In this document: piece by piece, positions 1 to 64,000 of the stretch
How positions within the stretch are numbered: the stretch's first letter is position 1
Layout of the letters: each line of letters begins with the position of its first letter
Assembly (NCBI GenBank): GCA_010405405.1
Contig: MU004235.1
Span: 1,254,538 to 1,318,537 of the forward strand
Source: Microthyrium microscopicum
Taxonomy: Eukaryota
Length of the DNA: 64,000 nucleotides
Reading direction: 5' to 3'
Notes under the pieces: generated by a model
The model's database searches: none
The model's input: the letters and a program-made list of their open reading frames with translations, nothing else
Told to the model about the DNA's origin: nothing
Program-made: the position numbers and the translations under genes

Positions 1-211
1 TGGAAACAATACACCTGGGTAGCGGAAGTTCAGTGTTGTTATGATATATTTGAATTTGTGGGATTATCTGATTTGATCTTAAATGATCTTGGTTGATGTT
101 AACCAATCAGAGGGCAGCATTTTACCAATATCAGATACAGAGTAGGCAGCCCGCCAGGAGCACGGAACTCTGCGTACCAGTATCAAAAGACACACCAAGC
201 CAAAGCAACGA

Positions 212-3200
212 TCAGTCAGGAAAGGCGGTGTTATGCCTCCCCTTTTCCGTAAGAATTAATGAACGCCCGATACGCGTTTTCTGGATGTGGCTCAACCCAA
301 CAGTTCCCTGTCGAGCTCTCTTCTCTACTTGTTTAATACTAGCGACACTCGGCGACCGGGCAGCTCTTTTACGACCAGGTGGTGTGCTTGAAGTGTCTCT
401 TGCTTGCCCGCTGGCTCTAGCCTGGGTTGAGCCGACGGGCAACTCTGCGAGAGCACTACGACGTGTAGTTCTGCTGGTAAGCGGAGATATGGGACTGCTT
501 GGCTCAGAATCCTCAAGAATTGTGGTATCGACCATAGCCTGCGACGCACGGCGACGAGAAGGCTTGGGAGCCAGAGAAGAGGCCAACAGTCCTGGAGCTG
601 AACTAGACATTGGCGCAGTACTAGATGTGCCCATCGCCTGAGATGGCAAGCCGCTCTGGCGACGCCGTTTTTCGTCCCGTTCGCGCGCTGTAGCTTTGAA
701 ACGAGCCTCGATGTCAGTCTGGTCGGCTTCTCGCCGCTGTCCAATGGCCTCATCGGTGTCCTCGGCCGAGTCAATCTCAATTACTTGTCGATTGGCAGAT
801 TGAGATGCGCTCTGGCCTCTCGTCGCCTCTTTTTGTTTCCTGCGTTCCTGCCTCTGTTGCTCGAGTTCAGTAAACCTTGTGGGTACCAGAACGGCCAACG
901 CCTCAAGCTTTTTAAGCAGGTCTATGCTATGGTCATCATATTCATCCCAGTCATGAGGAAGAGTTGCTTGACCCTTTAACCAATCCCATTCTATTGGGGA
1001 TGGCAGGTTGCTGAGCTTAGTAGCACTAGAGAAGATATGGGCCAACTGCCATTGAGTATGACGGCTTAGCACTGTAAAAGACGATACACCATACTTAGAC
1101 ATAGCAGAGGGTGGATGTAATCTCCGTGCCCAGTCTTGCGCCCAAGCTGTAATCTCTTCTAAAGCAAACCAGCCACGACTATTGAGAGCTGGAGGTTTCA
1201 GTTCGGCCAATTTGTCTTTGCGAGGAGCAATCTCCGGAAGTAACAGGGCTGGGTTACATCTATTACAGCAAAGTAGCGGATCTCGAGCTGGTAAAGATGG
1301 CATCTGATCTTCACCAAGAAACTTCCAGATTACGACGCGGATACAATCAGCGTTTGCCAAATCATGGAACTCCTGGGGAGTTTTCGCTCGTTGCTTAGTC
1401 TCGGGTTTGGAAAAGAACTCTATCTTCTTTGACTTCTTTTGCTTCCCTACTGTATTCTGGGTTGAAGGTCCGGCCCAAGACGAACTAGCCACGGGAGATT
1501 CTGGTTCAGTAGATTCTCGTTCTACATCAGCGAGGCTATTTTCGCTAATGTCTGATACATCGCCTGGTGTCCATACTTGCGATAGAGGATGCGATGAAGC
1601 TTGCTGGGAAAGAGCCTGCTGAGACTGATGTTGTCGTTGCATAGCGCGATGCGATGAAAGCATATGACGCGTAGCAGTTTTCCGCTGGCGCGTTATAGCC
1701 GTACTGGGCTCAGGTGCATCCTGAACAGGTCGTTCTTTTGCATATTCATTATGCAAGTAATATGGGAGCCAAATTTCGACCGTACCATGGTCACCTTCAC
1801 CTCGCGCGCCACGACCAGCGCGCTGCCAGAGATCCAGCATATCGTAACCAATCGGTATTTTCCAAATGATGATAAGCATGACACCAGGAATGTGGCAGCC
1901 AAGCCCAAGACAAGTGGTCGCTACCATAATTCGAATCTCGGAGTCGGGTTTGCAGAAAGTGGTATAGCGGCGATTTTGATCATACTTGGATGACCGAGAC
2001 GTATACTCCTCAACAATCCTGTCAACGCAAAATGCTCCAGCCTTCGGATCGCGTGAGTACTTCTTAGGGTGACCGTCGGGAAGATGAGAAGTAAGTGTAA
2101 CTAGCGAACGGCGAAGGTACATGAGCGCAGTTCGGATGCTGAAGATACCATCAACAAAGATAATTGTCTTTGGTATCTTGGACGGACTCCCAACTTTGAT
2201 CTTGCGGTTAGAGCGTTTACGTGTACGCTTACGCTTAAGTTTGGGATATTGACTGGAACTATCAACATCAATACCTTCTTCGCCTGAACGTTCGCCGTCA
2301 GCATCATCCTCGTCCTCCGCGGAATGAAGATCAGATCCAGGACTTGCCGTATCTACACTGGCACCACACCCATTGTCAGACTGCACGTCCTGGCGTTGAA
2401 CATCTTCTTGGCTAGCAGTTGCTTCATGGTGATTCTCATCTGCTAAGGCGGTAGTTTCGTGCACCCGTTGAAACGCGTACCGCAGAACATTGTAAAGATT
2501 GTCAAAAGAAGTAAGCTTGCCTTTCTCAATGAAGCGCACGACAATGGACAGATCTGGACGATCGATGCTCGTTCTCAATAGAGTGGTTTGCCGCTGATGT
2601 TGACCTAACCGTCGAAAGCCACCAAGCTGAAGAACTGTTTCCTGCGCCGGTCGACTTAATGTGCCGGTACATCCAAACCAGACGACATCCTGTGGCAGTA
2701 TTGCTCTAAGCTCGCCGATCATGGTGAACTTCGTTCGAAAGTTACGCCACTGATGGACGAGGTGACACTCATCAATGGCAACACATCCGATTCTTTGCTG
2801 AAACTCTACGTCCTTTAGAAGTTTCCGGAAGTCTGGGGACGACACTAGCTCTGGCGATAAGAGAATATGACTAAAGTCTCCTCTCCTCATCCTGCGAGTG
2901 AGATGTCGAATCTTCTCTTTGGAATCCCCTGTTAGCAGACGAGGAGTACATCCTTCTACGTTCTTAATGCTATTGCACTGGTCTTCCCCGAGTCTATTGA
3001 GAGGAACAATCTGGAGTGTAATCTTGCCGGTCAGAGCACCGTAGGCGTGTAGGATCAGGCTTTTGCCAAACCCAGTTTTGGCTATCAAAAGTACATCCCC
3101 ACCGCCATAGATCAATGTACGAAGGGCTCGAATCTGGGCTTCTTTTGGCTCAATGTCCGGATAGAATCGTTTCAAAGCACTTCTCAACACGCCAGGCTGT

Positions 3201-3463
3201 TTCTCTGAATAACTTTCGCCCCGAGTCAAGACATTGATCATCTTCTGGATAGTTTCTGGTTTCATCCTGGGCATCCTCTTGGTACGTTCATCAAGTTCTT
3301 CTGGCTCCATCTCGTCTAGGTCATATGGCAATGGAGGGTACTGTGTCTCCTGGCTTTTGCGATGATTAGGAAAACGTTCCCCATTATTGGTTCGCCTATT
3401 TGCTGGCTTCTTTTGGAATCCTCGGGGGATTTTTGGCATTCTTTTCGTCTTTGTGGATGGCAT
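212..3463 (-). CDS. RecQ-like superfamily II (DExH) helicase, intronless, 1083 aa
   Basis: Motif I AKTGFGKS, motif II IDECH, motif III CTGT, motif V VATTCLGLG, motif VI QRAGRGAR, RQC-like Zn ligands (CIR...CCNRC); disordered C-terminus. Confidence 0.9.
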   Translation of the reverse strand: MPSTKTKRMPKIPRGFQKKPANRRTNNGERFPNHRKSQETQYPPLPYDLDEMEPEELDERTKRMPRMKPETIQKMINVLTRGESYSEKQPGVLRSALKRFYPDIEPKEAQIRALRTLIYGGGDVLLIAKTGFGKSLILHAYGALTGKITLQIVPLNRLGEDQCNSIKNVEGCTPRLLTGDSKEKIRHLTRRMRRGDFSHILLSPELVSSPDFRKLLKDVEFQQRIGCVAIDECHLVHQWRNFRTKFTMIGELRAILPQDVVWFGCTGTLSRPAQETVLQLGGFRRLGQHQRQTTLLRTSIDRPDLSIVVRFIEKGKLTSFDNLYNVLRYAFQRVHETTALADENHHEATASQEDVQRQDVQSDNGCGASVDTASPGSDLHSAEDEDDADGERSGEEGIDVDSSSQYPKLKRKRTRKRSNRKIKVGSPSKIPKTIIFVDGIFSIRTALMYLRRSLVTLTSHLPDGHPKKYSRDPKAGAFCVDRIVEEYTSRSSKYDQNRRYTTFCKPDSEIRIMVATTCLGLGCHIPGVMLIIIWKIPIGYDMLDLWQRAGRGARGEGDHGTVEIWLPYYLHNEYAKERPVQDAPEPSTAITRQRKTATRHMLSSHRAMQRQHQSQQALSQQASSHPLSQVWTPGDVSDISENSLADVERESTEPESPVASSSWAGPSTQNTVGKQKKSKKIEFFSKPETKQRAKTPQEFHDLANADCIRVVIWKFLGEDQMPSLPARDPLLCCNRCNPALLLPEIAPRKDKLAELKPPALNSRGWFALEEITAWAQDWARRLHPPSAMSKYGVSSFTVLSRHTQWQLAHIFSSATKLSNLPSPIEWDWLKGQATLPHDWDEYDDHSIDLLKKLEALAVLVPTRFTELEQQRQERRKQKEATRGQSASQSANRQVIEIDSAEDTDEAIGQRREADQTDIEARFKATARERDEKRRRQSGLPSQAMGTSSTAPMSSSAPGLLASSLAPKPSRRRASQAMVDTTILEDSEPSSPISPLTSRTTRRSALAELPVGSTQARASGQARDTSSTPPGRKRAARSPSVASIKQVEKRARQGTVGLSHIQKTRIGRSLILTEKGRHNTAFPD

Positions 3464-3545
3464 TGCTGACTTAGTTGAAACAGTTTGGACCTAGAACATA
3501 CAATAAGCATAATGGTTTGGCGGTGAGGCATAGACGGAGCAATAA

Positions 3546-3622
3546 AACATCTTGACAGATTTTCTAACATCTTGACAGATCTTCTAACATCTTTACAGAT
3601 CTTCTAACATCATCCAGATCTT
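3546..3622. repeat. Tandem 20-bp repeat AACATCTTKACAGATYTTCT, about 3.8 copies, upstream of the helicase ATG
   Basis: Units start at 3546, 3566, 3586 and 3606 (last one degenerate). Confidence 0.85.
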
Positions 3623-5070
3623 GCAAGAAGTGGCAACTTTGTCAGGCTCGTTGAAGATTTTACCAACATCTTATAGACCTCAATCAACATACAGCACCAG
3701 AAGACTCTCAATGTCTATCAACTACGACCATTTGACAGTTTGTACATATATCCTATAATAAGGAAATGATCGACCAGGTAGGTGATAATATGGTAGTTGG
3801 CAGAATGAAAAGGGAGAATGCACCACCACCAACGACAATAACCCAAAAATAACGCACCGGATTGAAACGGATGTCGGTTTTGAATACATGTATGTATATA
3901 AAATTGTATATACCGTGGCGGTTGTTTGGTGGTCGATGGTTAAAGGTGCGCTCACCAAAATGCGAACAGTATGTCGTTTTTGGGTATGTAGGGAGGAACA
4001 CTTCAATATCGTGGTTTCGCGTCGATTCTGAATAAAAATAGATTCATTAGAAAGCCGATTTCTGACTATAGGGATTAAATAGTACCGAATTTGAGCTATG
4101 GGGCTGTAATTGTGATGGTGTTGAGTTATTTATGAAAATAGCAAAATTGCGAAGCGGATCACTGCAAAATTTTCCGAGTTGTCCTCAGACGCGACTACGT
4201 CGCAGCCAGCGGAGACTTGGCGCGATCTGATTGGCTGAGATAAGCTAGTTGCACCGTTTATTGTTAGTTTTGCGGCTACAATGGATGGTCGGGCTTCGGT
4301 ACCCACTCTTAGACGCCTGCAGCCGACGATTTTCCTGATATCCGGACGAGCGGCAAGGTGCTTTATGAGCCAGAGAACCCCAGTTTCTCTCATTATCGTA
4401 GAGAGAATAGAGAAACCCCGTAAAGATCCTACGTGTGCATTGGATGGACAATGAATCCTGGTTTGACTTCCCCAGAATCTTGGAGGCTGACCACGGGCTA
4501 TCATGGGAACTTAAGCTTTCGTTCGTGGCAATATTTCACCTGCTTTGAGAATGGCCATCCGAAAAAAAGGCCTCCAAACGTGACAACGTGGGTCATGAGC
4601 TTCATTAATTTGCCTTTTGGCTACAGTTGAGGAGCCAGGTGTGGAGCCAGAGAACTGTTGTGAGCAGTATCGTTCGTGCTATCGCCTGCATTAGTTCCCC
4701 ACAACTCAAAGGGTGCTGTGCACTAGACATGCAAGTCACTCGAGGCCAGAGCTTGACGCTTCAAGAGGCTTGTGGTGGAAATAAACAGTGACAAGCCGGA
4801 AATATCAGGTATTAACCTAGATTGGCTAAAGCATAAATCCCAATTTCCTCATTCTTGATCAATTCGAATGCTCAGTTGAATTCGAGAAGCCAGGTTCGTG
4901 GATGAATCATTGCTCATTATGGATTATCTAGGATTCTAGGACCATCAATGTGTACACGACGTTCTCTAACGCACAAATGGAAAGATTTACATGATCAAAG
5001 TGAACAACCCACTTACGCCTAAACATGTGAATGCTGATTGCTGAAGACTTGAGAATGCACGCCAAACAAA

Positions 5071-7002
5071 CTACTCCACATCCCAGTCATGGTCGGAGCT
5101 ACGAACATACGGGGAGAGCATCTGGACATCCCCGCTTGACGTGCCCTTGACATCTCCGTTGCCCAGAAATGCGAAGCGATTCTTGTAACGGTAGCGGTAA
5201 TTGTAATCTTCATAACGTGGACGCTTGATCGATTTAAGGAAGTGGATGGTCTGCGAATATGTTAGCGATCATTGCCTTTTGGGAGCATAGAGGTACTTAC
5301 AGCACCAGGCCACAAGTAAATGCGGTTCTTGATCTTGCCGTCCTTGAACCAACTTCGACAATCTTCTTTCCATACAGTAGCGGTGTGGAACTCGTCAAAG
5401 TGTGCATAGAGCTCATCGAGTGCTTCTTGCTTGACTTCAACAGCCTTGATACCCTCAGTGGAGATCTTTTTGATCATCTGTATCGAGTACTCTATGGTAG
5501 TCTCGATTGACGGAATCAAGGTGCCGTTACTCCAGGTTGCACCTGGTCCAACAATAGTGAAGTAGTTGGGAAAGCGAGGAGCTGACACTCCCATGTATAG
5601 ATTTGGCCCATTCGACCAATCCTCGCTGACTGTCTTACCCTCGCCGTTTATTACACGGAAAGCAGGCTGGAAAGCAACCTTGAAGCCAGTCGCACAGACA
5701 ATGATGTCAACTTCGTGCTCAACGCCGTCGTCTGAAATCACGCCCTTTGGTGAAATACCCTTGATGCCACCGTAGACTGGGGTAACGTTATCCTGAACAA
5801 GAGCTTCAAGGTATCCATCACCAGGCGAGATTCTTCTGCATCCAGGTGCCCATTTTGGAATGATAAACTCCTTGAGCTTGTCGTGTCCAGGACCCATGCG
5901 GCGGTGCATTTCTTTGGTGATGACATCTCTGAACTTGTCGGATAATTCAGAGCCCTGCTTGTACATGCCGAATAAGCTGTTAATCTCAGCCTCGATTCTC
6001 TTTCGGAAGTTCAAGTGATATTCAGGATCGTCGCGGAACTTGTGCATCTCTTCTTCACTGAAGGTGTATTGCCGTTGGCCCGCATCAACCTCTGCTCCCT
6101 TTTGCATATCGGTTTGCAATGCGCCAGCGCCAAACGGAGGGCTGATCCACGTTGGGCTGCGCATGAAGACTTTGACGTTTTTGCAGCATTTCTGTAGTTG
6201 TGGGACGATTTGAACGCTGGTAGATCCGGTACCTATGACAGCCACAGTCTTTCCTTCAAAGTCGACGCCATGGTTCCAAGCTGCGCTGTGCATCAACGAG
6301 CCTTTAAAGTCATGAATGCCGTCGATCTTAGGCCATTCCCAGGTGTTCAAGATTCCGGTACCATTGATGAAAACGTGTGCCCAATCCTTCCATACACCTT
6401 TGTCTTTTTGATTTTCGAGTGTGATGTTCCAGATGCCGTCTGTCTCGTCCCATTTGCCCTCGATGACCTTTGTGTTCAGTTTCATGTACTTTTCAATGCC
6501 TAATGCTTATCAACGACCGCCCATTCCAACGCTATGGGAAGAGTAACTTACCATGTCTCTTGGCAAATCCTTCAAAGTACCCCTGAATGTCTGCTCCTTT
6601 GGCAAAGAACTGTGGCCAGTCCCACTTTGGATCCCAAGTGTAATTATAATCGTGTGCTGGAATATCGCAAGCAATTCCGGGATAGGTATTTTCATACCAA
6701 GTTCCACCAAATTGGGGGTTCTTCTCGTATAAAACCAATTCCCAGCTACCAGGTGTCAACATCTTCTCCAGTTTGTACGCAAGGCAAAGACCAGAAGCAC
6801 CAGCTCCAACACAAGCGATCCGTAGTTTTCGTGGTTTCGAATGATATTGATCTAAGACGCGGTATGGTCCCTCGGGCATGGCTTCAGGATAGTCGAATTC
6901 ATCCACAATGAGGTGTGCGGTTTGAGCTGCATGGCCGTTCACAGCTGGACTGGCAACACCGTTCGCACTGGCTTCACTTGCAGACATTTGAGAGGGTGCC
7001 AT
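5071..7002 (-). CDS. Flavin-binding monooxygenase (BVMO/StcW-like), 3 exons
   Basis: GAGASG; GGTWYENTYPG..CDIP; FKGSLMHSAAW (FxGxxxHxxxW); GTGSTS; CATGF. Introns 6500-6551 and 5251-5300; ends ...DHDWDVE*. Confidence 0.9.
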
Positions 7003-7853
7003 GCTGATTTCGTCTTGAGTCCCAAAGTCTCTTGTTGCGCAATGCAGTAGAGATTTCCAATTTTGGCTTGACGGGAAAAGTCGTACTTGACTACTGCAAA
7101 ACCTTGGGTACAATTCACACTTATATTCTAGAACAGCTACTATTGAAACCCACTAGAATCAGGCGCTCACACGACTATCATTGGATCGCAAAAAACTACA
7201 GGTTATGTTTTCCGCACTCGGTTCATAAGTCGCGGAAGTACAATAAAACTGCCGTGTCGGAAGTGTATGGTGGTTGCACACACTATCAGTTGGTCTAGGT
7301 GGCCGCAACTCCGGGGTGGTGCCAGCATCATACTGGCGTGTCAAGAGCTAAGAACGATCTAGATTATGGTATCGGGAAGAGGTTTCGCGCTGCTATCGTC
7401 TTGTTTACATTCTCGGAAAATTGGTGTCGGATGCGTTGTGTAGTTTCTAAAGCGGAAAAGCATAGGCGATACTACTAGTTTGATCTTCAAAGTATCACCC
7501 GTCTTTCCAGCCAATCATATTATACCAATTTCAGCCTTGCAGTCAGCCTTGCTGAGGCTCTTTACGAACAACACCCCAGGCCTGTTTGAAGTTGCCGTGC
7601 AAACTAGAATGATACTGAATTTGGTAGTCTGCTTAATTTAATGATTCAAGTCGCGCAGCTAGGGGGGTTTTAGACGTGGATTCGTCCTGTCAGATGCCCA
7701 CAGGATGGTGATCTGCAGCATATCTAAACTAAGTAGGTACCTTATAGAGTGCAGTAAGTTGACCTATTCTCAGAAGATAATCATATATTCCATTCACTAC
7801 GTAGCGCTTCCGAATCAATGCTGACCAAATCAATAATGTAGGAAGCACGGGTA

Positions 7854-9716
7854 CTAAATTCTGGCCCGAACGTAGCCTTCTAGCATCGCGGCGTCCCGCT
7901 TTGCCCATTCCTTCATCTGCTTCCGAACAATCTTCCCACTAGCTAGCTTCGGTACTTCATCTATGAACAAAATTCCTCCAACTAGTTGCTTGTGCTTGGC
8001 AACTTTGCTGTTCATATAGACATGAATATCATCATACGTAATCTTGTCATAGGCTTCAGGCTTCAGTACAATGTATGCACGTGGCCACTCCTCGCTATGT
8101 CTAACATCGATTAGTTGCTTTCTTCATATTGCGGCGTAGGAAACCTACATCGTGATTCCCACTACGGCTGCGTCCGAGATAAGTTCATGTTCCAAAAGAA
8201 CGGCCTCTAGTTCTGCAGGAGCAACTTGTAATGCATTGACCTTGATCAGTTCCTGAATTTCGTTAGAGATGACTTGTCTTGTGAAAAAGCAAAGTCAGTT
8301 TACCTTCTTCCTATCCACAATCCAAAATCTCTGCTCTTTGTCTATTACTGCAATGTCACCAGTCTTCAACCAACCATGAGCATCAAGAGTCTCTTTCGTA
8401 GCTTCTTCATTTTTCCAGTATCCAAGGCATATGTTGGGTCCTCGAACAAATATTTCTCCTGGTTGTCCAACCTCTACTTCTTTACCATCATCGTCGAGGA
8501 GTTTGCATTCCATATTGGAGACTAACCTACCAACGCTGCCCGTGCTACTTGATGTTAGCTCACCGGTCTATATCTCAGGCTTTACAACATACTTATCGTG
8601 TTCCTTGAAAGGTACAAAGAGAGCTCCATTCGTGTTTTCTGTCATTCCCCAACCCTGAGTGACCCGGATGCCGAATCGTTTTGTGATATCATTCTGGAGT
8701 TCCTTGGAAAGCGGCGCGGCACCACATAACGCGTGAGTGACACTGCTGATGTCGAACTTTGCAGTTTCAGGTCTCTTGCTCAACATTACAAGAATCGGGG
8801 GTGCCACTTGGAGGTTGGTGATCTTATAAGTAGAAATAACTCTGAGGAACTCCTCGAACTGGAACTTTTCCATGATATAATTTGGAATGTTCATCTTGAC
8901 CGTCAGAACCATTGACCACATTTGCCCATAAGCGTGATACAAAGGTAGGAACCCAATATTTCTCTCTGGCGGATGGTTGGTCCTGTCGTACCCTGTGTCC
9001 CAGAACTTGATGAGCATGGTTTGTTCCGCATTGGCAATTATGTTGGCGTGGGATATCATCACTCCCTTGGGCAAACCGGTCGTACCACTTGAGTAATTGA
9101 TGGTTGCGATCGTCTTCATTGCCTCCTCTGGGTAAAGTGTCTTCCATTTGTACTTTCTTGCCTCCTCAGGTGTACCGATTAGCTCTCTCCAGTCTTTGAT
9201 TCCATCAATGGGCCGACTGGGACGATCTGAGAAAAGGTATATACGCTCGCGCGGGAGTCCAGCTTTCTGCGCCGCAGCAAGTGCAGTTTCAACCATTGTT
9301 GGGTGTACGAACAAAGCCTTCGCGCCTGTGTTATTCATTTGGTAGGCCAATTCTAATATTTGTCAGCTTTTTCAGTCTCTTACTTGTTTTGTAGTCTTAC
9401 CAGGCACAGTGTAAATTGGATTTCCTGCGCTGAATATTCTGGTTGAGCCAACAATGCCCAAATAAGCAATTGGCACAAAAATATGGTTTGGCGACAGGAT
9501 CATGACCACCTCCTGAGACTTGACTCCTAGGCGATCTAAGCCAATTGCCATGCGTTTGGTCCATGATACAGCTTGCTTGGGTGATAGGCAGTTCGAAGGG
9601 TTCGAGGAGTCGATCCAAAGGGGCTCCTCCGAGAGGCGACTTCCTTCAGGAAACAGGTACTCTAGTAGATTTGATTTCGGAATATCAATATGAGGAAACT
9701 TGGGTAGAATAGGCAT
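7854..9716 (-). CDS. 4-coumarate-CoA-ligase-like acyl-CoA synthetase (AMP-binding), multi-exon; C-terminus -ARI (PTS1-like)
   Basis: YSSGTTGLPKG, QGWGMTE, WLKTGD, IVDRKK motifs; last exon ends VRARI*. Confidence 0.9.
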
Positions 9717-9978
9717 TTTGAATAGTATTTGATACAAACTATTTGGCTTTCAAACCTTGGGATTCAATCAATTGACAAGGGTGGGCGCGAAGGAATCTGG
9801 AAGGGAAAGCGTTGTTTTCATTCACCACCAAGCGTCTCACAACTAAATCGTACTTATGCCACACTCTGTTATCCTCCAGTAGGAATAACGGGAATTATGC
9901 GGCTTTGAACGGCTATTGGACTTTTAACTCTGGGGAAACCGCATCTCGGGAACAGCCGAATGGCTGCTGCGCTGCTGA

Positions 9979-9984
9979 CCGAGG
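9979..9984. promoter_or_regulatory. CCGAGG (FarA/FarB/CTF1-type core site) in the divergent ligase/SDR promoter
   Basis: Exact hexamer between two PTS1-like genes; a 6-mer can occur by chance. Confidence 0.35.
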
Positions 9985-10122
9985 GGTCGAGTGGGTAAAG
10001 TCGTCCTTGGAATCAGGACTGGACCCATAAGTCGCAGTTCCAAGGCTTTATCGCGGATCTAAAAACGAAAAAAATATCCCAATCGATTGTACGCAAAGGC
10101 ATCTACTATCCCTCATTTCAGC

Positions 10123-11107
10123 ATGTCAGAAATACGAGATTTCCAGTCCATGTTCAGACTTGATGGCAAGATTGCACTTGTCACCGGTGGTGAGACAGGT
10201 AGCTTCTCTAGTTGATTTGAGCTGATCTATCTAGGATCCAGAGGTCTTGGACTACATACTGCAACCGCCTTCCTCTTAGCTGGGGCAAAAAAGGTCTTCA
10301 TAACCGCTCGGAAGCTAGAGGGAGCAGAAGGAATCAATCAAGCTGTCGAAAAGCTCAACAAGCTCGCCAACATCAAGGGCACGGCGGTGGGAATAGCTGC
10401 AAATGTTGCCCAAACCGATCAAATTGAGAAACTCGTCGCCAAAGTAAAAGAAACAGAAGATCATCTGGATATATTGGTCTGCAACGCTGGAGCCACATGG
10501 GGAGGACCTTTCGAGCCAACCCCCGATTCCTCTACTATAAAGGTCTTGGACTTGAACGTAAGAGGAGTCTTCAACCTCGCAAGATTGTAAGTGACCAGTC
10601 CTCATATTCGTCTGTGATACTAAACTAGTTCAGATTTACACCATTATTAGCAGCCGGTGGAACACCTCGCGACCCTTCTAGAATCGTTATTGTCAGTTCC
10701 ACTGCCGGCAGTAACGTTGCACATATCGGTGATCACGGAACAATAATGTACTCAGTCTCAAAAGCCGCTGCTCACCATATGACCAGAAACTTGGCTATGG
10801 AGTTGGGCCCTAGAAACATCACTACAAATACCGTGGCCCCAGGTTTCTTTCCGTCAAAGTTAGCCAACGGATTGATAGAGATTTTGGGGGGAGAGCAAGA
10901 ACTCAATGATAGCAACCCCAGGCGCAGACTTGGCGAGGCTGAAGACATTGTCGGTGTAATGGTCTATCTTTGCTCTCCTGCCGCATCATATATGTAAGTT
11001 AAGGTACCCCCTCACCACTACTGATGCTAACAGATCATAGAAACGGAGAAGACATCGCTGTCGATGGCGGAATGAGATATGCATCTGGTCGACATTCCAA
11101 GATATAG
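10123..11107 (+). CDS. Classical short-chain dehydrogenase/reductase (RhlG/FabG-like), 4 exons; C-terminus -SKI (PTS1-like)
   Basis: TGGSRGLG across intron 1, CNAG, YSVSK catalytic motif, APGFFPS; ends GRHSKI*. Confidence 0.9.
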
Positions 11108-12033
11108 TCACTGTCCACACATAGCCTTAATTGTGATATTTTTTGCCCATCTCGTGTATATACTACAAACTAATGAGCATAACAATCTCTTTCAATCGCC
11201 TACTTGTTCTTATGTCGTGATTTCTCCACAACCCAGTTTCTCGATTTGTCCCAAACTCGCCTGAGCATAGGTCGTCCTATCCGACAAATCTAGAATTATA
11301 CAAATTTCAATTATCTACCCTAATTGAGCCATTGGTCGAAGCCAAAATCCTAGTGCAACTTAGCTGCAAGAGGCGCATATATGTCTAAGCTACATTTGCG
11401 TAGGCCATGATCCTGCGTTTGCCTTCTGAACCTCACTACCAGCCGTAGGGTCCAGATTGGCAAACCGTGAGCTTTGTTTCTTTTAGCTTCCGCTTGACTC
11501 ATGTAAGAGCTAGAGCAACTCATCAACTCAGGAACCAAGGTTTTGAGATTACCCCATAGTTAACGGAAGATCATCTACATTTGTCCTTCTACGAGGCAAG
11601 CTGACCACGAGACGCAAATTCTACAACGTCTTAATTCCCTCTAGCTTTTTACAACACGACCAAGCAGCTGTTCTTTGATTATTTGCATAAGAAGCCAACT
11701 TGATAGATATCCTAATTAGTGCCATGTAATATGTTTTGACTGATTCAAAGCGAGCGCAAATCTTTCGCGTTACCTGTAAAGACCTCGCATAAACGATTCC
11801 GCTCTGCCAGCCTTTGTATTTTGTCCTTCAACCTGCCCCTCTTTATAAAAGTCAGCACACCTGGCAATGAAACTCCGATTATTGGTGCCGGAATCCGATA
11901 TCTAATATTTGGCGGTGTCACAGGGACAAAGACTAGATTGCATAAAACTGCTGCGGTGCTTCTGCAATCCATCATTTGATAAACCACACCTCCAAACCAT
12001 AAGATTGCAAACTTACTCAACACGATTATTGTC

Positions 12034-13669
12034 ATGGGTATCTTCTATCCAGCAGCTGTGGCAGCTGTAGTGCTGGGCACCGTATACTCCATCTGGACGG
12101 TCATATATCGTTTATACTTTGATCCTTTGGCGAAATATCCCGGTCCTCTTCTAAACCGAATCTCTCCTATTCCTTCTATCATATCTTTGCTCAAAGGCCG
12201 CATTGCTTTAGATGTCAAACGCTGGCATGATCAATATGGCCCAGTGATCCGAGTCACTCCTACCGAGCTGTCATTCAATAGCGTAGCAGCATGGGAAGAC
12301 ATTTATGGTCATAGGCAAGGCCTCAAGAACATGCACAAAGGTACGAAGATTTCCAGTGTCTTCTTGAATTTGAGAGCCAGAGAACCAGTTGCTAATTAAA
12401 AGAATCTAGACCCTGTTCACGTTGGATCGGTTGCGCCTCTTGCCGGAGTATCGACGTTGACAATGGCGAATGATGATGATCATGCACGACAAAGACGTGC
12501 TTTGGCATATGCTTTCTCGAATAAAGCGTTGCTAGAACAAGAGCACATTGTCCAGGGATATGTTGACTTGTTGCTCGAAAAGATGACAGCTAAGCAAACT
12601 GCTGGCGTAGACGTGAACCTTGTGGATTACCTCAACTATACGACTTTCGATATTATCGGCGACCTTGCATTCGGTGAGCCATTTGGCTGCCTCTCAGCTG
12701 AGATGTTTCATGATTGGGTCTCTCTTGTTTTCGAAACCATCAAAGTTGGCGCACTGGAACAAGCAACAAGACGTCTGGCAACAGCCGGAGGATCGTTTCA
12801 GACATTTTTGGTAAACCGAATCCCACAGTACATGAGAGACTTGCGAGTGAGCCACTTGACTCGAAGCCGAGAAAAGGTTCTGAAGAGACTAGCACAAAAG
12901 GATCTTGAGCATCGCGACTTTATCTGGTACATCTTGCAACAACAAAAAAGACATGATCTCAAGCAAGACGAGATCATTGTCAATGGTGCTCTTTTCATCG
13001 TTGCAGGTAGCGAAACCACGGCCAACCTACTTTCTGGACTCTTTGCTAGACTCATCTGGAACCCTGACAAGTACGCGAAATTAGTCGAGGAACTCCGCTC
13101 CAACATCAAAGATCCAGCGGACCTGGTTAGCGAGAAACTCAAAGAACTTCCGTACATGAATGCTTGTATCGAGGAGGGATTGAGAATTCACCCACCTGTA
13201 CCAGTCGGTCTACTGCGAACTGTTCCCAAAGGAGGTGCCTATATTGATGGAAATTTTGTTGTTGAAGGCACTTCAGTCGCTGTGAACTCATGGGCGGCTT
13301 GCCACAATCCTGTCAACTTCAAAGACTGCGACAGCTTCATACCGGAGCGCTGGATTGATGAGAAATATGCCAGTGATCAAAAGAAGGCCATGCAGCCATT
13401 CAGTCTAGGTCCAAGAGGTTGCATTGGACGCCATCTTAGCTACATGGAGATGAGAGTCATTCTCGGACGCCTTCTATGGAACTTTGACATTGTCAGCACT
13501 GATGGAGCCTGGAAGTGGAACCCGGAAGGAGAGTTGAAGCATATGCGGGCTTTCAACACCTGGGAAAAGCCGGAGTTGATGATCAAACTGTAAGTCATCC
13601 TTTGTGGATCGGATGTTTGAAGCGAAACTAACACATGTCTCTAGTGTGCCAGTTGTTCACAATAAGTGA
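12034..13669 (+). CDS. Cytochrome P450 (CYP60/CYP65-like), 3 exons
   Basis: N-terminal TM, AGSETT, EEGLR, PERW, FSLGPRGCIG; introns about 12341-12410 and 13590-13644. Confidence 0.92.
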
Positions 13670-14266
13670 GAAACGAGAAATGAATACTGTGATGGTAAAC
13701 ATGCCATATTGAATTCCTGAGGTCTTCATCGCATGTGCTAGAGAAGGCTGACACTGAGGATCTGATAGCTACCTAATTCTAAATTACGTGCTTGGCCTCT
13801 AAGCTACCTATGTAGAATAACATCTTCTTAACAGATTAAATAATCAACTATATCAATATCAAATCAACGGCAGTAAAATTAACAGTGGTTCTATCTTGAG
13901 AGTACCCGGATATAACGCGGAGAAGATAAATGTTATACAAGTCAGTCACAGCTACCACAGCCTTGCGGCATGATTCAATCATGAGAATCGTCTGGAACAT
14001 CAAATCACCCACAAATTGAGGAAAACCACCCCGCTTTGCCTATGACACTATATGTGGACCTGCAGTGATGATCAGATGCTCTTCAACCCATGGGGAGAAG
14101 GAATCTGGAGTCAAGGCGGAAAAGTAGTCCCGTCTTGGACTCCAGCTATTGTCAAATAATAGGCTGCAGGTGAGTTGTATATGATTATTTTTGTGGTACA
14201 AAAGTGAGAAAAAATCAACACGACTGCTTAACTTTTACTATTTCAATTGTCAATCAATCTTTTATC

Positions 14267-15841
14267 ATGGCGTTTCCATTCTCAAAGTCAAAGCTCCCAG
14301 AGCAGCTGTTCATCAATAACGAATATGTCAACGCCAAAGGCACAAAGAAGCTCACGCTCATAAACCCTCGAGATGGATCCCTAGTCTCGAAAAACTGCCC
14401 GATTGCAGACGAACAAGATGTAAACATTGCTGTTGCAGCTGCAGAGAAGGCACTACCCGCATGGAAGAAGATGGCCGATACAGAACGACGAAATATATTG
14501 GCCAAGTTTGCAGATCTGATAGAGAAGCATTCGGAAGAGCTATCTGAGCTCACACGAATCACACTTGGAGCTCCATATGGGGCTTTTGGAAAGTTTGAGG
14601 TCGGATTATGCGCAGAGGTTGGTCGATTCGTGAGAAATTGGGACATTTGAGTACTGATAACCGCTTTAGGCTTTTCGGTATTACTCTGGTTGGATCGGAA
14701 AGCTTGGTGGTGAATCATGGCCCGCACAAGATGGATTCATGAAGATTGTCCGGGTTGAACCTTTGGGTGTGACTGCTGGAATTGCTCCATGGAACGGTCC
14801 AGTTGGAACAGTGGGTCTAAAAGCTGCACCATCACTAGCAGCTGGCAACTGTTTCATTCTGAAGCCTTCAGAGAAAACACCATATGGCTCCCTCGCCCTT
14901 GGACATCTTGCCAAAGAGGCAGGTCTCCCGCCAGGCGTATTTCAAGTTCTCAGTGGAGATGGACCGACCACGGGGGCGCTTCTTGCTAGTCACATGAGAA
15001 TCCGTAAGATCAGTTTCACCGGAAGTATACCTACTGGCAAGAAAATCCAAGAAATGGCAGCCAAGAGTAACCTCAAGAGAGTCACACTGGAACTCGGAGG
15101 AAAATCTCCAGCTGTCATCTTTGACGATGCCAATCTCGAAAATGCAGTCTCCTGGACTGCCAACAATATCACCGCAAACACTGGACAAGTGTGCTTCGCC
15201 GCTAGCCGAGTCTACGTACAGGAAGGGATCTACGATAAGTTCATTGCAGGCTACAAACAAGCCATGGAAGACAAGAGAAATGCAGTGGGCGACCCGGAAA
15301 AAAAGGAGACTACCATTGGTCCACTGGTTGATGAAGCCCAGTTCAAGCGCGTGTCTGGCTTCATTGAACGAGGTCAAAAAGGTCAGGGCAAGCTACTAGT
15401 GGGCGGGCAAAGAATTGGAGATACTGTAAGTCGACCTCGCAGTGCTGTGATAAATTCGAAAGGTGCTAATCAAGTTAGGGATTCTTCATTGAGCCAACCG
15501 TTTTCGTCGACGTCGAGGAGAACTCTGAAATCCACAACGAAGAAATTTTCGGGCCAGTCTCTGTGGTTAGGAAGTTTAAAACAGAAGAGGAGGTTATGAA
15601 GATATCTAATGATGTCGAATTTGGCCTGATGGCGGGCGTCTTCTCTCAGGATATCAACAAGGCATTGAGAGTTGCAGCTGAATTCGAGGCTGGTATGGTG
15701 GGTGTCAACTGCATCTCAGCCATGTTCTTGGGACAGCCATTTGGAGGGTACAAGCAATCTGGACTTGGAAGAGAGGGAGGAAAGGAAGGCATGCTCGCCT
15801 GGATGGACCACAAGACCGTGTTCATCAACACCACATACTAA
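14267..15841 (+). CDS. Aldehyde dehydrogenase, 3 exons
   Basis: PWN, KPSEKT, FTGS, LELGGKSP, GQVCFA, PFGGYKQSG. Confidence 0.93.
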
Positions 15842-15939
15842 GCGTAATAATTCCAGTGCAGTTATCAGATACTTAGTCATAACTCAGATCTTTCATAAAT
15901 ATTGGCACAAGGGGACTAAGCTACTGTATGATCTAGGCC

Positions 15940-16689
15940 TCAGAAGAATGCTTTCTTCTCGCCAAACGACTTCAAATTCTTATATTCGGCCGCCACTCCA
16001 GTGTCTTTCAAAGAAGAAATGTCAACCTCCTTGTTGAACTCCATAACCACAAGAAATTTGGGAGGCGCTTTCAGCCCTCCCTCACCTGGGGCTAGTCTAT
16101 TCTGTCTGGAAAAATAGTTCTTGTACAAGCTCACCCTAATAGCTTCTTCCTGCAAAGGAAGCTTCTTGATAATTGATTCTGCCTTGCTTGCGTCGTCTCC
16201 CTCCACATCAAAGCAAAGAGTGACTACATGGCTGGGTACGGCTGTGCACATTTAGACTCAAGATCTGGACAACATACAATCGCACTAACCTGCGCGTTTC
16301 GCTTCTCCTTTCAAGTGTTGGACATTGGAGTAGTAGCGAGTATCAAAGTCTGCGAAATTGAAAATGGGCCCGCCGTCAGGTAGAAGGTTGTCATTGACAG
16401 GGATAGATCTGAATGCATCGGAGGTCAAAAACGACATGTCTTCCATAGGATATAGAGCTAAATAAGGACGTTCAACCTTTCCTGGAGTGACTGTCTCATA
16501 GCGAAAGGCTGATTTGATTCCTTGAGGTTTGGTGGCGAAGATATCGGCGATATGTACGTCCTCATACCATTGAGCAAACAACGCTGGTGGCATGGATTTG
16601 GCATCCGTGATTTTGGAGTTCACGTAGAGAATTCCTGGCCCAGAAGTGGAGGCAATGTTGTAGTTCGGAAATTCAGCTGAGCCAACCAT
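15940..16689 (-). CDS. Hypothetical protein, EthD-like dimeric alpha/beta barrel candidate, 2 exons
   Basis: WYEDVHIADI and RPYLALY motifs; intron 16242-16289 joins two ORFs in frame. Confidence 0.6.
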
Positions 16690-17277
16690 GATGAGGATTT
16701 GATGAAGAACTTGAAGATGGCAGTTGAAAGGATAACACAGATCTTGGAAATTGAAAGTGGTTGATCAATGAATTTGATGACTTTCGCTGTAAGTTTGTAA
16801 TGCAAGGCTTTTGTACTCCTGAATTGAAATTCCAGTATTACTTGACATATGTTCCTTCATGTCATGGGAAGCAACTAGGTTTATTGACCAAAGTAGCCGT
16901 TACCCGTCCCGGCCAAACACGTTGAATTTCTCCAGTTGCTTGTTCCTCGTACCCCAGATTATTGGATAGGTCTTTTACTATTAAACTCGGTAGCTTCAAG
17001 CCGATGTTGGAAAGGGTTTACAAGATGGAAACCTTACCCGGTCCAGGTATGGGCCACTTTTCCGCCTCTTGGCCAACCACCACTAAACACAACATGTGAA
17101 ACTAAATCAACATTTATGATGAGATCAATACTTGATACATACAACTAACTAGATACTGCCGCGTTATCCGTTTTTTTCGGCCATACTTGAGTCAAATATC
17201 GCTGTAACACCAAATTTGTCGACACATCCTATGAAGATCAATCACAAAAATCAAAACCGAAAACCAGAACCTGAAAA

Positions 17278-18521
17278 ATGAGTTCAGCTCCGAAAGTCGC
17301 TTTGGTGTTTGGTGCCAGTGGGGTAACAGGATGGAGTTTTGTCAATGAGATATTGAATGACTACCCCAAAAAGGGCATCTGGGGAAAGGTATATGCGCTT
17401 ACAAACAGACCCTTGAAAGAAGAGACCACCATTTGGCCCAAAGATGACAGGCTTGAAATCGTGTCTGGGATTGATCTTCTCAAAGGCAGCCAAGAAGACT
17501 TGGAGAAAGAGCTTAAGAGTAAAATCAAGGATATATCAAAAGTCACACACGTCTATTATCTTGGTAAGCTCACCAGCGAAATTTTAAAGAAAAGAAAGAA
17601 GCTAAATGTTTCGCAGCTTACAAGGCAAACCCTCATGACCTCAAGGCAGAATTAGACGATGCCGTCGCCATGTGGAGTCGCTCAACTATTGCCATGGACC
17701 ATATTAGCCCCAGTCTCGAATTCGTTATCCTCCAAACCGGCGCCAAAATGTATGGCTGCCATCTTCTCGAGAACCATCCCACTGACTACATCCACCCACC
17801 ACTTCACGAGAATCTCCCGCGACTCAAACAGCCTTATCACGATCAACTCTTCTACCACCCACAGCTGGACTGGGCTCACGATTACGCCAAAGGCAAGGCG
17901 TGGAAATGGTGCGACACACGCCCCGACATTATCATCGGCTTCCACCCGACGCCCAATTTTTACAGTCTCGGGCAAGTCCTCGGCATCTACATGACGCTCT
18001 TCCGAGCTGTTGAAGGCGCTGGCGCAGAGTGCCCATGGCCCGGCACTAAACAAAGTTGGGTAGCAAAGAGCCACGACTCTAGCAGTGATATGATTGCGCG
18101 TCAGACACTACATCTGTCACTGACAATTGATGACAAGTACAACGGCACAGGATTCAATGTTGGAGATGCAAAGCAATGGTATACATGGGAAACCAAGTGG
18201 CCGGCAATCTGCAAGTATTTCGGACTCAAGGGCGTCGGACCGGAAAGCGGGAAGGAGGGCACGGAGGTGAGAGCGTATATCAAGGAACATTTGGCGGAGT
18301 GGAAGAAGATAGAGAAGGAGCATGGCCTACAATCTGGGTTTGCGGACAGCGAGATGGTGATCCCTGGGTTTGAGTTCTTTTTGATCACGCAGTTCGATTT
18401 CGATCGTCAGTATGATATGACCAAGATGTATGATGTTGCTGGGTTCAAGGAGGAGCGAACTCCAGCGCAGACTTGGGGTGGAGTTTTCGACAGGATGAGA
18501 AAGGCAAAGATCATTCCATGA
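17278..18521 (+). CDS. SirQ-like / PRISE-family NAD(P)-dependent reductase, 2 exons
   Basis: VFGASGVTGW, LQTGAKMY, LFYHPQLD, TRPDIIIGF; intron about 17564-17616. Confidence 0.85.
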
Positions 18522-19849
18522 GACTGATCTTGAATTTGGCATTGTCGTCCGATGGATAGATATTGAATCCATCCCCTATAGATTCAAGCTAATCAGTAAA
18601 AGAGATCCAAAATCTATTTTGATGTTGAGCTTGTGAGCCCATCACATCGCTATTACATCAAGTCAGTGTACCACATCTACTAGAACGATAAATGAGTACC
18701 TTCCTCTTGAGCAGACGAACCGGATGAACATCAACCAATTCATCAAGCCCAGCAACTCTAGCAGATTTCTCAACCATTGTCAAAAAAATAAGGCCAGACT
18801 TCTAGAAGCACCATCGTCATCACAGAAATTTTTCTTCCACGTGGACGTGGTACCATGAACCTGAAATGCCACGATCTCCAGAAAAACGTGGCACCAATTC
18901 CAGAACACGTTATTATCTCCATGCACGCTCTCACCACGCCACAGGCTTGCTAGCATCAAATGCGGCACCAAAGTCAGTTCTTCACGCAAAAGCATCAGCC
19001 CAAAAAAAAAATGAAATCTCCCTCAACCGTCTGCACAATGCAGTCACACTCCCATTTTTCCATGGAAGTATGCAGAGAACATGTATGGAAACATGCACCG
19101 AACACGCGTAGAAGCAACGCCGCATTTGGCAGGTGCCGTTATTCTGTGCCTCCAAAAAAGGGGTGGAGGTAAAGAGGGACATATCCGATGCTGTTAGGCT
19201 GCATATTAAAGCACATTATCCGATTTACTTCACTTCCCTTCGGTGCCCTGCAATTCCCTGCGGCAAAGGGGACCGGTCAGTAATATGTGCCGTGCAGAGG
19301 GGAGATGGTGTGGGTGAGGTGCAGTAAATATGCTGTCGGGCGCAGCTGCTCCTGCATAGAGGGAAATGTACTCTGCGAAAGGCATTGGCTGTGGGCTCAG
19401 GGGAAACATTGAGAATGCTGGGGCTGTGTGCATTGGGTTTTCTTATTTTGTGTGAGTGCATAAACGAAATGACCACAAGGCTGGGAAAAGTTGGAGACAA
19501 TGGAGAATTGATCAGAGAATATATGGAAATAAAATTTAACATTGTTTACAGTGGTAGTAATGTCAAGTATGGACTTGGTGAAATTGATTTTGATGAAGAA
19601 TAGAGTACAGTAAAAGTTATCGCAAACATATTTCCCGGCGCCGGAGTCCCCTTCTAGTTATAGTATTCATACATGTGCGTCATGAGTGTTCGTAAAAGGA
19701 GTGATTACGTTAATAACGCTGTCCCAAATTATACATCATTTATGTTTTGCAACATATCAGAATCCGTTTACCGTGCGAGATTGGAAGCAAGATAGACACA
19801 AGGAAAAGGATTAGGTGCGTTTGGCGTATAAGCGAAAGGCCAAGCGTTA

Positions 19850-21139
19850 TTAGGCATTACCAAAGGGATAATAACCCTGGGCTGGTCCATCGACTGGACT
19901 GGAAGTGTAAGAAGTTGAAAATGTTGGTGTTCGTGTGATATGTTGGGTGATGATGTGCTCAGAGCCATAAGCAATGTCTTGCCACTTCCTCTCGCATTGT
20001 TTGGCAGACCATTTCTCGGCTGCACCGAAGCTGGCCATCTGGGATTGTTGTTAGTCATGGGCTCAGATTTGTGGTTATCTATTTACATACCTTGTTGGCA
20101 ATGATCTCGAACTTCTGAGAGACCCAGTAATCATGAGCCAAGCGAAGAGCGGAGACGTCGACATCGGTCCAGGTCCGCATGCGCTCACGTAGACGCTTGA
20201 GACGCATCTGAAGAGCAGGGATATGGAAGTACTTGTTCATGTCTGACTTGAAGCGATCTTGGATGTCCTTCCAGGTCAGCTTTTCGTCATCCTTGAGTCG
20301 AAGAAGAAGTTCGTCCTCCATGTTGAGTTCGGAGCCTGTAGTGGGAGATGGCGTGACTGAGCGCTTCCTTTTCGATGCTGGTGAGATGTCTGTATCTTCA
20401 TCGATGCTAAGTGGTCGCTTGGCACCAGCTGCTGCTTGAAGTTGGCGAAGACCTGCCGGATTGGGTGCAATAGGAGTCCACTGTCGCCGAGCTGGCGGAG
20501 GAGCAATTGGCGTTTGAGTCTCGGAGATAGATGAGATGGAGTGTTGATGGCGAGGTCGCGGTGATGAAGCGGGTGTGAGCTGGGGTGCTGTCACTTGGAT
20601 ACCTAGGCCCTGAGTAGGCTTGGGCTGAGGCTCGTGATGGTGGTTTGCAGATGGCCATGAAGTTGAGACGCCTGGTCCAAATGTACTTGGACTACTTCGA
20701 GGTCGAGATGGAGGTAGTTCGACCTCAGTCTCTAGGTGGCTGAGATGAGGATGTGGTCGCAGAACAGGGAAATCAAATGGTGGATGCAAGGAAATAGGAG
20801 TCAGTGAATCATGGAAGTCAGATGATGGTTCCGAGACGGGAGTAAGATGAGCGATATTAGGAAATAGTGAAGAAGTTCCTGGCATAGGTGAAGTCACAGA
20901 ACTTGTCGTATAAAAGTGGTGAAAGTCGATGTCGTAGGTACCCATTTCTTGTAAGAACTGATGACAGTGATATTAGAGACGAACGAATGAAAGCGAAGTC
21001 TTGTACTTACATTGCTGACTGGAAGAGTCAGGGCTGGACCAAATAATTGTTCGTTAAAGGGACTGCAGGTAACAGCGGCGAAGCTTGTTGGTATGTATGC
21101 CTCCTCCTGGTACGGAGAGCAGGTGGTTGGTGCAGACAT
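19850..21139 (-). CDS. Myb/SANT-like helix-turn-helix protein with Pro/Ser-rich N-terminus, 3 exons
   Basis: EDELLLRLKDDEKLTWKDI...ALQMRLKRLR and WTDVD...WSAKQCERKW; introns about 20958-21010 and 20039-20091. Confidence 0.75.
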
Positions 21140-24100
21140 ATCGTGTGCGGCGATCAAAAAAATACTTGTAGGAAGCTGTTGTACTCGGGTCTGTTGGTGT
21201 TGGTGCTATGGAAAAATCGATGCGAACTGATGACAATGCTGTTGGTTGGCCAATATAAAAGTGAGGGTTGTTGGACAGAACTGTAGTACTTGTTACTTGT
21301 TAAGCGAAAGAGGGTTTGATTGAATGACCAGATTCAACAACGATAGTGTATGTAGAGCGAATGTTATTTCAAAGAACCAAAACAGTAACTGAAGCCAAAT
21401 CTATCCAGAGACGTGTCTGAAGGGCAGCCCAGGCTTAACTTATGAAGTATTCTCCGACGCTCTCTCGGAGTCTGGCTGATTGTGACATTGTGCATACAAG
21501 GCTTCCCATCCACCAACGGGAATGAAAGCCAGGTCTTGCAGTACCAACTTATTTTTGGGCGTCGAGTCCAATCAGTCTGGGATCCATCTCGTGCTAAGCC
21601 GCCTGCTGCAGAGGCAAAGATGGTTGCAGCAAAAGATCCAGTCTGCAGAAGGGCGGTGTTTTCATTGACCCCCTGTCATTGTCTAACCACGATCATATTA
21701 GCCGGGCGTCTGTTGATCCGTCTCCATGTTTCATTGGCTGTTTGCCGCGGTCTGTGCTACTTATTCCCTGCTCACCTATTCTTCTCTATTGTCGCTGCTT
21801 AAAGGTTCTTGTTGTCCAAACCAAACATTCGACCCATTATCATGCCTGGTCAGAGCAGCCTACTTTAGCCCATGAGGAGATCAGATCATGTCTCTCAGCA
21901 AACCATCATCATACAGCGTACACATTGTCTTCAATGGTTCTATAGCAGGACCTGCTTCTAAGCAATCTCCTCTAAAGCCTGACATGAAAAGCTCAGCTCG
22001 TTGGCAGCACCCTAGCAATTTACCAACTTCCTCACACACTCCTCCGCCCTCCCCGCGCGTAGTAGACGCGAACCATCATCAAGTGTTGTTTCATCTTTCT
22101 TGGAATATCAGTCGGGTTCTATCAAAGATCGTCTCGAATCTGCCTTTCCTCTTGGTGGTGCTGAACCATACCTTGATCTGGACTCTCAGGACTCCAGTCT
22201 GATGGAACCACCAACACATCGTGGCGACTAATTCTAAATCCAGCTAATTTGCCTGAAGTTGTGTGGATATCTGCTGTTAATGTGCCGCATTAAGAAGTAT
22301 TCGGCACTAATGTCATCCATCTTTGGTGCGGGAGCAGGATAGTTCCGATGTTAGACAGGCCAGGTCACTGGTTCGCCTCGTTGCGATCCGCGAAGAACCT
22401 AGAGTCGAGTATATCCCCATGAACTCTATGCATTATGCTCCCACGGCTCATGTCGTGCAACTCGGAATTTTCCACTTTCCGTTCTCTGAATAAGCTCTGA
22501 GCCTCCTATATCATCAAGATGACGACAAGGACCCATGTGGTCGAGAGGGAGACAAAAACGATCGCCCGACCACGCTTTCCAAAGAGCCACGATACTAGCC
22601 TCTTCCGCCCGGGAGAAGCTTCGATCGGATCTTCCAACGAAACATGTGTCTTGAATTCTGAAATGGGAAGCCCATGGCTCAAAAGAAATGCGGCGAAGAC
22701 AGATCATTGGTGGCCTAGAACGGGCCGCCCCGCACTTGCGTTGGCGCCACGAATTTCTCCTTCCGCGCTTCTGTGCCTCTCTCAATTGGGGTTTTTACGC
22801 AATCTTGATCTCAACGAGTTTGGGCTGAAAAGCGGCGGCCAGCGCGGTTGTTTCATTAGCCATAGGTCTTCTCCGATATTCTCAACACATGGGGAAATAA
22901 TGGTTCCCGACTACAAGAAACCTCATCAATCCAAGAAATTACAGGACTGAAAAGTGATCAAGACTCGGAGGGGTTTGCTCGATTGCGCGTGGTGCTAAAT
23001 TAAGAACGGCTTGCTGTTCTCGTGCAGCTTGTAGTCAGTAAGCGTGATAAAGTCTCAACGGTGACGGAGCAAAAAATCCCTCGACGTTTTCGGCCTAGAT
23101 AATTTCAAAGCATGATCGCTTTTTCTTGTCTTAGAGGCTGATGATTTCGTGCCTACTGCAATGCCTAGTCACTTAGTCGCATACTCTATAGCAACAAAGT
23201 AGACAAAGTAGAAGACATACCTTTAATCAGCCAACCAGAGTCTGGGTTGTAGTTGTTGACCACGCGAGAAAGCACAGGGCATCACTCAGCCGCAATTATG
23301 ATCTCCTGTTGGACAATTGCCCGGAAGATCGTGTTTCAAGTTCTGGTTCCTGGTACCAAAGCAATTCCTGATGGTGGGGAGCATTTAGAGGCAGTACGTT
23401 CAACCGCCTCTGCCGCAGTTCTTTGATCGAGGCGCCGAGGCATTATTGCTGAGGCGTGCACTTTTACAGGACATCAGATACTCGGATTTGTACTGAAAGC
23501 CACTGCGACTCAATGTACCCATCAATGCTGCACTTGGCTATCATGCCATCATGTAATTCTTGGCCGACTTCATGGATGATAGCAACTATTACCTTTCTAG
23601 ATAAGATGCAAGTAGCTCTTAACGACTCAGCCAGTACGAGCAGACTACAGTGATGTTCTTAAAAAAGAAATAGAATGGTTGTGTGCAGCAGGAAGTGTTT
23701 AGTGTGCAGGTAAAGAGAGGCTGTGTATATCGGAGGTCGGAGGACACACCTGAAGGGCCGCCAGGCTCCAGTGAACGTTGAGATTAGTATGAACGAGCTT
23801 AGTAATGATCTTGAAAGGCCATCCGGTCGACAAGATAACTGGCGGGCTCTCATCAAACTTGGTGGCTCCCATAACAAGCTCTGCTATCGAGCTTTATCAG
23901 GTACCATATCGTACACGCCGTCTAAATTCGCCTTTTATTGAATGTATTGCAATATTCAAGTCCTTTTAATTGATAGTTTTCGTGGGAGCCAGCGAAGCCG
24001 ATGGCAGCACGCCGTTCAATGTCCTTCTAAGTTCTGTTCTCCTGGAAAAGATCTTGATGGGATCTTGATGGGATGGCAACCCTACCTACTCCGTAGAGGC

Positions 24101-24392
24101 CAAAACCCTAAGGAGGATGCCAAGACCCTGTCAAGCTGTTGCGCTAGGGTGACGCGCCTTCCATCCAAAGCTGCAGAGGCCTTCCTCAGAGGTGCAGCTG
24201 CCTTCCTGAATCCTCAAACATGAAGCTATTGCCCTGATCAACATCGTGCTTGATCTGGTGTCACATCTTGAGCTATACACTCTCTACTATTCTCTACTAT
24301 CGCACCACATTACACGCTATATACGGCAACAGTTCAACAAAACGCTGCAACCTCGCATCGTTCCCCTGGCTTCAGCTCCGCTGGCTACCACC

Positions 24393-25561
24393 ATGGCTGA
24401 TGTCAGTTCAGCATTTAACATCTTCCGCGTGACGGGAGATGTCTCTCACATACTCTCCAAGATCATACTCATATGGTCGATACACTGGAACAGAAGCGCG
24501 GAGGTACGTACAGCATTTCGTCGACTGGCTTTGTAGAAGCCTAGAGCTAACAACACGTTTAGGGAGTCTCCTTGATAACACAAGCACTCTACATACTCGT
24601 CTTCTCGACTAGATATCTCGACATTTTCTCTACCCCTATATTCAAAGGCTTCAAATACTTCTACCTCTTTGCTGTCAAGCTGTTCTATGTTGGCAGCTCC
24701 GTGTATATTGTCAGCCTTATGACATTTGCATATGCTCGCACACGCGAACGAGAGAAGGCATGGAAGTTCGGTATCTACTGTCTCACGGGAGCGCTGATTC
24801 TGGCATGGCCTCTATGCAAGATCTTCGAAAAGGGCCCGTTTGTTGGCGACACGCATTTCCTCTACAGACATGACGTGTCCTTCTCAGAGGTTAGTATCAA
24901 TGATAAAATGCTGGAATAAAGCTCACGAATCTAGATCTTATGGGTATTCTCCGAAGTCCTTGAGTCCGTTTGCGTCCTTCCTCAACTACTCCTCTTACGA
25001 CAAACAACAGTCCCAACTGTGATCGACTCGTACTACCTCACACTACTCGGCTCGTACAGAGGGCTTTACTGCCTAAACTGGATATACAGAGCTGCCAGCA
25101 AAGTCGATCGTCATTTTGACCCTATATCCGTCGTATTTGGCGTCATCCAAACCGCATTATACATCGACTTTGCGTGGGTATACTACAGCCGACAAAGAGT
25201 CAAGTTACGGGCCGGTGGGATCGTAGACTCTGACGACTTGGAACGCGGATGGCTCGTTGGCCGGTTTGTGGGTAAGCACCGCGACTTAGACGACGACGCC
25301 CCCGCCGACGTAGAGCAAGGCGTCGGCCGCCAAAAGACTAATCGCTGGGGCGCACGCGGGATCTCTGTATCCGCAGATGACGAATTCGATGATGCTTCCG
25401 GTGAAGATGCTAGGCCCTTGGCGTTGGCTGACCCGGATGCATTTGAAGACGAGCTTAGCGACGACGAGAGCGCTCCGCCTGCAGCATCCAACTCAAAACA
25501 GGCACAGGTGCACGAGGAAGCCGAATCGCCATGGGCAGCGGAGGAATCGAGCTCAAAATAG
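24393..25561 (+). CDS. ERD2: ER lumen protein-retaining (HDEL/KDEL) receptor family protein with acidic C-terminal extension
   Basis: NIFRVTGDVSH, GVSLITQALY..VFSTRYLD, LESVCVLPQL, LGSYRGLYCLNW, QTALYIDF. Confidence 0.85.
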
Positions 25562-25900
25562 GCCATGATTTGAGATTATGTTTGAATGACCGCATCTGTT
25601 ACTCTGGCTTGTTTTTGGCATATGGCGAGCGTTGGATCTATTCAGTCCCGGATATCCTTGTAAATGCAGCATATTTGTGCACAGAAATCCAGAAATCTTT
25701 TGTCCATTCTTCATTCTCGTGATGCCAACCGACATATCGATCCAACTGCTAAGAAAACGTTCGTATACATGACTATAATCATCTAACTGCGCCAGAAACC
25801 CATGCCAATCTGCACATCCCATGCTCAAACTTCCCACCCATGCGTTCCAATCTACCCATGTTTCCACACACCCATGCATCCATCAACAGATTTCCAAATC

Positions 25901-26941
25901 TCACAGATCCGAATAATCATATTTCCTCCCCCGTCCTCTGCCCTGCCTTGCAGACCCCTGCCTCCCTCGTCCCTGCGGCCTCTCCCTCTCCACGGCCGCA
26001 CCTGCCTCCACCGCCCCCATCGCCTCGCTCACCAACCGTGTCGCCTGTGCAAATATCCCGCCCATCACTCCTCCTCCCTGCCCAGACGAAGTCCCTGTCT
26101 CACGCATCTGCACTACACGACTACTCGCGCTGGTGCTCACGCGTCCACCTGTACGAACGCTGGTGGTTGCGCGGAATGCGGCGTTCACTTCACGGACTAC
26201 ATGGGTGGCGGCTGAGGCACCGCGCGATATAGCTTGTACGTCTTGCATGCTGACGCCGCGAGGGAGGGGGACGCGGTAGGAGCCTTTGAGGGCGAGTTGG
26301 TCTGGTTGGTTAGTAGTACGTGGGATGGTTTCGATCTCGGATTCAGTGTCGCTGTTGGGTTCGGAGATTGAGGTGGGATATTGCGTTACTGGGACGAGGG
26401 CGGCGGAATGGGTTGCGCGGGAGGCGGGCGTGCTTTTTGATGTTGTTGTTGCCGGACGAGTTGGCGTGTGGGTGGTGGTAGTCGTGCGCAGCTCATGAAC
26501 GTCGGTGACTGTTGATTCGAGACGGTAGTTTATCTCTTCGACGCGCGATTCGAGGATGGAGACGCGCTGGATTACGGTCTCGTCGGGGTTTGTGGAGAGT
26601 TGGGCGGTTTGAGGGGTGGAGGCGCTGCGGACGGCAAGTTTGCGTGGTTTGCGGCGTCGACGGCGCGATGATGCACGAGAGGAATTTGGTGACTGAATGC
26701 TGAGATCCTCTATAGTGGGATTCCTTATTGGTATAGGCTCTTGAGCTTCTGGTTCGCTTTCAACCTCTTCGACCACTGGACCGATTTGTTTCTGCTCTTG
26801 TTTGGACTCTTGTTTCTGTTCTTGTTTTGGTTCTTGTATGGCCGGTGTTTCTGATATTGATGCTGTAGGCTTGCGAGCTATTTTGCGCGGTCGCCGACGA
26901 CGCGCTGGCGCTGGCGATGGGTCTTGCTTTGATGTCTCCAT
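25901..26941 (-). CDS. Hypothetical low-complexity/coiled-coil protein, 346 aa
   Basis: Long open ORF with biased composition and QE(P/Q/S)K repeats; no family recognised. Confidence 0.65.
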   Translation of the reverse strand: METSKQDPSPAPARRRRPRKIARKPTASISETPAIQEPKQEQKQESKQEQKQIGPVVEEVESEPEAQEPIPIRNPTIEDLSIQSPNSSRASSRRRRRKPRKLAVRSASTPQTAQLSTNPDETVIQRVSILESRVEEINYRLESTVTDVHELRTTTTTHTPTRPATTTSKSTPASRATHSAALVPVTQYPTSISEPNSDTESEIETIPRTTNQPDQLALKGSYRVPLPRGVSMQDVQAISRGASAATHVVREVNAAFRATTSVRTGGRVSTSASSRVVQMRETGTSSGQGGGVMGGIFAQATRLVSEAMGAVEAGAAVERERPQGRGRQGSARQGRGRGRKYDYSDL

Positions 26942-27629
26942 TGTTTATAGGTACAGAAGTAAGTCAAACTAATTCAGACTAACAACCGTTAGAAGTTACG
27001 GCTTGTGGGCTTTGATGCAGCATGGCGAACTAGAACAAAATAACTGGGCACGTTGATATTGCGGCTGACGTCACAAGGCTGAATTGCCACGCGAGGGACA
27101 GGGGTCAAACATGCCATAAGGCTGACTTCTAACTACCACGTTTCCCTTAGGACAAATTAGGCTGTCAAGATGAACGCTGACTCAACTCTACATCTCGAGC
27201 TTATTTAATTGAATTAGGCCTCGAAATCAAAACATAGGCTGTTTTGCAATGGCGTACCTGGCTGTCGCGGCTATCATCACCACCTGTAATGACAGTCTAT
27301 CACGGGGATATCAGTAACTGTCTGTTCATGAACAAGACTTATGTTATTGTGGTCAGAGTCTTCTGAGGGCTCAAGCTAACTGCGTCCAAGATTTCACGAA
27401 ATCTGACACTCATTATATATGTGAGTCTAATGTTCAGATGATCCATGACACACTTCTAGCGATGACTTGTTCAAATACCCCAATGCAGTAAAATGTACGC
27501 CTTTTCCTATAAAGGAGAGAAATCATCATATCTTCATCAACTTTCTGGATCAATGGTAAACTGCAGTCGGAAATACAGAGCCTTTAATATCCCCATACTT
27601 GTAAATAAAAACCTGGTCAAGCAACTGAA

Positions 27630-28202
27630 ATGGATCAGTATGACCTCTTTCCAGCTGAAGTATCTCCACCTTTCAGCAATTGTCTCACAAATCTAAGATC
27701 CATGGCTCTCTTACAAGATGAGATCGACACTCTTGCTCAGAAGCATCAAATGGACATACCCAAGTCACAAGCTGGTTGCACTCGTCCGAATATAAACCTT
27801 ATCTGTGCAGCACTAGAGTATGAGATACTCCCACTTCTAGAACCGTACAATCGTAATATCCCATGGGTTGCTGATCCTCTTGAGGCTATGCCAAACTATG
27901 TAGAAAATAGTAAGTACCCTGAACAATATGTCAAACCCAAATGATACTAAGTCAGCGACGCTACAGCTATGAATCATATGTGTGCCACAAGAGATGCGCT
28001 GGATCGGAGTGGATATTCTCAGAGCATTGATGGGCGCGAAGATTTAAAATATGAGGAAAACCGTCAGATATGCGAACAGCAAGCTCGCGCAAGCGCTGCC
28101 GCTGTAGAAGTACAGTGGATCCAAATTAAGCAAGTGATGATGCATATTTTAGATGGAAAGCGTAGAGAGAAGCACATGAATAAGGATTCTTACATTCTTT
28201 GA
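27630..28202 (+). CDS. Small helical orphan protein, 2 exons
   Basis: GTAAGT 27910...TACTAAG...CTACAG 27966 joins two ORFs in frame; TATAAA near 27509. Confidence 0.5.
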
Positions 28203-28936
28203 TATAACATTCACGGGCTTTGCTCTGAGTCTGTGAGGACATCCGTAACTTTTCGCTCCATTCTTTTATTCTTGGGGTTCGTGCTTTGTCACTTTATTTA
28301 ATCACTCCTGGCAAGTTTATCGTCAGGGCTAGACAAGAAGATGAGTTATCATTGCTTGGAGTAACCTCCGATTGAACACAAATCTCAATATTATTTCTTT
28401 TGACACTTTTACTTTTGACCAGTAAAGAACAGACTGCACGCAAAACAATGAATCTCAATGGCTTCTAAAATCGAAATTCAAAACCCATTCCCTGTTACAA
28501 TAGCTAAAGATCTGTCATTGCCAGGTTAACAAAACATTACATTACATCTCAGTTAGTAGAAGCAAGAGTTGTGTGACGAATAAGCTATCATGTGGGAAGT
28601 GGTTGAATACTTACTTAGTATTTAGTTTGACCAAAGATATATAGAGCTACAATCAAACCAGTAATCTAGGATTGCCTTGAGAAGACACTTGGGCCTTCAG
28701 TAGATTCTTCCTCACGGTGAAGAATGGTAAGTCATTTTTTTGATTCTTTCTCAATTCAATTGGGTTGACATTAATTAAGTATGTTGTGCACCGTGAAAAC
28801 CCACTTGTCTGGCTGATATATAAAGAGGGCCCAACCCGCTGAATGATGCAAAGCCAGTTCAACAGGAAGCCGTATCTCTCAAGAGCCTACATCCGACTGA
28901 AGTCTACACTAAAGATTACTAGACAACAACTTCAAG

Positions 28937-29421
28937 ATGTGTGACCCGGGCAATGATGTCCTATCCACTATCATAGCCGATTTAAGCTTGACAGCATCGT
29001 ATAGAGCCAAGATTGAACTGTCTTTGCCAGACATATCAAGTAAAAGACCGCACAACGATATGTTCATATGCTTTAGAGAAGAAATTGTCAATCTAATAAC
29101 CACACTCCACGCCAAAGTCAACCCAGTGTTTTATGCTGGAATGGTAAATGCTGTAATGTTGGAAGATCTTCATAAACTGGCAAATTTTGTCAAGGAGAGT
29201 AGGTTATTCAGGCAAAACAACTGACATGACTTTAAACTTATTGAACCGCAGTGAACTCAGAATTGTGGGACCTACAGAAGCAACTTTCTGATTGTGGAGA
29301 TCCGGTTCCAGGCATGGTCAGACCTTACTGCCAATCCGCATTCAAGAAATTCATGCCAGTGAGAAAAGGTGTGGATTCTCTTGTACAGCACGCATCCTCA
29401 GCTTATATTGGCATGTTTTAG
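28937..29421 (+). CDS. Small helical orphan protein, about 143 aa, 2 exons
   Basis: Intron GTAGGT 29199...CCGCAG 29251 gives an open second exon ending SAYIGMF*; TATATAAA upstream. Confidence 0.55.
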
Positions 29422-29895
29422 GACAGTCAGTGATATATGCACTCAATGTAGCCAATCAGCAACGAGATCAATCAGCCTTACAGCCTCATGGTAAACGTCA
29501 TGCTCAGCCTTATGCTCAGCCTTATACCAATTATATCATGAAGTATAGTCTCTTATGTGTCAAAACAATCTTCTATACGTCACATCAAGAAGCAGTATTA
29601 CCAAAGTTTCAGTCATTAAGTACTTGTTTGATTCCAACAATCTGCCAAGAAATCAAGTGATAAACCATACAAGTCTTCCCTAGTACACGATGCCGCACCC
29701 TGATCGACCGAGAGAATTTCAAGCAAAACAGTAAATGATCTCGCCCTTATTAGTACTGTCGCCTAAACAAAAACTTAAAAAGGCAGCAAGGATAGCCACA
29801 AGATTTGAGAATCTTTGGCATTCCAACCGAAACCAAAACCTAAAAGAGTGTTCAACCATCTGTGTAATGTGCCTCTTGATACAAAGTCCCGGCTT

Positions 29896-29911
29896 CTACA
29901 AGCCAGTGTAG
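29896..29911 (-). promoter_or_regulatory. 3'-UTR hairpin CUACA-CUGGCU-UGUAG (SRE-like), copy 1
   Basis: About 40 nt after the stop of the 29950-30648 gene; conserved in 3 paralog loci. Confidence 0.55.
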
Positions 29912-29949
29912 TAAGCTTGAAACGCTTCAGGTCTTCGTCATGGTTCTAC

Positions 29950-30648
29950 CTAGGAAGCTGAACGCCGTGCCTCGACCGATCTTACGCTGTGTACTTCACC
30001 CACCCCTAGGGGATAATAGCTGTTGATCATCCTACACTGCCATACTAGACGGTACCAATGCTCTCTGGCCCCGTTGTGTGGATCATTGAGAGCATCTCGA
30101 ATATCCTCTACCCATTGGCGCACGGCTTCTTGAGCTTCTTCGTCTTCATCGTAGCCTTCCTCCCCTAGAACGTTTTAGAACCTCCTGTTTTCTAGAAACA
30201 TTCCACAATTGTAGATTGAGAAGCTTACCTAGTAGGTCTCTAATGGTTTCGTAAGCATTCCAGATAACCTCGCCATTTTCCTCGACTAGATTGATTCATG
30301 AGTCAATGATTTGTGCTAATCGTCCTTTCACACATGAGTACTCTTACTTTTTCTCATCCATTCCTCGGCTTCATTGGCAAGTTCCCCTAGACGAGTCCAG
30401 TTCTGAGAACTGCCTTCAGGAATTGCAGGTACATATGCACGAGCTGCATGCATGATAAGATACACGAAAGTGAGTTGATCCTTCCGATCCCATATTGTGC
30501 AGTTGAGGGGGATTCCTGCCGCCCTGAGAGTGGCTTGTAGACTATGGATTTGTTCTATCCGGGATCTCATATGTACATACTGGTCGTCAACCCCTTTCCA
30601 GGCTGAAACGACACCGTTCCGGTAGTCTATCCAGGACAACACTGGCAT
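29950..30648 (-). CDS. Orphan family member A, about 190 aa, 3 exons
   Basis: Two GTAAG..TAG introns give a continuous ORF ...GAREHWYRLVWQCRMINSYY...RSAS*. Confidence 0.65.
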
Positions 30649-30718
30649 CGTTATGATCGATATAGTAGGAAGCTTGTTATTGGAAATGGTTTCCTAAGTA
30701 GGTGTCAGGCTATTCGAA

Positions 30719-30965
30719 TTATGATTGTTTACAAAGATGTAATTGACGTGCACCAGGCACGTATTGAAGTATTGATGTTTTGGGAATGATGAATCAAGAG
30801 AGCAATGAGAAGAGCACACATTATTATACTACATTGGATTTGAATAGTCGTTTGATAGTGGTAACTACTTTCCTTGATCGTTTGGCCGTGGTGTTTACCT
30901 TTTAGAAGATAGACACTCATTCTGACCTCTGCTCTACAAACGTTGGTGTCAACACTGATCAGGAA
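30719..30965 (-). repeat. Conserved upstream promoter/5'-UTR block, copy 1
   Basis: Shares ATGATTGTT, TGCACCAGGCA, a TATA-like box and AGTCGTTTGA.TAGYGGTA.CTAC with 32857-33090 and 34738-34910. Confidence 0.85.
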
Positions 30966-32185
30966 GCACCCAGAAAAGAACATCCATGTCACTGGAAAAC
31001 GCACTTGGGTCGCTTTATGCATCTACGAAGGTTATTGAAACGTTTGGCTCTACCTATTAGACAGTTGTTCATCACAGAATCCGCGATATCCGTTTTTGTA
31101 GCTCTCAGTATCGATATATACATGGGCAAACTCTTATACCTTCGAAATTCAAGCTCTTCAGACTGTACGGCTCGGCCTGAAAGAAGACCTTTTCGGTTTT
31201 TGTCTTATGTCGGAAGACGAAGTTTGATTTGTGGTCAAAGCTATTGGAAAGGGACATGCCTCTGATACTGAGACTGAGAAGCAAGAACTTCTGGAACAGT
31301 GGAAAGTACAGAACATCTACTCGAGGAAGGTGAGTGCATAATCCTCTGATTATGAGCAGGAGAGAGTACAAGCTGATCAAGATTATCCACTAGTCGTACG
31401 ATACGTGCACTGCGCGCTCAGAGAAGTTAAGCGTACTTGTGTCAATCCTGAGCAGGTTAAAGAGTGGCTTATGACCAGCAGGTGGTATTGATATCACTCA
31501 ATGGGGGCTGCAAAAGACATGAGTTGTTGATTAAGATGACATACCTTGGCACCTGTTAGATGGCAACAGAAGTATCAATGGATCCGGTGATGTAGTAACG
31601 AAGCAGTCAAAACTAGTTTGAAAACATCTTGTTTCCCGTAGTGAATTCTACTCTGTTTTGCCTATGTAGATAACTCATGGTTGCAATATGGCTAGCCTGA
31701 GCAGTATCTGTGATATGTTATTATCAAAGATTAGCTTTTTAGGCGCTTATCTTGCGGAAGCATTTATGTGTGGTTTTCTTGGTTATGAGACTTAGGATTA
31801 CGTTGTTCTACCACTACATAGAGACAATGGTAAGTTCAGGTTGTTTTCATATACCGTCATTTTCGTAACTGAGCCAACTTGACATAATGAGCGATCAATG
31901 GCGAAGGCCTTCCCTACACTAATCGCATAGAGCTTCCACAATTTCCAGACGAAACATGAACAGGAGACATCATCAGCCTTGATATTTTCACCGTAGAAGA
32001 TAGACGAAGACCTAGTGATGCCCTCATAAATCCAACGACAAAGGAGTGATCGACAGTAAAAGAAACTCACCGCCTAAATTTGGAAGCACCAGTGAACACC
32101 ACATTAGAAGCAGAAAAGGCATAATCAAAAGCAAAGGAGTGCCCAGAAAATCAATGTCTCCTACCGTACATAGCAAATGAAGCTT

Positions 32186-32201
32186 CTACAATCCGGTGTA
32201 G
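32186..32201 (-). promoter_or_regulatory. 3'-UTR hairpin CUACA-CCGGAU-UGUAG (SRE-like), copy 2
   Basis: Same stem as copies 1 and 3; loop differs but still fits CNGGNN. Confidence 0.55.
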
Positions 32202-32301
32202 TGCGCATGAAAACATCATTCGGAACAGTTCCTTCTGCCTCAATCCTTGGGTCGTGTACCGCGACAAATCACCTTGTGAAGGCGAACTTTTGCTCGCATA
32301 A

Positions 32302-32771
32302 TCATCCCCTCCAGGTGCGTTCAATTTCTTTTGCGGCTTCAACAGCGAGTGCCCAATGCTCTTTGGTCCCGACTGTATCGTTTTCAATCTTGGCGACATC
32401 GCGATTAGGCTTTCCTGCCTCCTCTAGTATGGAAGTCACCCCTAGAAGGGCTATATTTGAACCTTCAATTAGCATGTTGCTCTAAGTCAAATTCATACTT
32501 GGATATACATACCTTCCCGAACGCGGTCACAAAGCGTAATCTCGTCGCCGCCAATATAGGCATTGGAATGCTTTCCCTGCTTAATAATTCGGTCTACTAA
32601 TGCGAGCTCGTAGGGATCCAATATCAAGGTTATGCCTGCTTCATGAAGTATACCCAAAGTTGTGGGGATATCTGTCATTCTGAATATGAGCTGAAAGAGG
32701 TTGAGATCCATGTTGTGCCATGTCGCTAGCTGAGGTGGTTCTGGATAGTCTGGTGAGCCTGTGGAGGCCAT
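32302..32771 (-). CDS. Orphan family member B, about 140 aa, 2 exons
   Basis: Intron GTATGT...GCTAAT..AAG; exon 2 reads ...EEAGKPNRD...GTKEHWALAVEAAKEIERTWRG*. Confidence 0.65.
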
Positions 32772-32856
32772 AAAATTGCCGACAAGAAATGGTATCGTGC
32801 GAGGGCTGTCAGCTTGATGATACTGGTGTAGAAAGAAATAATAGTGTTCTGCAGGT

Positions 32857-33090
32857 GATGATTGTTTTCAAATTTGTATTTGATGTGCACCAGGCACGAA
32901 TTGCTGTATTGATGTTTAGAAGTATTGTTATGTTGTGATGAAGGAAATATGAGTAAGAACAAGAGATCACATTATTTTTATACAGAATTGAAGCTGGACA
33001 GTCGTTTGAATAGTGGTATCTACGTTCTATGAGATAGACGCTGATTCTGGCCTCTGACCAGCAAACGTTGATACCAACACTGTTCATGAA
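32857..33090 (-). repeat. Conserved upstream promoter/5'-UTR block, copy 2
   Basis: Aligns by eye with 30719-30965 over about 230 bp. Confidence 0.85.
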
Positions 33091-33466
33091 CCATTTGTAG
33101 ACACCGGAGTAAACCAGCTCCCACACGTCCCGTTGAGCGACCTTATTGCCCCTTTCTAAAGAAGACATATGTGATACTTTTCCGGTCCAATTAGTAGCTC
33201 AAACGAAGCCTAAGTAACAATCTCTTCCAGGCTCGCTATGACGATTTTCACTGTTACTTGGTCTCCTTAATCGTTGGCCTCATCCTGTCTTCACTCTTGC
33301 ACATAATCATGCCGTCACAAGTGCATTGATCCCCGCTGCGACTGGAACAAAAGCGGACAATCAGCGATGTATTATGCCACAATCAGATTTACATACCTTT
33401 GACAAGGTGACATTCCAAGAGCTTCAAGCGTTCGGCCAAACGAGCGGGCTCCGTGTCAGTGTTACG

Positions 33467-33545
33467 TTTGCCTTTTAATGCTTCAGTTTGCCTTTTAATG
33501 CTTCAGTTTGCCTTTTAATGCTTCAGTTTGCCCTTTAATGCTTCA
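33467..33545. repeat. Tandem 20-bp repeat TTTGCCYTTTAATGCTTCAG, about 4 copies
   Basis: Three perfect units and one unit with a single mismatch. Confidence 0.95.
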
Positions 33546-34064
33546 AGCAGGGTCTTCAACCAGGTCATCTTGTTGGTCACATCGTCTTTGTCCATGAGGA
33601 TAAGGTGGCCGTAACTGTAGCTGCCAACAAGGCGTATCGAGCAAGCTCCGTTCACTTCAATCATCCCGAGGCAACAATGTATATCTAGATGATACCTTTT
33701 TCTTGAAGCTAGAGTCCAGTGGGACAATCACGCCGTTGAAGCTTCTTATTCGAGATATCTTGTTACAAAGATGTGAATTTGATTGTGCATTCAAGCCAAA
33801 AGAGCGGCCAACCATGAAAGTTTGCCTGTACGATCTGCACAAAGCTTTCACAATCTAACTAAACGCAATAAAGAAAAGGATTATTCAGCCATGAATCTCT
33901 GTCTCTGTAAGGAATACTCTGTACGTACTCTTTACAGAGTAAGCCGACCTCCTCAATCGCTCCCGCATATCAAGAAGATATCAACCGTGCCCGCGTGCCT
34001 TGTACAAGACCATCGAAACGAGCCAACTTGATCCTTCTTCTCGGTAACAAGATAAATACAGCTA

Positions 34065-34080
34065 CTACAAGCCAGTGTAG
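34065..34080 (-). promoter_or_regulatory. 3'-UTR hairpin CUACA-CUGGCU-UGUAG (SRE-like), copy 3
   Basis: About 60 nt after the stop of the 34143-34651 gene; stem extends (UA/UA, AGCU/AGCU). Confidence 0.55.
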
Positions 34081-34142
34081 TAAGCTTCGAAAACCTCATT
34101 CCATGTCCATTCATGCTTTGCTAAGCTTGTCATTTCCACAGA

Positions 34143-34651
34143 TCATGTACCCTTGATATCATCTCCCCACTCTATATTGATCCTCTGACACTCCTCGACG
34201 ATCGGCTGCCAAATTTTCTTGAATTCCTCGTTAAGCCGCTTCATTTCTTCATCATTGGGTTCAGGCTTGCCCGCCTCAGCCTGCATGGCTGTGTGAATTT
34301 CCTGAGCTATCAATGAACCATGAATCAGTGGATTGACCCCTTAGGAATCTAATAGTATTCGATGAGGCATACCTTTCTCGAACAAGCTCGGAGAAGCGGG
34401 ACTTGAGCGTTCAAGTTTATCCTAATGGAAGGCTCGCGTTCCGCGCGATAGGTCCTGTAAGTTTCGTATCCATTCATTACGATATTGTCTACTGTCTGTA
34501 CGTCGTCCTTTATGTCGCTGTAGTCAGAAGTTTTGGGTGTCTCGTAAAAGATACCCCCCTCCGTGTTGAGGAAGAGCTTCCAGGCGTGGGTGATGACTTT
34601 CCAATTGGATGGCTCGGATGGCTCGGATGGCTCGGACGGCTCGGATGCCAT
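34143..34651 (-). CDS. Orphan family member C, about 145 aa, 2 exons, N-terminal SEP repeats
   Basis: MASEPSEPSEPS...RACSRK|EIHTAMQAEAGKP...KIWQPIVEECQRINIEW..; acceptor choice (CTCAG at about 34302) is uncertain. Confidence 0.55.
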
Positions 34652-34737
34652 GTTTTTAGCTATAGAAAGACGGTCCGGGAATGTTTTGTCTGGGTTGAAT
34701 CGATGGATATAGAAAGCGATAATCGTATTGTTCAAGT

Positions 34738-34910
34738 AATGATTGTTCTCAGAGTTGTCGTAATTGATATGCACCAGGCATATATTGCAGTAGTAAAGTA
34801 AGTAAAGTGTTGATGTGTGGTGATTAAAGAAACAAGAGTAAGATCCAGACAGCACATATTCTTATACCACATCGGACCTAGAAAGTCGTTTGATAGCGGT
34901 AACTACTTGA
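34738..34910 (-). repeat. Conserved upstream promoter/5'-UTR block, copy 3
   Basis: Same motifs in the same order as copies 1 and 2. Confidence 0.8.
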
Positions 34911-35514
34911 TTGAATGTAAACGGTGTTTCTGGTATTCGCGAAAAGGCTGTGCGCCTAGCTGGTTTGAATATAGCGTTGGATAGTCACGTAATGGGTTTG
35001 GAAAGATGTTTGACTTTGATATCTTAGGGGGTAGTTTCATGTTGCATGGCATTTGGGGGTGAAAGCTGAACATGTTATCTCAGAATGAATGTTTGCAACT
35101 ATAAGATAATGCTATGGTTACTCTAAACCAGCTTTGCTCATCAATGGCAGACGAAAAAATGAACTGAATATCGCTGTGGCCGAGGCTTACTGTAGCTAGC
35201 TACATGGAGAAGATATTCACAGGACGTTGGCGAATCTGGCAGCCATTCCCCCTTTCTAGTGTGTTTACACTGAAGTGTCGTAATTTCCAATGACCGCCAC
35301 GGCGATTGGACTGCTGGTCAGAACGATGAGATAAGAGCATTCCATCAAAGATATATTGTCTAACGATGCTATGTATCCGACGTATCCAAACGTCTCATGC
35401 TATATGCAATGCAAAACCGAAATATCTAACCACCCATGCAATCACAAAACCACCAGCCTCTGCTATACCCGCTTCCATATCAAAGAGGCAGCTCGTCATC
35501 GGACCACGCAGTCA

Positions 35515-37657
35515 CTATGCTCGCTGAGCTTTACCACTGAGCACTTCTCGCGGCAAGCATGCAAATACGGTGCTAACAACCGCCATAATCGTGCTAGCAA
35601 TGAGCAGTCCCCAATTCAGCATCTTCTCACTCTTCCCAAACTCATGTCCAAACAGCCTCAAATGAAAGCCAACAGGCAACATAATGCAGATACTGAAGCA
35701 GCAAACAGAGCCCAGCAGTGTCATGATGCGATCAAAAGATGGGAATAGCATCGCAATGACTACGAACACCACTACAATGCCAACGCGGATCAGGACGCGC
35801 GCGAGATTGGCGCCAAACGAAAACCGTGAGCTGTTTCCTTCTTCTTCACTGCCATGTCCATGGGACATGTTTCCATAGTCAACGAGGCCAAAGATAACTT
35901 CGACAGTCGTGACGATCGGGCGCGCATTGAGCGGGACTTTGGTGAGAGGGATGATGGCGATGCAGATGACGATGAATAGTGAAAGGCCTGGTGGGTAGGC
36001 GTCGCCTAGTAAGAGAATGTTGCTGGTGATTTCGTCGTGGACGCCATCGCCGAACATGAGGAGGCCGATGACGGCCATGCCAAGGTCGAGGGCGCCGGTG
36101 AAGATGTAGGTGATGTTGACAGCGCGACGGTACTTGTAGGGGTGGCGCATGTCGCGGTAGATATTGGGGAAGACGGAGTGTCCGCCCCATGGGGACATTA
36201 GGAGACCGAAGGCGAGTGGGACGGTTTGCCACCGTTGCGGGAAGAGGTAAGTGGTTGCTGGAGCGCGGAGAGAGCCTGGGGTTTCTGGTTTGAGAATGCC
36301 ATCTGTGACGACGGCAAGGAAGACTGTATGCGTTTAGTTTAGTGCTAAGAGGTATTTGATAGTAAACTTACTGCCGAGGCAGCTCAAGATTCCCAAAACG
36401 CTGGTGAAGCTCAAGAGACGCAGAGGGAGGAAGCTTAGCGGAATAAGAAGAATGCCGCAGAAGAGCTTCCATGCAAGTACGCTCCATCCGGGCAATAGAG
36501 CGTTCAAGCTATCAGCAAACAGAATAATTAATGCAACGCAAGCGGCAATAAGTTCCAAGCTAAACAAAATGCTGGTGGCAATGCGAGCTCGTGGTCCAAA
36601 TGAGACATACGCTAAATCGGCAAACGTGACGAGTGAGTTATCTACGTCCAAGCATTTTGCGAGAAGTTTGGCGGTGTACTGAGTAGACAGCACGGCGAAA
36701 AAGAAAAATACTATGCCGATCACCCATCCGGAATATAGCAGTCCCAATGGCATACTGAGAAGACCCACGCCAATCAAGACATTGATAGAGTTGAAAACAG
36801 TCTGTGGTAATGTCGACCGCCCAACAACGACGTTGTATACCACCCCATCTTCTTCAACTTGCTTCAGCACGAGTGGCTCCAGCTCCGGCTCTACCTCCGC
36901 TCCAGTGATGTTTTTGACTTGTTCCTCATTGAAGATCTGGGCAGCGTGAACCATACTAGGCTGACGCGGCCGAGCTTGTCGACTGCCGTACATGGTGCCA
37001 TATGAGCCGCCGAAACCAGAAGCTAGAGAGGGCTCGACAGCGAATATCGAGTCCGTCCATGATGGTGGAACTCTACCAATCCTACTAGAGCTTGCACGCA
37101 ACGGAGTCTCTTCTGTTGGTGTGACCTCTCCTTCTCCACCACGAGACTCGTCTATAACATTATCCGATCCACGACGGCCCTCTTCGAGTGCTTGACGAAG
37201 CAATGATCTCGACGCATCAGGAGAGTTTTCGATATCGCTTTTGAGATAGGATGGTTCTCCTTCTTCATCGTTTGCAAATCGGAAGGACGGGCGGATAGGA
37301 GCGATTTCGTGAAAACCGGCAGCACGCTGCCATGATTGGGCAAAGTTATCAATTGAGTTGACACCACCAATCTGCCGAAGCTGATTGATCTTGACATTGA
37401 ATGAAGACCTTGATAATTGGTTAGCTTATTTCCTTGGTCGATATGGAACACGCGTACCTCCGTCGTCGGAGAACATGAAGTCGATCGTCATCATCACCTT
37501 GGTGCGAGGTTGACGATGTTCTGCTAGGCTGTCCATGGCGAGGCGGACTCTGGCTCTCATCCCATTGCACTCTACTTCCAATTGAACCTGGAGAGCCAGC
37601 TCGGCCACCACTCTCGTAGTTTTGCCATGTTGACGGCTGTTTTCCTGGCGTGCTCAT
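35515..37657 (-). CDS. AVT1: Vacuolar amino acid transporter (AVT1-like, AAAP family)
   Basis: STLPQTVFNSINVLIGVGLLSMPLG, PWGGHSVFPNIYRDMRHP, PLTKVPLNARP; many TM segments. Confidence 0.9.
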
Positions 37658-39200
37658 GGGTCTAGATAAGACGAAATATGCGGAGTGCTGATAACGGTGA
37701 CAGGGCTGTAAACAATGCAAGACGCGTCAAGATGCAGTGGGTATATAGTGAAATCGAAATGTACAAGAAGGAAGGTGAAAATTCAGTCAAGAAGGAGGAG
37801 GTGAAGGAAAAAAGTAGGCTTGAGGAGAATGATATCAGTATCTCTGTGTCGACGGTTGTAGTCTGTAGACGAGGAAGGGATGTTGGAGCTAGTGTGTTAA
37901 TCCTGGCAGGAACCGTCGCCAGCCGTCTCTGAGGCGGGGCTACAAGCAGGGATTCTACGCCGTTTACAATCTTGATTATGGAGCTACAATATGGATGATT
38001 GATATCTAATGATTTGGAGTTCTGTTGGCTCGCTACAATGGTTTCCAGCAGTTCACCAACATCAAAAGCACGATATCTCCAAGATTTGCTATACAACGGA
38101 CACACCATTTTGCATAACTAAAGCCACGCTATGTACCCACAATGAAGCTAGAAGGGATCTGTCACTTGACACTGGCGTGAAAATCATCTTAAGCAGAAAA
38201 TTCAAGCAGAACACGAGTGCAGAAGTTCGCAGATTTGCGCTTGTCCCTTCTCGGCTAGCGTAGAGCATGGCGTTGATCCCTGTCTAGAACGTGGATTTAG
38301 TCTCCATCTCGCCTAGCCTTCAAATGTTGCATTGCTCAACTTCCACGCCTTTTCATGTTTCCCAACTTCATTTTCTTTTGACCTCCACATGCTATTTTCT
38401 GAAAAGTTCTAGAGACCGGCCTTGAGCATTGGCAACGCTCAGCTTGAACAAAAGTCATGGAGAAATATGTACAGTTTAGGAGGCTATGGCATGGGTAGTG
38501 CTTTTAACCGACATGTTTGTAAGACGTTTAGTCCAAGTCAAGAATACCTCGACTCTCCAGAAACAAAGCAAGTCAGCCGTTTGGACGTAGTTCCCATCGA
38601 TTAAGATGGCTGTCAGAATACTTCCTATAGAGTGGCTGCTTGAATTCCCATCCACGTCATGGAACTGAGATTGAAAAATTGACTACGATGGTAGTTCAAG
38701 TAGTTGCTCTTCAAGGAGTATTATGGAAGCCAACGTAATAGGTGAAAATAGTCGTCGAAACGGCTCACTTGTTTTGTCCCCGAAGAGCTTGAGTATGAGG
38801 CCAAAAACGTAAGTACTCATTTTGTGTAACTATCCACAGAGGCTCGGTCGGAATTGCCAGGGACTTATGATCAATTTCGCTGCAAGAGCCTTCAATCGCA
38901 ATGCCACCTTCCAACCTTGGCGCCTCTTACCAGGAGTTTTCTTCCCAGTGCCTGCTGAACTAGTGGAGAAGTCCAAGACTCTTTTGTTGTTGTTGTTGTT
39001 CATGGATCAGATGCTCTACTTTGCATCCATTTCATCAACCATCCATTTCTTCACCCATCCAGCTCTTCAGATATTTATCTCCTTAGCCACCCACTTTTTG
39101 ATCGTTAATATCGTCTGCTTAAAGACATCCTGTATCACCCAATTGTGAAATCATTTGATTCAAGTCTCACCATTAAACAGCTCGGCTACTTTCCATCACA

Positions 39201-40225
39201 ATGCAGTCAAGGGAACGAACGGCACTCATGGTTTCCACAAGCAATGCTGCATTTGAGAACCGAATCAGAAAACGGCTGTTCGAGATAAAAACAAACATCG
39301 TCAGGGTGGACCTCCTTCACCATACCGAGCCCAAAGTCGACGACCACTTCTCCGGCCTCCTCAACGACAACAATCCCGACAAGTCCAACAATGACAAGCC
39401 CAACAATGACAAGCTCGACAGCGATGCCACGCACTATGTCAATATGTGGGATGCCATTATGAAAAAATGGCTCAGTATCGACCTAATCACGAAAGACTCA
39501 TCTAGAGTTGCCGCGAGAAAGCTCTTCGAAACCTTGGAAAGACTAGATACATAGTTGCGTCCTGGTAAGTTGTGGAAGAGCCAACACAATAAATGCGTAA
39601 GCTGACGGATGTGCCAAAACAAGTCCCAGAAGAAGGCAAAGAGGTTAAGTGGAATCGAGACGACAAGATTACAGATGAAGCAGCCCAAAATCGTTTTCAA
39701 TGCTTCGAATCGAAGTGGAAGGTACTCGAAGAAAACATGCAGTACATTGACAAACTCGTTGATGAGGTTAGAATATGCGAATTTGGCGCTTTAACCCATG
39801 CGAAGGCCGCGGTTCCAGAACCAGAGGCGGAGACCGCAGTTCCGAATCCACCTGCGTCTATCAAGTCCAAGCATCCTCCGGCAGAGGATGATGCTGAAGG
39901 CGAAAATGATGAGGAAACGTCGGAGTCCTTCAAGTCAACAAAGGCCAAGCGTTCCACTCCCCAGGTTACAAACCAGCCCGTCTCACAAAAAGATGACGAA
40001 GACGAAAATGATGGGAAAACATCCAAGGTGTTCAAGTCAAAAAGAGCCAAGCCAGGGCCCAAAGGACAGCCCAAAGCCGACAAATGCGCACACTGTCTCA
40101 ATCAAGAGTACTTCTGTGACCGAAACTTATCAAGCAATGACTCGAATGTCCCGTGCTCAAAGTGTCGCAGGTGGAACAAAGTATGTCGAACACAAGAAGA
40201 ACACGAACATCGCAAGAGGAAGTAA
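39201..40225 (+). pseudogene. Gene with a C-terminal Zn(II)2Cys6 cluster, interrupted by an in-frame TAG (39552-39554)
   Basis: CAHC-x6-C-x12-CSKC-x6-C at 40085-40186; intron 39565-39623 joins both ORFs in frame except for one TAG. Confidence 0.55.
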
Positions 40226-40842
40226 GAGATATTTGCTGTTCGGCAGCCGGCTGGTGGAGACGAGTATTGGGCCGACTATAACGCATCGGCGTCGTTCACG
40301 ATGCAGGATTGAGACTATTCCGCGGTGTAATGTAGAGTAGGGTTTGTTTCTGGTATTGATTGGGGTCCTGCGGGTCTATCATTAAAGTTTACTCCGTCTG
40401 CAACCCTTGCCTGTGTAACATTGATTCTTAGGTAGAAAGCACAAGAGCAATAAGCACATCGTTCTATTCCATGTTGCTCGCTAGACGAAATCTGCTTGCT
40501 AAAGTGCTCCAGAATGTTGATAAAGTCTGGGGGAAAAGGGGTAAATCCTCAACCAAAAAGCCCCTGAGTCGTGGCAGTGCTCCTGTGGCTCAACACGTCC
40601 TGCGCCACCTGACTTCATCCACTCCTACAATTTTGTAGAGAAAGCTGAATTCTCAAAACTAAATCGTTTTCACCTCTTGTTCCACGACAGATAGCCACCC
40701 AATATTCCGTCCTTGCCTTAGCCTTCCCACTACAAATCTAAAAGAGGAACTGCTCTTGACCCCCCGTAATCACGCAGTTGCGCAGTCAGAGCACCAGAAT
40801 CAATACAAACTCAATCACAACTCCCCGCGTGCACGGAAGACA

Positions 40843-41406
40843 ATGCGCCAACAACCCAACATCGTCATAACAGGCACCCCCGGCGTAGGAAAATCTACCC
40901 ACGCCGAAGCTGTCGCCGCCCGGACAAACCTAACCCACCTCACCATCAACGATTTCGCGCGCGAACGCGGCTGCCTAGACGGTCACGACAACCGACTCAA
41001 CAGCGCCATCGTTGACGATGACCGTCTACTCGATGCGCTGACCGCCGAGGGTGTCAAAGAAAAGGGTGGCTACATCATCGATTGGCACGCGTGTGACCTC
41101 TACCCTGAGAGTTGGATAGACTTGGTGGTGGTGGTGAGAGCGGATGTGGAGGTGTTGCAAAAACGGCTGGTGGGGAGAGGGTACGAGGGGGAGAAGTTGC
41201 AGGAGAATATTGATTCTGAGTTCTTCCAGGTGCTATTGGAGGAGGCGAGGGAGAGTTATGAGGAGGAGATTGTTGTTGAGTTGAAGAGTGATGAGACTGG
41301 GGATTTGGATGCGAATGTTGAGAGAATTGTGAGTTGGGTGGAGACGTGGCGGACAAATCGAGCGAGCGAGAATGAAGACGACGACATTGAGACAGGCGCT
41401 ACTTGA
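40843..41406 (+). CDS. FAP7: Adenylate kinase 6 / Fap7 (hCINAP) family ATPase
   Basis: ITGTPGVGKST P-loop, IIDWH motif, KLQENIDSE. Confidence 0.92.
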   Translation: MRQQPNIVITGTPGVGKSTHAEAVAARTNLTHLTINDFARERGCLDGHDNRLNSAIVDDDRLLDALTAEGVKEKGGYIIDWHACDLYPESWIDLVVVVRADVEVLQKRLVGRGYEGEKLQENIDSEFFQVLLEEARESYEEEIVVELKSDETGDLDANVERIVSWVETWRTNRASENEDDDIETGAT

Positions 41407-42035
41407 GTAGGGCTCTGGGCTGAAGAAAAGATATACATCAGCACTACCCAAACACAGGAGCCATGGCATGACCACTCGGCGCGAACTATTAAGAGGCTAC
41501 AGCTTCAAACTTGGGCGTTCAGGTTTGAATGAATGTTATTGCATCCGGCCTGGAATCGGGCAGAGAATTCCCAAGAAGTCGTGGCAAAAGTTTTTGAATT
41601 GGATTTGACAATCGACAAAGCTTTCAAAGCCAGGATCAGATATACGTCATATCTCCATTGCTTTGGGAAGCAGCTTCTTTTGTAGGTTATTACTTGTTTG
41701 ACCTTCGAGCTCCTGGACGAACCGGTGCTTGAGCTCAGAGAAAAGCAAATATCTGTTCTCTCCCAGTTCCTATCACCACCCCGCTTATGCACACTTATGC
41801 ACGGGCCTTTTGGTGTTGAGGCTGTGTTTTCACAGCCTCAAAAACGCTGGCAGATTTCTACAAATACAGCGATCGCTAGGTACTCTTACTTAAATCTTCT
41901 AAAGGCTGGTAGCATTTTTCTTAACAGATTTTCTGTCTGGAACTGTATAGACTGGAGCACTGTCATTGTATCTCTGTAGTTCTTGAAGCTTTCAACGAAA
42001 CTTCATTGTGCGTCATAGGCAGCTAGAAGTAAGAG

Positions 42036-44809
42036 ATGGATCCCATCACCATTACGACCACGGTGGTAAGTTGATCATGGATCTTCGAGACAAATTGACA
42101 ATAGTGGCTGATAACTTTCAAGGTCAAACTGACTGCTTCTTGCCTTTCCACGGCGAAAGCATTGAATACGTTGAGGAATCAGTTCAATGATGCTCCAATG
42201 ACCATTGTGTCCATCTGCTCGGAAACGACAGTGATAGCGGCCTCTCTCTCACAAATACAGTCTCTCGTGCTCACGAGGGACAATATTAGCTCCATACTAC
42301 GACAACGTCCCGAGTTTGCATCTGCGTTAGACACAGCTCTGGTTGGATGTATGGTCCTTTTTAGCTGTTTGGACGAAGAAGTTCGCCGATTATCGCGAAG
42401 TACTTCGCCAGCAGCTCGAGCCATCACATTCGGATTTCGAGACAAAGTCAGAGCTCTGTGGAACAATGACAGGCTCAAGGAACTTCTTGATGCTTTGAGA
42501 GGCCAGCAAACTTCAATCACCTTGTTGATACAACTGCTTCACACAGAGTCCCTTGCCAGTATAACCCAGCTTCTCAACTCTAACCAACCAACTCTGTCCA
42601 AAAATGTTGAACGGACTCAATCTTTACGGAGATCAATACCTGGTGTAAGGATCCCGGAATCGATCTACTCTGCCGAAGATGAGGATGTTCCTAGCGTATA
42701 TTCTTATGATCCCACTGGAGACGCCTCGTCCGCCATAGAGTTCGAGTTCGATGACATGATCATCAACAGTCAAGTTTACCGAAAAGTCGTAGCGGCTGCC
42801 ATGTCAAGGACTCCCTCTCGGCCTACGGAAGAAATTGAAGGAGATTTGATTGATCTTTCTGATGCAGCTACTATCAAGGCGGGTCACGAAGATGACAGCT
42901 TAACCGGCGAAGCAAGTCGTGAGCTGGCTACCTTGATGCTTTCTGAGACCAGGACCACCGTAGTGGTCGAAGAACCAAGTGCGGAGCCGATATTGGATCC
43001 CACTGCAGAGGATTCTGAGTCCCAGACAAGACACGCGCCAGTCGCTGAGAAACTTCCGGATGATACAGCGTCTTCGACCGTGTCAGATATGCAAGCACAT
43101 TCGCAAGCATCGGAGAATGCTATGACTTCTGCAAGATCTAAAAAGTCTATGCCTGTGAGCCCAAAGCCTCGTTCGGAGAAAAGTTGTCACAAATGCGGTG
43201 AGCCTCTTTACGGCCAGTTTGTGCGTGCATTGAACACCATCTACCATCTCGACTGCTTCACATGCTCAGTAAGTTGAAAAGCGGTGATTTGTCTTTCTTT
43301 TACTCACGCTAGACGCAGGATTGTGGGAAGAACGTAGCAAGTAGCTTCTTCCCTCTGGAGGGCCAAGAAGACAAAGTTGGCGGTGTAGTTCTTTGCGAAA
43401 CCGATTACTTTAAGCGTCTGGACTTGGTCTGTGCTACATGCGGTGGGGCTTTGCGTGGAAGCTATATCACTGCTCTTGATCAAAAGTACCACCTAGAACA
43501 TTTTGTCTGCCAGATCGATACGTGTGTCAAGGTTTTCGGCGAGGACGAAAGCTACTATCAACATGAAGGTCATGTCTACTGTCGAGCACACTATGCCTAT
43601 CTATTCAGCGAGGATTGCTTCGGCTGTAAAATGCCGATTTTGAAGCAGTTCGTCGAAGGAAAAAGGGGTGGCAAAGATGTGCAGTGGCATCCTGAGTGCT
43701 ATATGATACAAAAGTATTGGGGAGTTGATGTGGCAACTTCTCTTGCGGCGAAAAAGGATTCCAATGGTACCATTTCCTGGAAAAACTCGAAAGACCAGGT
43801 GATAGGCCCAGACGCCTTGGACCAGTTACTCGATCCTATGGATGACCTCACCAACAAGCTATGGAAGCACTTTTCTGCTTTGGAAGAGTCAGTCGCAGAA
43901 AACTTATCCAGTATGGTAACGCAAATATCGCAGGGTAAGGCTACTGAAGTGCTGCTGCCCGCGTCAAAACTACTCTTTGATCTACAAACGATTTTCGGAG
44001 CAATCTCTGCGGTATCAGACGACTTAATCAAAGGTAGAGAAGGTGGTTGGTATTCCCTTTTCCATCACGAGAGCTCTTCAATAACTTCAATAGATATATA
44101 TTCCTCCAATAGGTATCCCGAAAAGGATGCAGTGCTTCTCCATGCTCACATGGCACGACTTTTAGATTCTGGCGCGATGAAGAAGTATCGATCTTCAAAG
44201 AAGGCCAAGAAAGAACTCTCAGATTTCCTGGCTGTGACATGTGCTCCGATCAAAAATCTCATCAAATTCCTCCTCAATGAAGCCACGCGAGGACTATCCA
44301 TTCCAGCTTTGCTAAGCTATATGGACCAGCGCTCATCTGTATCACTCACGAGCGATTACGACCAATACGTCCCTCGTCCCTTCGCATTGTCATACAGGTG
44401 TAGAGGATGTGCACAGGACATCACTGACAGCTGCTTCCACCTCACAGATTTTGGGTTCGATGGTCGACGAATGAACCAGCCAGCCGTACACTCCCGCTGC
44501 CTTCAATGTCACCAATGCAAACGATCTGGGGGGTTTGAAATCGGGCTGTCGGAATTGAGCCGCAGCATGACTAGCAGCAAATATTGGGATGGTCCCACAA
44601 GCTGCCACTTCTGTAAAGCTGGGTTGGTTTCGAACTACAAGTTTGTATCGAAAGACAGGCAGTTGTTGTTTAGTCTGTGGAATATACTGTGCATCTTTGC
44701 GCAAGGACTTCAGCTACGGAAGGTCATTAGCACTGGCTCGGCCAGTCATGATGGCGTACCCGTCGCGCGGGATGCCGTCTCAATGATCAACGACAAAACA
44801 TCTCGGTGA
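42036..44809 (+). CDS. HeLo-like/fungal N-terminal helical domain fused to Lrg1-type LIM domains, no RhoGAP domain
   Basis: MDPITITTTV|VKLTASC start; FEFDDMIINSQVYRKV; CHKC..GQFVRAL..YHLDCFTC, CATCGGALRGSYITALDQKYHLEHF, PILKQFVE..WHPECY; introns 42066-42122 and 43269-43318. Confidence 0.75.
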
Positions 44810-45323
44810 TCAGGCTCACTAATTTGGCCTGTCAAAGTATTAGAGTATCACAATACCTCTTCCTGATCTGTGGACTGTATCAGCAATGCTAAGAAGGATA
44901 ATGCAATATTTCCCATGTGATGGACATATTGTTGATGGTGGCCAAGGCAGCTCATTCATATCCGTCGCAACCTGTCGCTGAAGAGTCAGACGACAGTTCT
45001 ATGGACGGGTATAAAGAATGGCTTGCTTTCTGTCTAGCCTCAGGGTTGACAGGAGCTTGAAACCCCCCGAGCCCTCAAAATAACATCTCAAGGGATCTTG
45101 CCCTTTTCTATATTTATATATGTACTTTTAATAACCCCGCTGAAACAAAACATAATCAGTTCATCAATTTCATGGACAATGCCTATGTAGGTGGTCAAGG
45201 AGTGCAATAGCCTCTTTTTGGTGCGCTAGGTTCTACAAATTCAATGCCAATAAAGCCTTCCAAGGATGCCCTTTAGAATTGATGCTGTGAGTGAGAAGCA
45301 TCGAACCTGAAAGCAAATGAACT

Positions 45324-46705
45324 ATGCTTATTGAATTCATTCTCCTCAGCCTGTTTAAAATATTTTCAGTAATTGCTACACCTGACGGTCTACTCCAAAA
45401 AGGAGCGTTTACCGTACAGCAACAGACCTCACGACGAACTTCACGATGGAGTGTTCCATCTTCAATATACCGAACATATAGAAAGCATGGGCTTGAAATA
45501 CCACCTGATGTCAAAAGTGCTATGGCAAGACAATCCTCAACAACTTCTTCATCGGTCACGGCAAAATCGGTAAGACAAAACTCCGTCAGACAGGTTGACT
45601 GCACTTTCTTCGAAATGCTCACCAGAAATTGACCTTTCTTATAATATAAAGTAGACGATGTATACTCACAAGCTCAGGTTCTGGATGATACCGAATACGT
45701 TATCAAAGTGAAGGTTGGCGAGCAAAACTTGACGCTCAACCTTGATACTGGCTCTGCTGATCTGTAAGATTTCCTTGCTCTTCCTGAAGAATGTTCAATA
45801 ACAGTATTAGCTGGGTTTTCTCAACCCTGTTGCCAAAGTCATTGACTGGAAAACGTACAGCTGCCCAAATATATGATCCGAAGTCTTCTGGCGGCAAAAT
45901 CATGTCCGGCGAATCCTGGGATTTGAGTTACCAAGACGGGACTGGGGCGAAAGGTCAAGTTTACCAAGACAAAGTCACCATTGGTGATCATCTCACAGTC
46001 CCAAATCAAGCAGTTGAGGCGGCAAGCTGGGTATCCGAAGGGTTTGCTTCGTCTGATGATGCCGACGGGTTAATAGGACTAGCATTTTCCGACCAGAACG
46101 GCATTCTTCCAAACATTCAAAAGACATGGTTCGACAACGTTCGTGGATCTTTAGCCCATCCTTCTTTTGCTGCTGCCATCAAACGCCGTCAGCCAGGCTC
46201 CTATGATTTCGGACACATTGATGCAAGCAAGTTCTCCGGTAGTCTTGCATGGACGCCTGTAGTTCGCAGTGGCTACTGGGACTTTGATGCGACCGACTTT
46301 TCTTTTGGTAACACACCATACAAGAACATCACCCGAGTTCAAGCATCAATTGATACTGGGTCTGGACTGTGGTATCTTCCACGTCCAATGGCCGAGACCT
46401 ATTGGAAGCAAATTAAAGACGCGAAATACTCACCTCATGAAGCAGCATGGACATTCCCTTGCAGCTCATCTCTGCCGGACATATCGATGAAGATTAGTGG
46501 CAAGAGATTGGTTGTGCCAGGAATCAATATGAACTATCAGCAAGCTTCTGTAGGAGGCAACACGTGCATAGGTGGATTACAACCTGATACACAATCAAGC
46601 ATGACAAGTTATATCTTTGGTGATGTGTTCATCAAGGGCATGTATGTTGTGTTTGAGCATCCTGTCGGGGGTAAGCCACGACTTGGATTTGCACAACAAA
46701 AGTAG
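45324..46705 (+). CDS. Secreted pepsin-like aspartic protease (family A1, aspergillopepsin-like)
   Basis: Hydrophobic N-terminus; two catalytic motifs LDTGSADL and IDTGSGL; IFGDVFIK. Confidence 0.9.
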
Positions 46706-46856
46706 ACCTACTTATCAGAATCGATCTAAAGCTCAACCTCAATCTTGTGGGTGAGGCTGTTCATGGGAGCTCGTGAAGTATTTCTTTTCTGGGCCAGAGG
46801 CTCAGTTATTTCTGTCATATCCGATTGGTATGAGTGCGATACCCCACACTTTATAT

Positions 46857-47935
46857 CTATTCTAGCACGTACTTGATTCCAGCAATGAGCTTATCGTGGT
46901 ATTCCTTCTGGGCATCTTTCAGGCAAGGCGCAGGAAACGTCCAGTAATAATGTGGATAACCCTTGAACTCATCGAACTTCACCTCTCCTCCATTGGCTTT
47001 GATTTCATCTATCATCAATCTCGCATCGTCCCGCAGAGTGTCTTGCCCGCAGTAAGTAATATATGTGCGTGGAAGCTCAGCCAACCTATCGTGAAGCAAT
47101 GGGTTTGCATATTTGTCTTTTGCAGGAGAGCCATAAGCATCTGTTATAGGAAGTCATCAGCCAGTTGTGAGACGGTCAGACTGAATGATTCTTACCCCAA
47201 AAAGCGCGCATGGCACTGTTAGTATTGACGGTATGTTCGGCGTGCTCATCATAAGACGTATACTTGCTTCGCCACTTTTCTGGCACAGCATCGGGATGAA
47301 TAAGGCAAGGTACTTCGCCAACGATTCCGACAACTTCATCTTTTCGTCCGTCATCGATAAGTCTTAGAGCAAGACCAAAGGAAGATCCACCTCCAGCTGA
47401 TGCACCGGCAATGAAAGCCTTTCCAGGGGTTCCTCCAAGACTTTCCGAGTTCTTCACGGTCCAAGTGAAGGCATTCAGGCAGTCATCCAAGCCGGCAGGG
47501 TATTTGGCTACGGTCGACAGTCGATAGTCAACAGCGACCACTACAACTTGGGCCCGTTTGCAGATAACTCTACAGTCGGGATCATCTGCTTCGAGGTCGC
47601 CCATCGCCCAGCCTCCGCCATGGATATAAAAACATATGGGATTGCTTCCCTTTTTATGGTTTGGCGGAGTATAGATGCGGACTTTTAATCCTCCTTCAAT
47701 CTCCCGATTTTCTACCTCGACTTGTTCCGGAGTTGGCCATGTTGTTATGTTCGCCATCAACAATTGTCCAAGATTATCCCAGTCTTTAAAACAATTTTCA
47801 ACGGTTGGGCCATGTAGGAGAGGTCTTGCACCAAGGAACTTTTCGAACTTCCCAAAATGTTAGCACCATAATTCCCTCATTGCTCCAATCTTACCATACC
47901 TCAACCCATGGGGCTGCAAAGCCCTCTGCTGCCAT
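46857..47935 (-). CDS. Hormone-sensitive-lipase family esterase (alpha/beta hydrolase fold 3)
   Basis: HGGGW oxyanion motif, GASAG nucleophile, DTLRDD, GYPHY. Confidence 0.9.
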
Positions 47936-48199
47936 GTTCAGTTTTTAAAGATGCGAAACTGGGCAACTGCCGTATTGCCAACGTAGCCTCGCGACATTTC
48001 ATATATGCCGAGTTCCAGACTAGAGGTCGGGAACTCCATCATTTCAAACTCCAGCAATGACCAGTGAACCGTGAGATAATCCACAGATATAAATTATGAT
48101 TGGCTACAATCGGCTAGTTTTAGCCTTTGCCTCAGCTTTCTTAGTGTTGCGGGTGAGCTCTGCATGTCTGGGGTTAGCTGCGGAGAATGTCTTCCCACT

Positions 48200-48205
48200 C
48201 CTCGG
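48200..48205. promoter_or_regulatory. CCTCGG (FarA/FarB-type core site) in the divergent esterase/ACAD promoter
   Basis: Exact hexamer; could be chance. Confidence 0.3.
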
Positions 48206-48322
48206 CCTACCAGTAGCTTCACGGTTAATTCTACAACACAAAGGTTTGGATTTGCGCTGCTTCAAGCAATATAACCTAGAGCTTTGAAGAAACAATCACT
48301 CTTTTGCCAAAATAAACCAAAC

Positions 48323-49718
48323 ATGGATCGAAATCACCCAGCATTTGCACGACTTCCACCATGGGTCCAGTCCAAGATACGACCTCAAGCAGTTGAGACA
48401 ATCAAGAAAGTTTGGGATTGGGTGGAAACAGAATGTGTTCCTGCTGAGCCAATTATGAAAGCTCAACTAGCCAATGATCGATGGAAAACACCGCAATTGA
48501 TGCACGATTTGCGAGCGAAAGCAAAGGCAGCCGGTTTATTCAATTTATTTCTCCCAAACCATTTCAAAGAAAGTCCTGGTCTCACCAATCTTGAATATGG
48601 TTGCTGTGCAGAAATCATGGGACGCTGCTATTGGGCTGCCCAGGTTGGTTCATTCTTCGTACTGAGATTCATTTACTAACAAGTCAAAGACTATGAACTG
48701 CCAAGCGCCAGAGACAGGAAACATCGAGCTGCTCGCCAAATTCTGTACCGACGAACAAAAAGCGAAATGGTTGAAGCCATGTATGGAAGGAACAATGTCT
48801 TCGGCTTACAGTATGACTGAGCCTGATCGCGCTTCTTCTGATGCCACCAATATTGGATGCCGCATGGAGATCACTGACACCGAAGTCATTATCAATGGTC
48901 GCAAACTTTATGGCAATGCCCAATGGAATGAAGACTTGGGAATTTATATCCTCATGGGATGTTCCGACCCAAACAATCCCAATCCATGGAACCGTCATAC
49001 AACTGTTGTCGTTCCTGCCAGAGCTCCTGGCCTCACCATGAAGAGAAACATCACCATCATGGGATACGACCACGCCCCTGAAGGCCACGGCGAATACGTA
49101 TATGAAAACGTCAGAGTGCCCAAGGAAAACATCATTCTTGGTCCTGGCCGTGCCTTCGAAATCGCGCAGGGCAGACTTGGACCTGGACGAATTCATCATG
49201 CCATGCGCCTCATTGGACAAACAGAGAGAGCTTACGAGCTGGCTTTGATCAGATGCACCGACCCAATCAAGAAGCCCCGAGGCAAGTTGATCGGTGAGTT
49301 CGATAGCAATATTGAACGCATCGCAACCATGCGATTAGAGCTTGACAGTATGCGACAAGTTGTCCTTAACGCAGCCGATACTATGGATTTGTATGGTGGC
49401 AAAGCCGCCAAATATGTCATCGCACAAAGCAAGATCTTGATCCCGAAGATGGCAGAAGAAATTATCAATGAATGTATGCAAATGTTTGGTGGACAAGGTT
49501 TGACACAGCACACAGCATTGCCAGAGATGTGGACTTATGCTCGATTTGTTCGTGTTGCAGACGGTCCTGATTCTGCTCATAAGCATCAGGTTGGAAGAGA
49601 TCAGATCAAGACAGCTCCAAACATTCGGGAGAGGCACAAGAAGTATCAGCAGATCCACAAGCAATTGTGCGAGACTCATGGTGTGGAGTATGTTCCATAT
49701 GGAGCAATAGATTATTAA
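48323..49718 (+). CDS. Acyl-CoA dehydrogenase, ACAD10/ACAD11 (LvaC)-type, 2 exons
   Basis: GLTNLEY, NCQAPETGNIE, MTEP..ASSDATNI, AQGRLGPGRIHHAMR, RVADGPD. Confidence 0.92.
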
Positions 49719-49806
49719 ACACTGTCTACGTTGGACAATACGAGTTTGTAGTATGTAGCATTAGGCGTTTATGGAGAGCAATTTCATTCATTTTCATCGA
49801 CTCTGA

Positions 49807-51239
49807 TCAGAACTGAGGTATAATGCCGGCCGACTTGAATCGGTCAAATGCCGTGTACCAAGCATCCTTAAAAGTTGTGCTGAGCTGTTCCTTATCTGAC
49901 CAGACTTCATTGAACTTTGACATGTCTAGATGCCGATCAAAGTTGAACATGGTCATGATAAAATATGGGAAACCCCCAAACGTCCTCTGGTTGCCCACAC
50001 GGCCCTTGACCAACTTGTATTTTTCTTCAACCTTTTGCCATTCAGAAGCATTTTCCTCCAGATATTGGGTGGGTTGCGGCCCAGATCCACCAGCGGGTGG
50101 TGCTACTCCTTTCAATCCAAAATACGAGCAAATCACTGGCCATTTTTCTGACCATGAACTAGGTTCGCTGACCGCAGTGTTGAAGCGCTGTCCGTCACCA
50201 CATTTCTTAGGATTGAGGGATGCGTAGATACTGAAACAAGCAATCTGGTCTTGAGGACTATCATTGCTTAGAATCTTCCAAGATTCAGAAGTTCCTGGGA
50301 AAGCCACTTCCGCATCTTTTCCATTATGGTAGCGGTAAAGCGAGAGATATAGACCTATGTCGTTGTTAGAACTCGCACATATCGCTCACACTGCCTCCTA
50401 GTCTTACCAAGAATCTGAGGTAGGCAATAGATGTTGTTATTTGGGACAAACCCAATGATGACATCCGGACTGAATCCGTTAGAATGTTAAGCATTAAATG
50501 AGCAAATTTCTTACATGACCTCGCACCAGGACCAGCTCTTGCCTTTCGATGCTTTGGTGAGATAGTCGAGTTGGTCGTAGTAGAACATTTCCGATGCGTA
50601 TGGTTCAGGGATGCGCGGGAGGCTTTCTGCCATTGGCAATTGTTCTGGAAAAGGAAATTTTTCAATGAGGTGAACCCCGTATGCCTGGAAGTATTGTTAG
50701 TTCTCTTCTGCTTCAAGAATGATCTTGATACTTACCTTGGTGCCAGTTGGAAGGACTACAAAGGTCAAGTTTTTTGACAAATTCTCAATGGTTTTCACAG
50801 CTCTATCTATGAGAGTTACGTTGATCTCGCATTCTTTCTGCCAAATGTCAGACACAACAATTCACGGGACGACCAGTTTTGCATGCCTTGGGGTCGGGAT
50901 CCATCACATATGCTTTTCTTGTTAGCTTTTTGTCTCCATTCTTGAAAATGGTTTCTTACCGAAGAAAAACACATGCGACACTGTGTCAATATCCTTGACT
51001 TTCTCCTTAAGGTCCTTTTCAAGTCCTGCCTGTCCACCATCGTGCATCAAATTTGCGGTGGTCAACAACAACTTGTCGCTTTTGGGCCATAGCGTTTCTT
51101 CATGCTTCAATGGTCGGTTTGTTAGAGCTGTGATCCTGGAGAAGTCATTTGGCGAAGGATAGCCTTTCAAAAGCTGGTTGACAATTGCCCATCCTGTAAT
51201 GCCGCTTGCACCAAATATCAAGGCGTGGTTTCCGGTCAT
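49807..51239 (-). CDS. Second SirQ-like / PRISE-family reductase, multi-exon
   Basis: IFGASGITGW, MFYYDQLD, FNFDRHLDMSK; clearly homologous to the 17278-18521 gene. Confidence 0.85.
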
Positions 51240-51773
51240 TTTGTTCTCAGTTTCAAGTTTATAAAATGTAAATATATAGCTTGTTTATTAGTAGCACGAG
51301 AATTGATGGTTTTATGGTCTCCTATGGCGAAATGTATTCCGATGTTGGTCAACCTCACCCGTGTCTCATCCTCCTCACTATGTCACTGCACCCGGGACCT
51401 ACCAAGACTCCAGAAAATATTCAAATTCGACAGGGAACTAGTCGATCCTGGCCACATGTGATCTGAAGCCTTCCTGCTGATTTCTGTAAAGTTTTTGAGG
51501 AGGCAGCTTTGATAGGTGCATGTGGGATTAGCGCGGCTATTGACACCCGGCTTCTAGACAATCTCAAGGTTCGGATGCTTTGCAGTCTACAAAGCAACTC
51601 GGAAATGGACCTTGGCCGAGCCTAGTCCAGACCGAGAAGCTACTGTCCTTTAATGATGGTAATCGATCGGCTTATACCGGTAAAACACCATTTACATGAC
51701 CTGAAATACATACAACCACAGCCTCACCTGAATCACAGCAGCTTCAACTGACAAACAATTGACCAAATTCATA

Positions 51774-52930
51774 ATGGCAGGACCTATTCGACAACCGATT
51801 GATCTCAAGAAGCTAGAGAAATATCTCAACAAAAACGTTCCTGAAATCAAAACTCCCTTGGACATCAAGCAGGTATGCCGGTAGGCTCAAGTACTGCGCT
51901 GGAGCTAACAGGTTAACAGTTTGGATTTGGACAATCCAATCCCACCTACCTACTCACTGCCACCGATGGAAAGAAATACGTTCTACGTAAGAAGCCACCA
52001 GGAAAATTGATCTCCCAAACCGCACATAAAGTCGATCGCGAATATCGCATAATACACGCCTTGAGGAATACAGATGTTCCGGTTCCTAAGGCATACTGCC
52101 TTTGCATGGACGATTCGATAGTGGGATCTGCATTCTACGTTATGGAATTTTTGGACGGCAGGATATTTGAAGAGCCACAGATAGACAATGTCTCGCCAGA
52201 AGAAAGGAATGCACTTTGGCGTGCCGCCATCGACACGCTCGCCAAATTACATTCAGTCAACCCCAAGAGTGTAGGCCTAGAGAAGTTCGGCAAGCCTACT
52301 GGCTTCTACGATCGACAAATAGCAACCTTCACCACCTTGGGTAACAATCAAGGAGCAGTAAAGGATGTCGAGTCCGGAGAACTGGTTGGCCCGATTCCTC
52401 ACATGCAAGACTTTGTTACCTTCTTCAAAAACAAGAAAAGCCAGCCCAAGGATCGCACATCGTTAGTCCATGGAGATTTCAAGATCGATAATCTTGTCTT
52501 TCACAAAACGGAACCCAGAGTGATTGGCATCCTTGACTGGGAGATAGCGACTATTGGCCATCCGCTCTCCGATCTTTCCTGTCTGCTAGAACCATACACA
52601 ATCTCTGCCAGAACCAAGGAGCAGCGGCGAAACTCTCGCAAAGCTTTTACACCACCACATCTACTAGCAGGTCTACCAACGAGAGAAGAATGTATCGAGC
52701 TATATGCTGCGTCAGCTGGTTGGGACCCACGCAAGGATATCCCTTGGGGAACGGCTTTTGCGATGTTCCGTAATTGCATCATTTTCCAGGGTATTGCAGC
52801 ACGATATGCCACAAGACAGGCCAGCAGTGCCCAAGCTAAAGAGGTTGGACAGGAAGTCTATCCCGTGGCTGAAATATGCAGAGGATTGGTTGAGGAGGCT
52901 CGGGGTCAAGTTGGAAGCGCATTATTATAG
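51774..52930 (+). CDS. Aminoglycoside-phosphotransferase-fold kinase, ACAD10/11 N-terminal (LvaA)-type, 2 exons
   Basis: [62 protein letters not shown]. Confidence 0.92.
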
Positions 52931-53280
52931 ATTATGTCAAAAGTAATCCAACCAAATTTCAAACCTCTGTGTTGCTGTAAGTTCATTGCAAAGCCTAGCA
53001 TACTAGGGGCTACTTTTTTTGCATTGAGACTGACGAGAATTCATTCTCCTATCCAAGTTCTTTGAAGTGCGATAGTGCTCGGTCACAGCAAAGGTTTACT
53101 TTGGTTGCAACAAGATACTTTCACAAGTGAGAGTTCGCAGCAGCAATAGTGTCACAAGTATCAGTTATCATTTCGTGAAAACAAGGTAAGGTAACGACTG
53201 TTTGAATTCTTTCATGAAACACAACGGAATACTTAGAAACATGGTCGGATTTGATCATAACGAGATCCATCAACGTCAAT

Positions 53281-53619
53281 TTATTTTTGGAAAGGTGTAG
53301 TGCTGTATACGGTGTATGACACGGTATCAAGTACTGCAGCTGCGGTCAGGCTGTTTGAGACTGTGAATTCGGCCTTCTTATGTTGATGAAGCCCGAGCCA
53401 AGAGTTGCCAATAGCATCGGCTTTAGTTCAGGAACAAGCTTAGCAGTGAATGTGAAGGTTTGTGATGTTCCAGCAATATTGTTCGTATCGTATGGTGTGA
53501 CTGTAATGGTACAGTTTGTTCCAACGGTAGCGATATTCTCCAGACTATTCACCGCACAACCATAGTAGAAGGAAAGAAGATCGAAGTGATGAACAGTACT
53601 ACTTGTGTACTCGACAGTC
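53281..53619 (-). pseudogene. Frameshifted 3' remnant of a beta-rich fungal (probably secreted) protein gene
   Basis: HFDLLSFYYGCAVN...CTITVTPYD...GSGFINI, then a frameshift near 53378 to KAEFTVSN...AVLDTVSYTVY; no intact 5' part seen. Confidence 0.5.
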
Positions 53620-54489
53620 TAATACATCCTATAAAATCTAATGTATTAGTACTAGTACGCTTTAATAATTCGGATACTCTCTGGTGAGAGGCTTATTAAC
53701 GAAGAAGCTAAGAATAAATAGCAAGTCGAACGCCCTTAGACATAATTCCGTGCTTACAAAGTTTGCCACCTAGAAATGGTCATTTAAAGAGCAAAGGAGA
53801 ATTCATTTAATAAAGATTCTAATGAAAGTGATAGTGCCTGTAACCCTGACCGTTAAGCCTGAACCAGGAAGGTGGCTATTAACACTAGAGCGAGGAGGCT
53901 GTTTGACAATGCCTCCTTCGGCAAGCTGTCGCATTATCTGCGATGCGCTTTCGACAATCCTTTGCGATGTGATCTGTCCTACCGCAGTGAACGAGGGTTT
54001 CCACCACTCCCCATGTGACATGACCTGCTTGATTGCCGTGACTAGAGACATGATTGTAGTACTCAAGTCCCGCATCAGCTTGAGACAATCGATGGTGAGA
54101 TGATCGCAGATAGGTATAGCCAACGGCCATTCGCGGTCTTACCGCCTTGCTCAGCTTGTTCTTTTTAAGGAGTCGCGGTCTACAAAGAGTTCGATATGAG
54201 CCGGATTTGGAGAAGCCACCTACATTTTGGTTGAGACCCGAGGATCAATGGTTGGTGCCCTGAGGTTTTGGCTTGTGGAATCGATATTGATGATGAGAGT
54301 GTCGACAGCGAGGATTTGCTGGTGAACGTGGTGTTGGAGTCTAGCGTATGGATCCGTCGTCCTGTGAGCACTGAGGGGATGACTGGAGGCTCAGATTGAG
54401 AATGGCCACCAAGTCCGCAATAGAAAAAGGCGCGCGGTGGAGTAGCCTTCGAAGGTGGACTCATTCTAAGGAGCAAACTTCCTATGCGC

Positions 54490-56570
54490 AGGAAGCGCCC
54501 AAGATACCTAAAGAAAGATATCGGACTATTATACATATGCTCTGTTTAAGGTTCTGAACAAGATTTAAGACGTCCGTAGTGGAAATAAAGCGTCTGGTAC
54601 TTGTAAAGTAGCATTCAAAGATGCTTGTAGGCTCATGTTAGGGTGCGAACTTCCTACACTTACTCTGGAAGCGCTCAAGACACCTGAAGAAAGATATCGG
54701 ACTATTATACATATGCTCTATTGAAGGTTCTAAACAAGATTTCAGACATCCGTAATAGAAATATAGAGTCCGGTATTGGTAAAGTAGAACTCAAAGGTAG
54801 GCTCATTTTACTAGAAGCGCCCCAAACACTTGAAGAAAGATATCGGACTAGTACATATATGCTTTATCCAACGTTATGAACGAGATTTACGACGTCCGTA
54901 GTGGAAATAAAGTGTCCGGTAACCGTATAGTGGCATTTGAAGGTGGGCTCAATCTAGAGAGCTTCCTATACGCTGGGAGCGCCCTAAATACCTACAGAAA
55001 TATATCGGACTATTATATATATGATCTAGCTAACGGTGTAAGCGGATTTAAGAAGTCCGCAATGAAAACAAAGCGTCCGGTAATTGTACAGTAGCATTTG
55101 AAGGTGAGCTCAATCCATGAATTTTCAGCGAAGTTTCCATACGCAGGGAGCGCCACAAATAACCAAAACAAGGTATCGGACTAACGTTTTCATATTTGAT
55201 CTAACAGTATGAACAAATGTCGAGACGTCCGGCAAAAACAGTGATATTATAGAGCTTTTCCCTGGTAGTTGGGTTGGTGTCCTACTCTCCTGGTTTAAGC
55301 AGGAGAGACATTTCTTCGTAGTCGCCAGGAAATGTTCCCAGAGTCTTGCAAAATTTATCGGACTCTCGGATATATAACTGACTTGGTATTCCTTACTAAG
55401 TGAAGTCGGTCCGAAATAAAGAAAGATCTTATAGAGATTTGTAGAAGGTCGAGTACCTCGTTAATTGCCAGTGGCTTTTGATGGAAGATGCTGCATGCAT
55501 TTTCTCTGGCTGGTAAAACTGGCTCCCAATCCAGATGCTGCTTGATCGCCAAATGATTCTCCAATCGGACTTTCAAAATATATACAACTTTGCAATCCTT
55601 ATCGGAAAAACTTAGTCCGATAGAAAGAAAGACCTTGTGGCGATTCGTGGGAGGTCGAGTACTTGCACTTTCACTCTTACAGCGCGCCGTATCTTGTTGG
55701 CTGCAATTGGCTGGTACGCTGGCTCCCAATCCAGATGCTGCTTGATCGCCAAAGGATTTTCCAATCGGACTTTCAAAATATATACAACTTTGCAATCCTT
55801 ATCAGAAAATCTTAGTCCGATAGAAAGAAAGACCTTGTGGCGATTCATGGGAGGTCGAGTACTTACACTTTCACTCTTACAGCGCGCCGTATCTTGTTGG
55901 CTGCAATTGGCTGGTACGCTGGCTCCCAATTCAGTTATTGCTTGATCGCCAAATAGTTTTTCTATCGGACTTTCAAAATGTGTATAGCTTGGCAATCTGT
56001 ACTAGATAGAAATAATCCGATAGAAGGAAAGACCTTGTGGCGATTCAAGGGAGGTCGAGTACCTTGTTGGCTGGCTCCATTTTGGTGGGAGGTGCATTTT
56101 CCTTCGTTGGTACTGTAACGCTTAATTGGTCAATAGTTTTCTATCGGACTTTCAAAATATGTATAGCTTGGGAATCCTTACAGGGTAGAATTGGTCCGAT
56201 AGAAATAAACATGAATGTGGCGGATTTCAGTCAAGTTCTTCGTTGGTTGGCTTTTGGGGAGATGCATTTTTAGCTGGACACGCCGGAGTTCAAAATGTTG
56301 CGGACATTTGACTGCCAAGGACTTTTTTCAATCGGACTGCGAAATATCTACGCAGTTTTACATTGCCTACATAATGCATTTAGTCCGAAATAAATCAAGC
56401 TCGTAGATGGGTGTGGTTCCGCAATTCCATACAGTTTTGTACTCTACATTGGCGTGTTTGGAAAAAATCGCCCACTATTTCTCCTTAACTCTAGAGATAT
56501 TTTCCGGACCGCCGGAGATGCATCCAATTCTACGTTCGTTACGAGATGCTCTAGGTCCGACTCGTCCGAA
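54490..56570. repeat. Array of 12 diverged units, each containing CGGAC-N44/45-(G/A)TCCG; period 146-207 bp
   Basis: CGGAC starts at 54522, 54698, 54844, 55006, 55177, 55359, 55566, 55766, 55966, 56145, 56333 and 56505; includes near-identical 200-bp duplications at about 55520-55980. Confidence 0.9.
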
Positions 56571-56654
56571 ACAAAAGAAAGCATGCTGCGTTGTTGTAGT
56601 GGCGTTGAAAGATTAGCTATTTCATATTTCTCCTCTTTCGACTACGAAATCAAA

Positions 56655-58960
56655 CTACAACTTCGCTTCAACTCCAAGCCCAGTAAGTATCTCCTCTACC
56701 GCCTGATTTATAACTACTCCAGTCTTCTGTACCTGTGCAATGTTAGCGAGTAATCAAGGTGGAAAATGATCAAGATTACCAGTGGTTGCTGCATCATCAA
56801 ATAGTGCGTCCCTTCTACTACTATAGTCTGCACCGTAGATCCGAGCAGCTTCTCCCATCCATTGGGTCCAAAAGAGCTCTTTTCAGCAGCTCCCCAGCCT
56901 GCGCCAGGCATTCCACCATCTTTGAAGCGTTGCGGCATTGATCCACCCTTTTTCATGCATGCGAGTAACTCTTTTGCAGCCGTAGTGTTAATGCTTTGCA
57001 TCTCAAAGTTGGTGTAGCGTGCTAGAATAAGAAAGGTCTTGAACGGAACAATTTCTTGATGCCATGCCTTGCCACGGTATTTGCACAACATGTTGTGGCT
57101 CATGACAATATTCTGCCTACTTTTCAATGGGACATCTATGCCTCTCACCTGATTGCTCGCTGTCACCAGCTCCAAGTTCACCTGCTCCGCACCGAACATG
57201 ATTGATGGACTTGCTGAGTCGATTATGATGAGACCGATTACTTTTCTCCCAGCCAAAGAAAGAAGTCTTGAGACTTCATAAGCCATGGTGCCACCAAGTG
57301 ACCATCCACCAAGCAGGTAAGGGCCGTGAGGACGAATCCGAATAATCTCTTCCAAAATCATTGGCGCAACCTCTTCAATGGTGTGGTCATCGGAGGGATT
57401 GTCTACAAATGGAGACGGTAGAGCATACACCGGAATATGAGAGTGGAACTGCGGTAGCTGCACGTATGAAGTGGCGGATCCTTCTCCGTCGGCAAGAAGG
57501 AAAAAAGCTGGTTGCTGGGATTCTGAGGTTCCCTGCAGAAGGAAGGAATACACCTTGGGCTCCAACCGCCCAGGCTGTTCGGGTGAAACTGTAGAACGCA
57601 TAGGCTGGACTACCGACGGAAACATCTTCTCCAACTTCTCTTTCATAGCGGTCAAGGTTGGATATTCACGAAAGCACGTTGTAGGAAGTTCAGTACCTGT
57701 TTGCTCTTTGAGCACTCGTAAAATAACTACGGCTTGCATCGAGCTTAGCCCAAGTTCCTCGAAAGTTTTGTCTGGAACTCCGGCTTTGAAGAGATCTTGG
57801 ACCTTTATCTGAATTTGTCTGGAGAGTGTATCGACAAAGACTTTGAATGGATCCCCTGTGGCAGCGTCGACTTTGGAAGCTCGATTGCGATCTTGTGGTG
57901 CCTCTATGTCTTGAGACATTTCAAGTTCCATATCAAGTTCAATCCCCATTTTCATGAGCATGGCAGCACATTGAAAGAATGTGGTTCTCGAGTCCTGTAC
58001 ATCGTCGATGGTGTGCAAAATGTATTTCTGATCCACTTCCAAAGTTGCTCTCACAAAGCTGCAACATGCTGATCCGGGACCCAGTTCAAGCCACACAGCC
58101 TCCTCCTCCGGCTTTGCCCAACTTCTGGTAGCTTTAAGTGCTTCGGAGAATTGCACAGGCACTCTTTCCACGGAAGCAGTATACTCGTAAGTAATAATTT
58201 CCGCTTCGGTCACTACTTTGCCCAAGACTGTTGAGGCGATAGGAATCCTTGGTCGATTGAAAGTCAGAAGTTTTGCAGTTTTTCGAATTTCTTCCATTGC
58301 TGGCTCCAGCTGCCGGGTGTGGTAAGCATATTGCATTGGCAATTCGACGGTTTCAATGCGATTTGCCATTAGAGCTGCTCGTAATCGACGAATCTTTCCG
58401 GTTGGTCCGCCCACAACAATGCTCTTTTCGGAGTTGTAACAACAGACGTCGCAGAAGTCCCATTTGTGTCCTACGACCCGAATGACCGTGTCCACAGTTG
58501 CTCGTATGGCGAGCATAGCCTCGTCGTATGGTTCGCACCTACGTTCGATTATTTGACTTTGTCTACCGACAAAGAAGAACGTGTCGGTCAAGGATAAGAC
58601 GCCAGAGACACACAGAGCTGCAATGGAGCCTATGCTGTGTCCGATTACCATATCAGGTACCAATCCACGTCTTTCCAATTCCATAGCAAGAGCAACCTCC
58701 ATGGCAACAGTTCCGATTTTGACGACGATGTCATCAGGAGGTAACGAATCAGCCCCTATAAGCCATTTAATGAATGAAGGCAATCTCAACGACGTCACAA
58801 TCGTTTCCATCTCATCCAGAGATGCTCGAAAGGAAGTCGAGACTTGATACAGTTCTTTGGCCATCCCAGCATGATGAGAACCGAGGCCAGAAAACATGAA
58901 AACGACTCTGCTACCTTTGGCTGCAGCAAAAAGTGTCTTGCCAACTACAGGTGAAGACAT
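56655..58960 (-). CDS. KS-less PKS-derived tridomain acyltransferase-ACP-thioesterase; predicted C-terminus -AKL
   Basis: AT: FSGLGS, GHSIG, YAYHT, WLELGP; ACP: FEELGLSS; TE: LADGEGSATSY, GGWSLGG, GTHYLMM. Intron 56733-56779 (GTAATC..GCTAAC..CAG) gives ...LGVEAKL*. Confidence 0.85.
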
Positions 58961-59977
58961 TATCCAAAATTGAAGGGTTGATCAGCCAAGCTATTACTCT
59001 GCGTATCAGAAAGGACAAATCTTGAAACACAGTCTGATATCGTTCTTTGCTTTAAGAAAATTGTTACTGTTTCTCGTTAGTGAAGAGGATTCAAGCCAAG
59101 TTCAATGACATGATACCAAAAGGTTCGAGCTGCTAACATATAACTGGGCCAACAAACTGCGTTAGAGATGATGACGAGAGTGAAACCGGTCTACCATTAT
59201 TATTGTATGTACTGCTATTTTCGGGCACTCTCAAATATGTGGGCTTCCCCGAGGAGCTTTCACATTTACAACTCTCGCCTAGGTCAAGTTTGACCCTGTT
59301 GCATTCGCAGATCTTTTCTGCAAGGTGACACCATCTGATAGATGTGATGTGCTGGCCAACTGATAGACAAAATAAATCGCGTAACCCCATCGACTTCGAT
59401 AGCTCCTACACAACACGCTCTAGTATTAAGTACCTAGGTAATTTATTTATGATATATGGCGTCTAGATTAAGTATTTTATCGAGTGCGATAGAAATTATA
59501 ACACCTCTTCTTTAAAAGCGTTCGTAGGAGCCAGCGAAGTTGATGGATGAACGCCAGTTATTTTGTCATGCGGTTGCTGGCGAACAAACTGCAAAGGTCG
59601 TACAGAAATGATAAGCTTCACGGAGTGGAATCGGGCACTGAGATCTGCAAGCGCCTGCATATGCGTCTGCATTAGTACTCAAGTCCAGCTGTATCGGGTT
59701 TTCACTTGCGCAAAGTGATAATTTCTTTGTTCTCTGCATCGAGATACATAATATTTCCTGATTTACAGCCTTGGAATGATTGATCAACACTCAGCACTCG
59801 GACCATCCGCCTACCGTAGGCTATGCCTGGGCATGGGTTGGGTTGGGTATGGTATGGGTTTCGTAAGTTATTTTCAAAAGGGCCGTCGCACGCTATAGAG
59901 TAGTACTCAAGAAACTCAGATCTTTCCAAGGTTGACCCCGTGGTCGCGCTCATTGACTTAATCAATTCATTGATATC

Positions 59978-61651
59978 ATGATATCTCTTGTCGATCCAGG
60001 CGATGTCTTCTACTTCCTGCTTTGCAGTTTTGGGGTCTTTTTCACAATTAAGCAAGCGTTTGTTCAGATTCGCAGGCGTAAAATAAGGAAACGTCTTGGC
60101 CTTTTCAAAGCAAAGTCTTTACCTCTGCTCGACCCTTTTTTTGGAACAGATCTCAGCGTTACTATCTTCAACCAGATCAGGAGGTCTGAGTTGCTCGAGG
60201 GACTTGATAAAAGATTTCTTCGTTTCGGAAACACGCATTCTTTCCAGCTGGGTCTAACATCGATTGTTGCAACATGCGATCCCGACAATATCAAAACAAT
60301 TACAATGAACGCTATTGATTTCCCTGTTGGCGATGTCCGAAGAAAGGGGTTATCAATTTTACATGGTCAAGGTATATTCGCTGTCGAAGGATCCGACTGG
60401 CACCGATCACGCAGTGCTCTTCGTCCCAGTTTTACCAAAGGAAAACACGATGATGTTGCTGTTCTCGAAACTCACTTCCAAGATATGTTAAATCAGATTG
60501 CTCTAAGCAATTATTCCGTTGACATGCAAGATGTATACCACCGATTCACAATGAACACAGCAACCCAGTATTTCTTTGGTACATCACCTCGTGAAAGTGG
60601 TCAAGGGCGGCAGATTGAAAGGTTGCTAGAAAGCATTGACTATGTGAACCAGACGGTTTACTTGGCCCTTGTCTTTGGCAGTCATTCGCCTATATCACTT
60701 TGGAGATGGTGGCAAACTAAAAAGAAGATGAGGGTGATTCACGCTTTTGTTGATCAGCACGTCAAACGGGTATTGAGCCCAGACTTTAAATCTTACGAAG
60801 TCAACAACCGTCGTTACATCTTCCTAGACGAGCTTTCCAAAAGTGAATCGGGCAAAGACCCTATTTTTCTTCGAGACCAGGTTTTAACCAGTATGCTTGG
60901 TGGAAAAGATACCACGTAAGATCAGCCACTCTTTCTGGATTTATTTTTGACGTAGTTCCTAGGGCATCTCTTTTGACCCACGTTACCTTTGAACTAGCTA
61001 GAAATCCGATCATTTGGGCTAAGCTTCGAGTCGAAATCGGAAAGCTAGACTTGGAGTTGGTTGATATGAAAACGATCAGAAACCTCAAATACGTGCGATT
61101 CTGTCTATTAGAAGGTAAGTGATATAAACGTGGAGTGTTTCATGAGCTAAATCCTACTTGAAGCTTTGCGTTTGTACACCGTTGTGCCTATAAACATGAG
61201 AAGTGCAAGTGCGGACACGATGTTACCAGTTGGTGGAGGAGTAGATGGCAACAACCCAATTCAGATACCTAAGAATACAATACTCTGGCTGGGTATGTTC
61301 TCGATGCATCGTCGAAAAGACATATGGGGAGATGATGCAGATCAATTCAACCCGGATCGATGGGAGAATCTAGATCCAGGACCGGCATTCGTTCCTTTCG
61401 GGTCAGGACCTCGAACATGTCTTGGTCGTAAGTACAGCATTACTCTTGAAGAATTAATTACTCACATTTACTCAGAGCAATTCGCTTTTAATGAAGCCTC
61501 ATTTGCTCTTACAAGATTAGTGCAGACATTTCATGAACTTGAGCCCCTTTCCGATGCACCTTGGAAGGAGAAGGTTGCGATTACTCTTGGTTCAGGCAAC
61601 GGGTGTAAGATCAGGTTACATAGGTACACAAGTTCGGAGTTTGAACAATGA
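59978..61651 (+). CDS. Cytochrome P450, CYP52-like (alkane/fatty-acid omega-hydroxylase clan), 4 exons
   Basis: TCDPDNIK, GIFAVEGSDWHRSRSALRPSF, LRDQVL..GKDTT, DTMLPVGGG, FNPDRW, FGSGPRTCLG. Confidence 0.88.
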
Positions 61652-61804
61652 TTTGAATGTTGATTTTTAACAGATGGGATGTCGCTCAGATTGGAGTAGA
61701 CCCTATATAAATTAAAGAATGTATTCTGCTTAAAGTGCGCACAAGGAATGACGATATGGAAATTTTCTACATAGTAAATTAACAATTAGTTCCTATAGAG
61801 TCAT

Positions 61805-63190
61805 TCAAATCCAAGAAACTCTTTGTGGAAAAGGTGGCATAGTTAAGAACATGGAAACCAAATATTGAGGATAGCCGCGCCGACCAAAATACCATTCGAT
61901 CTGATGCCGGACTCCGATTTTTCTTTTCTCAATGTCTTCGATGTCCTTACAAGTTTCAAGAAAGAGCGGGAAGTGAGCTTGATCGTCGACGCTCATCGAG
62001 TTCCAAGCGTCGATAGTTTTGGTGTCTTCAAAGACATAAGATGTTCCACCGGCAATTTTGAAAATGCGAGCTATTGGATGTAGATCCGTCGAATTCCAGT
62101 CTATACTCTTCCACTTCAGCACTGGTGTCCATGGTAGAGCGCGCATTTTCATTGCCTTCTCCCAAATGTCACCAAATGATCGAACCGCCCTCTGTCCTGC
62201 TACGGCATGGATACACCCGCGAGTACGCAGTGCAGTGTGCACAAGGATCCGATTCACAACCACATCGACGGGAACTTCGTCAATTTTGCTCTGAGCTGCA
62301 GGATCATCAAAAGGTGATGCCCAGGTCATGCTCATTGACGTGCAAAGCACGCAGGCAGCAAGCATACCAGTTGCTGGCGCTGATCCTCGGATCTCATAGT
62401 AGGGATAAGGCTCTCTAAGGGCAGGCCCAATAATAGAGGGCCTCACAATCAACAGCTGATCCACGTTGGCCGAGAAGTATTCAGTAAGTATTCTCTCTGT
62501 AAGGTTTTTGGCGTATGAGTAAGGGTACGGGAAATTCGCTTTTTCAAAAGCAGTTGTGGAACCGGTTGCCAATAGTTCTTCGAGTTCCTGCTCTGGCTCA
62601 ACAGGAGAAAGGGGATATATCTTCTCACTTATTGTAGTTTCAACATACTCGTTGACCATATGCAGGTGCGCGTTTGAATAGGCCGTTGAGATGTAAACGA
62701 ATCGATCAACTCTCGGAGAGGCGATAGCCAGCTTTGCTAATTGAAGAGTTGGATATATGACGCTTTTTGCTATCTTCGGCAATGGATGAATGAGATTGAT
62801 AGACGATGCTGTATGGATAATGATGGAGCATTCCGATAAGGCTTGAAGAGCGTCCTGATTGAGACCTAAGCTTTGCTGGGTAAGGTCTCCATTTACAGCG
62901 TAGATGCGCCTACTATTGCGCAATCGTTCCCACGTTTGCAATGGCAAAGCTGATTGAAGCTGGCTCCACAGCCGTCTGCTTTCAAATTAGCACGTTCAAG
63001 ATCTGCTGTACAAGGAGAATTTCCCGTAGACTTACTGCTCCCCCCCTCGAACCAATGCAACGACCTTTTCACATGGCGTTGACATGACTAACTTGCAAAG
63101 CAGAGCGCATCCAACAAACCCTGTTGCCCCAGTCAGAAACACGTTACGACCCCGATAGTAAGAAGTGTTGAGCTGTGCCATGTGCTCCAT
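61805..63190 (-). CDS. Fatty acyl-CoA reductase (male sterility 2 / NAD_binding_4 family), 2 exons
   Basis: FLTGATGFVG, IIHTASSI, YISTAY, YSYAK, IVRPSII, VPVDVVVN; intron about 62976-63035. Confidence 0.85.
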
Positions 63191-64000
63191 ATTGAATCAT
63201 ACGCAAATCCAAGTAGTCTAGGTAGACAAGTCCACAGAGCGATTCAACTTTTCAACATCTTTATGATAACTTTTCACGTGCTATAGATTATGGCAAGACA
63301 CTGTTTAGTAAGTGATTTGCATGACGTAGATCCTCCATATCTGACTACAGGCTAAACGATGGTAGACAGATGCTCCGCGGAATTCATTACGTTAGATCTG
63401 CAGAAATATCCGGAGAGCTCACAGAAGGCTCGCTTGCATGATCGAACAGAGATTGTAGTTAGAATATCCCGCCTTTACGCCCTCGACCCTTCTGCAATCG
63501 CTCATCGATAGACCTGAATGCGAATGATGATTGGTGGGATGCTCCAATTAGTGGTCATGCAATGTAACCAAAAATCTGTCACCTTGCATCATCCTGGATT
63601 GCTGCATTCGGTATACGTATAGACTTGGCGAGCCCAATCAAGAAGTAGGCTAAGGTGCACTCACCGCATTGAGCATACATTCATGCCAGCGCTTCGCGTT
63701 TGGATCGCGGACCAGCGTGCGACAGAATATGGCAGCCATTTGGATGCGACTCCGAGTGACTGCGATGTCTGCCATAACACTTCTCGAATGATATCTCGAC
63801 CAGTACTTTCCATTAGGTATATCATTCAATCAGTCTGTCTAAACGAATTGTTCCCTACTCTCCTAGTCTAAGAGAACAAAGAATCTTCACCATTACCAAT
63901 TATTACAAATCACTACGCTCTTTTGGGCATCCATTTCCAGATAGCCATTACAACGACTAGCATTGGCACCGTGTATCTAAGCACCCGCCTGACACTCATG

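Follow-up and report, generated by a model that had tools for sequence, protein, structure and literature searches.

Background

Proteins of the Vts1/Smaug family in yeast and flies recruit the Ccr4-Not deadenylase and lower the stability or the translation of mRNAs. The recognition element associated with these proteins (SRE) is broadly defined as a hairpin with a CNGGN0-3 loop (tested as N0-4) on a non-specific stem, with CUGG as the best-performing loop start and pentaloops as the best-performing loops (PMC4053848). The sites of Vts1 have been described with tetra- or pentaloops (PMC3045596, PMC2683727), and a G directly 5' of the loop, or a stem that is topped by a G:C pair, is preferred in SREs, without being required (PMC3045596, PMC4053848). 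Filamentous fungi possess Vts1 orthologues with a SAM domain, and Vts1 is needed for infection by the rice blast fungus, the RNA targets not being named in the part of the report on which we draw (bioRxiv 10.1101/2023.08.19.553964). A different kind of RNA element, the upstream UGUA element, is described together with Rbp35, a CFI-68-like factor of filamentous fungi, in a review (PMC12667328). Elements of this kind serve 3'-end cleavage and polyadenylation, and in filamentous fungi Rbp35 is the auxiliary protein of a CFIm-like factor.

Here we describe three tandem minus-strand genes, denoted A, B and C, within a 64,000-base stretch of the genome of the leaf-litter Dothideomycete Microthyrium microscopicum (hereinafter, the window), in which the two ends of the gene unit are conserved and the proteins are not, and in which each end contains a hairpin that resembles an SRE.

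Results

A conserved island behind three stop codons

The hairpin pattern CTACANNNNNNTGTAG, that is, CTACA-N6-TGTAG, has exactly three matches in the window, each located 3' of one of the three genes (Table 1); in 100 dinucleotide-shuffled windows, the mean number of matches was 0.03 and the maximum was one, so that none of the shuffles contained three or more. A CNGG-loop hairpin behind each of these genes had been claimed in a first-pass annotation of the sequence, and all three copies are indeed found where it placed them, in the sense orientation. The distance given there, 40 to 100 nt after each stop, is roughly right, the exact values depending on the gene model: for gene A, 38 nt from the TAG at 29952-29950 in our model or 70 nt from the TAA at 29984-29982 of the annotated protein P0001; for gene B, 100 nt from the TGA at 32304-32302; and for gene C, 62 nt from the TGA at 34145-34143 when read in the gene B-like frame or 160 nt from the stop at 34243-34241, which is used by the splice form seen in an RNA contig.

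Table 1. Features of the three-gene cluster (positions within the window)
Feature	Position	Strand	Details
3' island, gene A (25 nt)	29892..29916	-	hairpin 29896-29911, CUACA-CUGGCU-UGUAG on the mRNA
3' island, gene B	32182..32206	-	hairpin 32186-32201, CUACA-CCGGAU-UGUAG
3' island, gene C	34061..34085	-	hairpin 34065-34080, CUACA-CUGGCU-UGUAG; inside RNA contig
Gene A coding region	29982..30648	-	annotated P0001, hypothetical protein of 153 aa; our model extends further, up to the 29950 stop
Gene B predicted coding region	32302..32771	-	2 exons; intron 32442-32512 or 32451-32512, both in frame
Gene C predicted coding region	34143..34651	-	intron 34307-34372 removed in RNA contig
Upstream core, gene A	30700..30890	-	TATA-like GTATAANAAT; 5' hairpin 30747-30761, CGUGC-CUGGU-GCACG; z 17-18
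Upstream core, gene B	32835..33030	-	5' hairpin 32885-32897, GUGC-CUGGU-GCAC, only 4 bp
Upstream core, gene C	34715..34915	-	5' hairpin 34768-34782, UAUGC-CUGGU-GCAUA; inside RNA contig
Spliced contig of run X1	33804..35145	-	1276 nt, 0 differences; covers gene C and both its hairpins

When the 300-nt 3' flanks of the three genes were compared, the best ungapped 25-mer common to all of them contained 20 invariant columns, in a sample that consists of three copies from one genome, compared to 11.2 +/- 0.6 invariant columns (maximum 13) in shuffled flanks, with none of the 200 shuffles reaching 20. After this island had been masked, the next best 25-mer contained 11 invariant columns, which is the chance level, and the pairwise alignment z-scores, 11 to 13 for the island, were 0.2 to 3.2 for the UTR that precedes it and 0.7 to 1.8 for the 200 nt that follow; apart from the island, the 3' flanks contain no conserved block. 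The earlier description of the surrounding UTR as poorly conserved is borne out by these chance-level flanks, and the outcome that had been named as damaging to the proposal, a motif conserved no better than the neighboring UTR, is the opposite of what the alignment gives. What had to be revised is the extent of the conservation, which is not limited to the 16-nt hairpin and spans 25 nt (GCNNACTACACYGGMTTGTAGWAGC), including outer GC/GC bases that could extend the stem. All 10 stem positions are invariant in the three copies, so stem covariation is absent, and flanking bases are conserved as well. By this pattern of conservation, the 25-nt island is, to all appearances, a selected cis-element located behind the stops of three tandem, lineage-restricted genes.

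Neither the island nor the rest of the region 29500-35200 has a match in Rfam at E-values up to 1, and the metagenome scans yielded no match to the pattern of the island. The possibility that it is part of the coding sequence of a plus-strand gene was considered and rejected, the flanking frames being unrelated. The sequence TGAAACA, which we take to be a Ste12-like motif, was inspected by eye beside the island and dismissed as inconsistent across the copies.

Divergent genes under a conserved upstream core

The coding sequences of A, B and C can hardly be aligned (z of about 2 for the exons). None of the six exon translations matches a Pfam family at the curated cut-offs. Among 1.84 billion representative proteins, exon 1 of gene A has four hits at E <= 0.001, namely, its own record, a hypothetical protein of M. 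microscopicum, and three repeat proteins that we judged to be spurious; the C-terminal part of the gene A protein retrieved only itself in the protein search. The search with exon 1 of gene B returned no candidate, not even a self-match, and the search with exon 1 of gene C returned 36 candidates that share words with the query, none of them at E <= 0.01. By these searches, the three genes are orphans, with neither a Pfam family nor a homologue beyond gene A's own record. A structure of P0001 predicted with AlphaFold2 without an alignment is unusable (pLDDT 42.6).

Upstream of the coding regions, the picture is different, with a core of about 190 nt that is about 80% identical among the three genes (z 17-22). 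In the 5' leader of each gene, this core harbors another CNGG-loop hairpin, which is oriented like the one in the island, and the earlier suggestion that each mRNA is bracketed by two SRE-like hairpins stands at the level of sequence. No match to the upstream-core pattern was detected in the metagenome scan. We also considered a conserved upstream open reading frame within the core, which we rejected given that the indel lengths are not divisible by three and that the copies have no ATG in common, and base pairing of the 5' core with the 3' island, for which only 5-nt matches were found by eye.

Units with conserved ends and a divergent interior superficially resemble non-autonomous mobile elements, and a Helitron 3' terminus has a CTRR end with a hairpin about 10 nt ahead of it, together with conserved, sharp termini and many copies. 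Nevertheless, it is highly improbable that the island lacks a function of its own and represents either such a Helitron-like terminus or a remnant of chance or gene conversion. A CTRR end follows the hairpin on neither strand; the copies are not alike in how far upstream the conservation reaches, A and B sharing about 80 nt more than C; spliceosomal introns occupy matching places in the units; and a search of the 64-kb window with nhmmer recovered only these three copies of the upstream core. The tandem arrangement of the genes does make gene conversion possible, but it is unlikely that a tract of 25 nt was converted in all three copies, and the number of invariant columns amid flanks at the chance level, which none of the 200 shuffles reached, leaves no room for a chance origin.

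A spliced RNA contig spans the hairpin of gene C

The gene C hairpin lies within a spliced RNA contig. The contig, from run X1, is 100% identical to the genomic sequence and bridges the hairpin, leaving over 200 nt at each side, and extends 260 nt past it in the 3' direction. That run X1 represents RNA is a guess of the software, which is backed by three spliced joints. At one of these, the contig skips 34307-34372 (joint 34306/34373), and because the ends of this intron, CT..AC on the plus strand, read GT..AG on the minus strand, the genes are assigned to the minus strand. In the splice form without this intron, the frame is shifted. A poly(A) site upstream of the hairpin had been named as an observation that would speak against a role in the mRNA; where this can be checked, that is, for gene C, the contig runs through the hairpin, with the qualification that it carries no 3'-end information and proves neither a single transcript nor a 3' end. 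Genes A and B (27203-33618) are not covered by run X1, which says nothing about their expression.

Likeness of the hairpins to SREs

On the transcribed strand, the loops of all three copies start with C-N-G-G (CUGG, CCGG and CUGG), with C1, G3 and G4 kept throughout, and the six-base loop CNGGNN falls within the broad SRE consensus. As had been noted, the substitutions affect only N positions of the loop, copy B differing at positions 2 and 5; however, because the chance of two changes landing on these three of the six loop positions is 0.2, the pattern by itself carries little weight. None of the 3' hairpins, all of which have hexaloops, shows the tetra- or pentaloop CNGGN0-1, and the G 5' of the loop is missing from all three, the closing pair being A:U; the loops of the 5'-leader hairpins, CUGGU, do fit the pentaloop feature. 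The Watson-Crick stem is 5 bp long in each of the 3' copies. As far as its sequence goes, then, the 3' hairpin fits the broad SRE consensus, yet is not an ideal SRE, and the invariance of its stem and flanks amounts to more sequence constraint than an SRE with a non-specific stem would need.

The SRE consensus is low in information, which speaks against the SRE reading: with 5-bp stems, it is matched by 11 hairpins in the window, compared to 6.5 +/- 2.2 per shuffled window. In favor of this reading, with 4-bp stems it is matched by 25, six of which fall in this 5-kb cluster, all of them on the gene strand; by simple arithmetic, if the sequence of the loop were irrelevant, CNGG would appear at its 5' side by chance in about 1/64 of hairpins.

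The folding predictions vary from copy to copy. The partition function gives the hairpin, in its mRNA context, a probability of about 0.01 in A, of 0.19 to 0.69 in B, depending on the length of the flanks, and of 0.81 in C. The low value for gene A is due to a competing 7-bp hairpin, which came to light in a scan for bacterial-type promoters and terminators, a scan otherwise irrelevant for a fungus; the local fold of copy A retains the hairpin (-8.5 kcal/mol). In copy C, the stem can be extended to 10 bp with one bulge. The folding z-scores of the hairpins are only -1.2 to -2.0.

Discussion

What the island might do

The 25-nt island most likely acts as RNA. Our favored, though tentative, reading, which we consider possible rather than probable, is that it is an SRE-type site in the 3' UTR, for which a SAM-domain protein of the Vts1/Smaug family is the leading candidate reader. 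Under this scheme, the transcribed island would fold in vivo into the 5-bp hairpin, lengthened by the outer G-C pairs and presenting the CNGG loop; the putative Vts1/Smaug-family protein of the fungus would bind this hairpin; and such binding would repress genes A, B and C.

The predicted failure of the gene A hairpin to form in the mRNA, along with an invariant stem and flanks that suit a sequence-specific reader better than a reader of shape, fits a different RNA element, one that is read by its sequence, such as a UGUA upstream polyadenylation element or the site of another RNA-binding protein, the palindrome then being incidental or secondary. The sequence UUGUAG indeed belongs to the invariant part of all three copies, and a second UGUA follows 5 to 16 nt downstream in each of them (background P = 0.074 per copy and 4e-4 for three), although this count of twin UGUAs was made post hoc and becomes about 0.1 after correction for 256 tetramers. 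We regard this explanation as unlikely, though worth serious attention: it leaves the equally invariant arm CUACA and the kept CNGG unexplained, and the gene C contig does not end 40 to 100 nt after the element, as far as contigs, which lack end information, can indicate.

The lack of covariation noted above extends to G-U wobble pairs, so that nothing of this kind points to one RNA strand. A dimer-binding site in double-stranded DNA classically shows invariant half-sites around a variable spacer, and the island has this pattern, all 10 half-site positions being the same in the three copies and two of the six spacer positions being different in B. Conceivably, the island could be such a palindromic site, with CTACA/TGTAG half-sites and a 6-bp spacer, through which transcription of the three paralogues is co-regulated or terminated. 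Strong transcriptional co-regulation is plausible here because the same genes keep the highly similar upstream core. Conserved factor sites downstream of a stop codon are unusual, however, and the sense C-GG kept in the spacer would have to be a coincidence of about 1/32 to 1/64, repeated in the 5' hairpin; furthermore, we know of no fungal factor with a CTACA/TGTAG half-site. On balance, a site of this kind seems rather unlikely to us.

Implications

A broader proposal goes beyond the island itself. In these tandem orphan genes, only a regulatory shell seems to have been kept, consisting of the promoter/leader of about 190 nt and the 25-nt island, with a CNGG hairpin in each, and the arrangement might represent the first Vts1/Smaug-type regulon to be recognized in a filamentous fungus, a doubtful proposition. 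Were it true, fast-evolving, lineage-specific proteins would be placed under tight post-transcriptional control, each mRNA carrying a recognition element at either end; the double lock on potentially toxic or stage-restricted proteins that the first-pass annotation put forward would be a hypothetical form of such control. If the island works as an SRE, Vts1 of filamentous fungi would, for the first time, have candidate RNA targets in which the site is clear and conserved; a role in 3'-end formation, or as a site on DNA, would make the island an ordinary, family-specific regulatory motif. The locus also appears to be a clean example of purifying selection that acts on untranslated elements while the body of the protein changes freely, and it should be useful for studying the control of young or fast-evolving genes.

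Comparison with known systems

For the gene units as a whole, a parallel can be drawn with the toxin genes of cone snails, in which the non-coding ends are conserved and the coding sequence is hyper-divergent. Similarly, in the genes described here, the upstream core and the 3' island are conserved, whereas the exons reach a z of only about 2 and the proteins barely align. By contrast with the toxin genes, no signal peptide is evident by eye in the A, B and C proteins, and the family has only three members in the window.

With the UGUA elements of the CFIm type that are associated with Rbp35, the island shares a UGUA, followed by a second one downstream, and the location in the 3' UTR. It differs from them in that the conserved block of 25 nt is palindromic and much larger than a tetramer, and in that another 260 nt follow it in the gene C contig.

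The comparison with the SREs of Drosophila nanos and Hsp83 and of the targets of yeast Vts1p is two-sided. The islands depart from these elements in having a hexaloop instead of a tetra- or pentaloop and an A:U closing pair instead of a G 5' of the loop, in the invariance of the stem sequence among very diverged paralogues, and in belonging to orphan genes of a Dothideomycete; furthermore, fly SREs are mostly located in open reading frames, whereas here one of the paired elements resides in the 5' leader. What they share with the known SREs is a hairpin of at least 4 bp whose loop starts with CNGG in the mRNA sense (PMC4053848), the position in the 3' UTR, as in the case of the nanos SRE, the occurrence, here predicted, of two or more of these hairpins in one mRNA and, in two of the three island copies, the best-performing variant, CUGG (PMC4053848).

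Conserved ends of three tandem genes

The 64-kb window contains exactly three copies of the sequence CTACA-N6-TGTAG, compared to a mean of 0.03 in dinucleotide-shuffled versions (0 of 100 contained three copies), and directly downstream of each of three small tandem genes, denoted A, B and C, lies one copy; the hairpins and loops listed in the first-pass annotation are all present. The genes are assigned to the minus strand because a contig of run X1, a public sequencing run, lacks a piece of gene C that has GT..AG ends on that strand.

Features of the A/B/C cluster and other observations in the window
Feature	Gene	Positions	Strand	Remarks
ATG	A	30648	minus	
ATG	B	32771	minus	
ATG	C	34651	minus	
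3' hairpin	A	29896-29911	minus	loop CUGGCU; 38 nt (our own model) or 70 nt (annotated model P0001) from the stop
3' hairpin	B	32186-32201	minus	loop CCGGAU; 100 nt from the stop (predicted model)
3' hairpin	C	34065-34080	minus	loop CUGGCU; 62 nt (frame resembling gene B) or 160 nt (splice form of RNA contig) from the stop
Upstream core	A	30700-30890	minus	
Upstream core	B	32835-33030	minus	
Upstream core	C	34715-34915	minus	
Further upstream segment	A	30888-30968		77% identity to B
Further upstream segment	B	33013-33093		77% identity to A
5' hairpin	A	30746-30762	minus	outer stem ACGUGC/GCACGU
5' hairpin	C	34767-34783	minus	outer stem AUAUGC/GCAUAU
Skipped piece	C	34307-34372	minus	GT..AG ends
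Record 2 of run X1	C	33804-34306 and 34373-35145		
9-nt tandem repeat	C	34607-34651		about 4 copies
20-nt tandem repeat		33446-33565		about 4-5 copies, three nearly identical; spacer between B and C
12-nt tandem repeat		26786-26845		inside long ORF
Long ORF		25901-26944	minus	no Pfam family
Signs of secondary-metabolism genes		56714-62986		
Signs of secondary-metabolism genes		12400-18521		

When the 300-nt stretches that follow the three stops were compared without gaps, the best shared 25-mer was GCNNACTACACYGGMTTGTAGWAGC, a block around the hairpin (the 3' island) with 20 of 25 columns invariant, versus 11.2 +/- 0.6 (maximum 13) in shuffled flanks, with 0 of 200 shuffles reaching 20; once the island was masked, the next-best block (11/25) was at the chance level. 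Pairwise alignments compared segment by segment with shuffled controls gave z-scores of 11-13 for the island, 0.2-3.2 for the UTR before it and 0.7-1.8 for the 200 nt after it, so that the hairpin is conserved above both chance and the neighboring UTR, as had been proposed. The exons are near noise (-0.3 to 2.6 for the first, 2.0 for the last), whereas an upstream core of approximately 190 nt, with about 80% identity among the genes, reaches 17-22; therefore, each unit is conserved at its ends but can scarcely be aligned in between. On the basis of three paralogues and a single set of contigs, we conclude that the 3' island is almost certainly a selected cis-element of this family; its derivation from a remnant or the end of a mobile element is highly improbable.

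Within the upstream core lie GTATAANAAT, which is TATA-like, the invariant block TCAAACGACT and a second CNGG-loop hairpin (the 5' hairpin); genes A and B have about 80 nt further upstream in common. The 5' hairpins of genes A and C differ in their outer stem by two CG-to-UA changes, in both arms and with pairing retained, and in gene B a single arm is altered (GCACAU). These changes could reflect either compensatory selection or two-strand CpG decay. A CG-to-UA change here also produces an upstream AUG in the gene C leader.

The genes and their transcripts

None of the six exon translations of genes A, B and C matched a Pfam family at the cut-off. Gene A is the annotated hypothetical protein P0001 of Microthyrium microscopicum, and an exhaustive phmmer search of its first exon against 1.84 billion representatives yielded four matches at E <= 0.001, namely, its own record and three repeat proteins that we regard as spurious. 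Protein homology searches retrieved nothing except itself for the C-terminal part of gene A, and no match, own records included, for genes B and C. Over 50 residues at the C-terminus, the B and C proteins are 30% identical (pairwise E = 4e-4); the pairwise similarity of the gene A protein to either is not significant. Matching intron positions and long ORFs directly behind the conserved leader, as well as weakly similar DNA near the last exon junction, argue that the three genes are probably true paralogues and protein-coding. The single-sequence AlphaFold2 model of P0001 (pLDDT 42.6) is unusable. The 9-nt repeat encodes an N-terminal (SEP)n stretch of the gene C protein. The signs of secondary metabolism elsewhere in the window comprise one ORF with polyketide synthase acyltransferase, carrier-protein and thioesterase domains, two P450s, one NAD_binding_4 reductase and one PRISE-like reductase. 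Among the matches listed, the literature naming Microthyrium microscopicum includes nothing on the A/B/C locus.

Run X1, which covers part of the window, is guessed to be RNA, and this is supported by its contigs skipping GT..AG-ended pieces of 66, 48 and 49 nt at gene C and a neighboring amino-acid-transporter gene. Its record 2 (1276 nt, 0 differences) spans the coding region of gene C together with the 5' core and both hairpins, and continues for 260 nt past the 3' one; hence, at gene C, the copy that can be checked, the concern that poly(A) might be added upstream of the 3' hairpin is not borne out, with the proviso that such contigs display neither ends nor strand and can merge overlapping transcripts. 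The start of record 2 precedes the conserved core by about 235 nt, and eight ATGs come before the main one, which implies either a very long leader or two transcripts merged. In its splice form (acceptor 34306), the frame is shifted relative to the gene-B-like C-terminal frame, with a stop after 21 codons, and, within 34301-34373, an acceptor placed 5 nt farther along, at 34301, would be in frame. Gene C may be in decay or may rely on alternative acceptors.

Possible recognition of the 3' island

The 3' island probably acts as RNA. In the relevant passages of PMC4053848, the Smaug recognition element (SRE) is defined as a non-specific stem that carries a CNGGN0-3 loop; there, CUGG performs best, G is preferred 5' of the loop and pentaloops are optimal. 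Parts of PMC3045596 and PMC2683727 describe Vts1 sites as hairpins with 4 bp or more, a tetra- or pentaloop and a bias toward G:C in the top pair. All three copies of the 3' element fit the broad consensus; they carry hexaloops closed by an A:U pair and so depart from the narrower Vts1 loop length and from the closing-pair preference. Moreover, the consensus is cheap: the window contains 11 such hairpins with 5-bp Watson-Crick stems, versus 6.5 +/- 2.2 in 30 shuffles. With 4-bp stems, there are 25, yet six of them are within the 5-kb A/B/C cluster, all on the gene strand; these six comprise one set of three homologous hairpins in the 3' island and another such set in the 5' leader. The earlier claim of a CNGG-loop hairpin in sense orientation at each end of every gene stands. 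The strongest argument for an SRE is precisely that two independent conserved hairpins both open with CUGG/CCGG in sense orientation; were the loop irrelevant, this opening would be a roughly 1-in-64 coincidence for each set.

Other observations argue against a clean SRE. The stem of the 3' hairpin is identical at all 10 positions in paralogues with randomized neutral sequence, shows no covariation among the three copies and is flanked by bases that are also fixed, so the sequence constraint exceeds what shape recognition requires. Fixed half-sites with a variable spacer are the pattern expected of a palindromic DNA site for a dimeric protein, an explanation that we consider unlikely. The invariant part includes UUGUAG, and each copy is followed, 5-16 nt downstream, by another UGUA, for which the background is 0.074 per copy and 4e-4 for all three, although this count was made post hoc. 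On this ground, a role in polyadenylation or other sequence-specific reading deserves consideration (passages of the review PMC12667328); a UGUA-type or other sequence-specific RNA site seems, on the whole, a somewhat doubtful explanation. Folding energies of 28-nt pieces are unremarkable (z -1.2 to -2.0), and the partition-function probability of the exact hairpin in the mRNA context is 0.81 for gene C, 0.19-0.69 for gene B and 0.01 for gene A, in which the hairpin has a 7-bp competitor, CUGGCUU/AAGCCGG. Recognition of the 3' island by Vts1 as a putative SRE is, then, a possibility that we entertain tentatively; the 'double lock', toxicity and stage restriction suggested in the first-pass annotation are purely inferential.

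Among the matches listed on Vts1, SREs and filamentous fungi, no paper describes, by its title and abstract opening, Vts1 RNA targets in a filamentous fungus. In Magnaporthe (M.) oryzae, according to portions of a preprint (bioRxiv 10.1101/2023.08.19.553964), infection requires Vts1, a substrate of Pmk1 that is termed a protein of unknown function. Of known systems, the SREs of nanos, Hsp83 and the yeast Vts1p targets come nearest to the 3' element.

Follow-up and report, generated by a model that had tools for sequence, protein, structure and literature searches.

Conserved hairpins with CNGG loops on either side of three tandem orphan genes of Microthyrium microscopicum resemble Smaug/Vts1 recognition elements

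Three small genes lie in tandem on the minus strand of a 64,000-nt stretch of contig MU004235.1 (the window) from Microthyrium microscopicum, a fungus of leaf surfaces. Their coding parts are almost unrelated, and conserved blocks lie on either side of them. Within these blocks are short hairpins with a CNGG loop, and the locus raises the question whether these hairpins are read in the mRNA by a protein of the Smaug/Vts1 type, whether the conserved element is read in the DNA, or whether the palindromes are read at all.

The coding region of gene 1 (29982-30648, minus strand, ATG at 30648) encodes an annotated hypothetical protein of 153 amino acids and has several introns; its first-exon ORF is 97% identical to record P0001. 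For gene 2 a search with exon 1 found no protein record, and its coding region (32302-32771, minus strand) is our own model with the ATG at 32771, an intron near 32512 and the stop at 32302-32304. Gene 3 has its ATG at 34651 and, in the assembled isoform, its stop at 34241-34243; an intron of 66 nt with GT..AG borders (34307-34372, minus strand) is absent from the spliced RNA contig described below, and an alternative acceptor lying 5 nt further downstream may bring gene 3 back into its conserved frame. Genes 2 and 3 have homologous coding parts, and BLASTP similarity between the first exons of the three genes is undetectable. In windows of 60 columns, identity is 26-56% in the coding regions versus 62-85% in the block upstream of them.

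As far as protein searches with the three genes reach, the description of this group as an orphan family has held. Within the length limits of the searches, full-length P0001 matched only itself and exon 1 of gene 2 and exon 1 of gene 3 had no matches; among 1.84 billion representatives, the first-exon ORF of gene 1 matched its own record and three repetitive proteins, which we judge to be spurious. The only protein record retrieved for the family is that of M. microscopicum. Metagenome scans with two patterns, one anchored outside the hairpin and one on it, returned 0 loci each, where the patterns recovered all three window copies when tested, and neither these scans nor the protein searches found relatives of the three units. 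Seven exon pieces gave no Pfam match above threshold and three weak ones below it (E 0.05-0.25); ESM Atlas and AlphaFold2 yielded no usable fold for a family protein (AlphaFold2 mean pLDDT 42.6). By eye, no obvious signal peptide was noticed. RIP was rejected as the source of divergence because the transition/transversion ratio of 0.66-1.6 is not a RIP-like spectrum, and the ends of Helitrons or other mobile elements were rejected by eye, as no terminal signatures were seen and genes 2 and 3 have homologous coding sequence.

The earlier note had described three hairpins with a CTGGT loop in the leaders of these genes, and all of them were confirmed on the minus strand: ACGTGC-CTGGT-GCACGT in unit 1 (30746-30762), GTGC-CTGGT-GCAC in unit 2 (32885-32897) and ATATGC-CTGGT-GCATAT in unit 3 (34767-34783), with stems of 6, 4 and 6 bp and the same loop in all three. 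From their 3' edges it is 98, 114 and 116 nt to the respective ATGs (30648, 32771 and 34651), close to the distance of about 100-115 nt given before, and the TATA-like box (GTATAANAAT) said to precede them is indeed found 66-83 nt upstream in every unit, all on the minus strand: GTATAATAAT in unit 1 (30820-30829, 66 nt before the hairpin), GTATAAAAAT in unit 2 (32974-32983, 83 nt before the hairpin position) and GTATAAGAAT in unit 3 (34858-34867, 83 nt before the hairpin). The window has four copies of the 9-mer GCCTGGTGC where 0.38 are expected, and none of 100 shuffles reached four; three of these copies are the hairpins and the fourth (5302-5310) lies, stemless, in an unrelated ORF.

The hairpins are homologous parts of a 5' block of about 190 nt that is common to the three tandem, fast-diverging orphan genes and is 70-75% identical between copies. 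On the minus strand it was delimited by nhmmer at 30698-30870 in unit 1 (E 2.4e-48; 70-71% identical to the other units), 32835-33025 in unit 2 (E 8.4e-53) and 34715-34908 in unit 3 (E 1.8e-56), and the block profile found no further copies in the window. In unit 1 the block contains the TATA-like box, a pyrimidine-rich tract, the hairpin and AACAATCAT. Its longest invariant run is the 11-mer TGCCTGGTGCA, which is the hairpin loop together with the inner stem. Since such blocks stand beside first exons that cannot be aligned, either constraint or very local gene conversion is needed, and we take the blocks to be under constraint.

The 3' block, of about 35 nt, is the sole conserved block past the stop codons (unit 1, 29890-29922, E 9e-10; unit 2, 32177-32212, E 1.4e-09; unit 3, 34057-34091, E 7.1e-10; nhmmer, minus strand). 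Inside it, in all three units, we found a second hairpin, a new observation that is absent from the earlier note. It reads CTACA-CNGGNT-TGTAG on the sense strand and lies 70-160 nt past the stop codons: CTACA-CTGGCT-TGTAG in unit 1 (29896-29911, minus strand, 5 bp, 70 nt past the stop of the annotated protein), CTACA-CCGGAT-TGTAG in unit 2 (32186-32201, minus strand, 5 bp, about 100 nt past the stop), and in unit 3 (34063-34082, minus strand) a stem of 7 bp with the loop CTGGCT, extended by AGCT/AGCT. The 6-nt loop is thus CTGGCT twice and CCGGAT once, and the two differences in unit 2 fall only on N positions. The stem is invariant, with 23 of 24 cells paired and no covariation.

How close are these hairpins to Smaug recognition elements (SREs)? 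In its wider form the SRE loop is CNGG(N)0-3, and the 6-nt loops of the 3' hairpins fit solely that form. The accessible text of PMC3045596, PMC2683727 and PMC9893680 describes a CNGGN loop carried by a stem of 4 bp or more, and that of PMC3045596 and PMC2683727 a tetra- or pentaloop CNGGN(0-1) whose third base is G and whose first and fourth bases are complementary; the 3' loops lie outside this narrower definition as worded in PMC3045596. The hairpins share with the SREs of Vts1p in yeast, Smaug in the fly and SAMD4 in mammals the short stem of at least 4 bp (6, 4 and 6 bp in the 5' hairpins; 5, 5 and 7 bp in the 3' hairpins), the CNGG start of the loop, the G at loop position 3 and the complementary positions 1 and 4. 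All three 5' copies have the pentaloop CTGGT. As in those systems, the elements would be on the sense strand of an mRNA, and each transcript would carry at least two. The likeness proposed in the earlier note stands for loop and stem length but not for the closing pair: Vts1 favours an oriented G:C pair, present in 21 of 23 selected clones according to the available part of PMC3045596, whereas the 5' hairpin is closed by C:G and the 3' hairpin by A:U. Position is a further difference, as characterised SREs sit in 3' UTRs or ORFs, not in 5' leaders, in the accessible portions of PMC3468468 and PMC9893680, and one of the elements described here is in the 5' leader. Altogether, the resemblance to SREs is real but unproven. 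Rfam covariance models gave no matches at E values up to 1 on either strand of 29000-36000.

Predicted folding differs between copies. When RNAalifold was given no structure, the 5' hairpin was one of just two helices in the leader, and the 3' hairpin was recovered with an outer extension. The minimum free energy fold of the leader contains the 5' hairpin in units 1 and 3 and lacks it in unit 2. Pair probabilities for the 5' hairpin of unit 1 are 0.85-1.0 when 40 or 100 nt on each side are included and 0.09 when 200 nt are; in unit 3 they are 0.45 with 40 nt and drop to 0.07 beyond that, and in unit 2 at most 0.21. The inner pairs of the 3' hairpin of unit 3 are at about 1.0 across the three contexts; that of unit 2 falls from 0.85 to 0.6 and 0.1 as the context widens from 40 to 100 and 200 nt on each side, and that of unit 1 stays at 0.01-0.02 because of a competing fold. 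The leader folds are not more stable than those of shuffled sequences (z -1.28, -0.96 and +1.45).

Unit 3 is transcribed and spliced. An RNA contig spans 33804-35000 (minus strand), including both hairpins, and continues for 145 further letters beyond 35000. The contig comes from one run whose kind is a guess, and it concerns unit 3, no RNA run having been found for units 1 and 2; stretches that it leaves uncovered carry no information. It extends past the TATA-like box and could join two overlapping transcripts, and as a contig it tells nothing of where transcription starts or from which strand the leader part comes. The transcript was assembled at a mean word depth of 121.8, so the claim that the hairpin silences the orphan family is unsupported. 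Gene 3 is expressed and not silent, since the spliced contig covers it.

That both hairpins are sense-strand RNA elements of the SRE type is the best single reading of these data, and we adopt it tentatively. The loop, with the G at position 3 presented above a C1:G4 pair, would be the binding site of a SAM-domain protein of the Vts1 type, and this protein would bring in the Ccr4-Pop2-Not deadenylase together with decapping factors. In this way the half-life or the translation of the mRNAs would be tuned for the family as a whole, and the coding parts would meanwhile evolve freely. Vts1-dependent decay or repression is described in the available part of PMC3468468, and Vts1 is present in filamentous ascomycetes, namely Magnaporthe, as far as the accessible text of bioRxiv 10.1101/2023.08.19.553964 goes. 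We infer that RNA rather than DNA would be read and that Vts1 would be the reader, and likewise the direction of the effect. Few natural targets of Vts1-type proteins are known other than in budding yeast and animals, and in the papers that our searches returned only the protein itself is described for filamentous fungi.

The 5' block could also be a promoter, because TCAAACGACT and AACAATCAT are nearly as conserved within it and yet form no hairpin. The 11-mer with its flanking symmetry would then be the site of a transcription factor near the start of transcription and the RNA fold would be incidental, an explanation that we regard as rather doubtful. It draws on the fixed spacing of 16 nt between the TATA-like box and another invariant motif, on at least two more hairpin-free invariant motifs in the block, and on the invariance of the entire 11-mer including the non-symmetric loop, as sequence-specific recognition of DNA predicts; copy 2 has lost the outer pairing and still keeps the 11-mer, and the predicted RNA pairing is weak in several copies. 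Fixed half-sites, however, predict no double-sided changes that keep complementarity, and two of the six stem pairs differ in just this way between copies 1 and 3. We also recognise no known fungal factor site in the region, the region is present in RNA in unit 3, and a promoter leaves the second CNGG-loop hairpin past the stop codons unexplained. The hairpin could also have a job in RNA other than that of an SRE. Given the 66-83 nt between the two, transcription from the TATA-like box would place the leader hairpin inside about the first 10-50 nt of the message. The hairpin might modulate scanning or the use of uORFs, or serve a different RNA-binding protein, the CNGG being coincidental. Directly behind the box stands a conserved ATGTG, from which uORFs extend across the hairpin in units 1 and 3, and a leader is not where the characterised SREs sit. 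But the uORF of unit 2 closes at once (ATG-TGA), the 5' hairpins have little stability (-2.8 to -6.9 kcal/mol), and the CNGG loop start shared with the 3' hairpin would be left without an explanation, which makes such a role quite unlikely. The minus-strand uORFs, like a plus-strand micro-ORF across the hairpin, were judged to be by-products of the conservation of the DNA.

Shared ancestry alone is the other reading to be weighed: the blocks would be what a tandem triplication has left behind, either through the slowest decay or through gene conversion, and the palindromes would be due to chance and have no selected role. The earlier note had reported two compensatory swaps around a fixed loop in copies 1 and 3; both are seen, with pairing kept, and controls with the stem slid along the alignment had no double changes, but three sequences are too few for significance and 113 of 500 shuffles reached the observed covariation. 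With the structure imposed, 16 of the 18 cells are paired and three of the six pairs never vary. The outer two pairs of copy 2 are C.A and U.U, leaving 4 bp, and its half-changed pair, C.A in the sense strand, would correspond to a G.U wobble on the antisense strand. In each of the four stem changes a CG dinucleotide has become TA, one per arm, and mutational bias could thus mimic compensation. In the whole window, CNGG-loop hairpins whose stems have 4 bp or more are as frequent as chance predicts (25 seen, 25.4 expected), and by our own estimate a 6-bp hairpin is not rare within a block of 190 nt. Against chance, the three units hold 5 of the 11 CNGG-loop hairpins of the window whose stems have at least 5 bp, and all five are on the sense strand. 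From the Markov expectation for such hairpins, 6.54 per 128,000 strand positions, we estimate that a block of 42 nt would hold about 0.002 of them by chance, so the same loop type in both conserved blocks is improbable. Blocks so similar beside unalignable first exons call for constraint or very local conversion, and the longest invariant run coincides with the loop and inner stem. Taken together, these points make ancestry without a selected role unlikely in our view.

If both hairpins are SRE-type elements, the locus would offer a concrete, testable set of Vts1 targets around hypervariable orphan genes, and an example of regulatory RNA that outlives the coding sequence under its control; if they are promoter DNA or chance, this is an ordinary tandem orphan family. 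It is tempting to go further and to speculate that the selected heritable unit is not the protein but a pair of UTR cassettes, the leader of about 190 nt and the 3' block of about 35 nt, each with a CNGG-loop hairpin, between which ORFs turn over almost freely, so that a fungal post-transcriptional module of the Vts1 type would shelter and co-regulate new or rapidly diversifying small proteins. We consider this very unlikely. The observations cited for it are the unrelated first exons and a frameshift in one copy. Among the papers listed by a literature search, none was relevant to conserved UTRs flanking hypervariable gene families in fungi.

Two known systems have similar features. In the toxin superfamilies of cone snails, conserved non-coding flanks surround hypervariable coding parts, and here too paralogues resemble each other more in UTR and flank sequence than in coding sequence; the present case differs in being a fungal tandem triplet with no obvious signal peptide and with first exons that lack detectable similarity. 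Iron-responsive elements are small conserved hairpins in 5' or 3' UTRs, recognised through their loop by one reader protein, with an outcome that depends on position. The analogy is one of logic alone, as the loop and bulge sequences differ and the genes described here have no context of iron metabolism.

Three small genes lie in tandem on the minus strand between about 29,600 and 35,000 of the window, which has a GC content of 46% and ORFs that include P450, monooxygenase and PKS-like frames, features that look like those of a filamentous ascomycete. Each unit has one or more introns and an ORF of 86-107 codons with an ATG start. At the DNA level the units resemble each other in only two places, a 5′ block of about 190 nt, ending 50-64 nt before the ATG (pairwise identity 70-75%), and a 3′ block of about 35 nt, beginning 70-160 nt past the stop codons (73-85%). 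Per 60-column window, identity is 62-85% in the 5′ block versus 26-56% in the coding region, the latter being about the background level of a forced alignment. Genes 2 and 3 are related at the protein level in their second-exon frames (34% over 56 residues, E 3e-6), no such similarity was detected among the first exons of the three genes, and the proteins of genes 1 and 2 gave no match at all. With 0.66-1.6 transitions per transversion in the block, RIP does not account for the divergence. Since the blocks are conserved, the coding parts diverged and RIP is excluded, it is the flanks and not the coding parts that are constrained; the conserved blocks are clearly under constraint. A profile search revealed no further block copies in the window, and metagenome scans for the conserved block found none.

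The 5′ block contains the CTGGT-loop hairpin that had been described from the sequence, at exactly the positions then reported: 30746-30762, 32885-32897 and 34767-34783 (minus strand). Its placement before the start codons was confirmed as well, with the 3′ edges of the hairpins 98, 114 and 116 nt upstream of the ATGs and a TATA-like GTATAANAAT box 66-83 nt upstream of the hairpin in all three units. In total, 16 of 18 cells are paired and three of the six pairs are invariant. The compensatory changes claimed in the earlier note are indeed present, both members of two of the six pairs differing between units 1 and 3, but with n = 3 the covariation is not significant; in unit 2 the outer two pairs are C.A and U.U. 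No invariant stretch in the block is longer than the 11 nt of TGCCTGGTGCA, and the next longest motifs (10 and 9 nt) do not form hairpins. The 9-mer hairpin core occurs four times in the window (0.38 expected), the fourth copy (5302-5310) lying within an unrelated ORF and lacking a stem.

The 3′ block, which the earlier note did not include, forms a same-strand hairpin of its own, CTACA-CNGGNT-TGTAG (29896-29911, 32186-32201 and 34063-34082). The stem of this hairpin does not vary, 23 of 24 cells are paired, and both differences in the loop of unit 2 are at the free positions 2 and 5. Scanned for hairpins with perfect stems and CNGG(N)0-3 loops, the window gave 11 with at least 5 bp of stem versus 6.5 ± 2.4 in Markov shuffles, and five of the 11 are in the three units, every one on the sense strand. 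When the minimum stem is lowered to 4 bp, the whole window is at the chance rate (25 versus 25.4 expected). From the shuffle rate we estimate the chance of such a hairpin in a 42-nt block at about 0.002.

Given only the sequences, RNAalifold predicted two helices in the leader, one of them the 5′ hairpin, and recovered the 3′ hairpin plus an outer GCT/AGC extension. Thermodynamic support is mixed. The MFE fold contains the 5′ hairpin in two of three leaders, and no leader is more stable than its shuffles (z = -1.28, -0.96 and +1.45). Predicted pair probabilities vary with the context supplied (±40, ±100 and ±200 nt). For the 5′ hairpin they are 0.85-1.0 at ±40 and ±100 and 0.09 at ±200 in unit 1, at most 0.21 throughout in unit 2, and 0.45, 0.07 and 0.07 in unit 3. 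For the 3′ hairpin they are 0.01-0.02 throughout in unit 1, 0.85, 0.6 and 0.1 in unit 2, and about 1.0 in every context in unit 3.

In one public run, compared over 29600-35000, a single contig of 1276 nt comprises 33804-34306 and 34373-35000, with 145 letters beyond 35000. It omits 34307-34372, a segment bounded by GT..AG when read on the minus strand; the contig thus comes from spliced minus-strand RNA, and unit 3 is expressed. The possibility that transcription starts downstream of the hairpin is only partly answered: both hairpins of unit 3 are inside RNA-derived sequence, but contigs show no starts, strand or level. Since the contig extends upstream of the TATA-like box, either a start site lies still farther upstream or the contig merges two transcripts that overlap. 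Upstream of unit 3 are two long minus-strand ORFs (35518-37425), amino-acid transporter-like by eye; as only about 370 nt separate their 3′ end from where the contig is inferred to end, transcripts might read through into unit 3. Upstream of the unit 3 block, the contig includes a 58-codon stop-to-stop frame (34903-35079, minus strand; 56 codons from the first ATG). In the assembled isoform of gene 3, exon 2 has 21 codons and a stop (93 + 21 codons; 34241-34373, minus strand) in a frame that differs from the one homologous to gene 2; a second AG 5 nt downstream of the acceptor used would restore the conserved frame.

Smaug recognition elements (SREs), RNA hairpins bound by the SAM-domain proteins Vts1 and Smaug, are described as having stems of at least 4 bp, CNGGN-type tetra- or pentaloops, a G at loop position 3, complementary positions 1 and 4 and a pronounced preference for an oriented G:C pair topping the stem (PMC3045596; PMC2683727; PMC9893680). 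The 5′ hairpin agrees with this stem and loop, but its closing pair is C:G; the 3′ hairpin differs in its 6-nt loop and A:U closing pair. Rfam had no match to the locus. Vts1p is reported to act on reporters with 3′ UTR SREs via Ccr4-Pop2-Not and Eap1-stimulated decapping (PMC3468468), and Vts1 is present in Magnaporthe (bioRxiv 10.1101/2023.08.19.553964).

Candidate SRE-type RNA elements are the best single explanation, albeit a tentative one that may well be wrong. In its favour are the second hairpin, the consistent strand, unit 3 transcription and the consensus folds obtained de novo; against it are the small number of three copies, covariation short of significance, closing pairs and a loop length that are atypical, and the weak copy 2. 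That the hairpins are a motif of promoter DNA, as the TATA-like box in the 5′ block might suggest, is rather unlikely, and the RNA contig spans both hairpins of unit 3. Shared ancestry without function has a slightly smaller probability; it has to be reconciled with flanks that are better conserved than the genes between them. Another role of the hairpins is the least probable of these accounts. If the SRE-type reading were true, a known kind of element would be found in an unusual setting. The proposed silencing of the family is not supported, as unit 3 is expressed.

The orphan status of the family was borne out in Pfam and the protein collections searched. Pfam gave no family above threshold, and the locus matched a single protein record, that of a hypothetical 153-aa protein from Microthyrium microscopicum, which forms a singleton cluster. 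The gene 1 protein retrieved its own record alone among 1.84 billion representatives and in a 5.8-billion-protein collection; in the latter, the translated first exons of genes 2 and 3 had no match, not even an own record. A record thus exists for gene 1 alone, though unit 3 is transcribed and spliced. Neither ESM Atlas nor AlphaFold2 gave a confident fold.

Upstream ORFs begin at a conserved ATGTG just 3′ of the TATA-like box (30729-30826, 32969-32974 and 34732-34860, minus strand); those of units 1 and 3 cross the 5′ hairpin in the same frame, and that of unit 2 is shut immediately (ATG-TGA). On the plus strand, a short ORF (MIV...HQA...) crosses the 5′ hairpin in all three units (30721-30789, 32858-32938 and 34742-34801), its start being the complement of the AACAATCAT motif; conservation of the DNA probably gave rise to it as a side effect. 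The N-terminal (EPS) repeats of gene 3 are encoded by four copies of a 9-nt unit (34605-34645). Between the 3′ end of the unit 3 transcript and unit 2 there is a 20-nt tandem repeat of about five copies (33446-33565). Long arrays of tandem repeats at 54478-56405 have periods of 146-206 nt and a common ATCGGACT-like core.

Follow-up and report, generated by a model that had tools for sequence, protein, structure and literature searches.

Genomic setting and transcription of the array

The window analysed here, the whole stretch of 64,000 nt to which all whole-window counts are confined, includes a minus-strand gene (56655–58960) that encodes an acyltransferase, a carrier domain and a thioesterase (AT-ACP-TE; 752 aa when spliced, according to Pfam matches and a spliced contig). 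Its stop codon is located at 56655–56657. Adjoining it downstream is a tandem array of a truncated first unit and 12 full units (54405–56570), which spans the whole gap from the stop codon to a fragment of a zinc-knuckle-like pseudogene. This left neighbour is a minus-strand ORF (53888–54244) with a partial zinc knuckle (Pfam zf-CCHC, E-value 0.0053, below the cut-off). The ORF has no homologue among proteins of 210–2000 aa and may be what is left of a retroelement gag gene, a weak lead with an Atlas score of 0.87. The genes that flank the array are otherwise ordinary, expressed and spliced.

Evidence of transcription comes from run X5, which we took as RNA on the basis of its spliced joints rather than a run label: 13 of its 15 joints have GT..AG or CT..AC ends. 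Record 3 of this run (2,013 nt) is a single spliced contig that leads from the AT-ACP-TE coding sequence into units 12, 11, part of 10, and 9 of the array, and uses two minus-strand introns. The first, a GT..AG intron of 47 nt (56733–56779; joint 56729/56777, cut +3), lies near the end of the coding sequence. The second, also GT..AG, is 61 nt long (56121–56181; joint 56120/56182), lies within the 3' untranslated region (UTR) and starts in the interior of unit 10, and the left arm of that unit falls within the spliced-out segment. A third, candidate intron of 69 nt in the 3' UTR (GTAAGT..AAG, 55798–55866, minus strand) was derived from the joint 55796/55666; because 55666–55730 is identical to 55866–55930 in the 200-bp repeat, this joint, which appears to go back by 131, can be re-read as ordinary splicing. 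Record 2 covers units 5 and 6, and unit 6 is also covered by DNA contigs of runs X6 and X8. Cover by X5 is little or none over units 1–4 (bins 54411–55212), from which we draw no inference, the depths being unranked. The RNA-like contigs of X5 and the DNA contigs of X6 and X8 agree letter for letter with the parts of the array that they cover, so the array is not an assembly artefact; no paralogous contig was found on the array among the contigs matched.

The array is thus transcribed on the minus strand as a continuation of the AT-ACP-TE mRNA, and for this reason a role at the RNA level is a serious rival to any role at the DNA level. An unusually long 3' UTR with introns is also relevant to expressing or annotating the cluster. 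Both the position of the array in the gap past the stop codon and its transcription had been overlooked in an earlier, sequence-only reading of this DNA.

Layout of the array

Twelve sites of the form CGGAC-N44/45-RTCCG are found at 54522–56559. A search of both strands of the 64-kb window with the pattern CGGAC-N40..50-RTCCG returned 23 strand matches against 1.16 expected (100 shuffles; sd 1.33, largest 5). The 12 array sites account for 22 of these; the remaining match lies outside the array (34624–34677, minus strand). The ten palindromic sites are matched on both strands; those of units 2 and 9 carry ATCCG as the right arm and are matched on the plus strand only. The dyads of units 1 (54522–54576, CGGAC..GTCCG), 2 (54698–54752, CGGAC..ATCCG), 3 (54844–54898), 5 (55177–55231), 6 (55359–55413), 11 (56333–56387) and 12 (56505–56559) span 55 bp, and those of units 4 (55006–55059), 7 (55566–55619), 8 (55766–55819), 9 (55966–56019, CGGAC..ATCCG) and 10 (56145–56198) span 54 bp. 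An inverted CGG...CCG pair is present in all 12 units, with a spacer between the triplets of 48 bp in five units and 49 bp in seven. Successive sites are separated by periods of 176, 146, 162, 171, 182, 207, 200, 200, 179, 188 and 172 bp. These coordinates bear out the sequence-only reading, which had described 12 such sites with TCGGACT in 11 of them, a span of 54–55 bp throughout and periods of 146–207 bp.

The left arm is the more extensive of the two. The window contains 11 copies of ATCGGACT, all inside the array, and 12 copies of TCGGACT, 11 of them inside. The left arm of unit 12 has TCCGGACC in place of ATCGGACT, units 7 and 8 share the left arm TCGGACTTTCAA, and in units 9 and 10 the arms reach a 12-nt inverted repeat. 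Each right arm is followed by a purine-rich tail. The interiors have a G+C content of 0.32, compared with 0.43 for the linkers and 0.46 for the window. Ahead of unit 1, a truncated unit (unit 0) consists of a thirteenth right arm, GTCCG (54413–54417, plus strand), and its purine-rich tail, without a left arm. Unit 12 carries a second GTCCG (56564–56568) after its dyad, which extends the unit to 56505–56568. Altogether, solitary half-sites occur in the linkers at 54413, 54768, 54914, 55075 and 56564 (GTCCG) and at 56301 (CGGAC), that is, 6 in 1,383 linker bases, compared with 0.74 per kb outside the array. A BLAST comparison of the array with the 64-kb window yielded copies only within 54411–56270.

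Divergence of the units and constraint on motif and spacing

The units have diverged extensively. Mean column identity in the 12-unit alignment is 56%, CGGAC and TCCG are the sole invariant blocks, and the tree built from the non-motif columns has a length of 5.58 substitutions per site. Similarity between units drops with distance along the array. BLAST and the tree delineate two subfamilies, U1–U4 with U5 as an outlier, and U7–U10 with U6, U11 and U12 as outliers; the linker to the left of unit 5 is of the U1–U4 type and the linker to the right of unit 6 is of the U7–U10 type. Ungapped identity of the interiors is 0.50–0.91 within U1–U5 and 0.68–0.95 within U7–U10, and 0.36–0.57 when U6, U11 and U12 are compared with U7–U10. 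Between U1–U5 and U7–U10 it is 0.25–0.50, mostly at the level of chance (shuffled interiors: mean 0.30, 99th percentile 0.45). The earlier division into two subfamilies therefore stands, but not their membership as units 1–5 and 6–10; likewise, the interiors described as divergent are so between the subfamilies and are still recognisably related within them. The units are those of an old, locally amplified tandem repeat.

Against this background, both the motif and its spacing are constrained. Eleven of the 147 columns are invariant compared with 1.15 expected neutrally, the array's own tree giving each neutral column a probability of 0.0078 of being invariant, and nine of the 11 fall in CGGAC and TCCG. 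A run of at least five invariant columns did not arise in any of 200,000 neutral simulations. Only two core substitutions are seen, in units 2 and 9. The left arm is preceded by A at −2 and T at −1 and followed by T at +1 in 11 of 12 units, and there are nearly invariant A/T positions 7–12 nt past CGGAC. With regard to length, the 90 interior columns of the 12-unit alignment contain two gap runs, both of 1 nt, compared with 22 runs of 1–30 nt in the 312 linker columns, 18 of which are longer than 1 nt. The linker rate predicts 6.3 interior runs (hand calculation; Poisson probability of two or fewer, approximately 0.05).

Because motif and spacing are both constrained, the array is not a plain decaying minisatellite, in which positions and lengths would not be expected to decay as unequally as they do here (11 versus 1.15 invariant columns; 2 versus 22 gap runs). 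The selection on pentamers and spacing proposed in the sequence-only reading is accordingly upheld, and in the alignment both are better conserved than the rest of the unit. Like a non-coding minisatellite, the array is arranged head to tail, loses similarity with distance and has indel-rich linkers; unlike one, it contains two blocks, and a distance between them, that have escaped the decay that saturated everything else. Two mutational explanations were also rejected. Transitions outnumber transversions by 139 to 85, an ordinary spectrum, which argues against repeat-induced point mutation that spared these words, and CpG is not depleted as it would be by CpG decay (observed/expected 1.26 in the interiors, 0.75 in the linkers and 0.82 in the window).

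A putative docking platform and its relation to known systems

Our best reading, which we hold tentatively, is that the array may be a docking platform, iterated along the DNA, for a factor with CGG half-sites as its target. Selection would have kept one composite site in each unit of an old, locally amplified repeat, with a strong half-site, ATCGGACT, and a weaker inverted one, RTCCG, and with 48–49 bp between the triplets. Between the half-sites would lie the AT-rich interior (32% G+C), its length fixed, and behind them the purine-rich tail. A sequence-specific DNA-binding factor would recognise the CGG half-sites, the most concrete candidate being a Zn2Cys6 protein that binds single triplets, and in each unit two bound molecules would cooperate over the bendable interior. 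Situated between the 3' end of AT-ACP-TE and the next minus-strand transcription unit, such a platform could be a clustered element with a regulatory, insulating or terminating role. It is plausible that CGG is read by a factor of the zinc-cluster type; the protein nature of the reader, its action on DNA and its effect are inferred. Were the dyads bound by a factor, this would be a natural DNA (or RNA) reader that measures approximately 50 bp between two words of 5–8 nt, in an arrangement repeated a dozen times and retained while everything else was randomised. Such a system would add to what is known of the grammar of fungal CGG-triplet sites and offer a handle on the insulation or termination of single genes in a biosynthetic cluster.

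The asymmetry of the arms counts for the platform: the conserved bases that flank the left arm have no pairing partner in units 1–5, and this asymmetry therefore goes beyond the needs of a bare stem. The extra solitary half-sites in the linkers, the AT-rich interior and the lack of RNA-level evidence past the arms also speak for it. Against it, the array lies downstream of the gene within a spliced transcript, which is no obvious position for a promoter. Elsewhere in the window, TCGGAC and GTCCGA occur 13 times compared with 21.6 expected; without enrichment outside the array, the motif is apparently not a cluster-wide regulatory word. No zinc-cluster gene was detected by Pfam among the 93 ORFs of at least 110 aa in the 64-kb window; a cysteine pattern at 40085–40186 was considered and not accepted (Pfam E-value 0.57).

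We know of no factor that reads inverted half-sites 48–49 bp apart. The spacers in the sites of homodimeric zinc-cluster proteins are about 20 bp or less, and one coiled-coil dimer spans them. For the homodimeric Zn2Cys6 factors of the Gal4, Put3, Ppr1, Leu3 and Hap1 class, a fixed spacer is the rule of specificity, as stated in excerpts of PMC6265462. The array resembles the sites of this class, as these excerpts present them, in its inverted CGG triplets with a fixed spacer. It differs in that its spacer of 48–49 bp is several times longer than those known for the class, its arms are unequal (an 8-mer and a 5-mer), and it comprises twelve tandem copies behind a gene, not ahead of it. A parallel for the half-site itself, and a point in favour of the platform, is Schizosaccharomyces pombe Pho7, which, according to excerpts of PMC5559640 and PMC6265462, binds as a monomer to TCG(G/C)(A/T)xxTTxAA and has in tgp1 a site that begins with TCGGAC. 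In the array, too, the single CGG is embedded in TCGGAC, and in the account given by these excerpts Pho7 reads the triplet and its flanks as one molecule. As a point against the platform, the full Pho7 12-mer fits only four of the 24 half-sites (the left arms of units 7–10) and is also found six times in the other 61.75 kb; TCGGAC alone is present in 11 of 12 left arms. Unlike the Pho7 site, 20 of the 24 half-sites miss the downstream TT..AA, and the host is a different, intron-rich fungus.

In its layout, which is all that is compared here, the array is similar to the gypsy insulator of Drosophila, in which 12 Su(Hw) sites occupy 340 bp of 5' untranslated region, their cores are separated by AT-rich, bendable DNA, and both site number and bending matter (excerpts of PMC2374998). 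Like gypsy as described there, the array consists of about a dozen short cores in AT-rich DNA and lies in a transcribed untranslated region, beside gag-like sequence (a weak lead in our case). By the same description it is six times longer, with units of 146–207 bp, is composed of dyads rather than single cores, and belongs to another kingdom with another motif. A more specific version of the platform, which on this analysis we regard as unlikely, would have the long-lived 'dyad array', bound by protein and at the same time transcribed, separate the biosynthetic gene from the one next to it, as a barrier in the form of a Pol II roadblock, terminator or insulator. It would comprise at least 12 geometry-locked pairs of CGG half-sites, each across an AT-rich 45-bp interior, and would be akin to the gypsy Su(Hw) array but made of dyads, and no zinc-cluster factor is known to use such a spacing.

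No relative was identified when metagenomes were scanned for dyads with the left arm of a further unit behind them: the scan returned 24 loci, which is about the number expected by chance according to our estimate, and 20 of the 24 have one dyad only. Loci L001, L009, L022 and L024, which have more than one, were rejected as relatives, being unrelated short-period or near-identical repeats. In the full-text literature, judged largely from result entries, we found no description of such an array; in those entries ATCGGACT occurs in primers only, and no fungal tandem and inverted repeat with fixed spacing provided a match.

Alternative explanations

Nearly as likely as the platform, and to be regarded as a real possibility, is an RNA-level element of the long, intron-containing AT-ACP-TE 3' UTR. 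In this case the complementary arms would pair, closing each 44–45-nt loop or enclosing each linker, and would form a repeated scaffold for an RNA-binding protein or control 3'-end formation, stability or localisation. An RNA stem would likewise appear as inverted arms within transcribed sequence, an observation that counts against the platform, and the spliced X5 contig carries array units that are continuous with the AT-ACP-TE coding sequence. The arms pair in the minimum-energy fold of nine of 12 units on the plus strand and 10 of 12 on the minus strand, and closed rods result when the linkers of U6–U10 are folded together with their arms (dG −31 to −56 kcal/mol; z −2.1 to −3.8, both strands). 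The sole two core substitutions, in units 2 and 9, retain a G-U pair in the transcribed minus strand, and the inner pair is C-G in unit 12 compared with U-A in five units. However, such wobble changes are not confined to the minus strand: units 6 and 10 have them on the plus strand, units 2 and 9 on the minus strand. The covariation score of 0.084 was reached by 51 of 500 shuffles; four of the nine stem pairs tested never vary, and two pairs have one double change each. In units 1–5 the helix is only 5 bp long and closes a loop of 44–45 nt (fold z +1.3 to −2.8), and RNAalifold detected no conserved structure in the interiors (covariation terms +0.12 and +0.61). No Rfam family matched: within the window there was no match at the gathering score, and the best E-value in the region, 0.21, belonged to an unrelated viral element. 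Finally, an RNA stem leaves the conserved unpaired flanks and the solitary half-sites unexplained.

It is rather unlikely that the array is a relic without present function, that is, a short palindrome of the MITE-like or foldback kind, or part of a retroelement leader, amplified in tandem, whose motifs are simply the slowest part to decay. Such an origin would fit the arms of units 9 and 10, which reach 12-nt inverted repeats of the TTTCTATCGGAC type, similar to short terminal inverted repeats, as well as the weak zinc-knuckle signature in the left neighbour and the drop in similarity with distance, a pattern that ordinary unequal crossing-over produces. Nine clustered invariant columns, however, are more than neutral decay along the tree of the array can leave. 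The substitution spectrum is ordinary (139:85) and CpG is undepleted. Nor is there a unit copy elsewhere in the window, a paralogous contig on the array among those matched, or a homologue of the zinc-knuckle ORF in the protein set compared. Even as a relic, the array would be a clean case of strongly uneven decay in need of explanation.

The sequence-only reading had also suggested subterminal sites of a transposase or recombinase and, with them, the edge of a mobile cargo block. Numerous short inverted sites in non-coding DNA beside a biosynthetic gene cluster do agree with the general picture of such an end, but we consider the idea very unlikely and neither suggestion gains support. None of the 93 ORFs of at least 110 aa matches a transposase, a tyrosine or serine recombinase, an integrase or a reverse transcriptase. 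The 64-kb window contains no inverted pairs of at least 40 nt, no mirror array and no other copy, and the flanking genes are ordinary, expressed and spliced. In addition, a transposase acting in trans would not keep units that are so diverged.

Small genes, whether for small snoRNA-like or guide-like RNAs with constant handles or for a peptide precursor built of repeats, are hardly probable at all: constant ends around a diverged interior of fixed length would suit them, but a C box is missing from the array on either strand and CTGA is present in few units only, a tRNA scan found 0 genes, no Rfam family matches, and common descent links the interiors, which show no acquisition-like novelty. 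Guides in particular were rejected, since matches of the interiors to the rest of the window do not exceed 12 nt. A coding region or C-terminal extension was rejected as well, since the period of 200 bp cannot be divided by 3, no Pfam match was obtained and the spliced RNA has stops in all frames. The sequence-only reading had seen stops in the frames it checked, but some frames are open: on the minus strand the 200-bp units contain stop-free stretches of 129 and 147 codons, a feature that would favour a peptide precursor.

Organization and conservation of the array

The repeats at 54405–56570 are arranged head-to-tail, with a truncated right arm at 54413 as the first element, followed by twelve units (U1–U12) that each carry a left arm, CGGAC, and a right arm, RTCCG. 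The pattern CGGAC-N40..50-RTCCG gave 23 strand-counted matches in the window versus 1.16 expected from shuffles (s.d. 1.33, largest 5), and 22 of the 23 represent 12 sites within 54522–56559. With dyad spans of 55 bp in seven units and 54 bp in five, this search confirmed the twelve-site, fixed-span array described in the sequence-only reading; unit periods range from 146 to 207 bp. All 11 copies of the 8-mer ATCGGACT in the window are left arms, and the linkers contain five solitary half-sites besides the right arm at 54413. When the array served as a BLAST query against the window, no copies appeared outside the array itself.

The array is more than a decaying repeat, in which the pentamers and their spacing would be kept no better than the rest of the unit. 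The 12 units, aligned together with 50-nt flanks, have a mean identity of 56% per column, and CGGAC and TCCG are the sole blocks that do not vary. Neutral columns were simulated on a tree made from non-motif columns (total length 5.58 substitutions per site; support of 0.999 for the U1–U5/U6–U12 split). A neutral column was invariant with P = 0.0078, so that 1.15 of the 147 columns would be expected to be invariant, versus 11 observed; nine of these 11 make up the two motif blocks, and no invariant run of five appeared in 200,000 neutral trials. The interiors share descent yet have strongly diverged, similarity between those of U1–U5 and U7–U10 being mostly at chance level. Interior length is protected as well as the motif: the interiors show two gap runs, both of 1 nt, in 90 columns, versus 6.3 expected (P about 0.05, hand calculation), and the linkers' 312 columns contain 22 gap runs, 18 exceeding 1 nt in length. 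Comparison of pentamers and spacing with the rest of the unit thus supports the earlier proposal of selection on geometry. The array shows an ordinary substitution spectrum (139 transitions, 85 transversions) and no CpG depletion; therefore, neither repeat-induced mutation nor methylation decay explains the pattern.

Transcription of the array

Sequencing run X5 is only presumed to be RNA, and the reading here relies on its spliced joints; its contigs show neither levels nor ends. At 13 of its 15 joints, splice-site dinucleotides agree with gene orientation. Record 3 of this run (2,013 nt, 0 other letters) comprises segments 58021–56777, 56729–56182 and 56120–55901 and therefore connects coding sequence to units 12, 11, part of 10, and 9, splicing out a 61-nt minus-strand intron that begins within unit 10. 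Record 2 spans units 5 and 6, and a joint that "goes back 131" is equivalent, via the 200-bp repeat, to an inferred 69-nt GTAAGT..AAG intron at 55866–55798. Given this splicing and the stops in all frames of the spliced RNA, two thirds or more of the array, counted from the right, lie in the long, intron-containing 3′ UTR of the gene to its right, which encodes acyltransferase, carrier and thioesterase domains (AT-ACP-TE; 56655–58960, minus strand; 752 aa after removal of a 47-nt intron). Its stop codon (56655–56657) is about 90 nt from the start of unit 12. Transcription of the array as the 3′ UTR of a neighbouring gene is a new fact.

X5 also has GT..AG joints on the plus strand at 58022–58084, 58187–58235 and 58401–58454, within the uninterrupted minus-strand AT-ACP-TE reading frame; these look like a spliced antisense transcript.

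Possible functions

The most fitting description of the element is a putative iterated binding platform. We tentatively consider docking on DNA, a possible role though short of a probable one. Fungal zinc-cluster sites have as their hallmark a CGG triplet with specific flanks. Schizosaccharomyces pombe Pho7 is reported to bind a 12-mer as a monomer, and its tgp1 site starts with TCGGAC (PMC5559640, PMC6265462). The left arms of units 7–10, four of the 24 half-sites, match this 12-mer, and the 1-bp spacing tolerance and AT-rich interior suit protein geometry on bendable DNA. Against docking stand the 48–49-bp spacer, which exceeds any known to us in the zinc-cluster class, and the position in a 3′ UTR; elsewhere in the window no motif enrichment was found, nor was a zinc-cluster gene evident there.

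A function at the RNA level is possible too, and only slightly less likely than docking on DNA. The arms are mutually complementary and pair in single-unit folds (9/12 on the plus strand, 10/12 on the minus), but the helix is just 5 bp in units 1–5, and the conserved flanks of the left arm lack pairing partners. Linkers of the U6–U10 type form closed-rod folds with their arms (z −2.1 to −3.8), whereas the interior has no conserved fold and the extra half-sites stand alone. Both core substitutions retain G-U pairs in the transcribed strand; however, four of nine pairs are invariant, the covariation score was equalled by 51 of 500 shuffles, and Rfam gave no match. The suggestion that the array marks the edge of a mobile block found no support: none of the 93 ORFs of at least 110 aa in the window encodes a transposase, recombinase or reverse transcriptase, and the window contains neither a long inverted repeat nor an outside copy.

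In layout, the array comes closest to paired-triplet zinc-cluster sites, to the site bound by monomeric Pho7 and to the gypsy Su(Hw) array, which comprises 12 sites in the 5′ UTR (PMC2374998); as a family, the array fits none of them. No account of an array of this kind turned up in full-text literature searches, and a metagenome scan for the dyad pattern returned 24 loci, a chance level, none resembling it. Two of these, on unrelated contigs, contain repeated CGGAC/GTCCG words: nested 88-bp palindromes (L022, 2000–2380) and short TCGGACC-AAAG-TCCGA hairpins (L024, 720–1114).

Neighbouring genes and other repeats

The window is gene-dense and eukaryotic, with fungus-like GT..AG introns of 45–63 nt. 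Its genes include those for a helicase, a flavin monooxygenase, an adenylating enzyme, dehydrogenases, P450s, a transporter, a protease, an acyl-CoA dehydrogenase, a kinase-like protein and two PRISE-like reductases (17275–18518, plus strand; 49810–51284, minus strand), which may be paralogues that serve the cluster. The AT-ACP-TE protein lacks a ketosynthase domain, and such a stand-alone arrangement for loading and release is unusual; the gene for this protein adjoins those for a P450 and an NAD_binding_4 reductase (59938–61700, plus strand; 61805–62986, minus strand). The only six-cysteine pattern with zinc-cluster spacing in the window (40085–40186, plus strand) was not accepted as such a domain (Pfam Zn_clus E 0.57).

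To the left of the array lies non-coding-looking DNA with weak signals and a partial zinc-knuckle-like ORF (53888–54244, minus strand; Pfam E 0.0053), for which no homologue was found. Beside it, an X5 contig matches 53741–53886 at well under 95% identity (hand count of listed differences), which suggests that a paralogue is expressed elsewhere. A low-depth minus-strand X5 joint (53627/54223) skips 595 nt and connects DNA at the left edge of the array with an ORF that weakly matches DUF7371; the frame across it contains a stop.

About 56 bp (59512–59567) in the interval that separates the P450 gene from the AT-ACP-TE start are matched at <95% identity by many contigs of X5 and of the DNA runs X6 and X8, with loose ends on both sides; the stretch is a short dispersed repeat whose arms, GCGTTC..GAACGC, are inverted. 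Elsewhere, a 20-bp tandem repeat occupies 33446–33565, where five 40-nt copies overlap, and a 60-nt family (30721, 32858, 34742) recurs about every 2 kb.

Follow-up and report, generated by a model that had tools for sequence, protein, structure and literature searches.

A KS-free gene of NR-PKS descent in Microthyrium microscopicum encodes a candidate peroxisomal AT-ACP-TE acyl relay

A 64-kb stretch of Microthyrium microscopicum DNA, referred to throughout as the window, carries a gene for a 752-aa AT-ACP-TE protein that is probably a repurposed acyl-handling enzyme. We propose, with confidence about evenly divided, that the gene is a KS-free descendant of an NR-PKS that selection has maintained as an acyl relay of three stations. 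The best reading of the product is a predicted peroxisomal enzyme that would pass a non-malonyl acyl group from CoA to the AT, then to the ACP and then to the TE, followed by release or transfer.

Gene structure and domain content

The coding sequence lies at 56655..58960 on the minus strand and consists of two exons. Exon 1 (58960..56780) encodes 727 aa, and exon 2 (56732..56655) reads ...GLGVEAKL before a TAG stop at 56655-56657. The start ATG is at 58960, with an in-frame stop seven codons before it, and the stop-to-stop frame at 56714..58981 on the same strand measures 755 aa. An earlier sequence-only reading had reported an intact ORF of about 750 aa whose splicing yields a C-terminal -AKL and had proposed an RNA check of the last intron; start, stop and splicing all agree with it. 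One contig of the guessed RNA run X1 lacks the 47-nt intron (56733..56779, minus-strand GT..AG): its joint 56729->56777 shows CT..AC on the plus strand with the cut at +3. The spliced product is identical in every letter to the database protein P0001 (NCBI).

Inspection of the 752-aa protein with Pfam reveals an Acyl_transf_1 domain (AT, aa 20-308, 58037..58903, E 2e-34), a PP-binding domain (ACP, aa 378-440, 57641..57829, E 9e-7) and a Thioesterase domain (TE, aa 487-724, 56789..57502, E 8.5e-20), all on the minus strand, and no other Pfam domain. Column counts support all three, and the AT and TE also align with the MAT and TE of PksA. The AT begins after just 16 residues and is separated from the ACP by only ~65. 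Motifs read from the AT are G25-L26-G27, GHS109IGS, R133-Q134 (at Ser+24 and Ser+25) and YAYH214, where Ser109 is encoded at 58634-58636, Arg133/Gln134 at 58559-58564 and His214 at 58319-58321. The ACP carries LGLS406-S407, with the attachment Ser407 of this LGLSS motif at 57740-57742, and the TE carries GGWS554LGG, D581 and H719, encoded at 57299-57301, 57218-57220 and 56804-56806.

Column counts were taken over 47 NR-PKS ATs and, for the ACP and TE, over 37 NR-PKSs. The GHSxG Ser109 and catalytic His214 of the gene occupy columns that are Ser in 46/47 and His in 47/47 ATs. The columns of Ser407, Ser554 and Asp581 are each invariant (37/37), that of His719 holds in 33/37, and the TE triad is kept in both P0001 and its orthologue P0002. 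These counts bear out the claim that catalytic residues of all three domains are retained.

Descent from a fungal NR-PKS

Judged from alignment and tree position, the gene descends from a fungal NR-PKS. Its best solved relative is PksA (8cg4), with E 5e-62 over a match that spans AT 960-1250 and TE 1915-2032, and an AT tree places the gene's AT inside the fungal NR-PKS clade, apart from eight bacterial ATs at 99 SH-aLRT. Both results fit the sequence-only description of a PKS remnant. The stem branch is very long, at 1.5 changes per column versus a median tip of 0.73.

The MAT, ACP and TE of NR-PKSs (SAT-KS-MAT-PT-ACP-TE, as in the norsolorinic acid synthase PksA, 8cg4, and CTB1, 6fij) are homologous to the gene's domains; full-length NR-PKSs are 31-36% identical to the gene product, which keeps the post-AT linker. 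In contrast to these synthases, the gene lacks SAT, KS and PT, has lost ~400 residues between AT and ACP, has replaced malonyl-binding positions and ends in -AKL. The 25 shorter AT..TE database proteins are all 1158-1392 aa long, and 22 of them have a PT-type Pfam domain.

Bacterial AT-ACP-TE tridomains share the domain order and are similar in size (783-836 aa); they form Atlas clusters of 124 members, mostly Actinomycetota, and 52 members, mostly Myxococcota, for which we know of no assigned function. One such protein, P0003 (783 aa), is only 25% identical and, unlike the gene, retains GQGSQ and GHSIGEY. Bacterial ATs, P0003 included, form the separate branch at 99 SH-aLRT, and the fungal form therefore arose independently from an NR-PKS. 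Horizontal transfer of a bacterial AT-ACP-TE is ruled out by the same tree.

The missing KS

When 11 full-length NR-PKSs are searched against the window by tblastn, they match by their AT, ACP and TE parts only, at 56735-58942, and none of the 11 matches the 64 kb with its SAT, KS or PT parts at E<1. The 31 other window ORFs of at least 150 aa have no PKS domain by Pfam, and no minus-strand splice joint is seen in X1 RNA contigs over the 425 nt that precede the ATG. The earlier description of an ORF that starts directly at an NR-PKS-type AT thus stands: the domain search it suggested recovers AT, ACP and TE alone, and the upstream KS exon that it named as a refuting case is not found by tblastn across the window.

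A KS could still be involved if the gene were half of a split synthase, providing starter, carrier and release functions in trans for a KS protein encoded elsewhere in the genome. The MAT, ACP and TE of NR-PKSs normally serve a KS, our search covered the 64-kb window while a partner could lie elsewhere in the genome, and other truncated PKS-like fungal proteins occur, for example P0229 (430 aa, ACP-TE, Aspergillus chevalieri). We nevertheless regard a split synthase as unlikely, because an AT without the malonyl Arg would be unable to supply extender units, a PTS1 would part the protein from cytosolic synthases, and the 5 kb upstream and 56 kb downstream of it contain no KS. Both P0001 and P0002 have also lost the Trp at two positions where NR-PKS AT regions conserve it at 94-98%, positions that we guess might be KS contacts.

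Constraint on the gene

The one known orthologue, P0002, comes from a second organism and is 66% identical to P0001 (~34% aa divergence), with both ORFs open across 727 codons. P0002 is an unspliced gene call that reads through the intron, and -AKL is known from P0001 alone. Within the AT, the two proteins agree at 62/75 NR-PKS-conserved columns versus 67/132 variable columns (Fisher p 5.8e-6); within ACP-TE, they agree at 50/54 versus 95/177 (p 4.2e-8). Differences between the orthologues spare conserved columns, which points to purifying selection and indicates a gene under constraint rather than one that is drifting. Neutral evolution, another refuting case of the sequence-only reading, is countered by this comparison.

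The homolog survey that it recommended returns the same architecture in one orthologue, P0002, among the matches listed. A third member of ~750 aa is absent from 52 word-index matches, from 38 matches to residues 345-752 and from the best 150 of 52572 exhaustive HMMER matches, a view in which weaker family members could stay hidden because it comprises those best 150. In a metagenome scan, no relatives of P0002 occur among 71 pattern matches, and the scan with alignment gives 79 loci that all match at 30% identity or less, in the AT only, and represent bacterial-type PKS ATs.

These data also bear on whether the gene is a decaying, functionless NR-PKS remnant that is open and transcribed by chance. 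The long stem branch would suit decay, as would loss of the DS motif in M. microscopicum, the dominance of antisense RNA over the 5' part, an intron in the 3' UTR and the two family members known among the matches listed. Under the standard code, single-base changes comprise roughly 23 nonsense versus 392 missense, such that ~250 aa differences would be expected to bring ~15 stops if neutral, whereas both frames remain open over their 727 codons. Together with substitutions that spare conserved columns, seven catalytic residues intact in both proteins and altered pocket residues that are the same in both, this makes decay quite improbable.

Transcripts across the locus

X1 contigs skip introns, as expected of RNA; they are unstranded and have minor variants dropped; their depths and uncovered parts were not used to judge expression level. 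The minus-strand-spliced contig (record 2) stops at 58021 and, at its other end, includes a 61-nt 3' UTR intron (56121..56181, minus strand; joint 56120->56182, CT..AC) before continuing to 55901. The AT-coding part and its 5' flank are covered by a spliced antisense RNA on the plus strand (58021..59385, record 3), with three joints that define GT..AG introns at 58022-58084, 58187-58235 and 58401-58454. This antisense RNA contains no ATG-started ORF longer than 74 aa, and all splice joints of X1 contigs in the AT-coding part are of antisense type. A loose contig end at 59581 has no match elsewhere in the window.

One could conclude that sense transcription in the condition sampled yields mainly a shorter, internally started RNA that would encode ACP-TE only, with the AT part mostly antisense. 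Record 2 stops at 58021 and contigs upstream of it have plus-strand introns, arithmetic on X1 depth bins finds no unspliced contig cover at 58401-58454, and other fungi have annotated ACP-TE proteins that stand alone (P0229, P0240). Absence is unreadable from contigs of this kind, however, and the AT part is clearly constrained and must therefore have been translated at some time. We consider this alternative very doubtful.

An altered acyl pocket

Around the retained Ser109/His214 dyad, positions that are nearly invariant in NR-PKS ATs have changed, and each change is the same in P0002. Q26L converts GQG to GLG (Q in 46/47), E112S converts GHSLGE to GHSxGS (E in 47/47), and R134Q falls at Ser+25 (R in 46/47). 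F213Y turns FH into YH (F in 45/47), S215T replaces a column that is S in 45/47, and Val264 stands where 35/47 have Q and 11/47 have H. Three of the features noted earlier, namely GLG, Gln at Ser+25 and Arg at +24, are read directly here. Taken by alignment, the pocket changes exceed chance and leave an AT that lacks the residues that bind the malonyl carboxylate.

The adjoining R133 is no shifted substitute for the lost Arg, because Arg or Lys at Ser+24 is ordinary in NR-PKSs (K in 17/47, R in 9/47). A malonyl-CoA-using AT, such as that of a malonyl transferase or hydrolase, would suit the MAT fold, the Ser/His dyad and this adjoining Arg, yet Arg/Lys at +24 accompanies the true Arg in 26/47 NR-PKSs rather than replacing it, the alignment is gap-free from the VG anchor to the next helix and five more near-invariant pocket positions are altered, so that we find such an activity highly improbable.

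Loading ATs in the AT-ACP didomains of modular PKSs likewise have no carboxylate Arg, and they load monocarboxylic acyl groups onto their carrier. For the MAT of animal FAS, PMC6954729 describes the corresponding Arg, R606, as gripping the extender carboxyl; its loss alters specificity, and R606 variants handle monocarboxylic acyl groups and pass them to the carrier. Loading AT-ACPs and FAS MAT pass the acyl group on to a KS, whereas the only downstream station in the gene is the TE.

The ACP is also unusual. Its LGLSS motif, singled out earlier, places Ser406 before the attachment Ser407 where 37/37 NR-PKS ACPs, and P0002, have Asp. Ser at this position occurs in 9/527 carrier domains among the compared proteins when the gene's own domain is counted (8 others).

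C-terminus and neighboring genes

The codons for the terminal Ala-Lys-Leu, a PTS1-type tripeptide, lie at 56658..56666 on the minus strand, so that the spliced product conforms to the C-terminal pattern [SAC][KRH][LM]. By chance, 10/1644 stop-terminated window frames of at least 25 aa end in this pattern. Glu stands at -4 before AKL, and an acidic residue at -4 is unfavorable to PTS1 strength.

A divergent cytochrome P450 gene with four exons lies at 59978..61651 on the plus strand, supported by Pfam and RNA joints (introns 60916-60962, 61111-61159 and 61428-61475; transcript contig 59938-61749). Its only matches in the PDB are distant ones to CYP3A, and we take its N-terminal motifs to be CYP52-like. 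At 61805..63190 on the minus strand lies a stand-alone fatty-acyl-CoA-reductase-like gene (NAD_binding_4), supported by Pfam, ORFs and an RNA joint (intron 62976-63035); its nearest Atlas cluster is 'Fatty acyl-CoA reductase family protein' (a very high match score), and a PDB search with it gives no match. These neighbors hint at a lipid substrate, and any link to them is conjecture.

Discussion

If the proposed relay operates, the AT would accept a non-carboxylated acyl group from acyl-CoA through Ser109/His214 and hand it to the phosphopantetheine arm at Ser407. The TE would then pick up the acyl group from the carrier through Ser554/Asp581/His719 and either hydrolyze it off or, as would be more useful, hand it to an acceptor alcohol or amine. 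The folded holo-protein would be imported by Pex5 into peroxisomes, a site of plentiful acyl-CoAs. If all it did were to hydrolyze acyl-CoA, an AT-ACP-TE would make a surprisingly complex thioesterase.

As a speculative extension that we ourselves rate a long shot, this condensation-free peroxisomal protein could be a carrier-dependent acyl-CoA:alcohol (or amine) acyltransferase, that is to say, a wax-ester/estolide-type synthase built from PKS parts. Acceptors might then include fatty alcohols from the adjacent reductase-like enzyme and hydroxy-acids from the adjacent P450, in this leaf-surface fungus. Penicillin acyltransferase, the siderophore enzymes SidF, SidH and SidI and the AK-toxin AKT proteins bear PTS signals and use peroxisomal acyl-CoA for acyl transfer; their folds are unrelated to that of the gene product, and none depends on a carrier protein.

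Other KS-less leftovers of iterative PKSs have been annotated as separate genes. The ACP-TE proteins P0229 and P0240 are of this kind, are 29% identical and have no AT, as is a PKS-like 'ACP-MT-Te' entry from Aspergillus niger (table in PMC12368960), also without an AT. Our literature searches turned up no account of a fungal AT-ACP-TE that stands alone, and the 'AT-ACP-TE' strings examined were parts of KS-AT-ACP-TE. They also gave no carrier-protein-dependent step in fungal peroxisomes, and to our knowledge there is no such case; if the relay is real, it would be the first.

Iterative fungal PKSs are usually regarded as indivisible. The gene would provide a clean natural example of a synthase that shed its condensing half and product template but retained, under selection, its domains for loading, carrier and release, with the substrate pocket refitted and an organelle address, the predicted PTS1, gained. 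Even if the protein were inert, the gene would still record a route of PKS decay. Should the relay transfer its acyl group, it would be an acyltransferase of a new and compact kind and offer a ready scaffold for engineering.

Gene model and domain content

The AT-ACP-TE gene occupies 58960..56655 on the minus strand, where an intact open reading frame of about 750 aa had been reported by the sequence-only reading. The stop-to-stop frame runs over 56714..58981 (-), with the first ATG at 58960 and an in-frame stop seven codons before it. The exon 1 frame ends in ...MMQQPL and is followed by GTAATC...CTAAC...CACAG; past this last intron of 47 nt (56779..56733, minus strand, read from the sequence), 25 further codons, VQKTGVVINQAVEEILTGLGVEAKL-TAG, end at 56655. 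The conceptual 752-aa product matches the NCBI database protein P0001 letter for letter, which assigns the window to the dothideomycete fungus M. microscopicum. Pfam places Acyl_transf_1 at residues 20-308, PP-binding at 378-440 and Thioesterase at 487-724, with no further Pfam domain in P0001. Coordinates and description are correct as to length, frame, ATG, stop and domains, and every detail previously observed for this gene is confirmed.

The gene had also been described as lacking SAT, KS and PT. An upstream KS exon was sought by tblastn, Pfam and the contigs of X1, and none was found within the 64-kb window. Eleven full-length NR-PKSs (2061-2225 aa) match the window by tblastn at 56735-58942 only, through their AT (~870-1230), ACP (~1600-1700) and TE (~1740-2100) parts only; the SAT, KS or PT parts of 0/11 match with E<1 anywhere in the 64 kb. 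PKS domains are likewise absent from the 31 other ORFs of at least 150 aa in the window. A 1-kb spacer separates the ATG from the next upstream gene, a P450 in divergent orientation. The X1 contig across the ATG follows the genome sequence without a break to 59385 and shows no minus-strand splice joint. P0001, having no condensing domain of its own, could act in trans as one half of a split synthase; with no partner KS in the window, we consider this unlikely.

Relatives and descent from NR-PKSs

A word-index search returned a single high-identity match of like architecture, P0002 (760 aa, 66% identical), a singleton encoded on a 4620-bp JGI/IMG contig. Queried with residues 345-752, the ~750-aa matches are again P0001 and P0002 only. 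Among the best 150 of 52572 HMMER matches, P0001 forms its own 50% cluster and is followed by giant PKSs or NR-PKSs of at most 36% identity. All 25 shorter AT..TE matches examined are 1158-1392 aa long, with a PT-type domain in 22, and are NR-PKS pieces rather than PT-less forms. Two metagenome scans gave no additional relative above 30% identity, and truncated PKS-like AT-ACP-TE enzymes of this predicted type are known so far from two sequences. Other fungi have annotated stand-alone ACP-TE proteins (P0229, 430 aa, Aspergillus chevalieri; P0240, 483 aa), with 29% identity to the C-terminal half of P0001; these could be additional PKS remnants without a KS, or gene models that were split.

The best solved relative of P0001 is the NR-PKS PksA (8cg4; MAT 960-1250 and TE 1915-2032 aligned, E 5e-62), followed by CTB1 (6fij). 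Identity to full-length fungal NR-PKSs is 31-36%, and the named relatives are alb1-like or uncharacterised. An AT tree was built from 57 domains (P0001 and P0002, 47 NR-PKS ATs and 8 bacterial ATs) in a quick search with SH-aLRT support only, most inner forks being unresolved. The pair nests within the fungal NR-PKS group; the separation of that group from the bacterial ATs has 99 SH-aLRT support. The stem leading to the pair measures 1.5 changes per column, compared with 0.73 for the median tip. Because of this nesting and long stem, P0001 is an NR-PKS without its front SAT-KS and ~400 PT residues mid-protein that later changed fast, such that the NR-PKS descent behind the earlier PKS-remnant claim holds. 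Bacterial AT-ACP-TE tridomain clusters do exist, and P0003 (783 aa) shares the architecture but is 25% identical to P0001, with its AT on the bacterial side of the tree; transfer of a bacterial AT-ACP-TE was ruled out as the origin by this separation.

Selection and catalytic residues

The P0001 and P0002 frames keep 727 codons open at ~34% divergence, with in-frame gaps only. Single-base changes have a nonsense:missense ratio of 23:392, and ~15 stops would be expected were all changes neutral. Identity was then split by NR-PKS column into conserved (80% or more) and variable (under 40%), giving 62/75 versus 67/132 for the AT (Fisher p 5.8e-6) and 50/54 versus 95/177 for the ACP-TE (p 4.2e-8). 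Substitutions thus steer clear of structurally important sites, the pattern expected from purifying selection and not from drift. Neutral evolution, named beforehand as counting against a functional enzyme, thus gave way to constraint.

Column counts over 37 NR-PKS ACP-TE regions bear out the retained residues: the attachment Ser407, TE Ser554 and Asp581 (37/37 each) and His719 (33/37) are kept in P0001 and P0002. The residue before the attachment Ser, noted earlier as LGLSS in place of LGxDS, is D in 37/37 NR-PKSs and in P0002 and S in M. microscopicum. Of 527 carrier domains in the proteins gathered for this analysis, 477 have D there and 9, P0001 among them, have S, so the SS motif is unusual yet probably not disqualifying. 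A dead NR-PKS remnant, which the long stem might suggest, is improbable beside the constraint between the two orthologues.

Transcripts and the -AKL end

One run covers the stretch, X1, labelled as guessed RNA only and taken as RNA because its contigs skip introns. One contig skips the last intron (56733-56779) on the minus strand; the mature message therefore encodes -AKL, as predicted. This contig, with its minus-strand joints, spans 55901 to 58021. The sense 3' UTR is at least 750 nt (55901-56654) and holds a spliced 61-nt intron past the stop (56121-56181, minus strand); in some fungi, a feature of this kind flags the transcript for nonsense-mediated decay. Tandem repeats lie 3' of the gene at 55507-56062 (200-nt units, 2.8 copies, 90% matches), within the transcribed 3' region where an RNA contig "goes back 131", and at 54668-55115 (146-161-nt units, ~1.9 copies).

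A second contig carries three plus-strand GT..AG joints (58022-58084, 58187-58235 and 58401-58454; 63, 49 and 54 nt) and continues to 59385. Their removal would wreck an AT frame that is gap-free against PksA, so these are introns of a spliced antisense RNA over the AT-coding part, 58021-59385 (+). Once joined, its longest ATG-started ORF does not exceed 74 aa. The antisense RNA stops short of the P450 transcript start (59938), on its upstream side, and may regulate the AT-ACP-TE gene or the P450 gene. An RNA contig departs from the genome at 59581, its 255 letters onward matching nowhere in the window; the contig may be chimeric, or it may join a distant locus here. By arithmetic on X1 depths, the antisense contig's share accounts exactly for the depth in bin 58311-58611 (185.6), and therefore no X1 contig spans 58401-58454 unspliced. 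Such coverage would suit a product limited to ACP-TE in the condition sampled; X1 contigs are unstranded with minor forms dropped, so absence of sense RNA is not readable from them, and we regard this product as very unlikely.

The -AKL end belongs to the classical [SAC][KRH][LM] class of predicted PTS1. Only 10/1644 stop-terminated frames of at least 25 aa in the window (~0.6%) end this way, which makes chance unlikely. Glu at -4 is not ideal for a PTS1. The P0002 gene call reads through the last intron in the wrong frame.

An altered AT pocket

Catalytic Ser109 (S in 46/47 NR-PKS ATs), His214 (47/47) and Arg266 (46/47) are kept in P0001. The altered malonyl-binding residues described earlier (GLG; Gln at Ser+25) fall in near-invariant columns and are the same in P0002: position 26 is L (Q in 46/47) and position 134 is Q (R in 46/47), these pocket residues being Q11 and R117 in FabD numbering. 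Both proteins also have S at 112 (E in 47/47), Y at 213 (F in 45/47), T at 215 (S in 45/47) and V at 264 (Q in 35/47 or H in 11/47). Position 133 (Ser+24) is K or R in 26/47, so Arg133 is the usual neighbour and not a shifted stand-in for the lost Arg134; the alignment has no gap between the flanking VG and the next helix. For animal FAS MAT, PMC6954729 describes the equivalent R606 as holding the extender-unit carboxyl, its removal altering specificity. Retained malonyl use, for which the intact catalytic residues might speak, is hard to credit with this pocket.

Proposed activity

Together these results establish a protein under constraint, with Ser/His AT, carrier Ser and Ser/Asp/His TE intact, no condensing domain, an apparently de-malonylated pocket and a PTS1-type end. 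The P450 gene (59978-61651, +; Pfam; transcript contig 59938-61749) shares the spacer upstream of the AT-ACP-TE gene, and beyond the P450 lies a stand-alone NAD_binding_4 reductase gene (61805-63190, -; Pfam, ORFs), placed closest by the Atlas to clusters of fatty acyl-CoA reductases, with a score of 0.98 for an Ascomycota cluster. A functional tie among the three genes is conjecture. Lipid and oxidoreductase genes are abundant at 5262-18521 and 47176-52930, including an FMO-like gene, an AMP-binding ligase, a second P450, an aldehyde dehydrogenase, two PRISE-type reductases, an Abhydrolase_3 esterase, an acyl-CoA dehydrogenase and an APH-type kinase.

The earlier interpretation, a PKS remnant repurposed for peroxisomal acyl-CoA chemistry, is reasonable and partly supported: its NR-PKS descent, missing KS, changed pocket, constraint and -AKL on spliced RNA stand up. 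As the likeliest mechanism, at about even odds, we propose an acyl relay that would operate in the peroxisome: the AT would load itself with a non-carboxylated acyl group from acyl-CoA and hand it to the phosphopantetheine arm of the ACP, and the TE would then unload it. Unloading could be hydrolytic, although transfer to an acceptor is the more plausible route for an enzyme this elaborate.
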